A stretch of 64,000 bases of DNA from Microthyrium microscopicum (taxonomy: Eukaryota), in contig MU004239.1 in the NCBI GenBank assembly GCA_010405405.1, positions 1,442,722 to 1,506,721 of the forward strand, written 5' to 3'. The translations under genes were made by a program, and so were the position numbers. Below are positions 1 through 64,000 of the stretch, piece after piece; position 1 is the first letter of the stretch; each line of letters begins with the position of its first letter. Under the pieces are notes generated by a model. The model was given only the letters and a program-made list of their open reading frames with translations. It was not told the DNA's origin and did not search any database.

Positions 1-570
1 CACCGACCAGATTTCCTATATCACGCGAAGTTAAACAACTCACGGTCACACAAAACATCTCAACAAGACACTTCTTAGTCCCCACAAAAAAACAGTACCC
101 TGCAATACAACGACGCACCCCTACCTACGCGGCCCGTCTCGCGCCTTTCGCGTGCTCCCGAACCGTCCCACCCAGCACCTTTGTGCAACAGCATTCAGTA
201 TTTTCTTTGCGCCGTAAGACCGAGCCCAAAGCCTTTTTGCTTGTACGAGTACAACTTGCTGCACCTGTCCTAAAGTTCGTTGCTTTGCGACGAAATGCTG
301 GATACACAAGAAGGCCGTGTGTGACAGATATCGGGACTATGTAGGTTCCGACGTCCAGTTCACACAAAGTGTGGCACGACGGGAACATCGCTGTGTGGGT
401 AACATATGGGGAAGTTGGCGGTGAGTGGTTCCTTTGATGGGAAATCATTGGGGTTTGTTGGGGTATGGTTGTGTGGCTATGGCTATATGTTGGTTGATGC
501 GCGATGCACATATGGATACAGTTATGTTCTTGAGACTTGTGTTATAGGGACACGGCGTTGGTGTATAAGA
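1..570 (+). ncRNA. Probable 3' portion of telomerase RNA (long arm tipped by a CR4/5-like three-way junction); 5' part and template lie outside the window
   Basis: Nested pairings: CACCGAC 1-7 with GTTGGTG 557-563 and TTCCTATA 13-20 with TATAGGGA 543-550. Junction: CCGT 315-318/ACGG 379-382, GTGTGA 319-324/TCACAC 360-365, AAA linker, GTG-TGG-CAC 369-377. G-U pairs favour the + strand. No credible ORF. Confidence 0.55.
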
Positions 571-1529
571 GTGCAGCAGACTGGTGGCCGCGCAGCGCAT
601 ATATCGGTGGTCACGAATAGGCCAGCGGGGAGTGCAGAGAATATTCTGAATTCGCTCTTTTGCGAGCGTCATGCTTTTGTTCAATATTCTTTTGGTTTAC
701 GGTGGACGGTGAACCTCGTTGCTCTAAAGTTGCTGGTACATGAGGTATTTCGACTGAGACGCTCTGACGGGAGGGAACGGTCTTGAGGTCATGCGATTCG
801 GGACTGGGCCGCAGTTAGATTGGAAGGGCAATATAATTTGATATTGCGGCGCTCAACTTCAAGTGTACCGCCGGTACTGATATACGGAGATAAGCACAGT
901 ATTCAATGTCATGATGCTCGAAGGTAATAACGATGAGGAGACGATGCGGAGTATCAATGAATCAGTGATCATATTGGAGGGAGACTGGCCGAGGTTGTCA
1001 GTCCAAAACCCAAATGTCATCAGGTTGTAAGGCTGTGATGGCGCCAGATGGATTGCTTGCAGGAGATCAGCAGAATGTGAGGTTGAAAAAGCAGTGATGA
1101 CAATTGACAAGCAGTTCCGGGGCACGTTGTAAATCTTCCTATTGGACAGTAGATCAATGTGGAGCTCGAGGCTTCGAAAGTGGGAAAAGAGGCTTCTCTA
1201 TGACTTCCCTACAGGTTACCTGGCGCTTGTTATTTGCTGATTGCCAGAGCCCAAGTCCCACACTACCTCTGGTGCGCGTTCTGTGGTTATTAGGGCAAGA
1301 TCTGGCCTATAAATTCTGCTACAGATCTAGGATTCTAATTAGGGGAGACCCTAGACTAGAAGAGTATACTATAGTATAAATTTATATAGTAGCTTGCTTA
1401 GTGGTTCTATATATTACTAAGGATAATATATCTTAATACTTAACTTTATATATTCTTAGTGTTATTTAAATCTTTAGATCTTACTCATTTTAACTAATCT
1501 CGTTATCTTGTCTCTTCTTATAATAAATT

Positions 1530-2550
1530 TAGGTAAGCACCTTACTAAATTTAAACGCTAGTAGGTATAGGATATAATATTATAAGAATACTCTTGCTAT
1601 AAGATTGCTAGAGCCCTTAAATATTCTTAAACTATTATATAATATTAGTATAGGAAGCTTAAAATAACTACTTTATTTAATACTATTAGTATAGTTTAAT
1701 AACGTTCCTTAATTAATTTATTAAAAACTATTACTTTAGTAGAATATCTTCTATCTAAACCTAATTCTACTTAATTTAAGATAGCTAATTACCTATTGGA
1801 CCTATTTAATATAGAGGTTAGCTAAGATTAGGTCTATTGTATGCTAAAGCGTATAAAATAGATTAAAAAGAGGGTAAGTCGTTACTATAGCTTTATTTAA
1901 TTAATTCTTATTATATTTACTCTAAAATAGTGCTATAACATAGCTATTTAATAGTCCTTATACCTTTATTAAGAATTCTATATCAAAATAAATAATTATT
2001 ATCTAGATTAGATTATTTATATTAATAAATACGGCGTAGAGACTAGCTCTTTAGCTTATAGAATAGAATAGAGCCTAAAGAGTATAGAATATACTATATT
2101 CTTACTATTAGCAAGCTCTAAGAAGTAGAATATACTGCTAGTATATATTATATAGAGAATTTTATAGGTAGATCTATATTAATATAATACTAACGATAAG
2201 GGCTTTACCTACTAGTATAAATATAACCTACTTCTAAAGTATTTCGCTTTTCCTACCCTAAGGAATTCTATAGTTATAATAAATAACGCGTAGTTCTATT
2301 AACTTACGGATTTAAAGCCTCTTTTTAAGCGATTTAGTATTTAACTAGAGTTCTTACCTCCCTATAGTTCTAATTTTAATCTTATTAAGTAATTATTTAG
2401 TAATTTAAAGAAGTAGATTAGATTAAATAATAAGCGTTATAAAGAAGGACGATAAGAAGGATAGCTATTTAAGGAATATCTACGTTTAGGCCTAAAAGAG
2501 CTTAATACTTACTAGCACGTAATAAAATACTTCTATAAAAGTAAATTTAA
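1530..2550 (+). pseudogene. RIP-mutated DDE_3 (IS630/Tc1) transposase, DD34E; boundaries approximate
   Basis: Undoing transitions gives IYIDE (~2010-2030), VIMDNAQFH (D codon 2282) and FLPPYSPDFNPIE (E codon 2387), with 34 codons between D and E. Many TAA/TAG stops at former Gln/Trp codons. Confidence 0.88.
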
Positions 2551-3746
2551 TATTTAATACTTTGTAGTACTTATAGATATCTATCTTAATTAAACTAACT
2601 CTCTTCTATATATTTTTTAGTATCCTTTTAGGCCTAATTATACTATTCCTTAACCTAAATAACAAAATAGCGAATAGCGTTATTCTTAATTTTAGGGTTT
2701 ATAGTAGTAAAGATCCTAATATCTTCCTCTATAGCTACCTAACTAATTCTTATATACTTACTTTAATATATACTTAGAATTAACTTTACCTACTTAAACT
2801 AAGACGTCTCTATACCTATATGCTTAGATAACTACTCTTAAAATATATCTAACTCTCTATTAGGGTTAAAAATAATTAAATCTAGTAGCGCTAGTAGTAA
2901 AGGACTACTAGTAGGCAATTTATTAATTTTTAAGGTCTTAGGCGTCTTTATTACTACCCTCTCTACTATAGCATAGATATTTAATAGATTAAAGCTAAAG
3001 AATAGCTTATTACTATTAAAATTACCTTTATTAATTCTATTACTACTAGAACTAGAACCTCTTAGACGCGTATCTTAGGTAAACTATTTACTAGTAGTAG
3101 AGATAAAGATATCTATTAAAATCTTATCTAGAAGCTATATATTAAAGCTCTTATAAAGCGCTATTAGCCTAATAATCTCGCTCTAGCGGCGAAAGACTAA
3201 TAGATTTATAATAAGGTGCTTCTTACTTAATCTAAGAATAAAATAATGCCCTTAAATCTTTAAAAAGAGATACAATAGTTCGTAATAGCTATATTTATCT
3301 AAAAGCGCGAAATAGGTGTTAGCATAATTATATATTTAATTATTCTTAATAACAGCCTAAATCTTAGAGGACTCTATATCTTTTTAGGTCTAATTTTAGG
3401 CTTCTTAAAGTTCTTCTACTATCTTTAAAGTTTGTAGTGCTTTATTAGCTTTATTAATAGTCTATAATATCTCTTACTCTAGCGTTACTAGTTTAGCTAT
3501 TTTAGAAGAGATGTTAATATAGGTTTAGAAGCGTTTATTAATCTTTGCTAGCTAATATTTAATATTAGATCCCTCTTTATTAAATATAAATAGTATTAAG
3601 GAATCTTTAGTAGTTTTGTTAATAAGAAGCTAAAGATAGGTCTAAATTAACGTTATAGAGCCTATTAGATAACGTTATTCTCTAGCTTAAGAAGCTTTCT
3701 ATTAAAGAGCTTCTTTCTAACTATTAAAGAGGGTAGTATATACTTC

Positions 3747-4803
3747 TGTAATAATTCCTCTTTATAGGCTTGATAGCGGTCTTGCTCTAGAGGAGGCCTA
3801 CCCCGCAGTAGTGACGTCATAGTCACGTGCTACGTAATCTATGCGCAGATCCTCTACTACTTCAGCGCGCCTCCATAGCTCTAGATCTCTCTTCCCTAGC
3901 TTTGTATTCAATATACTATCTTAATCTACTACGGCTCCTATATCTCTAGGATCCTTATATAATGCAAAGCTCTTTAAACTTTAACTCCCGCGCTTACCCT
4001 ATAGGAACTAGCCATTAGTTTGAATAGGCTCTTCAACGCGCAAAGCAAGCGTATAGCCATTCCATAGCGTAGCGAGATCAAATTCTGCACGCAAATTTAA
4101 TGTGTCTATAGACGCTTAGACTACTACCTAGCCCCTACGCCTACGCGTATGCCCCACTAATATTTAAAAACAACTCCCCTATATTCCAAACTCCTTAATA
4201 CATTAGATGTTTATTCCTTAGAGTACTAACGCTACGAATAGTTCCTAAGAAGATTTTTAGGTGGTCCCTCAAGAGACAAGAAGAACTAGTGGTTAGCAGG
4301 ATCCTACTAAAATAATAGGAGCAGAAGGGATAAGAGCGTTAGTAGATTCCTAAAATTCAATTAGGAACGAGCGGAGAATTCTTAGCATTCTCAGCATCCT
4401 TGGCAATAAACGGCATTCCATGGCACGTTTGATGGCTTCATAATAACAACAAAATAGTGGTTTTTCACCTATCTTCATGGTTCCCGCAGGTTTTCCACTC
4501 CCATAAGCAATTTTTAGAGAAGGATCAGCAAGGCAGGAGCAGGTTTCAATTTAGTTCAGTTCAGGAGTACTAATTTTAAAGGAAGGCTCATATAATAATT
4601 CCTCTTCACAGGCTTAACAGCGGTCTTGCCCTAGAGGAGGCCTACCCCATAGCAGTGACGTCATAGTCACGTGCTACGTAGTCCGTGCGCGGATCCTCTA
4701 CTACTTCAGCGCGCCTCCGTAGCTCTAGATCTCTCTTCCCTAGCTTTGCATTCAATATACTATCTTAATCTACTACGGCTCCCGTATCTCTAGGATCCTC
4801 ATA
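3747..4803 (+). mobile_element. Nested miniature LTR retroelement (TRIM-like or internally deleted)
   Basis: Direct repeats of 213 bp at 3747-3959 and 4591-4803; left one starts TG; 5-bp TSD ACTTC at 3742-3746 and 4804-4808; purine tract AAAGGAAGG just before the 3' LTR; ~630-bp interior without recognisable pol. Confidence 0.88.
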
Positions 4804-6068
4804 ACTTCTATTATAGTTTTATTTAGTTATGCCTTATTCTTTCCCTTCTTAATGTTATATTTAACTATCTTGTAGTAAATAATTAGTACTACATCTCTAT
4901 TAATTTAAATTAGCGCCTTTAAACTACCCCTTAGTTATAATAGTAGCGCTAGAATCTAAGATTTCGTTAACTTATTAAATCTAGGCTATTAAGATCTCTA
5001 GCTAGCGTTTGCCCTATTATTTATCTCTTCTATGCAGCTAATTAAAGAGCTAGAAATTACTATTAAAGAGCTTTAATTTTAGCTCTATATTAGACTTCTA
5101 GCAGGTATCTAGAAGGTATAGATATCTTAAGATACTATAGGAGCTATTCCTAGAACTAGAGTATTATTTTAGCCTATTTTACCTATAATTTAAGTAGGTA
5201 TATCTACTAGCGTCTTAGGTATTAATTTATTAATCTTCTTCTTATAGGTAGAGCATTAAGTAGTAGTAGAATTAAGATCCACTAATATAGGGCGTTTATA
5301 TAATATTATTACTAGGAATAATAACGATAAGGCTATTTGCTAATAATTTAATAGGAATATAGCTCTTTTAGGCTTTCAAATAGTATAAAGATTAATTAAT
5401 TATAATATGTCCTTAGTAAGGAATTCCTACTCTAAAAACTACATTTTTAGCCTATCTTTAGATTACTAAGTAGGACTATAAAACTAGTATGTAGTTTGGG
5501 CCGCTAATAGTCTAATCATATATAAATTTATACTGTATTATACTCCTTGATCTCGTCGCGCGATCCAATAGGAATTCCTGCTTCTGTAGCAGAATTTACA
5601 GGCCAGATCTTGCCCTGATAACCACAGAACGCGCACCAGAGGTAGTATGGTGTTGAACCAGTAGTTGGCCTGAGATCAGGCTGGTGGTTGGTCTAGTATT
5701 TACAGCCTTGTGCTTGTTCCTAAATACATCGGGTAGGAAATCTGTGTCGTGCATGAGGATTGATGCCTCACCGTTCAAAAGAAATAAAGATTTCTGGTAC
5801 GGTGAAGCTTTCGATTTAGTTGCACATAGATAAATTCTCAAGGCGATCGATTCATGCAATGCAAAATTGCTGGAAGACACTTTCGCCCTGTGACTACGTC
5901 TAGTAACTCTAGAAAGGACGTACTGGGGATAAGTGCGACAGCCTTGGGTATAGTGGTGGCATAGTCTTGAATATTAGGCTCTTTATACCTGACCCGCGCA
6001 GAAAACAACGGCCTATAAACGCCCCATGTCTTTAGCAAGATCTTGATTCTCTTAAGGATGGTGATAAC

Positions 6069-6135
6069 GGAGATGGCCGAGCGTGGTTAAGCCCTATCGG
6101 AAGCAGTGCGCCAGCATAAGGTTCATATAAACTCA
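6069..6135 (+). pseudogene. Degenerate tRNA-like remnant (possible tRNA pseudogene or SINE head)
   Basis: TGGCCGAGCGTGGTTAAG (6074-6091) resembles a tRNA A box/D arm; degenerate B-box-like GGTTCATA at 6120; no complete cloverleaf. Confidence 0.25.
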
Positions 6136-8622
6136 GATATATAACCCCACAGTGGCTGGGCTTGTCTATATGAATCTCTAGGTTATATTAATATGAATAC
6201 CGGTTCATGGTTCGAGAACTCGATCGTCGACGGGGTGGAGGTTCTACCCGTGCTGAAAATCGGTTCTGGTTATTTCCATCCATGTCCTTGCTACTAGGGA
6301 GCAGTGAAGTGACTTCTTGGGTTGAACGTATGATGCAATAGTTTAAGGCTGATTCATATATATATTGCACTACGAGCTTTTGTGGTATAACGAAGTAACT
6401 ATATGATTACTTTCATACTAACATGTCCCACATCTCTTGACTTGACTGTGCTAAAATCCTGTCACTTCAACATATCACACGAGAATTGAGGATAAAGGCA
6501 TGAATTGATCAGAAACTGGACTGGTTATTCTTGGTTTTCCCAAATCGTGGAAGGACGTCTTCATGAACACAAACAATAGTCTCTAGGTACAGTTGTAGAC
6601 AGCGTGATATTGCCCAGGTGGAGGGTGTTATAGCGGCAGACTTGAAACTCAGCCTGCGCAGCATCATCGTACGCCTCCACTCGTGGCCGGTTTTGTCTGT
6701 TTCTGGCCTGACAAGCCTCTGTATCCTCGCATATCGGCAACCTGCATGCCCTGCCATCATTCCTCCAGCGAATCCCTCATTCCATTTTGGTCCAATTGTT
6801 CTCTTCCATCCGTTTCTCTGCCATCCACGTCTGCAGCTTCCCATGTGTTTTCCAGCCTTCGCCGTTCAGTTTAAATCCTTGATCCTGGGTGCCAGCCTTA
6901 ACTCTATTTTTCCAGTTCTTGATACATCCCGCTATGCGGTGGCTCGTTGTATTTCTGACACATGCACAATCACCCAAGGCTTGCACTCCCCACTGGTTGT
7001 CGCTGGTTAACACTTAATATATACATTTATGCTTCTCATCGCACTGATGTCGGCGCTCTGGCACACACTCCAAAATAATGACACTTGTCTATTCACGGCA
7101 ACATTGCCGTTGCAGGGCTGGTCCCAGTTGACACCATTGAACAAGGAGAGGTGTGCTCGTATGGCCTATTGAATGCGATTTGCAATAAAAAGCGTTGGTG
7201 GTAGGCAATTGCACCTAGTCAAGTAACATATGCCTTGCTGCCCATCGCACTGGATCATATTAATCTGAATACCAGCCAGAACATCCAGTCATCAGGCCAG
7301 TTATTACTCTGTCCACCCGTCGACTGGACACATCGACACCGGCCCATGACAGGAGTAGTAGAGTGCTGGGACAATCCCTGATAACCATCATACAATGCCC
7401 CGGTAGCGTTCTGATGCAAGCCTCGAAGGTGAAAGCGGTATGTGGTCCGCTGGCCTTTTGACAGCCAACCACCAGTAGCTCTGCTGCTTGATATCTTTCA
7501 ATTCAAGGCCTCATGAACAAGTGTTTCTCTCTGCTAGTAGCCTAAAATGGTGATTCCGCAAGTTACTCCGCTTGAGGCATGGGCTCCAGCGTGTTTCCTA
7601 CCATGCAGATATTGTAACAGCTTGAACATCTTCTGTGCGCCTTCTAGAAACAACCTGGTCCTGTCATTCTTCGATTGGACTAGGTGGAATCTCGGTCGCC
7701 GGGGTTCATTGACGAATCAGTGATGCCAAAATACTCCATTTTGCCAGATTGCGGTGCCCATATCCTTCCTAAACGCGATTTGCGAACGGTCTTGTTCTGC
7801 CTCGAGGCTGATGGTGCCGCGCTGCAACTCCACTTCATCTCCTCGTGCTCGTTTTCGTCAAAAAATGCGTCTGTCTGCGTCGTAGCGTGCATATCTTGAC
7901 AGTGACGACAACATAGCTCTCCTTCTGGTCTTCCGTGCGAGGCTGTGCCAAAAAACGTCTACCCAACACCCTGGCCTAGCATTTCACCTTCAATGCGAGG
8001 CTTTTGTCAATGCCTCGAACTCCTTTCTTACCCATCTCAGATCCAGAAACTTAGATCATTAGTCGGCAAGAGCTTGCCGTCTTTGCTGCTGCCCTTGATT
8101 CCAATAACTCATTCGCATATCGTGCCTTTCTTATATCTATCCTGCCATATCCTTGTTTCAATGCCGACCCATCACTGTGCGCGTGCCCTCACATTATAAT
8201 GCACAAACCTCCCAGATCTTAATGTCCTAGATCAGTTCTTACGGCTGGCCCGCAACAACATTCCCAAAAGCACCCTGTTCAAGTCTGTTCACAGATAGAG
8301 AACCTTGAATACTCCTCAAGCCCCTCTCTTAGCTTCGGCCTCCTAAGCCCTCTCTGCCCTCTTTGGATGCTGGATGGGGGTCTGTTTCGCCTACGGTTGC
8401 TCAGTCCACAGACAACATTTGTCAGTCACAAGTCGCAGTGTCTATTAGCCGTCTAATCGTAAATATCCTGGACTATTTTGGTTCAGAGTTCCGATCTGGT
8501 CGATTTTCTTCAGAGGGTCTATTGACTAACCCTGCTCCGTTTCTTTCTGCTCGGGCGCTGGTCTTACCGGGCAACTGCCAGAGCTAGATTGGCTCTGGTA
8601 GCTTATATGCATATCCGCAACA

Positions 8623-9893
8623 CTGGCGAGCTCATATCGGGACGGCTTTCTCGACTATGGCATACAAGAACACTCGGGAGAAGGCGAACCTCTGGAATCA
8701 AACTCACCGAACGATCAACCTCCAGGTCAATCCTCTGTCGCCACCGGACATACTGGTCATACCCACTCTTCTTTCTTGCAGTTTGGATTGCCATCAGACA
8801 ATACTCCCGGCCAAAGTCAAAACCCGTTCTTGTCATCGACATCTCCTGTCGCGCCTGTCGCCAACGTCCAGCAGCAGCATGGTATGCAGGCTCATCATCA
8901 ACTAATGCAAGCAGGAGGCGTGGACGCAATGCGCCAGCCTCCATTGCTACGTCGCCCTCCACAGCAACATCAGCAACATCACATGGGACACCATCAATCG
9001 CCATATGGAACCCATCACTCTCACCTAGACTACAACCCACCCTCGCCCCACGGTCATTCTCGAAAGCGCTCCCGAGCCCGGAACGATCTTCATCTCGAAC
9101 TCCATGGTCTCTCGGGACTAGTGGACCCCAATGACCCTCATCAAGAAATGCCAGTGGAGCTTACTCCACATGGCCATCATGCGCAACCGCAATCGCTGTA
9201 CACACCACATACAGGGCCGCCGTCGTCGCAACTACCCCCTCCACAACATCACCATCACAGATTACCGAATCAACCACCACCATCAAAGATGAGGCGCATA
9301 GGTTATGACTCTCCTCCTCCTCAGCATCATGGTCCACCAAGCGTTGTAGGCCAAGAAGGCATGCCGCCGCCAGCACCTCGACCTCGAGGCCCGAAGCTCA
9401 AGTTCACCCCGGAAGACGATCAACTTCTGGTAGACCTGAAAGAGAAGAAGAATCTGACATGGAAGCAAATAGCAGACTTCTTCCCAGGACGAAGTTCAGG
9501 CACGCTCCAAGTGAGGTACTGTACAAAGCTCAAAGCCAAGACAACAGTATGGACCGAAGAAATGGTAAGTCTTCCAAGTCCACAAGCGTCGACAGATCGC
9601 AAGTTAACACCCAAAAGGTCCACAAGTTGCAAAATGCTATGCGCGAATACGAAACCGACCGATGGCGCATCATCTCCACCAAAGTCGGCAGCGGCTTCTC
9701 GCCCGCAGCATGCAAAGAAAAGGCCTCCGAGATAGCAGGCGACTCGGGAGACTTGGGGCTGCCGAACCCTGACACTGACAGACAAACAACCGGCGAAACG
9801 GCAGACGATTCCAACAGCTTCGTCGACCACAGGCTCAATGACGAATCTGCCTCGAGCGAAGTCAATGTCCCGACTGGTGTATCCTACCAATAG
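8623..9893 (+). CDS. Myb/SANT two-repeat DNA-binding protein with His/Pro/Gln-rich N-terminus; start uncertain (CTG 8623 or ATG 8884)
   Basis: KFTPEDDQLLVDLKEKKNLTWKQIADFFPGRSSGTLQVRY and WTEEM|VHKLQNAMREYETDRWRIIS; intron 9565-9617 (GTAAGT..GTTAAC..AAG) joins the two ORFs; stop 9891-9893. Confidence 0.85.
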
Positions 9894-12699
9894 ATCTTAC
9901 TCTGTCGAATTGTACGAACGTTAATGATTCTTGAACGATTACTTTTTGCCTTTTTGCCAAATGTCGCGACGAACATCTGCTACCAGTTTTCTTGCGATCT
10001 TTTGCCCTACGATGACACGAACGCGATGGTGGCTGTACGCTGATGAAAATCGTTGCGCGCGCGTTTCTGGTCCAATTGGGTGGCCTACAACGGGATGCAT
10101 AAACGAGCCAAGGAGTCGATATGCGGTGTTCTGACGTCAAATGTTTTGATTTATTGGCATGAGCGTCTTTGCGAATTGGGAGTGCTCACGGATGCTTTCG
10201 TTTGCATCCTCTCCACGAGGCTCCCGGGGGTATTTCCTAACGGCGACTTGAAACAATCCGGCATATCGGCTATGTCCCAAGGCTTCCGTAACTGGCGTTT
10301 TTCGGTACCTCTACTAGGAACAGATATTTAGCATCACCGGCTATTTCTGGAGAACGCATCGTTTAGATTCCTGTCGTTCGTTTGGTATCCCATTGTTCTG
10401 CTGCACGAAATGAAAACGTTTGATTTAGTCCTCGCGAGGACACTCCATCTCGGACATCGTCGCTCTCCGCATTCGCTACTGAGAACAGATGGTATTCGGT
10501 GTTCTGAAACTATTTCTTAACTGTCTGTTTACTGCATCTGTTTGCTGGATTAGGTACGGTTCGAGATATCCCTGTTATAATAGTCTATTAATCCAATGTT
10601 CTAACAAATGCTTCACGGACTTACAAATATTCTACTGACCCTCATGTAGGGGCACGCGTGAGTCTCGAACTAATTCCCTGGTCTCCAGATCTCAGATCTG
10701 CGGAATACCAGCACCTGTTTTCATGGAGATGACTTTTGTTTCATACCCAGCTCTTGCTGCATCTTGCATAACAAACCCTCATATATTCAAGTGTCAAAGC
10801 ATGCCGCTTTAGGTCAGCCTTGTAAGTAACCCCTTTAGGTATTGTTTCAGGGTCGACTGCATCGTGACATAATCATAAGGTTGGAGTTATAGGAGTGATG
10901 TTTGGACGCGAGATTGGAAAATGTGGGTGGCTGGGAAGCATGTCGCTCAGACGGAAACACGGGCATTTTCGACATCTACGCGTTATTAAAAACGCGTCTT
11001 TAGCTTGTCCTACCTTTAACTATATCATATAACCTCTTTCGCGATTGATGATAGCTCCACGGCAAACAAGCATAGCGCGTAGTATGATTATATTAATCGG
11101 GATTTGTAGGAGCTGTTACCCTTGATAGCAGATCGTCTCCTCCTACTTTATTATCTTTTGGATCCTACCAGCTACATACTAGTGAAAAGTGAGTAATGCT
11201 TAATTTACACTGGTTGTGGTAAAGCAGTCGATATTTTTTTTGTCATTTTCTAAGATATTAGGTAGTCGAGACTCATTCGAGAGCGGACTATTCAACGACG
11301 TGATTAAGGTATGTTTGTGAAGTTATCGTGCAGCCATGTCTACAGTCTGCCAGTGCTCTGAAAAGCTCAATGGGACAATTGGGATTCTTCTTAGCCATTA
11401 ACACGTTGTATAATACATGAGAGTTTAAGTTGAATCTGTGGATTCTAGAAGTTGAGAAATGTACTAGGTGCTTGACCAGTTACCCGGAAAGAGTTGTGAT
11501 ATAAGAAAGACAGGTTTATTTCGCCCCGAACTATCAATGATTTACCAATGATTCAGTCGCTTAATGCTCTGTGCAATGACAGTGCTTAACAAATACGAGA
11601 AGCAATATTTAGCTCTTTTATATCTATATTGGCTGGAATACGAAATCTGCGCTAGCTTTGGTAATCTTTGGATTGGTCTCTTATGGCGGTTCCAAATCAT
11701 AACCAATTCTATTGATTAGTCGTTTGTACGTCGATCTTCATCAATATACTAAGGTACTTCAGAAAACCTTCTCCCAATAGAGGACTCTTTCTATTTTCAA
11801 TCTTTTCATGATGACAGAATCTCTGAAATAAGAACATGAATCAATTGATTTGAGAGGCTCATTTTTGCCTCTGGAAAGCTGGCAACGGTATGGCAATATA
11901 AATGGCGACCTCCTATCGACTCTGATAGCTGCCACCAGTGCTGTTGATTCAAAGGTGCTATACTTCCCATTGTATTCGATCAAACTATCAAGTATGAAAC
12001 ACCTTCTTTGCAAACAGAGCACTTACTTAAAGATCGTAGCGTCTGGGAACCAACGAGGTTGATAGAGCGCGCCACGTATTTTGCTGACCTGTTGACTGTC
12101 ACCAATTTCGAATTTGGATAACCTAACCACAGCCAAGATACTACTGTTAATCGTTGCGCATATTTTCATTGCTACTGTGTCTCTAAGTAGTAAATAAGGC
12201 GTAAAATCGCTGTACTTGAGGATATTTTATTGAGCTAACATCTTGGTCGCTGAATCAAATTACTACGGGGTTGACAAGGGCCACAAGGCTGAACCTCAGC
12301 CTGATAGGTGGTTGCGAGAAGTAGCATTTGGTAGTTTCGACTTGGAAATGGGTACGACTTTGGTCTCACAATATCAGGCGAACATTCTCTTGTTATCATT
12401 GATCCAAATTCTCTTGTGGGTTTTCTCCAAGACCTGAATTCACATACAGTAAGCTTTTGGTGTAACAAAGCTATACCAAGAGTGACCAAGCATGTAAACA
12501 CTGCAAGTTTAGTCGTTTGCTCTCAGTAAAAACAGATTGCCCTGTGATCCAACCATCGCAAGCTATATCTATTCCTCTATTCTGCATTCTTGGAAGATTT
12601 ATTATCTACCGTTGGCAATATACTCCTTTCTGATAGCAAGTCAAGTGTCGTGACCTGACTACAGCGCTGATGCGGACTATCAGAACAGGCACTATCAGA

Positions 12700-13643
12700 A
12701 TGTCCACAACCTCCATCCTCCGAGCCTCTCTAGCCCGCGATGGCTTTGTGATAATCCCCAAAGCCATCCGCGAACCACGCCTCACCCAACTCCGCCTCGC
12801 AGCCCACGAAGCAGCGCAACTCGCCCGAGCAGGAAAATGGCAATGGATCCGCACTCTTCCCAAGCAGGCCAGCCAGCCCCTTAGGCCCTTATGCCCGCCG
12901 TACTAACGCGCATATAGTTTCCTCCCTGGAAAGAATCAGACATCTCCCACGGCATATGGGGCGTCCAACACCTCTTGCACCCCTCCATGCCCAATTCCAG
13001 CCTCTTTGCTTCCAGCTATTTCGACTCCACCATAATGTCCCCCGCCAAAGAACTACTCTCCACCGACTCTACAGCCTGCAAAGATGGGGATCTCGTCATG
13101 GAGCTGTATAATCTGCTCATACGACCTGACCACGACTTTGAACTAGTCTGGCACCGCGATGACATCCCACCCACCGCGACAGCCGAGGAGGAACGTGAGA
13201 GACTTGGCGGTAAAGCCTGGCACGCGCAGTGGAACTTGGCGCTCTACGATGACGCAAGTCTGATCGTGGTACCTGGCTCACATGTTCGTGCTCGCACGGA
13301 GGAAGAGAGGAACGCGGATCCGAAGGAGAAGGTGTTGAGTGGGATGATAGTGGTGAAGTTGGAGGCTGGGGATGTAGTGTTTTACAATAACAATATTTTG
13401 CATCGCGGGGTGTATGATAGTACAGTCGAGCGGTTGACGTTACATGGAAGCGTTGGACATTTGAATGGCCAGGCTGAGAGGGCGAGAAATGTGTTGCAGC
13501 ATGGAGTGGGGAGTTGGGTTGGGGAGGCGGATTTTGGGGAGTTGGATGGGGAGACGAGGAAGAGGGCGGAGGGGATGAGGGAACGGTTGGTGGAGATGGG
13601 GAAGGCGGCTGGGGAGGTGGGTTACTTTCAGGAAGATGTTTGA
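12700..13643 (+). CDS. Phytanoyl-CoA dioxygenase (PhyH) family Fe(II)/2-oxoglutarate dioxygenase
   Basis: RDGFVII N-terminal motif, WHRDD (HxD) and distal HRG; in-frame join requires intron 12868-12917. Confidence 0.85.
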
Positions 13644-14058
13644 ATTGATATTGGGTGTTGATACATGCTATGGTAATGGGATAGTCTACAGGTTATGAGG
13701 ATATGATAGGAATGCTAAGATACTTCAGTGCGCGTCGGGCATCTGTTCCGTCCGTGGCTCTCGTTGGTAGCGTGGATGTTATGCTGCGATTTTGAAAGAC
13801 TCCAGGATAGTAGCTGCTTTCTAGGGACGCTTTACAATTGCAGTCTCTCTTTGGTAATGTTGGGTTTGTGATGGACTCCATGATAATAAATGCTTCCGTT
13901 CCTTGTGATTGCGGCTTCTCATTGGTAATGATGAATTGGACTTTATTCTTGGGTGTCGAAAGCCTGCCCTCTCTGTCGTGTTGATATGTGTCCCGTCAGC
14001 CGAGCTGAAGGATGGTGATAAGGATGCTAAGGCCATGATCATACAGTTCTGTACTGAT

Positions 14059-16320
14059 CTACAATACGTGGATAGAAATAGGTGTAAATGTCTGATCAAG
14101 CGTGCGAGATTGAGAGACTCGAAGCATGCTCTTGGTACCAAGACTCAGCACATGAAGCAATCCCATAGCCGCAATTTGCCGATTATTGGTGGCAGGCGGC
14201 AGTAACTCTTCGAAGGTAATGTGGTCAATATCAACTTCCTCAGCACCAAGTTGAGCAGATCGTTGATTCTCATCGTTTTGCTTGTCAAGGATAGCCTGTT
14301 GCACATGGCCGAGGAAGTTGCGGCTGTCCTTGTCGAGAACAGAGTGTAGGAATGCAGAATCGTTTGCAGGGACTGGAAGGTCATTGGAGGTGGAAGTCAG
14401 ACCAGCAGGCATATCGTCTATATTCATGAATCCATCATCGTCTTCGATCGGTGGATGCATGGGGCGTCCAGGTAATGGTGAAGCACCCATCAGACGAGAG
14501 GCGCGGGATCTCAGTGCAGATTGCGGATACTCTGGTGGTAGTGAAGACCCGCGTAGCGAGGCTGAGATGTTCCATGGCATTGCGGAGGATGGGTCTTCAA
14601 GGTCTGCAGCGCCAATACGAGGAATTTCGATGTCATTATCTTGCATCATGGGCATATCATCTTCTTGTGGAGCTCCTCGAGCTTGCTCCATATTTTCAGT
14701 GCGAGCACGAACATTGCGTTCCGCCTCGGTAGGATCTGCCTCTGCGCGACGCTTTTCAGGAGTTGTTTGAAGACGAACACCGGTGATCATCTCGAACAGA
14801 GCAATGCCGCTGAACATTGAGGCAAGCGGGCTTTGGATGATGGATCCAAAGACTCCGTCAGTGATACTATTCAATCCGGAGCCTAGGATCCAATGTTCAG
14901 CATTCTTCTTGGCTTGCGTCGGCATTTTGTTGCGGAGATGAATTTTGGAGGCTTCCAGCATGTTGGCACCGTAGTTCAGCATTTGGTCTTTCAGAACATG
15001 AGTGCGGAATGAAGTTGCACGGTCGTACTGAATGGGTTTTCGCACTCTATTGCGCAGAGGAGCGTTAAATTCCTCTTCTTCAGTGACGGATTCGATGATA
15101 GCAGCCGAGCTGGTAGGTCCTCCGCCTGTTGGTGCGGAGAGGTCATCTGATGGAAGGGGCATGTCGTCTCCAATCATTGGAAGATCGAGGTCCATTTCGT
15201 CGCCGAACTACGAACAGTTAGAACGATTGAAAAGCAAAGTGGTGAGAAGTCTATGGCGGACTTCGATCCCCGAGCGTGGTCAATTCAAGAGCCAGTAGAG
15301 ACATACCTGGATATTCCCATCATTGAGAGCTTCTAGGTGCTCACGTCTAACCTGTGAGCTTGCTCGGTCACTGCGATTTAGTCCTTGCTGAGTCGTCGGT
15401 CGAGGAGTTTTTGGTTCGATTGTGATCTGTCATTTGTGAGCAGAAATATTTCAGGAGAATATCAAATTCAGTGCTAGAGAACATGGCAGAATGGTCGATG
15501 ATCGCCTCTCATAGTAAAATCAAGACAGACAGAATATAATGCATAAAGCAATTGGGAGACTCACCAGATTTCCATCATCACCAAACACGAAATCAGCATC
15601 CTGCAAGTACTGTTCATCCTCTTGACGACCCAGTGCGCTACTGCGGCCATGCATGCTAGTACCAAACTCATCATCGCCAGGGAGGCCAAAGCCGTCATGT
15701 CCGAGTGAGCTCGATGATGGAAGCAGCAAATGCTGAGAATCCCCTGTTTTGGTAAATCCCTGAGACGTGTGCAGTGAGCCATCATCGACAGCCCAATCGA
15801 TCTCAGTAGGCTGCGAGAGAAGACCAAGATCCATGAGAGGGATATTGAAATCCGGCAGATACATCTCATCCACAGGCAGAGTCAATTCCTCTGGTCTACA
15901 TCCTAAATTAGTCTCTCTACTAGCGTAAAAATAAAGCACTCACCGTGCGCGACTATCCACATCAAGTTTCGCGAGACGAACTGCATGAAGAACGCCCTTG
16001 AGACCATTCTGAACAGACTGGGCATCGGATAGAACATAGCCCGCTTGCTGGTAGTAGACACGCGTAATGCCATAGAGAAGATTGCTCTGGAGGCGTAGAG
16101 CAAGAGGCGCGTCAGGAGTGATAACGACGTTGCATGCGCGAGTGACGTTGACCTGTTCAATTGCCTTGCGAGAGATCTTTTTGCATGTGGAGCGCTGACC
16201 GAGCGTTGCGACGAGCCTGTGGATTGTTAGAGATGGCCGTTAAGGGATGACAGCAAAGACTTACCAGACGGTGGCGATGCCGTCCTTGCGCGAGGTCAGA
16301 ATCTCGTGAGAGTAGAACAT
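14059..16320 (-). CDS. rec8: Meiotic cohesin kleisin Rec8 (Rad21/Rec8 family), multi-exon
   Basis: N-terminus MFYSHEILTSRKDGIATVW|LVATLG..PMALRV(S/Q)-type region; C-terminal winged helix FEELLPPATNNRQIAAMGLLHVLSLGTK. Confidence 0.88.
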
Positions 16321-16877
16321 GCTGACAGAACTAGAGAGGAATAGAAGCCTCCAGTGACTTAATAGAGCTGTGCGTTATGGAAACAGAGGGGGAGCCCAGT
16401 GAGGGACAAAACGCGTTGATTATCGAAGTGCGCGTCGTGGATCAGAATTTTGTCATTTCTCGGAAAGTCAGGTGGATCAAAGAATAGACAAGTCGAGACG
16501 GGGAGTCTGGTGAAACTTGGGAACTGGTTTCTCTAGGACAATTTCTGCATTCGGGAGCCTGCTGAAGTTGGGAGCCTTCCAAATCGAGAACTCACGATAC
16601 CTCGTGGTCTAGTGGACTAGTACCGATTAGCCAATTGTGTCCACATCGACCGAGTTTTTGGCTGCATGTTTCTCCTGGTATAGTATCTTACTAGGCGATG
16701 TATAATTAGTGTCCTGGTAAAGAAAGAAATTGGAGAGTGCACTCTGGTACAGAACTGAGATGCATATTGATCTATATCAAGTTTTTGATAATTCTTCTGT
16801 AGGCATACTTGCCAGCTGCTGCTAGCTCTATTTTGTGCCATACTACTTGATATCTAATACTGAAGATACCCAAAGAA

Positions 16878-18809
16878 CTAGCTAGAAGAGGCTCCTGCTG
16901 TTGTCGCATCTTTTGTCTCTTCAACAATTGGCATTGCAACGGCTCGATACAAGAGTACGAGGGCGCTGTGGCTTTGTCCTGTTGCAAGTTAATTTCAATT
17001 TGCTCAGTGATAATAGGCTTTCTTACCTCCACCGGAAAGCTGCTCAATGCGATCCGACTCATATTCTGACACTTTGTCATCATTAAACCACCACCATTTG
17101 CCATCCTCAACTTCCTCGCCAGTTCGCGGATCCTTGACGGGGCTCTTTTTGACGAAAGCAGTGTAATGACCGCTATCAGCTGTCATTCCCTGATGAGTAA
17201 TGATGCCTCTAAGCTCGTAGAGCCCGGTATGATTGGTAGTGGGGTCTGCTGCGTCCTCGGGATTCAACATGGCGCGTAACTCCTGCTTTGCTGCCAGTAC
17301 TGAAGCATGACGCTCAGCCTCAACTTCCGCATCAGTCTTGAAAACAACACCTTCCATATCTACATCTACGTCCGGCTTCTTCTCTTCCTTCTTGTCCTTG
17401 TCCTTGCCTTTTGGAGCCGCGGCCTCTGCAGGTAATGATTTTGACTCGTCCTCTCGGTTGCGCTTCTGTCTCTTGCGAGCACGCTCATGATCTTCTTGCA
17501 TACCTCGAACCTCGCGGAACTTGTCTCGAATTGGAGTCAACTTCTTCGAGAGTGTTTCGCCACAGAACTCAACGACATCCAACTCTTGAGGAAAGACCAC
17601 CTTCTTCATGATTTTTGCTTTCTTGTTAGAAGTCCGTCGCCAGTCAAAGCGCATATAATGAACAGTCAGATACTTCGGTAGTCTGTTAATTATTAGCTCC
17701 AAGCTCTTCAAATGGATGTTCGAACAAATGGTTGTGGGTCTGACGCTACTAGACTCAGATCCTACAACTTACCGCGTAATTTTGGAAGTTTTGGTGTAAA
17801 TCGCATCCCGGTCCAATACTGAAGATCGCTTTTCAATCTTCTCGACCAGACCATTGGCAAGACCGTCACGAAGATGACTGACTTCTCCGTTGATATGACA
17901 ATTTAGCTTCAAGAAAGTGTCGGTAGACTTGACAGGCTCTTCACCACCCTCCTTCGCGGCCTTTTCGTCGCACTCCATAATCGACTCAAAAGTGCCTGAC
18001 ATGTACTGATCCACAAACGGTATTTCCTGCTCCTTTCCGTCGGTGCCTACTTCCTTGGTCTTTACCTTTTGTCGGATTTGAGAAATGACTTGAGACCATG
18101 CTTCTTCGGCATCTTGCTGCGCATAGCCATTGCCATCGCGAGCCCGCTGAGCGAATTGGGGGTATGTGGCGCGTAGGGAGTTGAGGAACACCACCGGCGT
18201 AACCGGGTATTGGGTCTTTGACATTTGGTTGAACAGATCACGAAGACTGCCGACAAGATCGGAAGACATGCCAGATGAGCCGAGAAGTGAGGCGAAGGCA
18301 GAGCTCGCATCTGACTGACTGGAGGACTGGGATGATTTCCCAAGTTCTGACTGGAGTTCGGGGATGCTTTTCAAGGTTTGAATGGTAGCATTCATATAGC
18401 AGGTGTTTCCTAGGTTTTGTAGTCCAGGAGGAATGGCACCCTCGGACTGAGCGGCTTCAGCTTCTGTCATATCTTCGAGAAAACGAATCTTTTCTTTTGG
18501 TTTCTCGATTACAGTGCCGCTTCCAGAAGGAGAACCCATCATCATGAAAACATGGCCCTTTTTGGCGCCTAGACTGCTCAAGGGGGTATCATCCTTGAGC
18601 TGCCCGCCTTTCACGAGTATCTTTTGGCGTTCAGGTTCTACGCCAGTCAACGAGTATAACTGGAACTTGAAGGTTTCGCCGTTCGATGAGGGATCGAGTT
18701 CGACATCGTACTTTTTGCCTTGGTGCTTCACCACAACTAGAAATGGGGGATTAGCGAGCCTTGACTGCAGAACTCTCTCTATGGCGGGCTTACCAGGGAT
18801 TGTAGTCAT
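16878..18809 (-). CDS. UBP6: Proteasome-associated deubiquitinase Ubp6/USP14
   Basis: N-terminal Ubl domain (TGVEPERQKILVKGG), Cys box GLQNLGNTCYMN, QQDAEE, His box THQGMTADSGHY, WFNDDKV; last exon QSHSALVLLYR ends at 16878. Confidence 0.95.
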
Positions 18810-19250
18810 GGTTGAGCTCGAGTAGATGGTATTAGGAAAATGAGTAAGTTTGTGAGGGCGCAGATGTGGTGTGTTTGACAGAAAGACTTGATAATTGAAG
18901 AGCCAAACGTAGGTGGCAAGCGAAGATTAATAGGTGAAGCACCTGTTTGGAGTATCAATCAATGAAGCTTGATGATGTTTTGGTGTGGCTGACAACCGGG
19001 GGCAACTGCGGATGAGGGGCGACTGACGCGGTGGAAGGTGCCTGAAACTGCTCTTTCCTTTTGCGGTTTAACCTTTCTCCGCGAGAGCCTCTTCTCTTTG
19101 GCAACCACGACTGCAATAATGCCAAGACTTTGGGATGCCCCACCACCAAGCTGTTCTCCCCCTTGGACATCTCCAGCTCCCAAACAGGCAAATATCCGGC
19201 TTCATTTCCAATGTTCTAGGGTGTGGGTACTCTCTTAGCCACTGGTAACC

Positions 19251-19863
19251 ATGGTACGTCTCCGGCTGCTCTATAGATTCTCCTCGAATTAGCTAACAGT
19301 TGTGGCCAGTCTCAATCTCTTCGTCCCTACCTTCAATGTGTCCGATCATCCGTCACCGCTGCTCTCTCGCTGTCCAATTTCGCATCTCAAGTCGCCGAAC
19401 GTCATAATTTCCCCGAAATAGAAGCAGGCTACTCGCCTGAAGCTCTTCTTAACCCTCTCACCGTTGCCCGGAATGACCATGAACGCGTCTTCATCGAGCC
19501 CAGCATCAACTCGGTGCGCATAAGCATCAAGATCAAGCAGGCTGACGAGATTGAGCATATTCTCGTCCACAAGTTCACACGCTTCTTGACTCAAAGAGCC
19601 GAAGCATTCTTTATCCTGCGCCGGAAACCAGTCAAGGGCTACGATATCTCTTTCCTGATTACAAACTTCCATACCGAGGAGATGCTGAAGCACAAGCTGG
19701 TGGATTTCATCATACAATTCATGGAAGAGGTGGACAAAGAAATATCGGAGATGAAGCTCTTTGTCAGTCAACAGCATGTCGAGTACCGATCTCTACTAAT
19801 AATCTCCAGTTGAACGCTCGAGCTAGATTCGTTGCCGAGTCTTTCCTAACGCCCTTCGACTAA
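19251..19863 (+). CDS. ARC19: Arp2/3 complex 20-kDa subunit (ARPC4)
   Basis: [50 protein letters not shown]; introns 19254-19309 and 19763-19809; first coding exon is the ATG alone. Confidence 0.96.
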
Positions 19864-20152
19864 TTCCAAGGAATAATTCATCCCGCGTTGCACTCGTCGC
19901 CTCCATCAAAGCTCCCCTATCCACTCGAGCTCATTAACCGTTACGATCACACTTGAAGCATTAGAAAGAGCGAATTGCTCCTGCAAACAAAAGCCAAGAA
20001 CTGCAAAATAGGGTAGATAAACTGGCTTGCCTGCGGACGCTTCGAGCGACAGGCACAGAAATCAAAACTGGCACACAGTCAGATTGAAAGTCCGAATTAG
20101 CCCACTTTATTATATATCGTGTTCGTTGCCGGAACAGAAGGTCTTTGCTGCA

Positions 20153-21212
20153 TTACACTCCCGCTGCAAATGCCATACCGCCCAACACAGCCATGCCCAG
20201 AGAGCCCAAAGGCGCACCCGTCATCATAGCATGATTAGCCGTTGTCGACGGTTTACTACTACTAGTAGTCGATCCTGATCCTACGCTTGCGCTCGTCTTG
20301 CCGGTGCTTGTACTAACCCCAGTCGTTGTGAAACCAAGAGTAGTACTCGCAGATCCAGACCCTGTCGATGCAGTAGCTGCAGTAGCTGATCCTATATTCC
20401 TCAGTCAGCAACCATGTCCGCGCGGCAAAATCTTCCTCCAAGAGATTCCATCAAATCACCCAGCATGAAAATCACACAAACAATTCGCTGATCATTCTCG
20501 TATGGAAGTAATAAAGAACTCACCACTAATTGCCCCTAGCCCTTGTTTTCCTGAAGGTGTGTAGTAGAGACTGACTGCACTGTCACTAGGAAATGAATCT
20601 GTTCGACTGGTTGCGCCTGTTGGTGTGCCTGTCACCTTTGCGCTTTTGAATACTCCTGCAATGTCCGTGGTGGGTGTTCCGGTGCACATGGAACTGCTGG
20701 CGGCACTGGCTTGGAGGAGGTAGCCGTTGTATTCGCGCTCACTTAGACCGCCGTGGACTTCGAGACATTTGCGGCACGCGGTCCAGTCGGCGAAGTAAGT
20801 TGATGGGGCGTTGCAGAGACATTCTGCTGAGGCTTGATAGTCTGTGGTTTGTTAGATTGGGGCTGGTGTATCAGTCTCGGAGTGTGAGGTGAGGTTGGAG
20901 GGAAATGGTAGCTAGATGCGAGGTGGTTGTCTTCGTAACAGCTAGATGGTTGGGCATGCTAGGGAATGGCATATAGGTCCGGGCAGAACGGGAAGACTTA
21001 CCGACTGATGCTGTCCCGTTTGGTTTGCATCCAGCTTCGATCGACACGATTGAGATACAAGGAGGGATCACGGTAGGGTTGGTGATGTTGGGCGAGCACA
21101 TGGAGTTGAGATAGTCTTGACTGGGGGCTGCGCGGCGCAAGAGCGAGTGATCAACATCGAAAATTGAGCCATATACCGGAATGGCGAGGAAGAAGAGTGT
21201 AACTGACTTCAT
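20153..21212 (-). CDS. Secreted Cys-rich, Ser/Thr-tailed, probably GPI-anchored cell-wall protein (resembles the Mcl1-type N-terminal domain)
   Basis: Signal peptide MKSVTLFFLAIPVYG; PPCISIVSIEAGCKPNGT..ECLC..YFADWTACRKCLEVHG; Thr/Ser-rich tail; hydrophobic C-terminus; two introns. Confidence 0.75.
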
Positions 21213-23168
21213 TTCAGATGTTATGTCTGAGATGTAACACGTTTTGGGCGAATGGAGATGATTTGGGCGGGACACGGTTTACAAGCCAACACGAAGGAGC
21301 GATCACAAAAGTCTTATACCAACAATTACCGGCTGTTGAATGACTGGTAATTGAGTGCATTTTTATCACTTTTAAGCAGGGCTTTGGAAAATGCTACAAT
21401 AATAACCGTATTCCAGGTAGTATGTGATAGTGGTAGGATCGAGGGATTCATTTATCAATATTCCTTCCGTGCTGAGTGGTATGGCACTTGCTCAGATCGA
21501 TCATTGGCTGAAAGAACTTGGAAGCTCCGATGGAGTTGGCAATAGTCAACGATACTACTACGGTACGAAGAGAATCTTCGGCTCGTCGAGTCCATCGTAC
21601 TGGGTGCAATGGCTTGCTTCGCGGCTGCTAAACCTCGACCGTGGACTTCACTTGATGTAATGGCTCACATCACTTCAAGATAACGAATTCCTTCTACAAT
21701 TAACGATATGTCTCAATTCTTATCATTTTACAGCCGAAGAGAAAGTAAAAGATGTGTACCGACAGAGATGCGACACCCAATGATTGGTCCTTGAATCACT
21801 GGACGTCTGTCAGCTAGCCGGGCTCCAACGACTTTCCGAAAATCGGCCTTGATACTGCCATGATGCACATGAAACACATATAATGTCCAGGTAGGTACTT
21901 GAGTCCCTAACAAGCTCGCAAGAGCGCAGCTCTAGTGCGACTAGGTACATACCAGGCCCGAGGTACCTCATTCACACCATCTCGAATCGGCTTATAGAGA
22001 TAGGACACTGAGCCTGGACATGACATTTGAGAGCTGGGCAGTAAATGACAGATGGCATTAAGCTAAAAAAATCATTCAATATCACCAAGAATCAGTTCTT
22101 TTTTCACTGACATAGATAGTACGATTTCGATGAGTAATTGTTTCTACTTCGTTTCCCGCTTCTCAGTGTTGTTGAGATTGTTTCGAAACATCAAGATGGC
22201 CAGCAAGTCGGAGACCTTCCCCTCCTCAATCCTTGAATTCATCGATGTTGGCAGGGTTCACTGATTTTTGGACCAGGTAAACTATTCGAGAGGCTGGTTT
22301 TCGGTCACGTTGGAATCCAGAGCCTTGAAGATCTCAACGTTTGACTCCTTGGAACAATCACCTCCTGCCAACATATAAGGCTAAGGCACGACTCGCTTGA
22401 CAGGTGACAGACACGAGACGTTAAACTTGAACGAGATAGTCAACCGACAAGTAAACTCCAAGATGTATAACTATTGGCTACAATTGACAGCCATTAGCGA
22501 CTACTGGATGCATCCATGCATGAGTGGCTTCAGGCATTCTACTTGTCTTGCCTACGAAAGCCTCGAGTCATGCCCTTGTGGCAGCCAAGTTCGTACCCCT
22601 GGTATGTGAACAAGGCTCGCTACCGTGAAGAACATGATTCCTGTAGAATCCATTGAAAATTTCGAGTCTCGAAATCCCTTTGTGCATGCTTGCTCAACTC
22701 CCGAGGCTAATACCATTAATGGCCGCAAAGTACTGAAATATTCCTGGTTCTTCAATGAAAACGAGTCATTGTTATCACGCCCAGCTGCATGTATACGAAT
22801 ATTTTACCCCATAAACAGCTACTCCCCATTGTTTCTTTCTTGACCTTATACGAGCTACATATTCCAGAATATGATTTGCGTACTTGCGTAAACTCTAAAT
22901 CCGCAGACGGAATTTGCCGTCTCTAATAACTCATTGCCAGTAAGTAAAGTCTTTCACCACATTCTTTCTGTTTATACAACCTATGCTATGGAATTGCTTA
23001 AAGAGTACATATGGCTCTGGTAGTGGGACGGGAGATATGAGCGCTGTTGGAAAGTTTGAGTATTGGCAGATCATGGCAGTCAATTGACCCCGAACCAAGT
23101 CCTTCTTTGACATCAAATGATTATGGAGAGCTTTACTAACTTCACTGGAGTCAGATTCAATCATCATA

Positions 23169-25240
23169 ATGAGCCTCGCGGACTTTAAAACGAACCCACC
23201 AACAGATAATGGCATTTTGACTCCTCCTCCACCGGGCGACCCAGCTTGGAGTACTGGTCGTCGAGAATGGATGCTCCCATTTGCTCTGGTCATTGAGATC
23301 GTAACTACAGTATTGCTCGTTATCAGGATATTTTCACGGATAAGCAAGCTAGGCGGGCAAGCCGGTGTAGACGACATCCTGATCGTCATAGCATGGCTGT
23401 TAGGGGCAGGCGTCACAGCATGTTGCATCTACGGTTTGTCCAGACTCTTCCCGAATCACTAAGCTAGCATAATACTAAAGATATCAATAGGTAGCAAAAG
23501 GCTGGGCTGGGATGTTCATATGATGTATTCACCGGCGGGAGAATGGCATCTGAGCGCCCTGGTATGTTTACTGTTTGAACTCTGGCAGTGATGAGGTCTG
23601 TTGCTAACATGATGGGCAGGTCACCATAATCGCGGAAGAGTTCTTTGTGTACTCTCTATTGTGCACTAAATTCTCGGTGCTGATGTTCTACCGTCGACTC
23701 GTGAAAGGAACGTACTCCGTCCACTTCAAATGGGCCCTTTGGTTTGGCATGTTTCTCGCTGTGGCCTCGAGCGTTATTCCAACAGTGTTGTCATTGACAT
23801 CTTGTACTCCCTTCAAGGCCAATTGGTGGCAATGGGATATAGGTTATGTGTATGCTAACGCATATCATTTCCACTGTCGAAAGGTAGCCAAGAAAGTCCT
23901 GGCCGCGCGGGTCAGTGGGGCATTGAGTGTGATTACAGACTTTTACAGCGTTATGCTTCCCGCTGTGTTGTTGCTGCGAATCAGAATCAACAAACGGCAG
24001 CGATGGGGTCTAATTGCAGTATTCAGTGTCGGTTACTGGTACGTTCTACGCCAAGAGATATGTCGAAGCGAGGCTAATTTGCTGGTCATATAGTGTTGTT
24101 GCTGCTGGATGCGTCAGAACCTACTATCTTTCGATCGCTGAAGAACCCATTGCAGATAAGAGTTGGACGCTATTTCAAGTTTGGGCAGCGAGCCTCGTGG
24201 AATGCAATGTGGCCATCATTTGTGCGTGTGCTCCTTCACTAAAATCCGTCACTGGACGATTCTTCCGCGATCTGTCCAGCAAGGGCGGCAGCAACAGCAA
24301 AGGTAGCAGCGAGACACCCAGTACTTCAACATATAACAGCGATGAGCCGCTTAAGAAGAAGGTCGAGGTCAGCTATAACAGCAAAGTTCCTTCTCAATCG
24401 CAGGTCTCCAAACGTGGCATCAGGAACTGGCATTTTGGCTCGAAGCGAGACAATGTTCAGGACGATATGTACTATGAAGACCCGGACGCCGACATGACAT
24501 CTTTCATCAAGACTCACGAATATGGCATCGACCCAAGAACGTCAGTGGCGGAAGCATACGATCATGATCTAGTTACCAGATTCGAGTCAAACTCCAGTTC
24601 AGATGCCCACGATGGTGAAATATCACTATCTCCGCGTCTTGACAACTCGGGATTTGCGCTTGCGAATTATCCAGCCACTCCACCGCCTACGTACTCCGCA
24701 GCTGCGACTCGTCAGGCTTCTCTCGGAAACATCGATCAACACACAAGAGCCACAGCCAGCTCCACACAACAAATACAAAGTCCTTCAAACCAGCAATTGT
24801 CAGTGGCTTCAAGCCAGCATATACCGAGTGCTTCAAACGCCCGAATTGTATACATACAACAGGAAGCCGCACGGCAAGCTCCCACCGAGGAAGAGCATTC
24901 TGGCACGTCCAGCTTTATATTCTTCGACGGCAACGATGGCGCAGAAAGAGTCGTTCGAGGTCGTCACAGCGACTTTCTGGAGTCAAGCACGACCAGCAGC
25001 GAATACGACTACTTGTCGTTTCCGGTCATGAATCCAGTCATCTCACGAACACAATCTCTTCGAGATGCCGCAGAGCTCGCTCGCCAACAAGCTCTTACGA
25101 ACGCGGCAAGTACTGTTCCGCCCCAGCTGCATGGATCTCGTTCAGCGAGCACGATCAGAGCAAATAATTGGCCACTTTCTCCGCATTCTCCAGGCAATAG
25201 CTATCGAACGATCGAATATCAGCCTGAATCCAGGCGATGA
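23169..25240 (+). CDS. PTH11-like 7-TM integral membrane receptor (no CFEM domain seen) with long cytoplasmic tail
   Basis: GVDDILI, KFSVLMFYRRL, CTPFKANW, ITDFYSVMLP, ECNVAIICACAPSLK; three short introns. Confidence 0.88.
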
Positions 25241-25436
25241 TACCGGTAGTGGCGGCTTGGTCAACCTCACCAATGAATGGACGACATCAATCATTCTCGC
25301 CTTGACATCTCCTAGTAGATAATCACTGTATTTAGCGGGCTGTAGTACTGTCTAATATCATTCGTTTACATCAAGTTATAGAGAGCTTCACCTTCACGCA
25401 TTCCTTAGCATGTGAGTTTTGAAATGTACATTATCA

Positions 25437-26195
25437 TTATTTGTATATGTATGCCACCACAAGTATGACCAGCATGGTGAATCGTTCCATTTTCCACATC
25501 GATAATCGAAAACCAGAGCTAGGCGTGGCATTGGCGCTGGGATTCGAAGAGGCAAGAACCTTCTTTCCACTGGGATATTGGATATTGTAGACCGGTAAAC
25601 TCGTCAACGCCACCGGCATTCCCAGCTGATGTTTACATGTTGCCTGGTTCGACTTCGACAAGTCCAGGGTGCAAGTTTCGTCGTACCCATAAGAGCATAA
25701 GCTGTCCAGAATATTATATAAAACATAATTCTTAGCCACCCAGCTGCTCGTTTGCGAAATACAGCTTGCGAGAAAATCCATGCTATTCGAAGCGCTCAAC
25801 GGTAATTTATGCCCATCCGTAGTTATCAAACTGGCGCACTTCGATGCGTCCACAGCCTCGTACTGCATTTCGGTCGCGCCGCCGGCTGTTGGCTTTGATG
25901 TCGCGGATGAGCCGGTTATGAGATAGTTCCAGGCATCGTAGCTAACATCGTATGCGCCGCCCGATTGATCGACTCGAAGAAGATACACGGATCGGCCACC
26001 GTATGATAGGGAGACGCAGATATTGGTGCAGTCGACCGACATGGGCCAGTAGGCGATTCGGTTGGTGTTTACATAGCAGCCTAGCACGCCAACGGAGGAC
26101 GAATAGCTATCGTGGGGAGTTGTCCAGACTGTTGTGGTGTCTGCGACAGCGCAGATGGAGGCTGCGAGCCATGAGATGAGATATGAACCGCGCAT
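25437..26195 (-). CDS. Secreted cerato-platanin/barwin-like (DPBB) protein with hydrophobic C-terminus
   Basis: Signal peptide; TPHDSYSSSVGVLGC..RIAYWP..DCTNICV..DQSGGAYDVSYDAWNYL. Confidence 0.75.
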   Translation of the reverse strand: MRGSYLISWLAASICAVADTTTVWTTPHDSYSSSVGVLGCYVNTNRIAYWPMSVDCTNICVSLSYGGRSVYLLRVDQSGGAYDVSYDAWNYLITGSSATSKPTAGGATEMQYEAVDASKCASLITTDGHKLPLSASNSMDFLASCISQTSSWVAKNYVLYNILDSLCSYGYDETCTLDLSKSNQATCKHQLGMPVALTSLPVYNIQYPSGKKVLASSNPSANATPSSGFRLSMWKMERFTMLVILVVAYIYK

Positions 26196-27267
26196 ATCTG
26201 GGTTTTAACGAGTGTCTGGCGATGGCATGGCCACCTGCGATGGAAAATGAGCGACTAGAGGTCCTGGCTTGGATGAGATGACATGCTGGCTGTCGCGAAA
26301 AGGTCGATGAAGCACGCGCTGAAGTTGAATGGGTGTTGTACAACTCCGGAAACGTTAAGGAAGTGAAGTTGGAGAAAAAGCTTGAAGGACGAAGCAGCCG
26401 TGCCGCGAAAAGGGGATTATTTTCGCATTACCCGAAATAGGCCTAGGAAGCGCTGTAAGACAAGCCACGAGGCTATCGACACCAATCAAGCGCGTGGAAA
26501 GTGTGGAAGCACAGATGTTTCAATGGATTCTGTGCGCCGCAAAACAACGCTCCGGCCCGGTCGATCGGATTCTGGGGAGGTTGGGGTTCATTTTCTGATC
26601 TTCACAACTAGAGTACCAGATGCTCGCTTTGCTTAGTATGGACTTGAATCTGTCATTTGTCCGGTTTACCAAGTTAGAAATGTTCCATGAATCTACCTAC
26701 CAATATCAGAAAGATAATGTCCTACATCACTTCTAGTGCTCACAATCGAACAAAGCATGGGGACATCCGAGAGCGTTAATAATGCCAATCTCATTTCAGA
26801 TATTTTTCGAAAGGCTGGAGAACTGGATAGCAATATCAGACTTTCGACGTTTGAGGAGATAGAGTTGATAACAGTTTGACACGCGTATTGACAGGCTTGA
26901 CAGGTTAGACGATATACAAGAAGAGCCTGGCTTTGTTCTGGTATATCGTAGACTACAAATATCGTTGAGGTCTTGAACAGTTTCTAGCCAACGTTTGCCA
27001 CAGAATAATGAGGCAGGCACTTACAGTAGTGGAAAAGAATTTTAGCGGCCAGTGTCAGTGGTCAACGAACTAATGATGAATCTGCAGTAGTACATCAGAT
27101 ACTGCCTTGACTGCCTCGCTCTATTTCCGGCCGGTCGCGGAGAAGGAGTTATAACCGTTTTCCAGGCTGCATGACTGATTCCATTTTCCTTACATCCTAA
27201 ATGATACGATTCAACGATAACGATTTTCTTTTCATGGCATAGCAGGTAAACGAAGCATTATTACAAC

Positions 27268-29049
27268 ATGAGTGCGCCAAACAACCTTGGTTCAACCAAA
27301 GATGAGAAGCCCTCTTCTACGCTAGATGAACCGGCTGGGGACTACCGAGATTTTGGTAAAGAAGAAATCGAAATGTCAGAGCAGTTCCTCAACATACCAG
27401 AAATACACCGATACCCAAGCCCGGACACACTTTCGGAACTTTCCATGTACGGCGATAGAGTCTGGTCAGCATCTACTATGCCAAATCCTCATTATCAAGC
27501 AGATGAAAAGGACAGTGGAAGAAGACATGGAGTTACTGGATTTCTTCATTCCTTTTGGGGTCGCAATAAAGGATTGGTATTAGTTTTGATTGCTCAAATC
27601 TTTGGTGTCCTGATGAATGTCACGACAAGACTTCTGGAACTCGAGGGAAATAATGGCAAGGGCATGCACCCTTTTCAAGTATGAGCTGTAATTGCATGGC
27701 CTCTGAGAGACTTGCTGACGGTTATAGATTCTACTTGCAAGAATGTTCATCACAGTTGTATTGGCATCATTGTACATGTACTATACCAAAACACCAGACT
27801 TCCCACTTGGTGCAAAGCCAGTTCGCAAAATTCTTGTTGCTCGTGGCCTAGGCGGATTCTTTGGGTAAGATGTTCCCAGAAACCATACACCTCTTGACGA
27901 CGGCCGATGAAATGAAAACTACTGTTTCTCCATGGCACTCGATGGCTATTATAGGATGCTTTTCTAATGGCGTGCTAAGGCTCCACCAAATGCGATGGGT
28001 GCCTGGGTGCTTCATGAAATCGCCACGAAAAAACTATCTGGCCTTTTCCAGAACTGTTAGCTCTGATAGATATCTAATACTGACGAATCTCAGGGTGTTC
28101 GGAATGTATTACTCCCTGCAATACTTGCCACTCGCCGATGCGACAGTCATTACCTTTTTAGCTCCGGGAATGGCTTGTTGGTAAGAATTTGTGGTGTTGG
28201 CTCCGATCGTAATTTCATACTGACAATTCCAGGGCATGCTCTTATTTTCTGAAAGAACCGTTTACACGAACAGAACAGATTGCTGCTCTTATTTCTCTCT
28301 TTGGTGTGGTTCTTATAGCACGTCCGGCCTCACTGTTCTCCTCCAACGCAGATCAAGCGACTGAGCCCCTGGCTGCTGCTTCCATTGGAAATACGACGAT
28401 ATCTGAGCCGGAAGATAGATTTTCCTACGATAATGTGACTCCAGAACAAAGAATTATGGCCGTCATGATGGCAATGCTGGGCGTTTTCGGGGCGGCTTGT
28501 GCCCTTACAACTTTAAGATGGATCGGAAATCGCGCTCATCCACTCATCTCCGTCAACTACTTCGCTACCTGGTGTACCATTGTCAGTGCCGTTGCGATTT
28601 TGTTTTTCCCTGGTGTTGACTTTGTCTTGCCGGCCAACTTAAAGGAGTGGACCCTGTTGGGTTTTCTTGGAATTTGTGGTTTCATCATGGTCAGTTAGCC
28701 GTCAGAGACCAACGGCTTGTAAGACTGACATTACTATTCCTAGCAATACCTCCTGGCAGCAGGCTTAGCTGTAGAAAAGTCTTCCAGGGCTACCAACATG
28801 ATTTATACTCAGATGCTGTTTGCTTTGGGCTTTGATAAGCTCATCTTTGGCACAAATCCTGCTCTTCTATCGATGGTAGGCTCCAGTTTGATATTGTCTT
28901 CGGCGATATACGTTGCCATACAAAAAGCGAACAATCAAGTGCCTCCTACGTCCAAGGACCCTCGGTCAGTAGATGCTAGTGAGGAATTGGGTTTAGTCCA
29001 ACATGTAGACTCTGAGGATTTAGATGCAAGTTCAAGTAGATCACCATAG
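27268..29049 (+). CDS. EamA/DMT-superfamily drug/metabolite transporter
   Basis: Multiple TM segments; ARGLGGFF, YSLQYLPLADATVITFLAP, LKEPFT, MIYTQMLFAL; four introns including 27865-28093. Confidence 0.88.
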
Positions 29050-29666
29050 GAATGATTATCTGATGAGCATGCCAATTGCGTGGTACTGAAGTAAGTGTCT
29101 ATGCTGAAAAATATATAAGCACCTACTGGGGGCTCTGATTGCTGCTCCGCTTCCTAACTCCCTGTTATAACAATATCGAATCTAGACAAGTCTCATACTC
29201 TCCAGGGACAAAATGAGTGAGCCGTCTCGGTAGGAGTAGTCGTTGGAATGGCTCACTTATTGACTCCCCAAGGAGCCATGCCACTAGGATCAACGCAATG
29301 CTTACGGGACACTTAATCTCATTATGCGCCCAGACAACAAAATCGATTATAGTGCTAATACTGCGTAGTCTCAGAAATGTACGCTTGCTTTATCTGACTT
29401 CCCACCACAAAGACATTTGGGGTTTCTTTGTTGGATGACCTTGATATTCTACAATGGCATTGAGTTTTGATAATGGCATCGATTTCTACAAAGCCTTTGT
29501 GTTTCCTTGTTCATTGCTCTGGTAGAGTACACTTATACTCCACAGCATGATGAACATTAAACATTGCTCAGCTTGCCATCGACCTAGGCTCTATACCCAG
29601 TGCATTTCTCCTTCCTCAGAGAAAGCTTTCGAAAACATCACAGTAATAAGTGCTTCAAATATCTCC

Positions 29667-30320
29667 ATGGAAGCCCAAGTTACCGCAGTGGCAAACAAAA
29701 TTGAATACTGGAACGTCAATATCCCAGTAGAGGAGCATACTGTGGATTGCCCTGACTTCCTGCTTGATTGCCCTCCTCATGAAGTCACAGTCTTATCCAC
29801 TCCAGAAGACGAGTTCGTCTTCACAACTTGGAACGATGTGACAGACGCACTGGAAGGTAAGCGTGCACTGTTCTTTGGTCGTCGACCCACGGTTCTACGT
29901 CGCTATTGCAAATATATGTACGACAAATGGGAGCAATATGGTTCCTATACCGCCCCATTGATGGCGCAACTGGGTTGGGAATCCTTGAAACCCATTTCCA
30001 AACATCCATTCCTATGTCCTTCTGACTATAAGATTGCGGTCAACGACTTTCCCTACGGCTTTGGTCCCGAGTTCTGCCACTTGACTGTGTGGAGTAAGTC
30101 TCCCTTGCCAAATGATGAATCTGGCTTCATGAAGTATTCTACTGAAGATTTGGTAGACGAGTTTGTGAAGCGGACATTTGCGAAACATCGAGGACGAAGG
30201 ATTTGGTGGGCTAATCCACAGCAGAGAAGAAGTGTTGAAGCCATTGATCATTTCCATGTCTTGCTTGATAATCCTGCCCCTGGATATGTAGCAGCATTGA
30301 CACGGTGCAGTGAAGCTTAG
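29667..30320 (+). CDS. DUF3605 family protein (Gig1-like)
   Basis: NDFPYG..HLTVWSK and WWANPQQRRSVEAIDHFHVLL; the upstream ATG at 29547 is also possible. Confidence 0.75.
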   Translation: MEAQVTAVANKIEYWNVNIPVEEHTVDCPDFLLDCPPHEVTVLSTPEDEFVFTTWNDVTDALEGKRALFFGRRPTVLRRYCKYMYDKWEQYGSYTAPLMAQLGWESLKPISKHPFLCPSDYKIAVNDFPYGFGPEFCHLTVWSKSPLPNDESGFMKYSTEDLVDEFVKRTFAKHRGRRIWWANPQQRRSVEAIDHFHVLLDNPAPGYVAALTRCSEA

Positions 30321-30529
30321 TTGACAATGTCGGGTAGCTAGTATCTGAGCTGTTGGAGGAGTGTATTTGTTAGTGCAAGAAATAATATAAATTATCATCT
30401 ATTTTTTCAAGATTTGCCTAATTCAGGTGAGATGAGCGTAAGATATAATGAAGTCGTAAGACACTGAATTGCCTTGTCGATTCTTTGCGTAAAGTATTTG
30501 CAAAGCTCTCATCTGTTCGATCCTTCCCT

Positions 30530-31045
30530 TTAGTTTCTGAGAGTCTTGATGTATTCCACAGATCCAACCCATTCTCCTTTACATTCGAAAGCATTCTCTT
30601 GTAGCTTCACTTGCTCAAAATTGAGTCTCTCAGCCAGTTTTCTTGATCCTATATTCCGTGGATCACACTCGATTCCAAGCGTGTGTAATGTTGGTATTAA
30701 TCCTAGCAGCCCTTCCACCGCTTCAACTGCGTAGCCTTTGCCCTGAGCACTGGGCAGGAAAGAGAACCATAGATCTCCGTGCTCAGAGTCGTGATCGACT
30801 TTCATCCCAACTCGACCGAGGAATTCTTTACTGTCCTTGCGCTCAACGATGAGGTCAAAAATGGTCCGTGGTTGTTCGGTTTGCGAACCGATAACAGAGA
30901 AGACATAATTGGCTGCTTCGATCTCGGTTTTTGGCTCCCAAGTTTGATACCTGACTACTGCAGGAATGGATTCGAGAGAATAGAATAAGGTTACATCAGT
31001 AGGAAGAAATTCCCTCAAATGAAGGCGCGACGTAAATGTTTCCAT
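30530..31045 (-). CDS. GNAT acetyltransferase, RimJ/RimL type, intronless
   Basis: TSRLHLREF, acetyl-CoA motif AQGKGYAVEA, CDPRNIGSRKLAERLNF. Confidence 0.85.
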   Translation of the reverse strand: METFTSRLHLREFLPTDVTLFYSLESIPAVVRYQTWEPKTEIEAANYVFSVIGSQTEQPRTIFDLIVERKDSKEFLGRVGMKVDHDSEHGDLWFSFLPSAQGKGYAVEAVEGLLGLIPTLHTLGIECDPRNIGSRKLAERLNFEQVKLQENAFECKGEWVGSVEYIKTLRN

Positions 31046-31279
31046 TGCATCGGCCTTGAAGGTTTGGATGAATTGAGAAGAACTGATAATGGGATGTAAA
31101 TTCTGCTTGTTGAAATATATAATTGGAGGCTTGCCTCCAATCATTTGTCATTTTGGTCCTGTCTAATGTTGCTGGGGGTCGAGAACAGAAGATAGCTAGG
31201 GAGCAAAATCCGACGGGCATATTGGGCGCAGTTTTGAGGACACATCATGTAACCGTGAAAGCTTGGCAAGTCAATTAGC

Positions 31280-31490
31280 TTAGCCCCTCCGGCCTAAGGA
31301 GGCCCGTCCGGCAGGACCCCAAAGCGAAGCGAAGGGCTAAAGAAGACGAAATAAAATCTGTTTAAATTCTTGGCCTCTCCGGCCTAAGGAGGCCCGTCCG
31401 GCAGGACATTTAAAACCATAAAATACGATTAAATAGCGGCCGCCAGCCAATCAAGTTATGAAGAGGCAGGCCTCTTCCCTCGGGGGCACC
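31280..31490. repeat. Cluster of GC-rich double-hairpin elements in AT-rich spacers (possible mitochondrial-type insert)
   Basis: Identical 31-mer CTCCGGCCTAAGGAGGCCCGTCCGGCAGGAC at 31287-31317 and 31377-31407; GAAGAGGC-AG-GCCTCTTC hairpin at 31460-31477. Confidence 0.7.
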
Positions 31491-31713
31491 ACGGACTACG
31501 TACTGTATCTGACCTTGATGTTGCTAAGAGGGAAGTCTTCCAGGAGGTATGTCAAACAGTATTGGGGAGCTCTTACCTTGCGGTGTCTAAAAATAGACAC
31601 CACCTACAACAAAATTCGAAGCAAAGTTCTGTACTCATTGACGACACAAATATGTAAGAAAAATTGAATATGATGGATGTTAAAATGAAGCTGAGATTGT
31701 GATTAGTTCAAGC

Positions 31714-32755
31714 TTAACCTTTCCATACCGCGGGACCTGGCAGTGAGTATAATTTCCTGTCCGCTATGTCAATTAACTGCGCTGTCACTTTGATCATTCC
31801 ACTACTCACCCTCCATTTGCATGCATGTTATATGTCATACTGGGATCGGTTTTGTGATAGGCGCCTGGAAATGCTACTAGAGGACCTGGAGTGCCCGACC
31901 CGGCGCCAGAGACTTTGACTTGTCCACAGGCAATGTAGAGCTATATCGTCAGTCAAACTAAGTTTAGGAAGTATATCGTGAGATTATGTACCTGTGGTGT
32001 ACCTGGCTGGTGCATTGCGATGTGCTCTATACGCACTAAATATTCTCCTGCCGGCGTGGCATTCGGAATTTTCGCACCTAGAATTCGTCAATAAAAGATT
32101 ACGATCAGAGGCTCGAATCTAACACCCCCGAAGAGACCAAATGGTGTCTTCGTGATGAAATCACAGAACACCCATTGTACTCGATGGGGGCCATCAAATG
32201 CGATTGGAAATATGTTTGTTTTGGTTCCGTTAGATGTCATCACAATGTGATTTGCCACGGCCCACTGGGAGTGCTTACCGCCTTCCAATTTACTAAATTG
32301 CATAGATCCCCCATTTCCAGAAACTGTGCTCTGTGCAATTTTGAACCACACATCTCCCTTGGGCTCCCACTTGTCAGCACTCTGACCGGCGGGAACCTTG
32401 GCCATGTAGAAAAGTAGAGGACCTGGATGAAAGATTCCAGCATTGGATTTGAAGTTTACGGTTGCTCCAGCTGACAGTGGGAAGACTCCAGCTGGCTTTC
32501 GAGATCTATCTTCATAGCAAGCCATAGCAGGACTGGAAAGATCTAGAACAGGGCCATTCGAGTAGTGATTAGTTGTCATTCTCACGAATTGCCATTCTCC
32601 TGTAGTGTTGCTATTGACAATGAGGTTTGGGAAGGTATCTGTAATAATCTATTAGCATGTATGCTTCCAAAAACTACCGGTTCTGGTACGAGACTCCTAC
32701 AGTGACATGAAGCTTGCAAGGGCAGTAATGCCACAAAAGCTGTAGTTAGCTTCAT
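31714..32755 (-). CDS. AA9 (GH61) lytic polysaccharide monooxygenase
   Basis: Signal peptide followed by N-terminal His (HY|TFP), HPGP, WFKI, GEYLVRIEHIAMH, PQ|LYIAC, PGPAVW. Confidence 0.92.
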
Positions 32756-33777
32756 CGTTACGCAGTGTTCCTAGGTCCTGTTTTGCTTAAGAGATGAAGT
32801 TGAGAAAGTCCTATACGAGCCGCTTGTGCGCTCAGGGGAGGCTTCTTTATGTACTTTGGCCGCCCTGCTGACGTGAATCTACTTGGCTAAGATGAGGTTT
32901 TAATCTATTTCCTGCTTGATGTGTTGGTTTTGCCAGGAGCTCTACCATCAGTCAAGACTATGAAACAGAGCCTTCAAGAACAGCAGTATTGTCATCGCGA
33001 TCACCAAAGAGAAGTGCAAGCCAGCTTTTATCATTACTTATCCAAGACTATTAACATGTGCATTACAGTGCTCTAGGTTGAAGCATTTCTTCTAAATATT
33101 TTGGAAAGAGATTCTTCCAGGATAATTTCTCCGAAAACCTGGGAAGAAACGATTAGGTCGCGAGACCCCCTGCAGGATCAATATATTATTGAACGATAAA
33201 CTCAGGCCATCTCTAGATTCCAAAACATGGGGTAAACCAATGAGGAAGTTCAGTATATCATAAGGGTTGTACACATTGACGTTGGAGTTTAAACCTGGCT
33301 GCTGGGTCAGAGTGTCAAACACAGCTCTTCAACATTTAAAGCATGGATTTCGCCCAAACGTAAGTACAAACGAAATGCCGCAAAAATCTGAATCTGACTG
33401 ACAGGAAGTAAGTGATCACACTGACACCATGATGCGTTACAACATTGGGGATGAAATCAAGAAAAGCTGGCAACATTGCGGAACCCTTCCGCAACCACAA
33501 ATATCATCGCTTGTGCCACCTCAGTGACATAGGGATAAATACGTCACTTGCTACTTCTCACGTTCGATGTAGACATGCGGGGAAGATCAATTCAACACGA
33601 TGTCGGATGAGCGGCTGAAGTGGGTCTTCCAAGCTTTATTCCACGCGTTCGACCGATCTCTTCATATAAGATGTGGACTATAGCATAGCGTGTGTTAAAA
33701 ACAAACTGTAAAGTACTTTGACCTGGTTATTGAGAAGATCATTTACAAAAGCTTCTTTCTTGTCAAATCGTTCGAAG

Positions 33778-35402
33778 ATGCGCGCAGCACGATACTATGG
33801 AAAGGAAGACATCCGTAAGTTTGTAATAGTTCACTATTTACTAACGTAGAGAAGCTAAAGAAGAGAAGGAATCGAGGAAATCCCAGAGCCCAAACTTGGT
33901 CCAGGTCAAATAAAGGTACCACAATGAACTCGAGGATTGTTGTCAAAGCTAATAGCTGTAGATTGCTCCAGCTTTTGTAGGCATATGTGGAACCGGTAAG
34001 ACCGTCCTGCTAAAGGGTTCCCTATGAATCAGTCTTGAGATGATGAACTTTAGACCTTCATGAGTACCTTGGAGGTCCCAACTTCTGCCCAGTAAGATCC
34101 AAACTCCCATTCAGCTCAAGACTTTCTGATCCATGATGGTAGACAAAACCACATCCAGTGACCAAGGAACAAATCCCAGTGACTCTTGGTCACGAATTCT
34201 CTGGAACCGTCAAAGAGGTCAAGGAGCCGTCTCCTTTCAAGATTGGAGATAAAGTTGTGGTTCAACCAAGCATATTCTGCAGCGAGGTAAGCCAAAAATC
34301 CACAACTCGTCTGCGATGTCATATTTGTGATTTCTATGTCGATAAGTCACGCATTGCCTACCTACTGACGATGCAAATGGTGAGATATTCGAGTTAAAGG
34401 TGTCTCAGCATATAAGTTCTTGCCTCATAAAGCGTCGATTGTGTATGCTTCTCCTACTTCGTTCTTGGTGTTGACTCTCGATTATAGTGTACTGCATGTC
34501 GAGGAGGTGCCGAGAACGTTTGTCACAAAAGCGGCTTTATCGGGCTGAGCGGTAGGCCGCCTTCCCATGAACGTCTTGCGGAAAGACTCTCATCAATCTT
34601 ACAGGCGGCGGCGGAGGCTTGAGCGATTCAGTATGCGTCCCGGCAGATGCTGTGCTAAAACTCCCGGACAACGTACCACTTGACGTCGGAGCTTTAGTCG
34701 AGCCTCTGTCAGTGGCATGGCATGCTGTCTCTGCTTCAAAAGCGAAATCAGAGCACACTGCTCTGGTTCTTGGTGGCGGGCCAATTGGGCTAGCCGTTGT
34801 TCAATGCCTTGTTGCAAAAGGGGTCAAAAAAATCATTGTCTCTGAAATTGCCAAAAGACGACAAGAGTTTGCCAAAGAGTTTGGAGCTCATCGGGTTCTG
34901 AACCCAAGAACAGACGACGTGGTAAAGATTGTCAAGGCGGCTACTGGCGGAGCAGGTGCTGATATTGTCTTCGATTGTGCTGGTCTGAAAGCTAGGTCAG
35001 CCTTCAAGTCAATTGGAGCTGTTATATTATGACTAACCTCTCTTAGTCTCGACGTAGCTTGTACTGCTGTAAAAGTCAGAGGTTCCGTTGTCAATGTAGC
35101 GATCTGGGAGAAAGAAATCATGTTTCAACCCAACATGCTTGTTTTCTCAGAGGCAACCTACACGGCCGTATTGGGTTATCAAAGACCTGATTGGGTTGCT
35201 GTACTTGATAGTTTGAAACGAGGTAAGTGCATCAGATTTGCAAGAAATTGTTTGTTACTCACTGACAGCATCAGGCATAATGAAACCAGCCAACATGATC
35301 ACAAGAAAAATCAAGCTTGAGGATCTGGTAGAAAAAGGAATCTTAGCATTAACAACAGATAAGGACAACCAGGTAAAAATCTTGGTTGATATTCAAGGCT
35401 GA
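33778..35402 (+). CDS. Zinc-dependent medium-chain dehydrogenase (2,3-butanediol/sorbitol dehydrogenase-like), about 8 introns
   Basis: GICGT|DLHEY, GHEFSG, ALVEPLSVAWHAV, GGGPIG, VKILVD. Confidence 0.9.
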
Positions 35403-35980
35403 GAGCCCGTGAGGCATTGAAGATACGAATAGTACTGGGTCTTGGACAAAAAAGCCAATAAAGGTCTTATGGAAAGTACATACGTTGTATCAGGAAATGC
35501 TGTAGATTTTCTCGTCTTTAGAGAACGTAATATGAGGACAGTGCCAATCTGCTTCATTTCTTGGATGGCGATAGCAGCTATCATATCAAGTGAAAGGAGT
35601 CAATCAGTTTTTAAACGACCAGACTATCTTCCATATAAACCCAGAGAGGTGCAATGGTCTGAACAAGCGATACTTAAATAATTCCTAGAAAACATTGGCT
35701 GCTAAGACCAGCCCCTGCTCACTTCCATCATTTCATTCATTGTATAGTGAAATTTCAGTACTCCCGAGTTCGATATTGAAATTCATTTAAAAAACACACC
35801 TCATTGGACACATTCACATCTTACAACATTGCGCTTTATAGAATCACAGCAGCTAGCTATAACCGAACGGCTATCCCGTTGAAGTACTAAACTCTTAAAT
35901 GGCTTTAAGCATAGGGAATCCAGGCAAGCTCACGTTTGATGCGGGTGGAGAAACAAAAAATTCACTAAAACACAGCAAAA

Positions 35981-37031
35981 ATGGCACCCTCACCGCGCCA
36001 GCTGGTGTTACTTTCTTGTCTCGCAGCCATCTCCATGGCGGCCTGCCCGAGGCCGATTCTCCAGACCGCGTTGGACAATTTCATTCAAGTGGCAGAAAAG
36101 CCATCTGGAGCGTCACTAAAGCTGGCAGCTGGGGCAAAAATGACACAAAACAACAGCCCGATTACATCTTTTGATCAGTCGAAAATTGCCAAGTCATCGG
36201 GATTTGGCAAAGCCTTCAAAATCGATGTTCTAGATGAGGAAGCTTGCACCGTAGCAGTGATGCGAACTCCAAAGATAGATGGACAACTCGAATTGTTCAG
36301 TGCGCGTATTAAGGTTGCTCCAACGGGAGAAATCCAGGAGCTCGAATTATACAATGCCGGGAAGGGCTCTCATATGCTGTTCAAACCCGAAGGTCTACCA
36401 AACGAAGCGCCTGCATTATGGTCGTCCGACGCCCCTGCTACACATGAAAGCCTGGTGAAGATCATTGATTCTTACCCGGAAGGAATGGAAAAAGGAAATG
36501 GTAGCATCACGAAAGCATCTCCCACATGCAACCGCTTCGAGAACGGACAGGAAATGGGAGTCGGAGTTTGTAACAAGTTTCCGTTCGAATACCCTGTTGT
36601 GTACCGACGATACTATGCCGATACAAAGACTGGAGTCGGTCTTGGAGCCTTTTTGTTCAGCACGCTGAATGGTTCTAAAAGGAAAGCGATGGGATTCAAG
36701 GCACTTTGGCTTCAGTAAGCTTACCCCGTGCCAAATCGCATTTATTGAGAGGATTCAATTGAACCAAACAACAAATCTCTTACTGTTTTCGGTGGAAGCC
36801 ATAGCAATGGATCAGGAACGCATTGCATGGCAGCCATCGAGGGCGATGAGAGATGCACCATTTCACCGCGAAAAGGCGAAACGGTCTTTTCAGGGGTGCT
36901 AAGTCCAATCGTAATTCACACTGACAAGTTCTAGTGAGTACTTCAAAGTAGAGAAGGGACAGATTGCAATGATCGCCGCGGTGATGAACAACGTCGAAGA
37001 TAACTTCAAAGATGTATGGAGCCCTGCCTAA
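35981..37031 (+). CDS. Secreted protein of unknown function
   Basis: Signal peptide, then ACPRPILQ; intron 36715-36934 gives WLH|EYFKVEKGQIAMIAAVM..DVWSPA*. Confidence 0.75.
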
Positions 37032-37735
37032 GTCCGCGGAAAGGACCCGAGGTATGATCAATATGGGTGGGTAGTATAGGTACGATGAACAGAGCCATGA
37101 CTCGGAATCGGAAAATTTTGGACTTAGACGAAAGTGCAACCACATGTTATGTTGCCGGGTAGGCCGCAATGCGCTTCCGTACATGTTTCATGCCCCGACA
37201 AGAACGAAGATATCAGCTTTATCGTTCTCTAAAATGACCACCACCTTTCTTTTCTCAAAAGTCCAATTTTGAGAGTCCCGTTGCATGTGAAGTACTGGTG
37301 GAATAGTCCTTGGCACCCTCAGAATCACTGGAGAACCATAGCCGACCAATTAGGAATATGTGTAAGCATACGACAAGAATACATGCGGCCGAATTGTTAC
37401 ATCAAAAATTGACTTAAACAGGGCGAGTATAAACAATCTGGGAATGGGCGTCTCACGATCACGTTCACCACCCATATGCCGCTGTGAAACAATCTAAAAG
37501 TCAACAAAACGGGCCAATCAAAGTTCATGTTCAAATCCGACGTGCCAATTATGTTTGAATACACTGTGACAGTTCTTGATCGATAAACAATGACAAGCGA
37601 AAAGAAAAGAACCGTGATAGCACCGAGGTACATGTGGTTATCGTGATCAGATACCTAGAGTATTAGACATAAATATCATCGATTGAACACACGACGCTGA
37701 GCTACGCGACTATTCATCCCCTTCAGTCATACAAA

Positions 37736-38028
37736 ATGCAATTCAAGACCTCTCTCTTCAGCCTTCTGGCTCTCGTGAGCTTCACTTCTATCAGCTTTGC
37801 CTCTCCCGTGGCAAATCCATCGCCGCAAGTTGGAGGAACATGCTTTGACGACGGTGACTGCATTCTCGTGAGTCCAAAGGTTTATCTGGCATCGATCGAT
37901 ACTGTGCTAACTCTCAGATAGAGCGGTAATGCTTGCAAAAAGGCTGCTGATAGTATTCTTGGGTGAGTAGCTAGAAGTGACCTATATACTTCTGAGCGAC
38001 CACTAACCAAGTCAGCTCATGCGGTTGA
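37736..38028 (+). CDS. Small secreted 4-Cys peptide (61 aa, 3 exons)
   Basis: Introns 37868-37921 and 37963-38015 (GTGAGT..CTAAC..AG); product MQFKTSLFSLLALVSFTSISFASPVANPSPQVGGTCFDDGDCILSGNACKKAADSILGSCG. Confidence 0.78.
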
Positions 38029-38491
38029 GCATATAGCAAGTTTCTTTTCATCTGTTGGAAACCTGGGGGAGGATCATTCAGATTGAGGTCGAGACTGTAC
38101 ATACAATGAATTCGTGACTTACTGAAAAGTTTCGTTCGCTGTGCTTTTGCCGTTGTTAGTCCCGCTAGTCATCTCATATATTTGACAGCCACAAGGAAGC
38201 TAAAGACCGTAAGTTAGTGTTACTTTGTGAAACGGATTATATACCATCGTCAGAGCAATCAGACTGGGAAGTATGAACAGGAGTCGTATTTGTACAAGGG
38301 TATCAAAAGGCTGGATATGGAAAATTCCCATCATGGAACCACGGAAAACACACTCAACATCACCCTTATCAACCTTTTCCTGATAACTCGCGATCTCTAT
38401 GTATGTATGTAATCAATAAATCCACTCCGCCCGATGAATAGCATTAGGCTGTTTCCGCCGTAAGCATCAAGAACAATTAAAGCTACCCCAA

Positions 38492-41400
38492 CTATCTAGC
38501 GAAACCACGCCCGCGGCCCGATGGCTTGCGGACTCGATCCGCCATGGTGGAGGCTCCTCGAACGCTAGTACCCGAACCTCTAGTTGGCGCATTAGAAAAA
38601 GACCATGTTGGAGAGGGCAGTGTTGCATTGTTGGAATTGTCAGATGTAGTTACCTCTGAAATAGATGTCGCTGGACTCGTTGAAGGTTGAGCTGAATTTG
38701 TCTCGCTCGCTGTTTTGGTTGCGGTGTGAGTCTTCTTTCCGAAGCGGCTTTTCTTCGAAGTAAGCGTGAAACCTTCGACTCTAGTGGATGCGGACTCTGC
38801 TGGAAGATTCCCGCTAGATATTTTAGGAGAATCACTGGGGCGTTGGAAAATACTGGATCCTCCTAGTGGTTGAGAGTATGCGTGGGCCAGCTGTGTAGAA
38901 TCGTCTGTTTGTTGAGAAGGGGGAAATACTTGCTGCGGAGGATGAGTTGCTCGCTGAGTAGTAGAAATAGCATGGTGATCTTGGATGGGGAACTCTGGCG
39001 AGGCTTCCGTGCTTTGGCGAATATTAAGTCCTCGTGGCTGGGAAGAGACCTCGATGACCGGTCGATTATTGTTTGCTTGCTGAGGAGGTTGAACCACTTG
39101 CTGCGAAGTCTGGATTGCTCGCCGAGCAGACGAAACGGTCGTTTGATCTCCATTAGGCACATTTGGAGAAGCTTCAGCGCGATGGCGAACATTTGCTGGC
39201 TGAGAAGCGTGACCAATTTGCTGTGGAGCGTAGGCTGCTTGCGGAGTCGAAGGATTGCCCACACGTTGAGGTTGATCATTAGAAGGTCGTTGATTGAAAG
39301 CTTCAGTCAATCGCTGATCCAGAGTACCAAGATCGTGGGATCCTCCAGAATTGGTTGATTGACCAACTGTGATACGATTTTCTTTTAACGGACCGCGATC
39401 TGATGGTAGCTGTGCATGGCTCTCTGTACGACTCTCCGGACGTGAAACAGGATAACGCTCAGGATTCTGCTCTGGACGGCCAATAGGGGTCCTGTTAACT
39501 CCAGTAACCGGGTTACGTCTTGCGTCACGAGGCCCTCTACGGGGAGTACGCTTAAACTCCCGATCTGGTATGAGTTAGCTTAGGCCTCTCTCATGATAGG
39601 TACTTTGAAAGACATTGGCTATCAAGATAGACAAAATAATTGGTGTGCTCCATCGACTTCGATGCCTCCCACATGGGACGCTCTAGTATTGAGTGCGTTT
39701 GGTCCCATAAAGGGCGTTTAGATCGGCCAAATTCATCAAATGTAATGGCAAATATAGCACCTTCTGTTTAGTAGCGTTCGTGGGAGCCATCGAAGTGGAT
39801 GAGAGCGCGCCATCATTTTCACTATCGGTTTTGTGACTATCACCAAAGCTATGCTCTGATATTGTGAAGTTCCTAAGACACTGACGTTGCCAGCCCTCGG
39901 CAAAAAGGACATTGTACGGGGTTTACTTACTAGCTCTATAATTAGGGGGAGGCTCTATCTCCTCAAAAGAAGGCGAACGGGCGGGTTGCGGCGGTCCACG
40001 ACCACCCGAGAACGACGAGCGTGGCATATTTGGAGCTTGAGGTCGGTCATAGGCACGACGGTATGAAGCTTCTACTGGTCTACGAGAACCAGAACCAGTG
40101 CGGTTGGCGGAAAACGTATTGTCGCGCGGTCCTACCACTTCCGCATCTGAACGGGCTAGTTCGAGAGCTTCATACAGGGAAAGTGAACGCTCTGAGCCAT
40201 TCGAGTTCTGGGCACGACCTGAGTCATTACAACCGTTTGAAAGTCTCTCCTCTACTCGTGTATGGTCCATTTGAACTGATCGAGGTGCTCCGTGGTTACT
40301 ATCGCGATTATACTGACGATCATCGCGATGATGCAAGCCATGAGCGCTGGAGACATTGGATCGTTGAGAAGCTCCGGAAGGAACCTGAACGTCGTCAATT
40401 ATGCGAAATCTGACCACCGCAGAATTGGTTGACAGGACGCAGTGTAACTCATTTCCCTTGACTTCACTCCACTTCGCACGACGTTGGTAATCCGCAACCT
40501 GCGATCTCCTTATCGACGGTACGGCCTCGGAAAGTGACTGCGGACGCGAGACATCACGGAAAACTGCTGGCGAGTACTGCTGGGTAGCTTGTACGGATGC
40601 CGTCCCTGCCTGCACCTGACCAGGAGGCAGAGAAGCCGACAGAATGTTGGCAGAAGCAACTGGTTTGGCTGGAACATATTGGCTAGAGTTGGCTATCCCA
40701 TGCTGCTGCGGTTGGGCCGAAGCTTTTCTAGAAGCAAGTTGTCCTGGAGGGAATGGCACTGTGTCCGGTGCTTTGTCTACAGCAAGCTGCTCAGAACCTT
40801 TAAGCTTTGGCTGAGGGAGTCCTTGCGAAATCGTTGCCATCATCTCATCTCGCACAACGTTCATGTAGCCTGGAGTTGGCTTGACACTATCGCCACCGGA
40901 AGAGTCAGACGAATCCTCGGCAGCCGCGATTGCTTGTCTGGAGAGTGCTTGCACAGAAGCTGAGGATGTTGATTGAGCCACAGAGGCTGTCGTTACTGGA
41001 GGTGGGGTCGTAGAAATGGGTGATGAGACTATCAACGGCAATGTATTGGGTTTTGGAGATTTGGAAATCTGGAATTTGTTAGCTTTTAGCCTCATGCAAC
41101 AATCAAATCATCCCAGGCTACTTCAGTGTAGGGTTTATGCCACCTGAATGAATCGCTTGCCAATTGATGGATGAGCCCGCATGGTGCTGCTTTGGGTCAT
41201 AATAAGTGAGCCGAATCGACGAATATTCCCATCGATTACGTTGTCGGCCATAACACTTAATAAACAGTGACTGCTTCAATTACCATCGTATCGTCTGTTG
41301 TAAGTTTTGCGTGGTTGATGGGAATTGAAGCTGCTGCTCTTTAAGAAGTGTTATGGTAGCCATCGTGGTCTATGGACCCCATCCAAACGGCTCACTTATT

Positions 41401-44400
41401 TTGTCCCTGGAGATATTGCAAAAGTAGGGGCCACTTACAATTTGAGGATGCGATGGGCCAGCGGCTACTACTGGACTGGCAACTTCATTGACTTCTGGAG
41501 TGAAATATCCAGGCAGTCTTCTCGCAGACTGAGTAAACAATGCTATCTGTTCTCGCTGCAGTGCTGCCGGATTTTGCGGGTGGAAACCGAAGACTCCATG
41601 CCTCGAGGAAGAATGTTGCATAACAACTTCAGACTGGTGTTCAGGCGGTAGTCGACCGATCAGGTATTGTTGCTGTTCAGCCCAGGTATGCTGCCCCATG
41701 AAAACCTGTCCTGATGGTTCTTGTTCCGGTGGTCGAAGGCGTGTCATCTGCGTGATCGAAAACCAATCACCGAGTTGCGCGAACTTGATCATCGCATCGA
41801 GCTTCTGCTGATGTTCAGCCGTTAATGGAGGAGGTTTCTTTTCAGCTCGCCAATCATCTGCATCGTGCAAGCTAGTAATAAGTGGCTTGAGGCGATGTAT
41901 TTCTACAAGGCCATCCAAGATGGCATCTTTTCCGTCTAGGTGCATAGCCGCTCCTTCTAGCATTGGAGCGAAAGCAGTTGGATGCTTCAGGTATCTTTGA
42001 GCAGTCACAGAGACTCGGTTCCGCCAGTGCTTTTGCTCTAGAACTTGACCCGTAAGCTGAATTTTGCGAGTGCATTGATTCAGCAGCTGCTCCTCGAAGG
42101 TTCCTTCAGTCGCAAAGCGATAGACAAACACCGGCTTCTCTTGCCCAAGGCGATAGGCTCGACCAATGGCTTGTTCTTCGACCTGCGGATCCCAGCCAAA
42201 ATCGTAGATGATTACACGATTTGCGCCGAATATATTGAGACCGGTTCCACCTGCTTTTGTAGAAATCAAAAGGACCGAGCTTGCACCACTGTTGAAATTT
42301 TCGATCAGCTGGGGCCGGGCTTGAGCTGCGACGTTGCCATTGATCTTTTCATGCTTTATGTTTCGTTCTCGAAGTACAGCGGAGAGATATTCGATAGTTT
42401 CTAGACTCTGTGTAAAGCATAGCGTTTTGTCCCCCTGGGCCTGGAGGTGGTCAGTGTAAGATTACAATCAGAGCTAACACGCCCAAAAGACCCTTCGGTC
42501 TTTTCGCGATAAACAAGTAAAACACTTCTTGCATTGAATGGCGCCCATAGCACTCGAATAGTGAAAGCCTTCTATGGGAACCATCAAATGTGATGGGAGA
42601 TGTGAGGTTTCTTGGTTGTGTTGAATTCCCGAGGAACACAACAGCCATTGTCTTTCAGGGTCAATACATAAACCGCCGCACCTCCCATCACATCCAATGG
42701 CATCAATAGTACTCGACTGACGAACACATCTTATGGTAGCCATCGAGTACGATGAGATATGCAATGCTGGTATTGAGTTGTATGTCGTCAAGAAATGTAA
42801 TTTAGCAAGGGAGAATCTTACCATAGAGTGGTTGACAATGTGTAGGAAACACATTGTCTTGTTGGAGTGAATAACATCGCGCTGTGCAGCTTTTTCAATC
42901 AGGTCGTTGACTTCAGAATCTTCGAGGCCAGGGAACTGTTAGAGTGTATTAGTTTGAAGTCAGCCACCAATGCAACAAGTCATAACTCACACTAGGCCGT
43001 TCTGCAGGCTTCTTGCCCTCCCGAAGAATCATATGAGAACTGAATATAGCTGGGTGATTGAGAATCCAGGTAAGGACTGGACCATGAGTTAATACATCGC
43101 CAATCTGTAGCAGCTTTCGGGCCTTAATGGTTTCGAGAAGATCAAGGTATGCGGAATAGACCTCGACCTGAAGTTGCGTTAACTGGATGTTGATTATGAA
43201 TTCCTGTTTTGGAGGTAAGTGTCCCTTAGAAAATGTTAGCTCAGAGTGCCATCAAGTTGAAAATTTCCCATCAGGTACTATGGCAGCATGGCCATCATTT
43301 CTCGGGTTCGAGATAATCTTGCAAACGGAATGAGAACATGATGTCAATGTCGTCAGAGAGTTGATAGGGATGTATTCACGCGAGGAAGTCTTACCTTGAG
43401 TACCGAGGCGTCCTTTCGATGAACCTTTGGTTTGAGCACTTGCTCCAGCGCTTCCAAAGTCAATCTAGCTTCGGTTTCTTCGTATTCGGCGCAGTCGGGA
43501 TTGCTTCCAAGTAAGATGGGTGTTTCAAAGATGGTCTTGAATTCCCGTAAGTTTCCAAGGTAACCTGGAGAAACAAGATCGATCATCGAAAAGTACTCTA
43601 GGAGGTGATTAGAGAGTGGAGTGCCAGTAAGTGCCACTCTTCGCTTGGTTTCGATTTTGCATACGGCTGTGCGAGCCTGCGTGGTGGTCTTTTTCACAGT
43701 ATGAGCTTCGTCGAAGATGACCAGATTGCTCTTGGTCAACAGAAACTGTCGCGTCAGTTGCGTCGCAGGGACCAATACATCATCGAGTGTATCGTCTTCA
43801 AGGTCGGGTGTAGTGCTATTGACCATCGGGACTGAGTTGTTTAACATGCCTTGAGATGGACTTTTGGTCAAGTTGGTGAACATGGTGTATCCAATGATCA
43901 GAACACCACCGTTGGTGCCCCAGTCTTCAATGAAGTGGTCTCGGTATTGGTCTCCAGCTTCAATGCAGTAGATTCTACCCAAGATTTGGGTAGACCGCTT
44001 GGGGAGCCATTTCACGAATTCAGCGTCCCAGTTGCGTATCAAGCTTGGCGGACATACTACCAACGTACGGGACTGTTGAAGCGCTGCCGGGATTTGATCA
44101 CGAATTCCTGGATCTCGGGATCGTATAGCCTCTTGTATTGTAACGAGGAGGGTGATAGCCTGCATGGTCTTCCCAAGGCCCATAGTGTGCGACAAAAGAC
44201 AGCCAGATGCCATAGATTCATCAGGCTGAGCGACAATCTCACGCCAGAGGAACTGCAAGCCTGATATCTGATGATCCTTGAGTTCAGCTGCAGCATGTTC
44301 ATTCACGTAAATATATTCCTGGCCATCCTCTTTTCCAGGGTTGATAACAATTGCGCTGGTCGATCTTATTTCCTGCGAATTCATCTCTGCCCGATATTCA

Positions 44401-46276
44401 GTTTCCTCCAAACGACGCAACGCTTGTGCCTGCGTCTTATTCTTTTTCATCGGTCTGGAGAGATCTTCTGTTGCCTTGCGTTTCTCTGTCTGATCTTGCT
44501 CTGAAGATGCTTCTTTGACAACCGGAAGTGAAGATCCCAAGTCGGGTATTTCTATTTCTGAGCTTTCATTGTCCGAGCTAGTCTCCGATGTTTCGCTTTC
44601 TGAATCGCTAATCGTGAGGTCGATTACCTCAATAGGTGGTTTGCTAAGAGATTTCAAGGCCAAGCTAGCAGGGTCGGGACTTGGAGAACGATCTCGCATG
44701 GTGATGTCTTCATCTTCGACGTCAGATGAGTTGATCATTGTGTATTCTGGTTCATCTGGCACTGCCATGTCTCGATCAGGAGTGTTTGATGCAGATGGCA
44801 TGGTGCTGTTATGCTTTGAGCCATGTGGAAGATCTTCAAGCTCTGTGGTCGGCTGTACGATCGCTGGCGTAAATGGCTCGGTTTCCTTCTGGGGATCAGC
44901 GTCTTCGGATTCTGCCTCTGATTCAGTATCAAGTAGCTCTCCCTCGGAGTCATCATCGCCGCCAGTGTGTTTTCGAGCGGGTTTTGGCTTCCGCTTTGGA
45001 GCTTCGACTTGAGGAGGTGGAAGTATTTGCTGAAGAATGTCTAGTTCAAAAGATAGTTTCTGGATGTCAAAAACAGTAGCCTCCAAGACACCACACTGCT
45101 GCCGTAGCTTCTTCTCATTTCTTCCAGTGGTACCGTCGATAAGATCTTCTCGAATTCTGACAAGTCTGGATTGGAGAGATTTCACTTGCTGACAACGAAT
45201 TTCGCAGGCCACATCACGCTCCAATTGACGCCGAAAACCGGTGTAGAGTTTTAGGGCGTTCGACTTCTGAATAGGTAGGCGTCGTGAGGTCCAGATGCTC
45301 TTGAGCTTCTGGATCTCGTCATCCACAATAAAAGTCGCATCAAACGGAGGCAGGGTTTCTGGCTCGATCTCTTCTTCTTCTTCTAATTCTCGCGCAAAGT
45401 TGCTGCTTGTGTCTGATGAGGCGTCCTCTTCGTACTCGGGTATATTCACGTCATGAATGATCGGGTCAACATGGTGTCGGCTGAAATTGACGGTGCTTAT
45501 TTCTCGACGTATGGTGTCCCAGCTATCGAGAAGTCTTCTATAGCCTTGACGAAGATCTATGTGCGATCTTTCTGGATTGTGTAAGGCAAATTCCTAGCAT
45601 TTATTAGTATTGTATCACCAAATCAAAAGTGACGGTTGTGAGCAACGGCATGGCAGAATAAATGGCCTACTCCCATACACGCTAATGGCTTCCACCCCCT
45701 CTATTCCTTAGCGGGTGCTTTATTGCCATTGTCTACGATTAGATGTCAAGTTTTGAACGTCTTCTATGGCAAAGAAAGCACTCGATAGCCCAGCGAAACG
45801 CATGGTAGCCATCGTAGTGGATGGGAGCGCGCCATTTATTTTGCAATGCGGTTGGTGATCTCGATTAGGAAAAGGGTTGGGATGCAGATACATACCTCAA
45901 TGGATTCGCCATCCGACGAAGCACCGTCAGAGGCATCGATCTCAGATAAGTCAGGACTTTCGAAGCCTGGCTGTCGAACAATATGCTCCGTAGAAGCGAT
46001 TGGCTGCAAAATTGCTCGACGCTGGGAAGACTTGGCAGCAACTTGGGGGGAAAACTTGGCAGCAACTTGAGTAAATAGCTTAGCATGACCAGCTACGCAC
46101 AATTGCGGATCTTTTTGACAGGCAGCAAGAAGAGTGGAGGTTATCTGGCCATCTTTAGGCAAAGTTCTTGCCGTAATTAGGCCAACAATTGCTGGTACTG
46201 CAGTGTTGGAAAGCCAGGGAAAGAGAACGCCCGAAGCCCAGTCGTTTGGGTCATGAGATATGCCGCCTTCTTCCAT
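38492..46276 (-). CDS. SNF2-family ATPase of the ATRX/Rad54-like group, probably the SAD-6/ATRX orthologue; 7 exons
   Basis: GCLLSHTMGLGKTMQ, DEAH, ALTGTPLSN, STKAGGTGLN, QAIGRAYRLGQ. Introns 45594-45895, 43225-43394, ~42937-42990, 42441-42821, 41069-41438 and 39565-39930 join the listed ORFs. Confidence 0.87.
39623..39831. mobile_element. Fold-back (MITE-like) element, full-length copy in an SNF2 intron
   Basis: Arms TGGTGTGCTC-CATCGACTTCGATGCCTCCCAC and GTGGGAGCCATCGAAGTGGATG-AGAGCGCGCCA; strongly similar to the 59636 copy. Confidence 0.8.
41194..41407. mobile_element. Fold-back (MITE-like) element in an SNF2 intron
   Basis: Perfect 13-bp stem AATAAGTGAGCCG 41201-41213/CGGCTCACTTATT 41388-41400; inner CCATAACACTT/AAGTGTTATGG; right end TTATTTTGTCC shared with the family. 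Confidence 0.78.
42525..42760. mobile_element. Compound fold-back element with four arm motifs in an SNF2 intron
   Basis: 12-bp stem ATGTGATGGGAG/CTCCCATCACAT; CCATCaaatgtGATGG, CCATCacatccAATGG and TATGGTAGCCATCgagtacGATGA motifs. Confidence 0.7.
45643..45854. mobile_element. Fold-back (MITE-like) element, full-length copy in the first SNF2 intron
   Basis: GCAGAATAAATGGC..CTCCCA..ATGGCT pairs with AGCCAT..TGGGAG..GCCATTTATTTTGC; inner CGGGTGCTTT/AAAGCACTCG; ends CAACGG..CGGTTG; 212 bp. Confidence 0.8.
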
Positions 46277-47521
46277 GATATGGCGTGCGGATACTCGAGG
46301 GTTGTGTTGTGTTGTTGAGTCGTTTCGTCAGCTTCAAATCTAAATGATGGGTTGTTATATTTCCCTAGGAATGAAGCTTATTGGAGAAGAAGTAAAAAGT
46401 CGAATAACAGAGGTAAGAGAATGTGTGTAGTTGCAGGGACTGGGAGAGGTAGAGGCACCGACTGGCAGGCAGTGTACTATGTTGCCTGGAGCAAGGAGGC
46501 CAGCAGATATATAGTACCTCAGTTGCTCCAGTCGAGGGTCCAGTGAAAGCGGAGCGAGGTCAGAAGCTGAGTTGGCTCATGTAGTGAAATAAATCAATTT
46601 AAGATACGTGAAAGTTCAGGGCTTGAGAGATGCTGATGATCAGTGTTGAGGTTGAGGATGGATAAACAGAGGTACAAGACGCGTCCAGATCCATGCGGGG
46701 AGTTTTGACGCGGTGGGAGAAGGTAACGCGGCGTGTAAACAAGCATGGAGAATAGCTTGAGGTCGTTCTTGCCAGAAGATGGTGATTTGGCCTGCGAGTT
46801 CTGGGCATCTGGCAGTCACAGATGAAGAACAGTCCATAATAGGTTAAGGCCGCCTAGACTATGAAGAAGTCGCGACTCTGGCCTCTATATGAACATGTAC
46901 AAATGCCTAGATGCTTCTTAAGACGAAGAAGCGGACTATGAATTGTAATTGTCCGCTATTCAATGTTCAAGAATCAGAGCACGAGTATTCGGGATTGATA
47001 GTATGGTTTTTGTTCAGCTGCTGCTCCATTTGCCGTACTTCTATCATTCCAAGCTCTTTTCCAATTCTGTTGTTCGGGGCAGTCGATAACCTGTCGAAGC
47101 AACAGTAGTATGGCTCCAGAGAATTGTTGTACAATAGATATTGGTCTCCTCAACAGGGATAAGACTCTCGTCTCAACGGCGGCGAAGTAGGGATGACTGC
47201 AGACTGGCGCTTGGACTTGCAGTTGCATATGGATGTGGTCGATATCAAAATGGACGCCACTAAAATCGTGGCTGCATTTTTCGGCAGGCGCTATGAATTC
47301 GGCCCGACCCAGCTCCTTCCTCCGTATGTAGGTAAATCGTTACCGACTCGGCCGTTCCTTCTTCATCCAGCAGTTGCTCCTGCTTCATTGTTTTCAGCGA
47401 GCACTTGCCATTTCCAACACTGTGTAAAATATCAAAAGACACAAACAACAACAAACCAACACCTCAATAATTCCTTCAAACGTCGAATTCAGATGTTTTC
47501 CACCTGTAATTTTTCAGAGGT

Positions 47522-47634
47522 CAGTGACCTGGCTGCCTAGACCCAGTGACCTCGTCTGCCTAGACCCAGTGACCTCGTCTGCCTAATATTTGTGCCAAGA
47601 TTTGCCAAGCCGTTGAGAAATCGACGGGTATAAA
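47522..47634 (+). promoter_or_regulatory. U2 upstream region: 3 tandem ~23-bp repeats and a TATA box
   Basis: CAGTGACCTCGTCTGCCTAGACC-type units at 47522, 47544 and 47567; TATAAA at 47629-47634. Confidence 0.6.
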
Positions 47635-47677
47635 GCCTCACTATTCATCGACTTCTTCCAAACCTTCTTCTTCTTTT

Positions 47678-47920
47678 CCAGCTTTCCTTTGCGTAAGTAT
47701 CCCTCAGTCTCTTGGTTTTTGAAGATTTTGCTAACAATTCTCCCAGCTTTTGGCTTAGATCAAGTGTAGTATCTGTTCTTACGACCTTAACCGGTGGTAT
47801 GGCTCCAAGGAGCTCATTCAACTGTTAAGCCACTTTTTACAACCAGCTTGCGCACTCCCTGGGCATGCCCATAGTCGCAGGCACCGTGTTCTCTGTCTTG
47901 CACTACTTCAGAGTGACGCA
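47678..47920 (+). ncRNA. U2: U2 snRNA gene interrupted by a 54-nt spliceosomal intron (47693-47746)
   Basis: Removing GTAAGT..GCTAAC..CAG restores TTTGC|CTTTTGGCTTAGATCAAGTGTAGTATCTGTTCTT; branch-site recognition GTAGTA 47766-47771; stems IIa, IIb, III and IV with TTGCACTAC loop. Confidence 0.93.
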
Positions 47921-48473
47921 AATCAATTTTATTTTTCATTGCAGTCTTTGCCTTGCGCAGGGATGTGAGGAAGAAATCTTCTTTTGATTACTAGGTCCTG
48001 GATAACAAGCGTGCCAGTGTCAGTGCCATAAGTGCATAACACATAAGATTGTGAGGGTGCTTTGAACCTGCGATAGGAAGCTTCTGGTGTTGTATCCAGA
48101 TGAAAGCTTTGCTGCCTATCAGATGATTGGCAACACTCTAATTTATTCCATCCTATGTGAGATGAAAATGTGTCTTCCTTATGGGGCATTTAGAAGCAGT
48201 CGAGGGTCTTGCGCATTCAATAAGCGCGATGTTGAATGCCGTAGGTTATCTCAGAGTGCCTTTTATATCGTCGACCGTGGGACCCTCTCAATTTGGTCGT
48301 AGTTATAGCAGTAGCCCCAGCGCCTTCAAAGTGACATCTAGATTCGTAAGCACGATAAAACTCCATATAAATATGAGGCTCTGGTGACGTGCTAAAGCAC
48401 CAGCATTGTTCCCTGTCATCCGCTGTATCCATTTCCGATCTCGCAAACATTTCAACCACAACTCACATCATTC

Positions 48474-50146
48474 ATGATGGCCTACGTCAAAGAGTTCGCC
48501 GATTATCCGCCCGAAATCTCTCAACAGCAACAGGACTTTGCGGTGGGGCAGCTGAAGAATTATGCGCTCAGTGTTGGCTTCACGGTTAAACCCTTCGCTG
48601 TCCAAACAGATGATGGGCCAAAACTTCCAGAGGGAGCGGTTCCTGCTCCAATAACTTTATATCCGAGTTTGTTTCCCAAGTCTTGCTTCGAGGAGGCGTT
48701 GGATATACAGCAATCGTACAATACGCTCTATGCCAATATTACGAGAGATACGGCTTGGTTAGAAGACATTGTTCCACAGTGAGTTGATTATAGACACTTC
48801 ATCTGCGCCCACTTGATTGAATATGAGATGATTCTTGAACTACACTAACACTATCCAGACTCGCAAAAATCGACGACTTTGTTGAAAACCTCTGGAACAT
48901 TCACCTCCAACTCAAAGATGGCGGCTACACGCAACCACTCACTCTCGGCCTCTTCCGTTCTGATTACATGGTCCATCTGGACAAGACACCAGGCTCAAAA
49001 CCTCAAATCCGCCAAGTAGAATTCAACACCATCGCTTCCTCCTTCGGCGGCCTGTCGACCCGCGCAGCCCAGATCCACCGCTACCTACTCACAAACAACA
49101 TCTACCCATCGACCTCATCGTCCGCTCTCTCACCAGACGCTCTCGCACCATCCGACGCTGCCGCCGGTCTAGCCCATGGCCTCGCCAACGGCCACAAAGC
49201 ATACCTCTCCCACACAAAGCCCACTATGGAGGACACATGCATTCTATTCATCGTCCAGCCATCAGAGCGCAACATCTTCGACCAACAACATATTGAAAAC
49301 GAGCTCGTCAACACCCACTCCATCCCCGTCTTCCGCAGCACCCTCGCAACCGTCCTAACCCAAACACACCTCACCGATACCTCCGTCCTAATCTACACCC
49401 ACCCCTCCACCCAGCGCAAATACGAAGTAACACTCCTCTACTACCGCGCCGGCTACGCGCCCACCGAATACACCTCACCCGCCGACTGGACCGCCCGTCT
49501 AACCCTCGAGCGTTCCCGCGCCATAAAATGCCCCACCGTCCTTCTCCAGCTCGCCGGCATGAAGAAAGTACAGCAAGTACTAGCATTGCCAGACTCACCG
49601 CATCTTCAACGTTTCTTGCCAAACGCTGATACAGAGAGGTTGAGAAATACGTTTGCGTTAATGTATCCTCTCGACTCCACGCCATCCGGCAAGGAAGGCC
49701 AAGCCATCGCCCTCAACGAAGCTACAGCGAAGGGCTACGTCCTCAAACCACAACGCGAAGGCGGCGGAAACAATATCTACCGCAGTGATATACCCGCCTT
49801 TCTGAAGGAGAGGCCGGAGAGTGAGTGGGGTGCATATGTGCTTATGCAGATGATTGAGCCGCCCGCGCAACGGAATACTATCGTACGCATGACTGCAGCG
49901 AAAGAAGGCCAGGGCGTCGTAGGTGTCGTAGAAACTGGCGGTGTAATCTGCGAGTTGGGAATCTATGGAACATGTCTCTTCAGCATGGCAGGGCAGACAG
50001 CAGGTGCTGTGCAAAGTAATGAAGTCGCTGGATATTTATTGCGGACGAAGGGTGATACAAGTAGTGAGGGTGGAGTTGCGGCGGGTTTTGGAGCGCTGGA
50101 TAGTGTTTGTTTGGTTGGGGATGATGCGCTTGGTGCTGGAAGTTAG
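48474..50146 (+). CDS. GSH2: Glutathione synthetase (eukaryotic type)
   Basis: FRSDYM, QVEFNTIASSFGGL, YYRAGY, AIKCP, KPQREGGGNN, LLRTK..EGGVAAGFG; intron ~48780-48858. Confidence 0.95.
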
Positions 50147-50286
50147 TCAAGTACTATTGAAGATTAGCAAGCAATTATATGATGATCTTGAGAATTCGCT
50201 GAACACGAGGGATTGGTTGCTTGTTATAGATTCTAGAGTGGCTAGTAAAGTGTGGGTATATTGCATATAAACACCAAAAGAAATCG

Positions 50287-51768
50287 TCATATTCGTGGTA
50301 CCTCCTCTAATCCTTTACCGTTTTTCCATATTTTCTCGCCCTTCGCCTTGTCGCTTCCGCCGCGTCTTATCTTCTTTCGGCGGCGGCCGAATAGTAAGAC
50401 CCAGCCGCGCATTGCCATCCTCCATGGCATTGCTGCAAGTGTGTAAATGCTTTGTGCTACCTGCGCGATTATCCCTTGAACCGTGTCGAGCGCCCATACT
50501 ACTAGTCCTGGTCTTTGAGCCATCCGCGAAGCTACGGCGGCGAGGGATAAGGCGTCGTTGACACGTTTATCTAGATCGCGGAGTCGGGCGTCTAGGACGA
50601 CGGATTGGAGGGATGCGCGCTTTTCGTACCGACGTACTGCGCGATTGAGCGCATCGAGTTGGGGTTGGAGAGACTGTTTAGCGTTGTTCACCATGGCTTC
50701 TTGCGCGGCTTGGGATGGTGGTTTGTCGGTTTTTGGAGATGGGGGAGGTGAGTGTGGTGCGTCATCTGCTGATTCGTTCAGACGAGACTCGAGCTGTTGA
50801 AGTCGTTGGTAGACGGGGCCCAGATCAGCAGTCACGGACTCGGAGGTTTGCTCGGCCTGATCGTAGTTGGCGATGATCTTTTGGAGGTGTAGTGTGCGTG
50901 CTTCCACGAGCTTGAAGAGGTGAATGATTGGCCGCACTTCGGCTGCCAGTACGAAGAGTGTTAGATTGGAATTTGAGACCAGGCCACCCGAAGGACGGGA
51001 TAGATATGGTCGGAGTGCGTGGAGGAGATAGGCGACGCCTAAGGGAGAAAGGAAGATTGTTGAGAGGGACATTAATTCGAGCTTTTGGAGACTTTGGCTT
51101 GCTTCGTGCTGTTGCCGCTGGAATAGCGAGGGACATGATCTACTTTCTTGCGCAATCGGGTGCGCATTATCCGCCATGCCATCAACGTCGTGTATAGCGC
51201 CCTCATTGTCTGTTCCGGCTTCTGTGACAGCTACATCTTCGTCTTCGAGATAATCTGGGTCGAAATCGACGAAAAGTTTGCCTTGCGCTGCATGGTACCA
51301 TTCCCACGGCCACTTGACGCTCCAATAGAGGAATAGACATCCAAGCGCGAGTATTAAGACGTCCGTCATAACAGCACCGCCATTCTCGAATATCATGCCG
51401 GACAGCGCGGGTAAAGCGACAAATGCCAGCGAAAACGCGTGCCAATGCGACCCCTCATCCTGCTTTGCGGCGTTTGCAGAGCCGTTCTCGTTGATGGTGG
51501 ATAAATATGCTGGATCGAGACCGATGTCCGTCGAAGAGTGGGAAAACTGACGATGGATTTTAGTAATGTTATAGCTCATCCGCCTGGGAAAAAACGGTAC
51601 CTGTCGCGATCTTGACTTGCGGAGGGGCGGAATGCCCGAATTGCTGTGGCCACCAGTAGACGTTCTACGCAGAGGCAGCCCTGTAGAGCGACGTGGGAGT
51701 TGCGCACCCGTAGCAGATATGAGAGGATCTTCCTCTAAGATTGAAGAAGTAGACCTTTCGGAGGCCAT
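50287..51768 (-). CDS. Hypothetical membrane protein with C-terminal coiled coil
   Basis: 493-aa ATG ORF with TM segments (FLYWSVKWPWEWY) and LDALNRAVRRYEKR coiled-coil stretch. Confidence 0.8.
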   Translation of the reverse strand: MASERSTSSILEEDPLISATGAQLPRRSTGLPLRRTSTGGHSNSGIPPLRKSRSRQVPFFPRRMSYNITKIHRQFSHSSTDIGLDPAYLSTINENGSANAAKQDEGSHWHAFSLAFVALPALSGMIFENGGAVMTDVLILALGCLFLYWSVKWPWEWYHAAQGKLFVDFDPDYLEDEDVAVTEAGTDNEGAIHDVDGMADNAHPIAQESRSCPSLFQRQQHEASQSLQKLELMSLSTIFLSPLGVAYLLHALRPYLSRPSGGLVSNSNLTLFVLAAEVRPIIHLFKLVEARTLHLQKIIANYDQAEQTSESVTADLGPVYQRLQQLESRLNESADDAPHSPPPSPKTDKPPSQAAQEAMVNNAKQSLQPQLDALNRAVRRYEKRASLQSVVLDARLRDLDKRVNDALSLAAVASRMAQRPGLVVWALDTVQGIIAQVAQSIYTLAAMPWRMAMRGWVLLFGRRRKKIRRGGSDKAKGEKIWKNGKGLEEVPRI

Positions 51769-54248
51769 TGTGAAGGAATCGGAGGTGTAGTTGGGATGAA
51801 TGGTTGACTAACGGTTGATCTACCAACTCGTCAAACGGCTATTGTTGATGTCGGGAGGCATTGGATTCGAATAGATCGGTGTAGTTTGAGCTTCAAACTC
51901 CGAATAGAAAGACACAACTTAAATTTCGGCTTATGATAATGGTGTGGTTGTATGATGGCGTGGGAGTGGTATCAGAGGTTGATATCGTCACAGTTGGCAT
52001 GCAAGCAAGCCGCGAGGGCCCAATGCAGGCAAGTCCATCCAGATGTCCACCCTTGATCCGCAGTGACGCTTTGACTGATCCCTTGGTGGACAGTTGCCCT
52101 GATAATTTTTTGATGGAGTTACTGTTGGTTGTTCTAACTGACTTGAATATAGAGCTGAAAATTCTGGATTTGTGCTTGGAGAGATTGGTGTATCCTCCAT
52201 CATATCATCTAACAGTACTAAGGTGACGAGTGCAACAGTAAAGCGTTCTGACGAGTTGCAATTTATGGTAGATTTCTCAACGAAATTGAAGATACTGGTT
52301 TCACCATATCTGTTACATCATGTACTGGTAAAGACTACGGATTGTAAAGTTCCTATTCAAGCTTGTACAGGCCTAATACTCTTGGAGAAGTAAGGACCAA
52401 GTCAAATAAGTACCTAAGTACCTAAGTACCTGTGAACTAGAAAGAAAATACAGTACACCATGAAACAAGCTAAAAGACGTAAGGGAGAGTCACTAATGGA
52501 GGAGCCGTATGAAAGGAAGATCGCCTTCCGATGAGCATCGTGTAATGAGATCAGCGCTGAGTGTCTATATATGAGAAGACCTAATTTTCGATCTATGGTA
52601 AAAGGGACATGCACAAAGTGTGAGATATATCGTATGTGGCATGTGCAAATGGAAAAGAAGGTGTAGAGAATCTAGTCTAAAAATAGATCGTGCATAAGAC
52701 GATATGAGAATGGCCCACGGTGTCCAACAGCAAATTCGACTGTCTACATAGCGAAATTATTCTACATTTAATGTTTTGGTACCGATCAGTATGATGAACT
52801 TCCTGCAGCGAAGTTTTAATCAGTATCCATGGAGAACATCTTCTAGTATGCGTCAAAATTGCCAATGCCCACCAGAATCCGAACAATCCCATCCCAGTGG
52901 TGGATATCTACTCCGAGGCAAAGATCTTACTCCAATGTGCGTGCGACTCATCTATCGACTTTACAACAAATAAGTGGCGGGAAGTGTAACGACTTCCTGG
53001 ATGAAGTCTTGAAACTACGGGGAAAGACCTAGTTCTCTACAGCCTTTGGACCGATTCCCGCATGCACGTACTACTGAAGTGCGTCAACAGGGAAGATATC
53101 AGTCCTCTTTTTGAAAGCTTTGCCGTGGATCTCGAAAATAAAGTTGATTAGACAGGCGATCTGCAGTCAGATCTGAAGGCATTTGGTTGGCGGTTGGTAA
53201 CTCGTACTGCATGTTGGTGTGTTCCCGAGAAAAGGATGTCTGATATCCCGAACACTGCCACACTCGTTCCCCCCTGGTCAATTGTTGGCACCACTGGCGG
53301 CGGCGAGGGCAGACTATTGTTACGATCAGGCGAATAGTGCTTTCAGCTGACTGCAGTTTACGGCTGACGGAAGTGCCTGGAGGTTTTAGTAAATTTGGAC
53401 TGATTTATAGAAAGTCTAGACGGTAAATATAATGGAAAGAAATAGAGACATGTTGAAATCGGGGCAGGAGGAGGAACAATGATATATCTTTGTGACTTGT
53501 GAGCGGCCAAGGTAAACCAGCCTTGTGTCTGACTTGGATCGGCCGGTATATTGGGATGTCTTGTAATAGTTTATAGACAAACTAGAAAAGTCTGGATGAA
53601 AGCAAGACACTTAGGCTCAGAGGTGCTCAAGAGGCTGAAGATGCGGCGATACAGAGGGCGACTAATGGGCCTAGATCCCTGTCCTTTCAAAGCGGCAGTG
53701 ACGACCAAACAGCCTTAACAACCCCCAGTCGTTCCTTCTCATCTCGAGGTGACCATCACCAATTGTCTTTTCTCCAACTCAACTCCTGCTCAACCACCCT
53801 TGATCCCTCCCATTCATCCTTCCCCCTCTCTTCACTTCTTTCATACTCTGTACTTTCTTACCTTTCCTACTGCATTTTTCGTCCTTGTACGCCCTTCTGC
53901 TACTCGGCAATCCCTTCTTCTCGTCTCTTCTTGCCCTTTGCTTCTTCCTGCATCCCTTGTGCCCAGGGCCCCAGAACACTGCATAGCCGCTGCGTAATAC
54001 CCATCAAGCCTTTTCTATTCCATCCAAGTACGAGGTCGAGATCGCTACCAGGATTCATCCCAGCCTACTTCCAACCAAACCACCTTTTCTTCCTCAAGCG
54101 CCCTCCTCTGACTTCTTTCCTCCTTGCTGCTATTATCCAGCTTTCCCGCAACATCCTGCCATCACCCTTTCCTTCCCGTTTACAACGTTTCTGGCCGGTC
54201 TGCCGCAAACACAATGATATTCCCAGCATCTCGTCCCTGCGTCCAAAT

Positions 54249-57200
54249 ATGACATCCCTCAACAACTGGGGCCCGTCTTCGACCTCTTTTCCTCGTTCCT
54301 CTAGCATATCATTCACGGCTTCCCAACCATGGCTGACCTTTCTACTCGCCATATTCCTGCCCACGCAGATACTCGCTGCTTTCGTTCCATTCTCCAATTG
54401 CCTGGACCAGAGCATCATACAATCTAATAATCCGCAACAACTTCAGTTTGTCCCTCTTTATGTAGACGCCAAATTCGATCTAGAGAATGAGAGTCATGGA
54501 TTGGGGATAACAGTCTATGGGAATGTGACGGGGCAAAGTACTGCAGATACTAGATCATATCCTCCGCCAACAGATCCGATATGGGGGAACAAAACAGATC
54601 CATTCGGAAAGATTGTTGATGCGACAGCAAACTTTACTACTCTCTTCACACAGTTTGACTTTCTATCCTATACTCCCTACAATGCACAGCCTGCCCGATT
54701 CTGCAATACCACTCGAGGCTCTGAATGTCCTTGGGGACCCCTTTTCGGCAAGAATGCCAGTGATCCACAGGAATTACATGCCTTTGCTGTTTCCCACAAC
54801 ATGTCAAGTACCTATGAATTCACTACCCTCTTCGCTACAATGAAGATCAAGTCTGGAGATACTGGATCCCCACTAGTCGCTTGTGTGCAGGTCAACGTCA
54901 CACCAGATCTGGGACCAGCAATGTCAGGTGCTTTTAGATGGGTACCTATCGTGATTCTGGGACTGGTGGGCATTGCAACGTTTCTCGCTGCTAAGTATCA
55001 CCCCTCCAGCTCCAAGAACTTTTTCTACTGGTCAAGCAACTACGGGAGAGATGAGGATCTTCTAAGGTTGTTGACTCCTGGATTCGCAGACTGTTTGCAA
55101 TACATTCAGTTTGTTGTTCTTTCTGGCAGTCTGTCTCTGGCTTATCCCGGATTCTATCAACCTGTGGTCAGTAAAGTGGCCTGGTCGACACTCACATTCA
55201 ATGAGAGTTTTGTCTCACGCGGCAATGGATCACAATCTCTTGTGGACGGCATTTATCGAACCAATGGCACATATGGCTTATCAAACTTGGCTCAGCTAGT
55301 CGGCATGACTACGGATTCAGATATATGGCCAGGAATGGCAGTATGGCTCTTGGTCATAGTTGGTTCAGTAGTCGTCCTATCACAGATCGGATTCGTGGTG
55401 CACTGGGGCTTCAGAAAATACAACAAGTCAGAGCCACAAGATTTGCGAAGCAAGAACCTCCCATTCACTGTGGGCAACGTGACAAGGATTGTTTACAACT
55501 ACTTGCTTCTACCTATTGTTTCCCTGTCAATATTTCAACTGGTTGTAGCAGGCCGTTCTCCCGGATGGGAAGTTGCTCTGTCGCTTGTCGTTTTGGTATC
55601 AATCATGGGATTTGCGGTCTGGACTTTCTACCTCATCTTCTCCGCCAATCCTCGTGTCAAATTATTTGACCATCTTCCTTCTCTGCTGATGTATGGCCCA
55701 TTGTACAATACGTACTCTGACGAAGCTGCGCCATTTGCCTTGATCCCGGTGTTCCTTAACTTTGTGAGAGGATTAGCCATTGGTGCAGTTCAGCCTTCTG
55801 GAGTCGCTCAGCTTGTCATTCTAGCTATTTGCGAAATCGTTTTCATCTTAACGATTCATGCCTTTCACCCGTTCCAACATATGACGTCTATGAACGCCTA
55901 TCACACCATCTTTTCAGTCCTACGATTTCTGGCACTTTTGCTTAGTATCGCATTCGTTCCATCATTGGACGTGGATGAAGGCATCAAAGGATGGATCGGC
56001 TATGCGATTCTGTTTTTGCATGCTGCAGTTCTGATCTTCGGATTCTTCCTGAATGCGATCCAGACTTTGATAGAAGTCTTCGCCCGAATGGCCGGTGCTG
56101 GTGAGAATCCAAGCGGTCTGGCTCGAGTGTTTGGAGTTCGCCAACTATCAAAGAGGCACGAAAGACCTCATAGTTTGAGTTCTAGTGCAGCCATGTTAGA
56201 TGAAGGCATGAAATCACCACATAACAGATTGACCAGCTTATCTGCCAATAGCAGACTTTCGTCTATCGATAGATTAAGTCAAGGTTATGAAGGTTATTCT
56301 CATGGAGAGGATTTGAGTGTTCGGTCTGGCCCAAGTCCCAGTCCTAGTACGCCTGGTACCAACCAACCAAACGGATTTTCATTTCTTCCAGGACCCGGTG
56401 AATACCAGAGACGGGGTAGTGGCTCTCTCTCGGTTCCCGCGCCATACTACCGGCCTCCTAGACAAAGACGTACAACTTTGGAAACGGCAACCGAAGGCCG
56501 CAGCCTTGAACTTCAAGCTACAGATGGAGCCGCCCGCGAACCAATATCTGTAGAGCCGGCCAATGACCTACGGCGAAACTCGATAATGTCGGCCGCTTTC
56601 AGAGACGAGTCAGACGCGGATAGAAGGAAACAGACGGACTACTATAGCAGCCGCGAGGCTGATTTCCTCTATGGAGTACAGCGAGGCCCTGCTCTAAATA
56701 ATACTCCAACACGACGAAGAGGTACTGGTCCGGCAGATCCAATGCATCCGATAAGCACAGCTACTGGTTGGTTTAAAGGTCTCTTCGGCGCAAGATCGAA
56801 GGAAAAGGGCAAAGGCTTCGAAGTTGTGCGAAGTACCCCTTTGCACCGTCTAAGAGAGCAAGACGGCAGCTTACACCCAATGATTCAAGAACCACTTGAG
56901 CCATACACCGATGGACCAACTAGTCCACCAAAAGCAAACCCTCAGCCTGAGCGAGGTATAAGCATGGCTCGCCCACCACCGACCCGCGAAAGAAGCATGA
57001 GCGATGATCTTCTTCTCCCTGGTGGTGCACCATCTTTAAGACCTCTTTCACTAGGAGGCAGTATCACTCTGCCCGAGCGTGCCAACGCCAGAAATACCGG
57101 CGGGCTTAAGGACATGGAACCCGAGTTAGTTGATACGGCCTCTGGCTCGCCTACCAGGCGCACTCAACTTAAGGACAAGAATATTTTCGTTGAACGACAA

Positions 57201-57548
57201 CCATCGTTCCAACGTACTTCACCCTATATCGACTCGGCGTTCCCTCCAAATCGTGTTCCATTTCACTCCGACTACCAGGGTAAACAATCCGAAAACAATT
57301 CCATGACCTCCAGCATATACCCGCCCAGCATTCCTCCTGACGATCCATTCAACCCCACTCGGGCGTCCGGGCATTTCAAGGCTGGTCAAGTTAGCCATCA
57401 TCTGGCCGCTGAGAGCATGCATACTTATGCTTTAAATCCATCACACATGGGTAGTGCTGCTGAGCTAGTTGATTCACCTTCACTCGATGTACCTCTGGCG
57501 GATGGCACAGCGGCGCCGAAAGAGCCACATTACGGCAACATGATATAG
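54249..57548 (+). CDS. TRP-like/flavin-carrier (FLC/Pkd2) family membrane protein with luminal ML-like domain
   Basis: Signal/TM then FSNCL..LQFVP luminal domain; TPGFADCLQYIQF..LSLAYPGFYQP; about 9 TM helices; long disordered tail. Confidence 0.85.
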   Translation: MTSLNNWGPSSTSFPRSSSISFTASQPWLTFLLAIFLPTQILAAFVPFSNCLDQSIIQSNNPQQLQFVPLYVDAKFDLENESHGLGITVYGNVTGQSTADTRSYPPPTDPIWGNKTDPFGKIVDATANFTTLFTQFDFLSYTPYNAQPARFCNTTRGSECPWGPLFGKNASDPQELHAFAVSHNMSSTYEFTTLFATMKIKSGDTGSPLVACVQVNVTPDLGPAMSGAFRWVPIVILGLVGIATFLAAKYHPSSSKNFFYWSSNYGRDEDLLRLLTPGFADCLQYIQFVVLSGSLSLAYPGFYQPVVSKVAWSTLTFNESFVSRGNGSQSLVDGIYRTNGTYGLSNLAQLVGMTTDSDIWPGMAVWLLVIVGSVVVLSQIGFVVHWGFRKYNKSEPQDLRSKNLPFTVGNVTRIVYNYLLLPIVSLSIFQLVVAGRSPGWEVALSLVVLVSIMGFAVWTFYLIFSANPRVKLFDHLPSLLMYGPLYNTYSDEAAPFALIPVFLNFVRGLAIGAVQPSGVAQLVILAICEIVFILTIHAFHPFQHMTSMNAYHTIFSVLRFLALLLSIAFVPSLDVDEGIKGWIGYAILFLHAAVLIFGFFLNAIQTLIEVFARMAGAGENPSGLARVFGVRQLSKRHERPHSLSSSAAMLDEGMKSPHNRLTSLSANSRLSSIDRLSQGYEGYSHGEDLSVRSGPSPSPSTPGTNQPNGFSFLPGPGEYQRRGSGSLSVPAPYYRPPRQRRTTLETATEGRSLELQATDGAAREPISVEPANDLRRNSIMSAAFRDESDADRRKQTDYYSSREADFLYGVQRGPALNNTPTRRRGTGPADPMHPISTATGWFKGLFGARSKEKGKGFEVVRSTPLHRLREQDGSLHPMIQEPLEPYTDGPTSPPKANPQPERGISMARPPPTRERSMSDDLLLPGGAPSLRPLSLGGSITLPERANARNTGGLKDMEPELVDTASGSPTRRTQLKDKNIFVERQPSFQRTSPYIDSAFPPNRVPFHSDYQGKQSENNSMTSSIYPPSIPPDDPFNPTRASGHFKAGQVSHHLAAESMHTYALNPSHMGSAAELVDSPSLDVPLADGTAAPKEPHYGNMI

Positions 57549-57910
57549 ATCTTGCACTCTTGCGTTTTGTAACTGGATTTTGGATTACACGAAATCGAGT
57601 TCTTGTGTTTATAGCAAATAGCGTTTGGCGTTTTTGGTTCAAAAAGGGGCATTGTGTTTTCCGAGGGATGTGTATGTGTATATGTTGCAAGGCAACAGAG
57701 CGATGGCCGATAAATACCCACTGATGGCTTGAAATGAACCTTTTCTCTAACTTATCCCCTGTCTCCCACATGAACATCCTCTATCTTGCTGCCTACCCGC
57801 TCATCATAATAGGCTTACTAATAACCTCACAGTGCATCAAAACACCATCAATCAATATCAACGAGTCCATTTCTATCTTCCCCATCTCACTACCATCATA
57901 CGGCAAATAT

Positions 57911-59162
57911 CTATTCTGCAATGCCCAACTTGACCGCCTCAGCCCTGAGCGCCGCCAACTCCCGATTCATGCCCTGCTGCGCCTTGATATGCTCCGAAAA
58001 AATTGGCTGCAAACTCGCCTCGTTGGCCGCATCAACAACCTTGTGTCCCAGCGCTTCCTGGCCCTTGTTCAACTTTGTATTGAAATCCAAACCTTCCTCA
58101 TCCTCCTTCTTCTTAAACGCCTCATACTTTGCCTGAAACTCCGGCGGAAACACCCCCCTCTCCTTATCACTAACCTTTGGCACCGGGCCCGTCGGCGCAT
58201 CATATTTGCCGGCGTACTTTGGTGGCCCGGGCACTTTGTAGCTTTCCCAGTTTGTCTGTGCGCCGCTGGGCGTGTAGAGCGCGTACACGAGACTTGGATC
58301 GCTGCGTGTGTATCCGCCGGGGAACTTCACGCCTTGTGGTTTTGCGGTTCCGTTGCTCGTGATGCCGATGTTGAAGCAGTGGCTGTAGAACTGGGGGCCG
58401 GTTTTGGTGGCGTAGTGTAGGGACATTAGTTCGGTGCGGAGAACGTAGGTTCCTGGGGCGATGTCGGAGGGCAGTTGGAAGGTGTCTTTGCGGTCGTGTT
58501 TGTTGAGCTCTTCGTTCGCCCTGGAGGATATGGTGTTAGTATAAGTTGGATGGTGTGGTTGGATGGTGGGAAAGTGGTTACCATAGTTTGTCGACTGCGT
58601 TGTAGCCGTGCTCGGCTATCTTGAAGAATGAGAGTGATTGGGGTTTTGCGTCGGGTGAGGGTAATAGCGCGAGATACTGCGTTTTGTGTCAGTGGGTAGG
58701 TGAGAGAATGGGGATGGGGAGGTCATACGGTCATGACTGGACCGTAGTGGGTGCGCACGATGCCGCTCCACTGGACTGTAACGTTTGCGCCTGCTCGGGC
58801 GACCGCCTTGAGGGCTGGTGGTGTTGGGCTGAGACCGCCTGTATGTTCATCAGAATCTGTCTCGCAAGTTATGGGAAGAAGATCGGTTTCTCACGTACAA
58901 GTGATTCCAGCGCTGTTGACATCTGAGACAGGCCCCCATGGTACACCGGCATCTCTGAAGCCCCATTCGATACGCTTGGCTCCAAGTTTGCCGTCCATAC
59001 GGGTGTCACGGGCAGGATAGTTTGTGCCATCGATATCTTGTTTCTCAAGTCAGTGGTTGTCTAGCGACTTCCTATTCTTGGGGTGGCATTACCGAGATTC
59101 CATACTCCAGAGTGAGCGAGAGCTACTCCGGTTGAAAGCGCTACAGTGAGGAAGGACTTCAT
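57911..59162 (-). CDS. AA9 LPMO with a charged C-terminal extension
   Basis: MKSFLTVALSTGVALA then His (HSGV); HYGP, FFKI, GTYVLRTELMSLH, PQFYSHC, VKFPGGY; four introns. Confidence 0.88.
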
Positions 59163-59635
59163 GTTTGCGGAACAAATGAGTGTGTTGGTTGAAATTGGCG
59201 ATAGCTATTTCGACATCCTGTAGGAGGAGGTACGCAATTGGATCTATATAGCACTCGGGAAGTCCGACTGTGTTGGAGTCCAGATGACATTGTTAAAGCC
59301 TAGCTGTGGTTAAGCCAATAGATGGCAGCAGAGGGAAGAGCCGGTTTCCAGATAAGAAGAAGGCCACGAAGTAGGTGCTAGAGGTATATTAATTATGACT
59401 TTCGTTATATACCATATTGGTGACCAGGGTTTGGATTCCGATTGAAGATCCGGACTAGATCGACACTGAACGTTCGTCGATGGAGATGGTATCATCTATT
59501 TGAAACATATAAAGCTGCAATTCCTGGCACAGCTCGAAAATGGACAAATTACTGTCTACAGCGATCCTACTTTTTGAATTATCTGAGTTGAGTGATTAAT
59601 GATGCAAGTGGACGTCTATGATTGCTTTGGAATAT

Positions 59636-59848
59636 CAACCGAAGGACAAAATAACTGGCGTGCCCCCATCGACTTCTATGGCTCCCATCTGCTACGCTTT
59701 ATTATCGAGTGCTTTATTTCCTAAGGACTACGTTTATTCTACCACTATTGATCGATTATGATGGGAGTTATGGTATTTGCTGTTTAGAAGCGTTGGTGGG
59801 AGCCATTGGAGTTGATGAGAGCACGCCAGTTATTTTGTCCACCGGTTG
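59636..59848. mobile_element. Fold-back (MITE-like) element, best-preserved copy, intergenic
   Basis: Perfect 20-bp inverted repeat GGACAAAATAACTGGCGTGC 59644-59663/59821-59840; ends CAACCG/CGGTTG; 213 bp. Confidence 0.85.
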
Positions 59849-60120
59849 GCATATGCAATATGACACAAAACTGAACCCAGGAGGTTCTGATAAACTTGAA
59901 GGTGAAGGCTGGAAATATTTGACATCACAAAGCGAACGTTTTCAAAGCAAGGACTTGAGCGTCCAAAAATAGTAAGCGTCTATAAACTACCATCTGTTTC
60001 AAATACTTTCGGAGTCTGTATTTCGTTCAGGTATGGATTGTATTGTGTTTTCAGACATCTAATTCCTTCTCACATTCTCGATCCACAAACATAAAGCATT
60101 CAACTGTACTTTCTGGAATC

Positions 60121-60465
60121 TCAACCACGACCTGGGCATTCGTAAGGTCCATCAGCCAAGCTTCCATGAGTGCCACAAATGGCACCATCGCCAGCGCCAG
60201 AGCCTTTAGTACAACTTCCTGAACTGCACCTGTAGTTCAATCCCGCAACTTTGCAAGAAGTGCCATTGCATTTCTAAGATGTGTCAGTCATTTATCATGT
60301 ACATATAAACATATCGATACTCACACCGCAGAAGTCCCAGCCATTGGGACAATTTCCAATCTCGGTACTGTCAACTCCCTCAACGGAGCTGGCGGTGCTT
60401 TCTGCTGGAGCTGCCGCGACAAAGGCAGCCAGCAATAGGGTAAGAACAGATGCTGAGAACTTCAT
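60121..60465 (-). CDS. Small secreted 8-Cys, Gly-rich protein (97 aa)
   Basis: Signal peptide; intron 60274-60324; CPNGWDFCG|KCNGTSCKVAGLNYRCSSGSCTKGSGAGDGAICG..ECPGRG*. Confidence 0.85.
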
Positions 60466-61210
60466 GGTGAATTGTATTGAACGATGTTCTTGTTTGGATT
60501 GGGAAGGTCGTTGAAAGGTATGATTGATATTGGTGTCTTTGGTAGTTGATGGAGAGATGAACTGTGTTATATAGGAGATATCTTCACACATGGAATAGGC
60601 ACTTATATACCTCCCATTTCAGCTGTAGAGAACTATTGAATCAGTGACTTCGTCCTTGATCGACGAGTATAATCCTAATTCCATTGTCACATCAAAGATC
60701 TTCAGAATGTAACCTCCTCAGAATCGGTCTCGGTGTTGTACGATGATAGTCAAGCCTGACTGAATCCTGCTTCTCCACTATACTAACTCAAAATGAAGCT
60801 GTGCAATAATCTGTAGGTGCTTTGCAAGAAGGATTATAACAATGGCTGTGGAGATATTCAATATGCTGGTCGAAAATCATGAGTAGGGGCCAAGTATAGG
60901 ATTCCTCGGTCGTCACCGACCATGGGTACTTTGGTACGCGTAATAAAAGTACAAAATTAGACGAAATCCTTCGAGCTTGCCTTGAGTAATGCATGTTAGT
61001 GACTTCAGCGTATTGTAGCTACCTACCTAGGTAGGTATCTTTGGTAGATGATATTGTGTAGGCGTCAAAATAGATACAGGTAGGTACACACTTATCACGA
61101 ATTTGGAGACATGAAATGTTCACCTCGGCAGGATTCACCTAGCTATTACGCGACTTGTAATTCATCAACTTTCGGTCATGTTTTCCTCAAGCAAGCATAC
61201 TGGTTCCTTT

Positions 61211-61358
61211 ATCGAATGCGCTGGTAGTCATCGAATGCGCTGGTAGTCATCGAATGCGCTGGTAGTCGTCGAATGCGCTGGTAGTCATCGAATGCGCTGG
61301 TAGTCGTCGAATGCGCTGGTAGTCATCGAATGCGCTGGTAGTCATCGAATGTGCTAGT
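61211..61358. repeat. 19-bp tandem minisatellite, 7 full units plus 1 partial
   Basis: Unit RTCGAATGCGCTGGTAGTC at 61211, 61230, 61249, 61268, 61287, 61306, 61325 and 61344 (partial). Confidence 0.95.
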
Positions 61359-61692
61359 GAATGGAAACATGACGGCAAAATAAAATAGGTGCTTCAATGG
61401 AGTGCCAAGATCCCCCATGACCACAATCTTCGATGAGTGTTTTGTTTACCCGATGGCGTTTAGGCTTGCTTGGGTTGTTTGTTGAAATTAGGAGGATGAG
61501 AACAACCTCGTCTATACAGAAGCAGTAGTAGTAACCACCGCCATGGATAGGAACATTCCATTTGTTCTAACAGTCATTGAGATAGTCATTCGATATTGAA
61601 ATGCAATGGAAAACCGAAGAAAACATGTTATTATATACTTCGCCTAACTAAGTGCCGAACACTTTGATAGCTATGATACATGTATGACACTG

Positions 61693-64000
61693 CTAGACGC
61701 ATTGCGCTCCCGTGAAGATGCCCAACTGGATGAAAATATAGGGGCTGTTATTAACAGTGTTTGAAGTTTGCGACAAGGTTGTGCTGCTAAAAGTGAACGA
61801 CCCAAATTTATACAATGTAGATGTAGCAGTACATTGGAGCGTGTTGTCTGCTGCGATAGCGCAATGCTCTACCGGATATGTTGCAGCTGCTACAGCGAGG
61901 GTGGCCGCAGAATACGATCTTAAAACTTGAGTCGGGGAGGTTGCTGTGGCAAGGGCGACTATGAGACCTGCGGTAATACCTCCAGCAGTGACCAATTGCC
62001 CGGAGGAATTGATGGTGAAGAGAACGACTGGGCGTGAGGTAGTACCGGAGGTTTGGAAGTTGAGGTTCGTGCCCATGCCGGTGCCTGTCACTACTTGGTT
62101 TGAAGTTGCTAGATTTGGGGTGACTAACATTGGAGATTAGAGTCAGAAGGATTGAGGTTATGAGATAGAAGGATTTCACTAACTGTTTTTGAGACAGAAG
62201 GTCGGTTGCGCCGCAGCGGAGCTGGAAGTCGATGAAGAAACCGCAGATGAGGAGGAAGAGGAAGATGGAGATGAAGGTGCTGACGTTGTAATCGTAGATA
62301 GGGTTGATGTGATAGAGGAAGCTGCAACCGAAGAAGACGATGAGTCGGTAGACGAAGACACTATAGAACTGGTGGGGGAGCTGCTTGATGAGACCGCGGA
62401 GCTGGTGACCAAGCTAGATACGTCGGAGGAGCTGGGGACAGCGCTGGAAGAACTCGAAGAACTTGGAGCACTGGAGGAGCTGGCAACATCACTGGAAGAA
62501 CTGGAGGAGCTGGAGGAGCTGCTAGAGGAGGCTGTGCTGGTTGCCGAGCTAGAACTGTCGGGAGACGATACAGTGGAAGAAACATCAGAAGATGAAGTGG
62601 TGCTTGCGATTGAAGAGGTCTCGGTGGATGATATTGCGGAAGTATTGGAGGAGCTGCTGGCGGTCGCGGAACTGGTAGCTGGCGAAGAGACCTCAGAGCT
62701 GGTTGCTAAGCTTGATTCGGTGGAGCTGCTCGTCGAAAAGACTTCGGAGCTGCTAGCTGGTGAAGCTGGTGAAGAAGCGGAGCTGCTGGTTGATGAAGAA
62801 GCCGCCAAGCTGGATGAGCTGGCAGAACATATCGGGGCCAACACCTGGTCTGTTTGAGATGTTGTATCGGTGCAGCTGACATCCCCAGCCTGATAATCTT
62901 TGTGGAAGACGTAGCAATCCTTCAAGTCGGTAAAATAGGTTACAAAACAAGAAGTCAAGGTGCCGCACTCCGCTTCACATTCTGCTTCTGAGCCGCCTAC
63001 GACTACATCCCATAGTGAGTTACTGGCAGTGTTTGAAAAAACACAGTTAGAACCGTGATAGACTTGGCTGAAGGCGCAGCTTGGAGATGAGGAGGCTGAA
63101 GTCGTAGTAGAACTTGTCGAGGATGACGATGAAGAAGATGACACGCTTGATGTAGAGTCAGCAATCGTGGAGCTACTGGACGAAGTTGTATCTGATGCAA
63201 CGCTGCTTGAGAAACTTATTGTGCTTGAAGAGCTTGTTATGCTTGATGGGATTTCTGAGGAGCTCATTGTGCTTGAAGAAATACTGGACGAAGTTATTGT
63301 GCTCGACGCGACGTCGCTAGATACCGAACTGCTGGCCAAAGAAACCGCAAAGCTGCTAGAAGAAGATGAGGCATCGGAGCTGGCTGCGGAGCTTGATAGG
63401 GTAGAACTACTAGGGAATGATGAGATATCGGAGCTGGTGGCGGAGCTTGATGTAGCAGAGCTTGATGTAGCAGAGCTTGATACAGCAGAGCTTAGTATAG
63501 CAGAGCTTGATATAGCAGACGAAGAGACATCGGAGCTCGTTGCAGAACTTGAAAACGTGGAACTGCTAGCTGTGTTTGGTATAGTAGCACTGCTGGCTGA
63601 CGAAGAATCAGAGCTGCTGGCAGATGATGAGACATCGGAGCTCGTTGTAGAACTTGATATTACACTACTGCTGGCTGACGAGGAACCAGTGCTGCTGGCA
63701 GATGATGAGACATCGGAGCTCGTTGCGGAACTTGATATCACACTACTGCTGGCTGACGAAGAATCAGAGCTGGTGGCAGATGATGAGACATCGGAGCTCA
63801 TCGCGGAGCTTGACATAACAGTACTGCTGGCTGACGAAGGATCAGAGCTGCTACCGGAGCTGGAAATAGCGTAGCTAAAGGTACTGGCGGAGGACGATGC
63901 TGAAGACAATATGGTGCTTGAAGACTGCGAGGAAGTCGCTGTCGTTGAAACAGAAGGACTGGCCGAGGATGAAGCAGATGAGCTCAGAGATGAAACAGTA
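61693..64000 (-). CDS. Ser-rich mucin-like extracellular protein with an internal Cys-rich (PAN/apple-like) module and C-terminal globular domain; 5' end beyond the window
   Basis: Ser/Ala/Thr repeats (SSDVSSSA..); CEAECGTLTSC..CYVFH module; intron 62124-62183 (GTTAGT..CTGAC..TAG) joins to the 61693 exon. Confidence 0.8.

Follow-up and report, generated by a model that had tools for sequence, protein, structure and literature searches.

Intronic hairpins of a putative ATRX/SAD-6-type gene in Microthyrium microscopicum look like tolerated insertions of a dispersed MITE-like element

Several introns of one gene in a 64-kb stretch of fungal DNA (hereafter, the window) are long and carry related hairpins, and the gene resembles ATRX and the Neurospora silencing factor SAD-6, which raises the question of whether the hairpins regulate their host or are merely tolerated by it. 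In the accessible text of Carlier 2024 (PMC11295056) and of a preprint (bioRxiv 10.64898/2026.08.11.744009), SAD-6 is the sole N. crassa ATRX orthologue, with roles in MSUD, in siRNA/heterochromatin silencing and in RIP, descriptions that agree with the part in meiotic and repeat-triggered silencing given in an earlier note on this DNA. The main text of the preprint mentions neither introns nor hairpins, and the accessible text of Carlier 2024 no hairpins. The earlier note had suggested that the hairpins feed back on genome defence, and had named a tolerated insertion hotspot as the fallback. The fallback is favoured by the dispersal of the element, by its folding in intergenic DNA and by hairpin-free relatives: the intronic hairpins look like tolerated transposon insertions and not like a purpose-built regulatory device. 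We consider it likely that they are independent, tolerated insertions of a MITE/foldback-type non-autonomous DNA transposon into lineage-specific introns.

The source species is Microthyrium microscopicum, whose protein P0003 is a 100% match to the protein of the gene. The gene was delineated by tblastn, exact GT..AG threading and Pfam as follows.

39923..46276, minus strand: ATRX/SAD-6-like SNF2 gene (P0003, 1691 aa)
46276-45896, 45593-43395, 43224-42991, 42935-42822, 42440-41439 and 41068-39923, minus strand: exons of P0003

Its Pfam domains are SNF2-rel_dom, DUF7607 and Helicase_C, with an SNF2 ATPase core (PF00176, E 1e-38; PF00271, E 6e-23), and its best non-fungal matches, which come after the fungal ones, are plant CHR20/ATRX and animal ATRX/ARIP4 (E 5e-37 to 6e-28). 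Both features liken it to N. crassa SAD-6/ATRX and uphold the identity first proposed for it; judged by its sequence, the host gene encodes an SNF2/DUF7607/Helicase_C protein of putative ATRX/SAD-6 type. The precomputed Pfam list for P0003 differs from animal ATRX in having no ADD-type domain. No N. crassa sequence is among the 120 P0003 matches listed, and P0003 is taken as the putative SAD-6 counterpart because a single ATRX orthologue is described for N. crassa in the accessible sources.

Intron boundaries were obtained by threading annotated P0003 through GT..AG junctions, and a sixth, candidate intron lies outside the public model.

45594..45895, minus strand: intron 1, 302 nt (GTATGT...ACTAAT...TAG), holding copy i1, with 35 and 43 nt of unique sequence on its two sides
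43225..43394, minus strand: intron 2, 170 nt, without a match to the family
42936..42990, minus strand: intron 3, 55 nt, an ordinary short intron placed by threading
42441..42821, minus strand: intron 4, 381 nt, at aa 976, holding diverged copy i4, with 56 and 70 nt of unique sequence on its two sides
41069..41438, minus strand: intron 5, 370 nt, holding diverged copy i5, with 25 and 125 nt of unique sequence on its two sides
39565..39930, minus strand: candidate intron 6, 366 nt (GTAAGT...GCTAAC...CAG), holding copy i6

The sizes of 170-381 nt reported in the earlier note for five of six introns thus hold for the threaded introns (302, 170, 381 and 370 nt, the short one being 55 nt), the sixth standing as a candidate only. 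Few cases lie behind its further statement that most introns here measure about 50-60 nt, as the candidate introns that a consensus-plus-ORF scan placed outside the gene measure 48, 55, 80, 90, 132, 160 and 357 nt. The longer of these (357, 160 and 132 nt) are structurally unremarkable (z +1.7, -0.5 and -1.1), and no element copy lies in the candidate introns of other genes within the window. The element copies account for the unusual length of the introns in the ATRX-like gene; with the element removed, the element-bearing introns remain 78-150 nt long, above the short introns elsewhere.

Each hairpin was folded against 200 dinucleotide shuffles, and four of the five that had been claimed proved more stable than any of their shuffles (0/200 as good in each case): 39623-39831 in i6 (-79.0 kcal/mol, z -8.0), 41194-41407 in i5 (-82.5 kcal/mol, z -8.3), 42525-42760 in i4 (-83.8 kcal/mol, z -4.6) and 45643-45854 in i1 (-84.7 kcal/mol, z -5.5). 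The fifth, at 43265-43370 in intron 2 (-25.1 kcal/mol, z -1.7, 15/200 shuffles as good), was rejected, having a chance-level z, no profile or blastn match, and a whole-intron fold no better than that of shuffles. The motif TGG(T/G)AGCCATCG-N5-(G/T)ATG, described earlier as shared, was found in all four supported hairpins. With at most one mismatch allowed, the window has 13 occurrences of TGGKAGCCATCG where 0.45 would be expected, and none of 100 shuffles has as many. No known RNA family was found at E up to 1 across positions 38000-47000.

A family profile was built from four copies and used in an nhmmer search of the window. Besides four full copies (starting at 11877, 39616, 45637 and 59630; E 1e-58 to 2e-63) the search returned two diverged copies, one partial copy and one weak match, and two full copies, the partial copy and the weak match lie outside the ATRX-like gene.

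11877..12094: full-length copy, apparently intergenic as its surroundings are poor in ORFs, with a decayed hairpin (z -2.0); nhmmer E 2e-59
36780..36860: partial copy consisting of one arm, a short way downstream of ORF 35969-36718; nhmmer E 5e-6
39616..39838: copy i6, well preserved; nhmmer E 1e-58
41194..41413: copy i5, diverged, arms 41229-41287 / 41317-41375, outer stem 41194-41213 / 41388-41407; nhmmer E 1e-9 (41207-41413)
42511..42765: copy i4, diverged, a compound hairpin, family-like over no more than some 70 nt of each arm; nhmmer E 9e-6 and weaker
45637..45860: copy i1, well preserved, arms 45643-45694 / 45803-45854, 77% complementary; nhmmer E 1e-62
59630..59853: full-length copy in an ORF-poor stretch, 52-nt arms 87% complementary; nhmmer E 2e-63
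61211..61355: 19-nt minisatellite, 7.6 copies, carrying the motif variant TGGTAGTCATCG
61415..61587: weak family match 3' of the minisatellite; nhmmer E 0.04

The copies measure about 205-255 nt and are almost fully palindromic, which leaves no room for a transposase; only chance ORFs of at most 79 codons overlap them. Their inverted-repeat arms are 52-59 nt long and 75-87% complementary, with a consensus of 49 pairs running from CAAC...GTTG. The best-preserved hairpin of all is intergenic (59636-59848; -94.3 kcal/mol, z -12.7), and because it folds better than any intronic copy the structure is a trait of the family and not of the introns.

Terminal inverted repeats extended to a near full-length palindrome, short length, absence of coding capacity, and multiple diverged copies across intergenic DNA and introns liken the family to MITEs and foldback transposons, of which mimp is a fungal example; that half of the window's copies lie in one gene sets it apart. 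A defining feature of MITEs is the target-site duplication. In 3 of 6 copies a 4-nt direct word lies within 8 nt of the ends, with boundaries uncertain by a few nucleotides, and 234 of 5000 random sets did equally well. The profile search found no autonomous element with matching ends within the 64-kb window, and the same profile returned nothing below E 0.1 from 76 metagenome loci totalling 875 kb. Our literature search on M. microscopicum returned no paper linking the species with introners and none relevant on its transposable elements. The clustering of copies, the residual intron lengths of 78-150 nt, the weak target-site signal and the want of an autonomous partner in the window are observations that count against the reading as tolerated MITE insertions.

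Only the hairpin is repeated, and the splice sites lie outside the element. The hairpin ends are 25-125 nt from the splice sites, across unique sequence: when ten intron pieces (eight hairpin flanks from introns 1 and 4-6, and introns 2 and 3 whole) and four flanks of intergenic copies were compared with one another and with the rest of the window, only chance-level matches of 11-17 nt were found (E 0.047 or worse). A mobile unit comprising the whole intron was rejected, since the flanks are unique. As to relatedness among the copies, the nearest relatives of i6 and i1 are both intergenic (59630, score 182, and 11877, score 145, respectively), whereas i6 and i1 score 100 against each other; i4 and i5 are weakly related to every copy, each other included. 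The in-gene copies are thus not mutual nearest relatives, which led us to reject duplication within the gene and local hopping from a single founder copy; because each is either nearest to an intergenic copy or weakly related to all, the insertions are independent.

The introns themselves were compared with the corresponding loci of twelve fungal relatives, whose closest proteins are Sordariomycete, Eurotiomycete, Lecanoromycete and Dothideomycete. The comparison of positions covers introns 2-4 (aa 860, 938 and 976), introns 1, 5 and 6 being in regions that cannot be aligned to the relatives. A single tblastn HSP covers P0003 aa 860-976 in 11 of the 12 loci, so that introns 2-4 are absent there, and the twelfth (L007) reads through the same segment in a single frame in a residue-level alignment. 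At least three introns of the ATRX-like gene are therefore lineage-specific, as far as these alignments go, and those at aa 860 and 976 are seamless, no residues having been lost there. The absence of the introns at aa 860, 938 and 976 from relatives is a further observation that counts against the reading as tolerated MITE insertions, as intron origin and insertion could be linked.

Such a link is what an introner-type gain would supply: hairpin elements, or DNA carrying them, would have created introns on landing in coding sequence, and introns 2 and 3, which are short and lack a hairpin, would be earlier gains of this kind that have since decayed. Introner-like elements, for which van der Burgt 2012 is also cited, resemble the present case in their Dothideomycete host, in longer-than-usual introns of stable predicted structure, and in that at least one element-bearing intron (intron 4, aa 976) is new relative to orthologues. 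In the accessible text of Collemare 2015 (PMC4457414) they are known from Dothideomycetes and are said to degenerate fast to ordinary introns; other sources on introners are Gozashti 2022 (PMC9860276) and a 2025 PNAS study (PMC12130899). Together with the lineage-specific introns 2-4, the seamless junctions, and a clustering that becomes less extreme once exons are counted as targets, their occurrence in Dothideomycetes and their fast decay speak for intron gain. In the present family, however, what is repeated lies within the intron and neither contains nor abuts the splice sites, which lie in unique, unrelated sequence; the four family matches outside the gene depart from the introner pattern; and the element is missing from introns 2 and 3, although these are just as lineage-specific. 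Moreover, the accessible text of two published screens gives zero introners or families for this assembly (PMC9860276; PMC12130899), although copies only 65-77% alike may escape such pipelines. We therefore regard introner-type gain as unlikely. The symmetrical introns and (stw)introns of Hypoxylaceae are likewise fungal, with inverted repeats of 45-55 nt, possible double-stranded intron RNA and proliferation through the genome; as described in the accessible text of Fekete 2021 (PMC8469720), their repeats are intron-terminal, the whole intron is repeated and insertion is seamless without duplications, whereas in the present gene 25-125 nt of unique sequence separate the hairpin from the intron ends.

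The regulatory proposal, in which the hairpins are retained for dicing or for effects on splicing or intron retention and so couple the remodeler to RNAi or transposon activity, can draw on the presence in one pre-mRNA of four imperfect stems, each of about 50-100 base pairs, which persist when whole introns are folded, and on a clustering above what uniform insertion predicts. Accessible parts of the literature add that N. crassa SAD-6 has links to RIP, to decaying mobile elements and to the production of siRNAs (10.64898/2026.08.11.744009; PMC11295056) and that small RNAs come from MITE-derived hairpins in other organisms. Against this, the intronic copies are no better preserved than an intergenic one, and their mixed ages and sublineages point to accumulation and not to a designed set. 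Compensatory changes affect 5 of the 49 consensus pairs among the four best copies, but two of these copies are intergenic, and such changes are expected anyway for paired transposon ends. The earlier note had named absence of the hairpins from orthologous introns among the evidence that would count against its proposal, and this is what we observe in the relatives: inverted repeats (arms of at least 24 nt, within 260 nt) occur in 0 of the 12 loci. Nothing computed here supports the feedback model, the hairpins being copies of a dispersed element, and we hold it to be very unlikely.

An undescribed MITE-like family sitting in the introns of a little-studied Dothideomycete is ordinary in itself; interest could arise from the gathering of four independent insertions in one gene, the counterpart of which keeps repeats in check in Neurospora. 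With uniform insertion on non-coding DNA, the chance that at least four of 6-8 family members fall within the approximately 722 nt of residual intron of the ATRX-like gene is P ~3e-6 to 5e-5, and with the whole gene span as target it is P ~1e-3 to 4e-3, both values being post hoc and derived from one window with a rough coding map drawn from ORFs. Statistically the clustering is unusual, and passive tolerance is not enough to account for it. The gene could conceivably be a preferred or selected landing site, the insertions serving as a pre-mRNA or palindromic-DNA sensor that links the remodeler to RNAi and transposons, or being favoured for weakening silencing and hitch-hiking with bursts of the element; in a weaker variant, hairpin-bearing segments seeded the lineage-specific introns. 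Even jointly, these possibilities seem to us quite improbable. Should the clustering prove exceptional genome-wide, it would offer a natural test case of transposon-host feedback through a silencing factor.

Under the favoured reading of tolerated MITE insertions, at least four copies differing in sublineage and age would have landed separately in introns of the ATRX/SAD-6-like gene. They may persist because introns, being spliced away, are probably among the few harmless places for 200 extra bases in a compact fungal gene, and self-pairing copies probably fold clear of the splice signals. The passive nature of this tolerance and the effect of folding on splicing are inferred here, whereas family membership, dispersal, independence of the copies and unique flanks are shown by the comparisons above. 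As regards structure that shortens the path from donor to branch point, shuffled introns gave equally short paths.

One of the insertions, i6, would have fallen within a candidate intron that is treated publicly as the boundary of the gene. Candidate intron 6 is of phase 1, has 392 and 356 open codons on either side, and is in frame with a downstream ORF of 357 codons.

38492..39564, minus strand: low-complexity downstream ORF, its first Met lying close to its end; exon 7 of the ATRX-like gene, or body of P0123

The tail that this additional C-terminal exon would encode is unconserved among the 120 homologues listed. P0003 stops at a TAA within the GTAAGTAA donor of candidate intron 6, and the downstream ORF is annotated separately as P0123 (377 aa), whose ATG (39674) lies inside the i6 hairpin. 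The annotation is probably wrong at one of two points: the public model of the ATRX-like protein is about 357 residues too short, or the start codon of P0123 has been called within a transposon.

Translation of a 746-residue exon gave a 100% match to P0003, an annotated 1691-aa Microthyrium microscopicum protein whose source name is hypothetical protein / SNF2 family helicase. Threading of P0003 through GT..AG junctions rendered six exons on the minus strand, separated by five introns:

Exons and introns of the P0003 gene (GT..AG threading)
46276-45896, minus strand, exon 1
45593-43395, minus strand, exon 2
43224-42991, minus strand, exon 3
42935-42822, minus strand, exon 4
42440-41439, minus strand, exon 5
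41068-39923, minus strand, exon 6
Introns 1-5, minus strand: 302, 170, 55, 381 and 370 nt

The protein carries the Pfam domains SNF2-rel_dom, DUF7607 and Helicase_C, and its matches comprise first about 100 fungal proteins of equal architecture and then plant CHR20/ATRX and animal ATRX/ARIP4. In N. crassa, as described in two reports (PMC11295056; bioRxiv 10.64898/2026.08.11.744009), SAD-6 is the sole ATRX orthologue; MSUD, one RIP pathway, and the siRNA and heterochromatin silencing of perturbed chromatin all require it. Given these domains, the ATRX-type matches and the published single orthologue, the ATRX/SAD-6-like name used in the earlier note seems reasonable.

Five hairpins had been claimed in the introns of this gene, four of which proved real. 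These lie in a candidate intron 6 and in introns 5, 4 and 1, and fold, in that order, with minimum free energies of -79.0, -82.5, -83.8 and -84.7 kcal/mol and z scores of -8.0, -8.3, -4.6 and -5.5; none of 200 shuffles of each folded equally well, and the stems persist in whole-intron folds. All four contain the motif described for them, TGG(T/G)AGCCATCG-N5-(G/T)ATG, whose 12-mer AGCCATCG occurs 13 times in the window with at most one mismatch, against 0.45 expected. The fifth hairpin (43265-43370, intron 2) was discarded: its z score is -1.7, 15 of 200 shuffles folded equally well, and neither blastn nor a profile search revealed similarity to the element family described below.

Candidate intron 6 (39930-39565) is absent from the public gene model, in which the P0003 stop is a TAA inside a perfect GTAAGTAA donor (39923-39930). 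It presents a GTAAGT donor, a GCTAAC branch site and a CAG acceptor, and keeps the reading frame into a 357-codon ORF, in which no methionine occurs until near its end. Public annotation treats this ORF as a separate 377-aa protein, P0123. In that model the start codon (ATG, 39674) falls inside the hairpin element, as do the first 20 residues; a weak GTCTTT donor follows and is spliced to 39565, the acceptor of candidate intron 6. On the strength of the splice signals we think a fused gene model more likely than the split one; the public annotation possibly divides one gene (39565-39674, 39923-39930), the alternative being a fused protein of ~2048 aa. The tail encoded by the ORF showed no conservation in homologues.

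The intronic hairpins belong to a family of dispersed repeats, as revealed by blastn and by a profile built from four copies, both applied across the 64 kb:

Family members in the window (nhmmer E values)
11877-12094, full copy outside the gene, E 2e-59
36780-36860, one-arm fragment of the element, E 5e-6
39616-39838, full copy in candidate intron 6 (i6), E 1e-58
41207-41413, diverged copy in intron 5 (i5), E 1e-9
42511-42765, diverged copy in intron 4 (i4), E 9e-6
45637-45860, full copy in intron 1 (i1), E 1e-62
59630-59853, full copy outside the gene, E 2e-63
61415-61587, weak match adjoining a 19-nt minisatellite with a motif variant, E 0.04

The element is an almost full-length palindrome, the consensus of the four best copies forming 49 pairs inward from CAAC...GTTG; target-site duplications are only weakly suggested. 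The stretches around the 11.9- and 59.7-kb copies are free of long ORFs. It has no Rfam match at E up to 1, and the literature on introners or transposable elements in M. microscopicum yielded nothing on the family, which appears to be undescribed, though of a known kind. Long hairpins across the window all belong to it, except those of a left-end AT-rich block (1300-6000; GC 0.29-0.38 versus ~0.47 elsewhere), which is full of AT-rich inverted repeats and looks like a decayed repeat region, possibly RIP-mutated.

The best fold of all copies is that of the intergenic 59.6-kb copy (-94.3 kcal/mol, z -12.7), whereas the intergenic 11.9-kb copy is decayed (z -2.0). Since the intronic copies fold between these two, nothing suggests special upkeep of the structure in introns. 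The earlier note had advanced the hypothesis of a dsRNA feedback operating through the intronic hairpins, which we consider very improbable. By eye, most differences between the decayed copy (11877-12094) and the consensus are C-to-T and G-to-A changes within CA/TG contexts (for instance, CCATCG to CTATCG and GATGGC to GATAGC), which would fit RIP-like mutation. The minisatellite at 61211-61355 (19-nt unit ATCGAATGCGCTGGTAGTC, 7.6 copies, 96% match) bears a one-base variant of the element motif in its unit and adjoins the degenerate family match at 61415-61587; it may be an array grown from an element arm.

Nothing but the hairpin is repeated, and between its ends and the splice sites there are 25-125 nt. 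When compared with other introns, with the flanks of intergenic copies and with the rest of the window, the intervening intron sequence was unique, giving only chance-level matches of 11-17 nt. In introners and introner-like elements, by contrast, the repeated unit is the intron itself or the source of its splice sites; the hairpin element lacks this defining feature because only the hairpin is repeated and the splice sites lie in unique sequence outside it. This location of the splice sites and the existence of copies outside the gene speak against a gain of the introns through the element itself, as does the zero count of introners or introner families given for this assembly in two systematic screens (PMC9860276; PMC12130899). 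Copies merely 65-77% alike might nevertheless escape both screens, and lineage specificity of the introns, considered below, would favour such a gain, which we judge unlikely overall. A candidate 357-nt intron at 15208-15564, with good splice signals (GTGAGT...TCTAAC...TAG) and located in an acidic low-complexity coding region, has neither a hairpin nor a family match; if it is real, the element is not the cause of every long intron here. The three longer candidate introns outside the ATRX-like gene, of 357, 160 and 132 nt, showed no special structure.

Among 76 metagenome loci encoding relatives, we examined the 12 that looked fungal (33-46% identity, long spans), the remaining 64, distant SNF2 genes, serving only as search space for the family profile. 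The nearest named proteins of the 12 belong to Sordariomycetes, Eurotiomycetes, Lecanoromycetes and Dothideomycetes. The comparison covers introns 2-4, as the regions of introns 1, 5 and 6 do not align. A single tblastn HSP spans P0003 residues 860-976, which include introns 2, 3 and 4, in 11 of the 12 loci; position 860 (VLK|G) is read straight through in all six loci aligned residue by residue, and position 976 in all five that reach it, with no residues missing. Some HSP translations contain 1-4 stops elsewhere, one of which, in locus L008, falls in a probable small intron of its own, ~9 residues upstream of position 860 (intron 2). The earlier note had proposed looking for hairpins in orthologous introns, and none of the 12 loci held an inverted repeat (arms of at least 24 nt within 260 nt); nor did the family profile match below E 0.1 in 875 kb of metagenome loci. 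Because the relatives read through 860-976 and have neither inverted repeats nor profile matches, the hairpins and at least three of the introns are specific to the M. microscopicum lineage. Judging from these alignments, intron positions turn over in the ATRX-like gene family. In three relatives the HSP breaks and the frame changes near P0003 residue 600, where the P0003 gene itself has no intron:

HSP breaks at P0003 aa 597-613
L008, ~9527-9580
L010, ~6731-6799
L012, ~9884-9896

By score, the closest copy to i6 is the one at 59.6 kb (182) and the closest to i1 is the one at 11.9 kb (145); i6 and i1 score 100 with each other. Neither i4 nor i5 is close to any other copy, nor are these two close to each other. 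As their nearest relatives are not one another, the in-gene copies represent separate insertions of differing ages, and intragenic duplication or one local hop is ruled out. In our assessment, copies of a palindromic, MITE-like element probably inserted independently into introns of the ATRX-like gene, which is the best-supported explanation. The element would be tolerated because splicing removes it together with the intron and because it is self-pairing. The evidence favours the tolerated insertion hotspot that the earlier note offered as a fallback, but tolerance alone does not account for the clustering. Coding DNA was mapped crudely, from stop-to-stop ORFs with a minimum of 100 or 150 codons. 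By this map non-coding DNA totals 24.5-34 kb, of which the host-gene introns, with the elements subtracted, make up 722 nt. The presence there of at least 4 of 6-8 family members has P ~3e-6 to 5e-5, or ~1e-3 to 4e-3 with the whole gene span including exons as the target. These values are post hoc, derive from one window and presuppose uniform insertion, which transposons do not follow. Even so, they show that more than a tolerated site is involved: target preference, weaker selection on the introns of this gene, a functional role or a connection to the origin of the introns may lie behind the clustering.

At the right window end, tandem arrays of 15-, 45- and 78-nt periods are nested within 63440-63852; the 78-nt unit is present in 3.4 copies with 90% match.

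Follow-up and report, generated by a model that had tools for sequence, protein, structure and literature searches.

The U2 snRNA gene of Rhodotorula hasegawae contains an mRNA-type intron (cited in the accessible parts of PMC5855946 and PMC2396436), and spliceosomal introns also interrupt fungal U6 genes, as in S. pombe (Canzler et al. 2016), with up to four introns in a single gene (PMC5855946). Reverse splicing is the origin proposed in the literature, and the text available of PMC5855946 notes that introns in U1 and rRNA genes do not fit an explanation by proximity to the active site. A second group of related systems comprises feedback loops in which an snRNP acts on the pre-mRNA of its own proteins. 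In the USSE system, the U11 snRNP feeds back on the U11-48K and U11/U12-65K pre-mRNAs (PMC5473595), and U1C and U1-70K are connected by cross-regulation (PMC3798272); as far as the accessible text of both papers goes, the snRNP reads an element in the pre-mRNA of its own protein, and unproductive forms result.

The window, i.e., the whole 64-kb stretch of DNA from Microthyrium microscopicum (Dothideomycetes) analysed here, contains a U2 gene with a GT-AG spliceosomal intron in a conserved part of the gene, as does the U2 gene of Rhodotorula in the partial descriptions at hand. Unlike the Rhodotorula case, the host is an ascomycete, the intron lies in stem I after nucleotide (nt) 13, and the genome holds two U2 paralogs with introns one base apart. 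The Rhodotorula hasegawae intron, attributed to work by Takahashi and colleagues from 1993, is said to lie just downstream of the branch-recognition region. The introns of fungal U6 and U3 genes are likewise short and canonical and reside in ncRNA genes (accessible sections of PMC5855946 and PMC5832005), a pattern that the U6 copies of the M. microscopicum genome fit; the present case differs from them in that the host RNA is U2, for which Rhodotorula is the sole other example in the literature searched. An earlier note on this DNA had assigned the intron to the kind known from fungal U6 genes and Rhodotorula U2, and PMC5855946, in the part available, bears this out. The intron is therefore of a known kind, at a position not found reported: a search of main texts outside subscription journals returned no ascomycete U2 intron, and neither an intron after U2 nt 13 nor a pair of U2 introns offset by one base was found in the non-subscription papers searched. 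The gene extends the short list of U2 introns by an example from an ascomycete and by a site in stem I.

RF00004 (U2) is the sole Rfam family matched at gathering level in the window (47734-47927, 113.2 bits against a gathering score of 46). The alignment of the unspliced gene covers model positions 1-192 in full from 47734 onwards, taking the tail of the intron as a false 5′ end. The intron had been expected to make standard annotation truncate the gene; instead, Rfam gives a full-length match with a wrong 5′ end, which means that it can conceal snRNA introns behind an apparently complete alignment. The identification of a U2 gene at 47678..47920 holds, apart from its start, which is most likely 47680 rather than 47678.

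All elements of the gene lie on the plus strand. A TATA-like box at 47626..47635, presumably part of the promoter, aligns with a block found upstream of the two U4 genes of the genome (L088, L089) and of a further gene, L091. The pyrimidine tract at 47652..47679, which runs up to just before the probable U2 start, is common to the same three genes and ends in register with the 5′ end of the intronless U4 gene L088; the combined TATA and pyrimidine block is shared with this U4 gene, and the start of U2 exon 1 is in register with the U4 start. Exon 1 (13 nt, probably 47680..47692) provides the 5′ arm of stem I and, judged by its pairing with U6, the U2 strand of U2/U6 helix II. It is followed by the putative 54-nt intron (47693..47746) with its branch motif at 47730-47735 and the branch A at 47734. 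Exon 2 (47747..47921), delimited by RF00004 and by alignment with the U2 paralog, contains the remainder of stem I, the branch-recognition region, stems IIa, IIb and IIc, the Sm site and stems III and IV. The Sm site (47832..47839) is a variant whose final base is A in place of the G found in the paralog and in both U4 genes. A 3′ flanking hairpin box (47933..47974, fold of −14.9 kcal/mol) is shared by alignment with the U2 paralog, both U4 genes and the L091 gene, i.e., by five snRNA-type genes, and probably serves as a 3′-end processing signal. The locus is very likely a Pol II-type U2 gene in which nt 13 and 14 of the precursor are separated by a normal spliceosomal intron. An snRNA-type promoter would drive synthesis of this precursor, the major spliceosome would remove the intron, and trimming would take place at the 3′ box.

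Approximately 100 nt upstream of the U2 start, a 23-nt unit is repeated in tandem (47522-47585, 2.8 copies, 95% match), and this repeat is not seen upstream of the U2 paralog. The coding neighbours within 38495-57548 of the window are a SNF2-type helicase (minus strand, ~41370-45593), a glutathione synthase (48839-50146) and a TRP-like channel (53586-57548).

The intron has canonical 5′ and 3′ splice sites as well as a canonical branch site: a GTAAGT donor, the branch motif GCTAAC at 47730, with its branch A 12 nt from the 3′ end, and a CAG acceptor. It falls between U2 nt 13 and 14 (GC/C), 19 nt ahead of the branch-recognition hexamer (U2 nt 33-38), in agreement with the approximately 20 nt given previously. 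Its length of 54 nt is typical of the genome: of the nine strong intron-like patterns in the window, seven have lengths of 48-56 nt. Such signals by themselves prove little, because chance alone is expected to yield 1.54 intron-like patterns on a 64-kb strand under a Markov-1 model. What goes beyond chance is the fit of the excision to the structure of U2, not the splice signals. Removal of the intron restores a conserved snRNA element in the predicted fold, the three-pair GCC/GGC top of stem I with a UUUU loop, while the Rfam alignment of the unspliced gene requires a 1-nt gap in stem I. Assignment to the U2 family is supported both by the covariance score and by stem I and U6 pairing after excision, and the proposal that an mRNA-type intron interrupts stem I of this U2 gene is upheld.

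Pairing with U6 points in the same direction. Placed without gaps against the 3′ end of the U6 encoded in the same genome, exon 1 forms 10 of 11 pairs, and this duplex reaches −9.9 kcal/mol, compared with −5.0 kcal/mol for the tail of the intron; 72 of 3000 random 13-mers are equally strong. Exon 2 pairs with the same U6 at 4/4 positions in the register of helix Ia and at 3/3 positions in that of helix Ib. The U2 bases pairing with the AGC triad of U6 follow the intron site at a distance of 6 nt. Since exon 1 pairs in helix II and exon 2 in helices Ia and Ib, the intron lies between the strands for helix II and helix Ib, and splicing of the precursor would be needed to join the two.

If the insert were not spliced, U2 would start inside it, or be trimmed there, and the tail of the intron would form its 5′ end, a reading consistent with the full-length Rfam match from 47734. 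The poor pairing of this tail with U6 and the gap required in stem I argue against it, as does the retention of exon 1 in both paralogs at the position of an snRNA start, and it is regarded as extremely improbable. In the preferred reading, in which the intron is removed, 54 unspliced nucleotides would break stem I and separate helix II from helix I, so that mature U2 depends on U2 that already exists.

The second U2 gene is located on C12 (L001, 1452-1692) and contains a 52-nt intron (1463-1514) with the signals GTTTGT, GCTAAC and CAG. This intron is positioned at G/CC, one base 5′ of the GC/C site in the window copy, and its donor is the weaker of the two. Exon 2 is identical at 165 of 191 aligned positions between the copies. 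The covariance model identifies two U2 copies in the genome (47 of 992 candidates scored), a pattern search gives two forward U2 matches and none with the reversed-pattern control, and a DNA search with the 3′ half of U2 recovers the same two copies together with one match to the 3′ box alone. The earlier note had named an intronless U2 supplying all U2 RNA as evidence that would count against it, and none was found in the assembly by covariance, pattern or 3′-half searches, a third U2 that is split within the searched motif or absent from the assembly being conceivable. Because both copies found carry introns, all U2 passes through splicing, if the introns are spliced, and the U2 of M. microscopicum probably matures through the spliceosome.

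The window copy could be a decaying or minor variant, with its intron real and the intron-bearing C12 paralog supplying most of the U2. It departs from the paralog at four functional spots: stem IIa has 6/7 pairs because of a G·G mismatch and stem IIc 6/7 pairs because of a C·U mismatch (7/7 in the paralog in both cases), and the last Sm-site base (A, not G) and the first base of loop IV are changed. Its Rfam score is also lower, at 113.2 compared with 117.6 bits. Against this stand its intact 3′ box, its intact promoter block, which is nearer to the U4 promoters than that of the paralog is, its consensus splice signals, the preserved pairing of helices Ia, Ib and II, and stem IIb, which is formed in both copies with different sequences. 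A minor role of the window copy is considered unlikely.

The offset of one base between the two introns suggests either that one ancestral intron slid after gene duplication or that two introns were inserted independently at a hot spot, and the choice between them is evenly poised. Sliding is favoured by the adjacent positions within a CC run, the similar lengths (54 and 52 nt) and the TTTGCTAACA branch context that both introns share. It also has a precedent in slight position shifts of Dothideomycete U3 introns, which are read as sliding in the accessible part of PMC5832005. Only 57 of 5000 shuffles reach the alignment score of the pair, a hint of common origin that is not supported by comparison with other introns: among 25 other intron-like sequences, two score 48 with the window intron, and the U2 pair scores 40. 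Independent insertion agrees with the readiness with which this genome gains ncRNA introns. The paralogs provide material for testing one-base intron sliding, possibly with a slide caught within one genome.

To judge from its gene sequences, the M. microscopicum genome is unusually prone to introns in ncRNA genes, in U2 as well as in copies of U6. One U6 gene (L004, 1362-1665, C12) contains four candidate spliceosomal introns (1401-1448, 1454-1503, 1535-1582 and 1598-1648), and the other (L003, 1496-1665, C8, minus strand) is interrupted once, by a candidate intron of 53 nt within the strand for helix Ia; after removal of the candidate introns, the two copies are identical at 92 of 109 positions. 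Both U4 genes are intronless in appearance. U1 and U5 were not found in this genome by the covariance model, a search that cannot show absence; both genes may be split by introns. When the genome was searched at the DNA level with exon 1 plus intron of the window U2, only the query itself matched, and no introner-like family is apparent at that sensitivity.

The L091 gene (~945-1250; C6:1446900-1448500) combines a promoter block of the U2/U4 type and the 3′ hairpin box with an apparent intron that ends near position 1101, and its second exon of 100 nt folds strongly (z −3.8). It matched no Rfam family and has no obvious Sm site; it possibly encodes an undescribed snRNA-like RNA.

The requirement of U2 for its own maturation had been put forward as a possible autoregulatory loop. 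The dependence itself stands, provided that the introns are spliced, since both copies are split; regulation finds no support at this intron, whose splice signals are ordinary and strong. Dependence on splicing is a logical consequence of the gene structure and not evidence of regulation. A switch in which the U2 intron ties U2 output to spliceosome activity would follow naturally from two split copies, and the available text of PMC5855946 raises splicing regulation as a possibility for U6 paralogs. However, the donor and the branch site of the window intron are consensus, the two U2 introns have no special motif in common and are no more alike than unrelated ones (40 vs. up to 48), PMC5832005 argues, in the sections accessible, that U3 introns are unlikely to affect function, and such a loop would be positive rather than homeostatic. 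The switch is judged improbable; rather than a regulatory device, the U2 intron most likely represents an insertion of nearly neutral effect in a genome prone to ncRNA-gene introns. A candidate for U2 feedback lies elsewhere, in the gene for the U2 snRNP protein U2A′, and is separate from the U2 intron.

In a pattern search of the 37.1-Mb genome, the branch-recognition region of U2 has a single antisense match, which falls within the first intron (71 nt) of the gene for U2A′ (Lea1) (L007, 1485-1555, C3). The identity of this gene is supported by PDB matches to U2A′ (E 2.7e-43), and its annotated protein is joined across intron 1; over the 217 residues used as query, the protein is 100% identical to an NCBI entry named for M. 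microscopicum. The element comprises 21 nt that complement U2 nt 26-46 exactly. For a wider survey, 81 U2A′ loci were assembled, consisting of L007 and the best 80 of 309 confirmed metagenome loci, and the counts given below for U2A′ introns refer to this set (best 80 of 309 plus L007). No U2 gene is present within the metagenome loci examined (best 80 of 309). An intron occupies the same site in 46 of the 81 loci, with 41 distinct sequences, and is lacking in 12, while 23 loci gave no call; counts from related species are not independent.

Within this set (best 80 of 309 plus L007), 39 of the 41 distinct introns pair with U2 nt 25-47 better than all 40 of their shuffles, with a median duplex of −28.5 kcal/mol compared with −10.8 kcal/mol in the shuffles. 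Six introns pair weakly (−15.3 to −17.4 kcal/mol), and two of these six are no better than shuffles. A duplex of −20 kcal/mol or better is formed by 35/41 introns, compared with 0/146 control sequences of intron-like type taken from these loci. Where no intron 1 was resolved (35 loci), the strongest duplexes anywhere in or near the gene range from −13.3 to −20.2 kcal/mol. A sequence model built from 39 introns recovered the two held-out introns (E 2.4e-6 and 0.028) and matched nothing in these 35 loci. Among the matches listed, the nearest named proteins of the intron-bearing loci are from Geoglossum (84%), Heterodermia (77%), Thermoascus (74%), Cudoniella (69%), Diplogelasinospora (62-66%) and Zalaria (62%), a rough sign that the element is spread over several Pezizomycotina classes, including Eurotiomycete- and Sordariomycete-like loci.

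The anatomy of the element is that of a branch-site-like complement without a branch point. In 31 of the 41 introns (best 80 of 309 plus L007) it aligns without gaps (at least 14 of 19 positions), no bulged A is present in these, and the bases opposite U2 33, 35, 36 and 40 are invariant. Of 73 changes in the 31 ungapped introns, 38 keep a G·U pair, 37 of them A>G opposite U, numbers to be read with the reservations that A>G is a favoured transition, that there are nine A sites and four T sites, and that relatives share changes; T>C occurs four times and C>T, the other wobble-compatible change, once. In 21/41 introns the complement extends to U2 49-52 as given in the Rfam consensus; the U2 of M. 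microscopicum differs at nt 49-52, and its element is without this extension. The core begins a median of 22 nt from the donor.

The splice signals surrounding the element are weak in nearly all introns. The donor is GTGCGT in 25 of the 41 introns of the survey (best 80 of 309 plus L007) and GTAAGT in one; CTRAC is absent from the last 40 nt of all 41, where TTGAT is the commonest motif (22 introns). Ahead of the true branch site, which is weak, lies another short block that is conserved, GAGC. The introns are 67-147 nt long, and retention of intron 1 produces nonsense, by an in-frame stop or a frameshift, in 41/41.

Taken together, these features give the element in U2A′ intron 1 the look of a conserved feedback switch that senses U2. 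Abundant U2 snRNP would bind the element as a decoy lacking the bulged A, and the bound decoy, which is close to a weak donor and precedes a true branch site that is weak as well, would block productive assembly; the blocked intron 1 would be retained, and nonsense decay would then lower the output of U2A′. This repressive decoy mechanism is the preferred reading, held with about as much doubt as confidence.

Its main rival is an enhancer role, in which recruitment of U2 by the element would help a weak intron to be spliced, with the result that U2A′ is made in proportion to U2 RNA. As the donor and the true branch site are weak, in nearly all of the 41 introns (best 80 of 309 plus L007), an enhancer could be needed, and the element is both strong and close. 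On the other hand, the element takes up the very U2 bases that are required at the true branch site, it has no bulged A in the 31 ungapped placements (same set), and its core begins so close to the donor (median 22 nt) that U1 would probably be crowded by a U2 snRNP bound there. The enhancer role is tentatively placed as the less probable of the two, though it deserves serious consideration.

Two further explanations are very improbable: a box C/D guide RNA that is encoded in the intron and directs methylation of U2, and a fragment of U2 whose insertion was neutral. Guide RNAs typically carry long elements antisense to snRNAs, and the U2A′ element would fit this description. However, the introns are short (67-147 nt in the best 80 of 309 plus L007), none of the 41 has an upstream C box together with a downstream D box, and the Rfam search of the element yielded no family besides a weak antisense U2 match; a box C/D guide was rejected on these grounds. 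A neutral fragment would not have stayed conserved at one intron over loci whose nearest proteins belong to several classes, nor would the sole such match of the genome fall in U2A′ (71 nt of 37.1 Mb), and this possibility was likewise rejected.

The decoy mechanism would place U2A′ beside the two described feedback systems, as in each of them an snRNP reads an element in the pre-mRNA of its own protein and unproductive forms follow (PMC5473595 and PMC3798272, in the parts accessible). A conserved snRNA-complementary element in the pre-mRNA of the snRNP's own protein is found in 39/41 introns, and an unproductive alternative product is predicted from nonsense in 41/41 (best 80 of 309 plus L007). 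In contrast to the 5′ splice-site-like elements read by U11 and U1, as described in the text available, the U2A′ element appears as a long branch-site-like decoy complementary to U2, and its host is a short intron of fungi that would probably be retained as a result. The USSE proper consists of tandem U12-type 5′ splice-site motifs bound by U11. The U2A′ element, being complementary to U2 and not 5′-splice-site-like, does not belong to this class and is USSE-like in action at most.

No description of a U2-complementary element in U2A′ introns was found in the non-subscription papers searched, and the available portions of the fungal ncRNA screens PMC8216456 and PMC5640933 and of the Neurospora paper PMC4549623 contain no mention of it by term search; the element is provisionally regarded as undescribed. 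It is an even question whether filamentous ascomycetes of several classes balance their U2 snRNP through an undescribed U2A′ decoy switch of ~15-25 nt, which would operate in M. microscopicum on top of a U2 supply from split genes. The U2A′ element matters more than the U2 intron. If it works as it looks, it shows how the supply of a U2 snRNP protein is tied to U2 RNA, as the U2-reading counterpart of the U11 USSE and as a natural long branch-site decoy that matches U2 perfectly without a branch A. The proposal can be tested directly in Aspergillus nidulans or Neurospora crassa, if their genes carry the element.

One metagenome contig of 1003 nt (L008) has a U2A′ reading frame that is broken by intron 1 alone (118-204); the gene may have just this one intron, or the contig may derive from a transcript in which intron 1 was retained.

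Follow-up and report, generated by a model that had tools for sequence, protein, structure and literature searches.

The stretch of DNA analysed here, referred to as the window, comprises 64,000 nucleotides of contig C10 in the Microthyrium microscopicum assembly (37.1 Mb in 58 contigs). It contains a SNF2-like gene, a U2 snRNA gene (the only Rfam match in the window), several short fold-back elements that mostly end in CAA..TTG, and long introns that belong to a sequence family of their own (Table 1). Positions 1-6000 form an AT-rich block with RIP-type indices (1.68 and 0.23 at 2001-4000). Intron-split genes, the U2 gene and AT-rich blocks of this type are the signs of a filamentous ascomycete. 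The original prediction had named four copies of the fold-back element, here called A to D, and all four are present at or near the proposed positions and align in both orientations, with A being 73% like C over 204 bp. Two more copies, one full and one decayed, had been overlooked.

Table 1 Repeat elements, introner-like introns and genes in the window
Feature	Position	Strand	Remarks
MITE copy A, CAA..TTG family, 213 bp	59636-59848	+	TSD of 6 bp, one mismatch
MITE copy B, 212 bp	45643-45854		TSD of 5 bp, one mismatch; within spliced intron 45594-45895 (-)
MITE copy C, eroded ends	39623-39833		within intron 39565-39930 (-)
Copy D, 236-bp sister family, ends approximate	41187-41415		within spliced intron 41069-41438 (-)
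Fifth full CAA..TTG copy	11883-12094		absent from the original prediction
Decayed near-full copy	61367-61568		31.8 bits
Tandem array, about 8 copies of a 19-bp dyad unit	61210-61361		adjoins the decayed copy
Internally deleted D-type element, 77 bp	29198-29274		both ends present, core absent
Introner-like intron with two tandem cores, SNF2-like gene	42441-42821	-	101 and 113 bits; contig stops at 42441
170-nt intron with one near-perfect dyad	43225-43394	-	membership doubtful: seed of the first model, no match by an independent model
Introner-like intron	27865-28093	+	115 bits
Introner-like intron	32078-32278	-	89 bits
Introner-like intron	36715-36934	+	89 bits
SNF2-like host gene	38492-46327	-	frame of 2063 codons after removal of six introns
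U2 snRNA gene	47734-47927	+	Rfam match

Copies B, C and D each lie within an intron of the one SNF2-like gene. Contigs of a read run presumed to be RNA join across the B intron (45592/45895) and the D intron (41068/41439); at the C intron, contigs of the same run stop at the edges, 39564 and 39931, and no bridge is found. Four of the six introns of this gene clearly hold family members (three MITEs and one double introner-like intron), one does so doubtfully, and one, of 55 nt, holds none. An enrichment in introns, which had been put forward for statistical testing, is not seen genome-wide: 3 of 79 copies are intronic compared with 37 of 674 non-coding-like sites, as scored by a crude splice-signal heuristic with a reach of 150 bp and with 7 of 86 copies omitted for short flanks. 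The SNF2-like gene is therefore a local cluster and not the rule. The MITE as a maker of introns was considered and rejected, given that 1 of 79 empty sites lies within a long frame and that B, C and D sit inside longer introns.

Some minor repeats accompany these features. The 19-bp dyad unit of the tandem array also occurs in tandem arrays at L120 (1400-1620) and L143 (near 2180), and longer units with double dyads repeat at approximately 116-130 bp in L111 and L114. At 31144-31499 and 37124-37177 of the window the assembly contigs break and a second, diverged version aligns, which probably represents another repeat family; a 39-bp direct repeat lies at 31279-31317 and 31369-31407.

Two sister MITE families

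The CAA..TTG elements of about 213 bp are, almost beyond doubt, a MITE family of non-autonomous DNA transposons. The proposal of a MITE or fold-back family was borne out more firmly than a first look at the sequence could show, by target-site duplications (TSDs), hundreds of copies and subfamilies. An end-pattern search recovers 403 ends genome-wide (control 0), hence at least about 200 elements, and a model scan of 400 kb of unselected DNA (forty 10-kb regions at round coordinates) finds nine elements at ≥40 bits (10 hits, with one element split), which scales to roughly 800 genome-wide with a wide margin. Copy A as a query gives about 40 long matches among the 40 scored of 175 candidates. 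The family has a fixed size, full copies being mostly 211-214 bp long. Five subfamilies of 24, 16, 13, 7 and 7 copies were defined from 81 of the 86 full copies, after five with scores of ≤110 bits were dropped; their members are 91-94% like their own consensus, with nearest neighbours up to 98% alike.

Each element consists of a 27-bp end, a core, the inverted core and another 27-bp end, and the interior (positions 28-188) is thus two inverted copies of a dyad core of approximately 75 bp. The terminal inverted repeats (TIRs), taken as the outer 52 bp of the arms, are 79% alike on average and 75-96% alike by subfamily. Copy A folds with -105.3 kcal/mol (z -12), and 0 of 200 shuffles are as stable. 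A 105-codon frame overlapping copy A is without a Pfam match.

No clear TSD had been noticed in the window, because the 6-bp duplication at A and the 5-bp duplication at B are imperfect, with one mismatch apiece. Of 86 copies, 52 carry an exact duplication (5 bp long in 27 and 6 bp long in 25), compared with 17 of 7310 controls; if up to one mismatch is allowed, the count rises to 65 of 86 compared with 195 of 7310. An earlier, smaller set, from which one split copy was omitted, gave an exact 5- or 6-bp TSD for 24 of 29 copies; among mismatched pairs of flanks, 1 of 812 had one. The 5- and 6-bp TSDs are different registers, and both staggers are therefore real. Among the 52 copies with an exact TSD, the 5-bp targets lean towards purine-N-W-N-pyrimidine: with sites strand-symmetrised, the first base is a purine in 45 of 54 and the middle base is A/T in 44 of 54.

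Copy D had been assigned the same CAA..TTG ends as the other three copies, which proved wrong. It belongs to a 236-bp family with ends of the CTCT..AGAG type, and what we see are two sister MITE families, of 213 and 236 bp. In a search for the D family (40 scored of 55 candidates) the ends start with CTCT and both arms carry an insertion of 12 bp. The A model aligns with D along the length of D at 69.8 bits, and the two families share, in the same register, an A-rich box that occupies positions 10-19 counted from the end. Exact 5-bp TSDs flank 7 of 20 D-family loci and 5 more have one mismatch (controls 0 and 15 of 380), the 20 being those that remained of 24 loci after 4 that were not anchorable were left out.

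Each arm had been described as holding a CCATC-N6-GATGG dyad. The dyad is real but degenerate, given that the eight arm dyads in the four copies comprise one exact match, four with one mismatch and three with two. In the 400 kb of unselected DNA, CCATC-N-GATGG has 40 matches at a spacer of 6 compared with 8-20 at spacers of 2-5 and 7-12. Half-sites in the left arm are mostly conserved at 0.9-1.0 compared with 0.57-0.79 for the spacer; the right arm lacks most of this contrast, its spacer being conserved almost as well as its half-sites. It is plausible that the dyad is a putative site for a dimeric protein. The spacers had also been thought to stay largely complementary between the two arms of a copy. 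Across the 81 of 86 copies compared, no special complementarity is seen: 3.59 of 6 positions match within copies and 3.44 of 6 between them, which is less than the 79% identity of the arms elsewhere.

Two processes had been offered to explain that complementarity, selection on RNA structure and arm-to-arm homogenisation. Selection on RNA structure finds no backing in the dyads, for which changed pairs are still Watson-Crick in just 3 of 81 and 7 of 84 cases. Homogenisation is not borne out as an ongoing process in each copy, the number of mirrored changes being 15 compared with 10.7 ± 2.8 (p 0.087; private changes against 2000 permutations), but probably did occur at the founding of subfamilies. 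In one subfamily the outer arms are 96% identical, and the two arms of D group together in the tree of cores described below, which points to a likely copying of arms at the birth of subfamilies.

The copies had been said to keep CpA/TpG and to be short enough to evade RIP, and both statements are largely right. Their index is 1.46 compared with 0.23 in the RIP block of the window (0.23-0.25 in RIP blocks), and the median copy is hit at 2 of 28 CpA sites. Weak RIP is nevertheless present, with at least 6 hits in 13 of 81 copies. The C>T rate in the copies is 0.115 at CpA, 0.085 at CpG and <0.05 at CpC and CpT, with a 2.5-fold excess at CpA over CpC/CpT. A few 213-bp copies are heavily hit, at 11-17 of approximately 28 CpA sites (L015 725-932, L027 2599-2810, L080, L013 457-664 and L082). 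A close neighbour copy was rejected as the cause of RIP damage: several hit copies have one, yet the relation is not significant among central copies (p 0.17).

On contig C15 a MITE is split in two (L014 1501-2151 and L157 4211-4860, the same place), with positions 5-148 inverted and approximately 440 bp from positions 127-213; this is a small inversion with a breakpoint inside the element. A metagenome scan for the MITE gave 3 chance matches only, with the rest of the element absent, and a plasmid search gave none. Empty orthologous sites were not seen in three runs: one that may be the source itself, one that is RNA-like, and a DNA run too thin to reveal such sites.

By itself the MITE is ordinary in kind, and a new fungal MITE alone is routine. 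The 13 EFT MITE families of Epichloe festucae, in the part of their description available to us (PMC3227409), are likewise short, non-coding and fixed in size with TIRs and a TSD, and they likewise have tens to hundreds of decayed copies, mostly have no parent element that was found and are under the usual RIP size. Their TSDs, among the rows listed, are of 2, 3 or 8 bp, whereas 5 and 6 bp are about equally frequent here (PMC3227409). Compared with what that source gives for the EFT families, the elements described here also differ in that the whole element is a fold-back, that a mild CpA bias is present and that the interior matches an intron family (PMC3227409).

An introner-like intron family with the same core

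Tandem double dyads 19 bp apart occur at 51 sites genome-wide (control 0), many of them in long GT-AG introns with shared ends. One such intron as a query retrieves many relatives (40 scored of 63 candidates), and 29 of 30 introner-like loci start at GT. The consensus intron is 222 nt long and folds with -67.6 kcal/mol, a value that comes with no shuffle control. Among 19 introns of called length 190-245 nt the mean identity is 69% and the best pair reaches 84%. Column agreement is 0.6-1.0 inside the introns and mostly 0.3-0.5 in the exons, and the similarity ends at GT and AG. At least 5 duplicated bases are found in just 2 of 30 loci. At L168 and L188 (= L110), 6 bases are duplicated at the intron junction, which may be chance because the 3' end of the family itself supplies them. 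The ~222-nt introns are an old introner-like family without TSDs, the copies of which are no longer near-identical, and the window holds four or five members.

Similar introns are known from other ascomycetes. The ILEs of Dothideomycetes, as characterised in the part of PMC3609843 available to us, are also multi-copy and over-long, with canonical splice signals, a stable fold and seamless insertion without a TSD, and the sister (stw)introns of Hypoxylaceae, in the corresponding part of PMC8469720, have the same traits and no TSDs. Compared with the ILEs so described (PMC3609843), the ~222-nt introns are more decayed (best pair 84%) and their core is common to a MITE that bears TIRs and TSDs. 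In the accessible account of 10.1101/2022.06.06.494994, ascomycete introners are described without TIRs or TSDs.

The dyad core of the MITE also lies at positions 64-140 of the ~222-nt intron, a link absent from the original prediction. The intron model aligns MITE positions 28-98 with intron positions 65-134 and, inverted, MITE positions 188-100 with intron positions 63-151. The MITE model scores the intron consensus at 23.0 bits, compared with at most 2.6 bits for 300 full shuffles and at most 14.8 bits for 300 shuffles that keep the first dyad; the part of the intron beyond the first dyad scores 5.8-12.7 bits alone, and 15 of 19 single introns beat all of their own shuffles. By consensus, the distances from the intron core to the two A arms are 50/77 and 55/74, similar to the distance between the arms themselves (54/74). 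Self-palindromic positions number 52/76 in the intron core compared with 40/71 and 36/69 in the A arms. We also built an unrooted tree of 83 cores over 78 columns, from random copies (20 of 81 A and 12 of 20 D, both arms) and the 19 introns. The introns form one group (96/94), which is joined with the left arms of A (100/98). The distance separating the A family from the D family is similar to that found among the introns.

These alignments and the tree suggest that the dyad core of the MITEs and the introns very probably goes back to common descent. Because the core is a string of similar dyads, some of this resemblance may have arisen by convergence.

Origin of the shared core

We favour an explanation, with a probability of roughly 0.7, in which two sister families of cut-and-paste MITEs have a core whose origin is shared with that of the introner-like introns. 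MITEs move by a transposase that is supplied in trans. Here, a DDE transposase would bind each end at its A-rich box (positions 10-19), and probably also the subterminal CCATC-N6-GATGG dyads, and would cut the target with a stagger of 5 or 6 bases. The short copies would mostly escape RIP, and the long partners would have been destroyed by RIP, like the hAT copies described below, or lost. The core of the MITE and that of the intron would have one origin, most simply a transposon end taken into one intron, and the intron with the captured end would then have spread as an entire intron, through a mechanism that does not create a TSD. For this direction, from transposon to intron, we would put the odds close to even.

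The opposite order is possible, if unlikely: an introner-like intron would have come first, and an inverted duplicate of its hairpin core would have gained 27-bp transposon ends and become the MITE. The intron core exceeds the A-type cores in self-palindromicity, which fits this direction, as do the stronger decay of the introns relative to the MITE subfamilies and the resemblance of the distances between intron core and A arms to that between the arms. The tree, however, joins the intron cores to the left arm only, which is simpler if an intron took one already diverged arm, and the distance between the A and D families about equals that among the introns.

Both families could also be served by one element-encoded protein that binds the dyad and helps to move or target them, with new copies landing near old ones. 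We find this doubtful. Identical dyads stand at identical spacing in both families, tandem double dyads are found at 51 sites with none in the control, and four or five of the six introns of one gene hold members. The density of family members of any type is also higher beside a MITE, at 1.1 per 10 kb (24 members at 75 loci), compared with 0.33 per 10 kb (13 members) in the unselected 400 kb. Such clustering can, however, stem from open chromatin or relaxed selection, and no protein of this kind is known. The introns lack both TSDs and the terminal box, and their chemistry therefore differs from that of the MITE.

It is very improbable that there is no intron family at all and that the related introns are old introns of the ordinary kind with MITE debris inside them. 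This is what B, C and D amount to, the 90-147 nt that remain of their host introns after element removal giving no match to the intron model, and repeats inside ordinary introns are described in the available part of PMC3609843. For the ~222-nt family the debris reading is already largely refuted: the likeness runs from GT to AG through a 63-nt leader and a 70-nt trailer, neither of which has a counterpart in the MITE, and falls to about 0.3-0.5 in the exons. From this whole-intron likeness and the single group formed by their cores it follows that this family differs from the introns hosting B, C and D in not being repeated MITE debris. Selection on RNA structure, with the element kept as a structured intronic or non-coding RNA, is scarcely credible despite the very stable fold of copy A and the intronic position of three of the named copies, given the TSDs, the lack of intron enrichment, of spacer covariation and of dyad compensation, mirrored changes near chance and the absence of an Rfam match for three loci at E 0.1.

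A further proposal goes beyond the favoured explanation. The introner-like introns might descend from, and perhaps be spread or targeted by, the dyad-binding transposon system of the MITEs, which would then be a DDE lineage outside the present classification that cuts with a mixed 5/6-bp stagger. We offer this tentatively, as an outcome that is on balance improbable; if true, such descent would be a direct sequence bridge from the TSD-less ascomycete introners to cut-and-paste transposons, with a named candidate binding site.

Known introners and candidate transposases

DNA-transposon-derived introners, as presented in the available parts of PMC12130899 and PMC11282704, likewise tie introns to MITE-like elements. 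There the introner is the transposon itself or has a full-length intergenic twin, whereas here the elements are different, with different ends, and only an internal core is shared (PMC12130899, PMC11282704, PMC5647799). In PMC12130899, a survey of 2025 with 456 ascomycete rows, 29 of the first 30 are labelled 'Unknown' and 1 'TIR DNA'; one Zymoseptoria row is 'TIR DNA', as hAT, and the available part of that source gives no introner family for Microthyrium microscopicum. Intergenic intron homologs in Zymoseptoria are reported in the part of PMC5647799 at hand. These rows and intergenic twins mean that there is some precedent for linking fungal introners with DNA elements (PMC12130899, PMC5647799).

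What stands out here is a MITE pair with an unassigned, mixed 5/6-bp footprint and its sequence link to an old introner-like family. In the literature searched we found no paper on this MITE or on a MITE built on an introner core; subscription papers, Dfam and Repbase were outside the scope of the search. The core link may tie these introns to DNA transposons, and a MITE made of two introner-core copies gives a traceable introner origin as well as a motif that is testable for a binding protein.

Taken together, the TSD lengths and ends do not fully match any of hAT, CMCT, IS3EU and KDZ as these are described in the available parts of PMC12730594 and PMC10045372. hAT elements have 8-bp TSDs or, in hAT5 and hAT6, a lineage with animal hATs, 5 or 6 bp with one fixed length each; both of these lengths occur here, but within one family (27 copies with 5 bp and 25 with 6 bp) (PMC12730594, PMC10045372). 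The CMCT clade, including Transib and Plavaka, mostly has CA..TG ends and TSDs of 2-5 bp, never 6 bp, in the same accounts (PMC12730594, PMC10045372); it was rejected although the A ends fit CA..TG, given that 25 of 52 TSDs are of 6 bp and that the D ends misfit. Transib is also reported absent from fungi in the part of PMC5751038 available to us. IS3EU resembles the present elements in its 6-bp TSD and its presence in fungi (PMC12730594, PMC10045372, in part), but it needs TA..TA ends together with 6 bp and was rejected, the ends here being CA..TG and CT..AG and half of the TSDs being of 5 bp. Kyakuja, with 7-bp TSDs and no TIRs, and Dileera, with 8 bp, are both unlike the elements here, and the CT start of the D family is unlike hAT5/hAT6, CMCT, IS3EU and Kyakuja/Dileera alike, as far as these accounts describe them (PMC12730594, PMC10045372). 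The two TSD lengths in nearly equal number, together with two types of terminus that share one end box, may point to a transposase outside the superfamilies compared.

All 19 hAT dimerisation hits have in-frame stops, and RIP therefore acts in this genome. At the 15 of 19 loci that were covered, no MITE-like end lies within 1.5 kb of the hit, and a RIP-blind search also found none. Two scans for the ends with RIP-tolerant patterns found 81 matches and 1 match, MITE-like in every case inspected, with no autonomous partner, and a RIP-blind end scan of about 1 Mb returned one known copy only. IS1634-like elements have 5-6-bp repeats and C ends. An IS1634-like partner was considered and rejected, with 0 candidates for the transposase model NF033559. 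Twenty unpaired ends include an inward-facing pair 8.6 kb apart on contig C7, of which the right one looks MITE-like over 89 bp.
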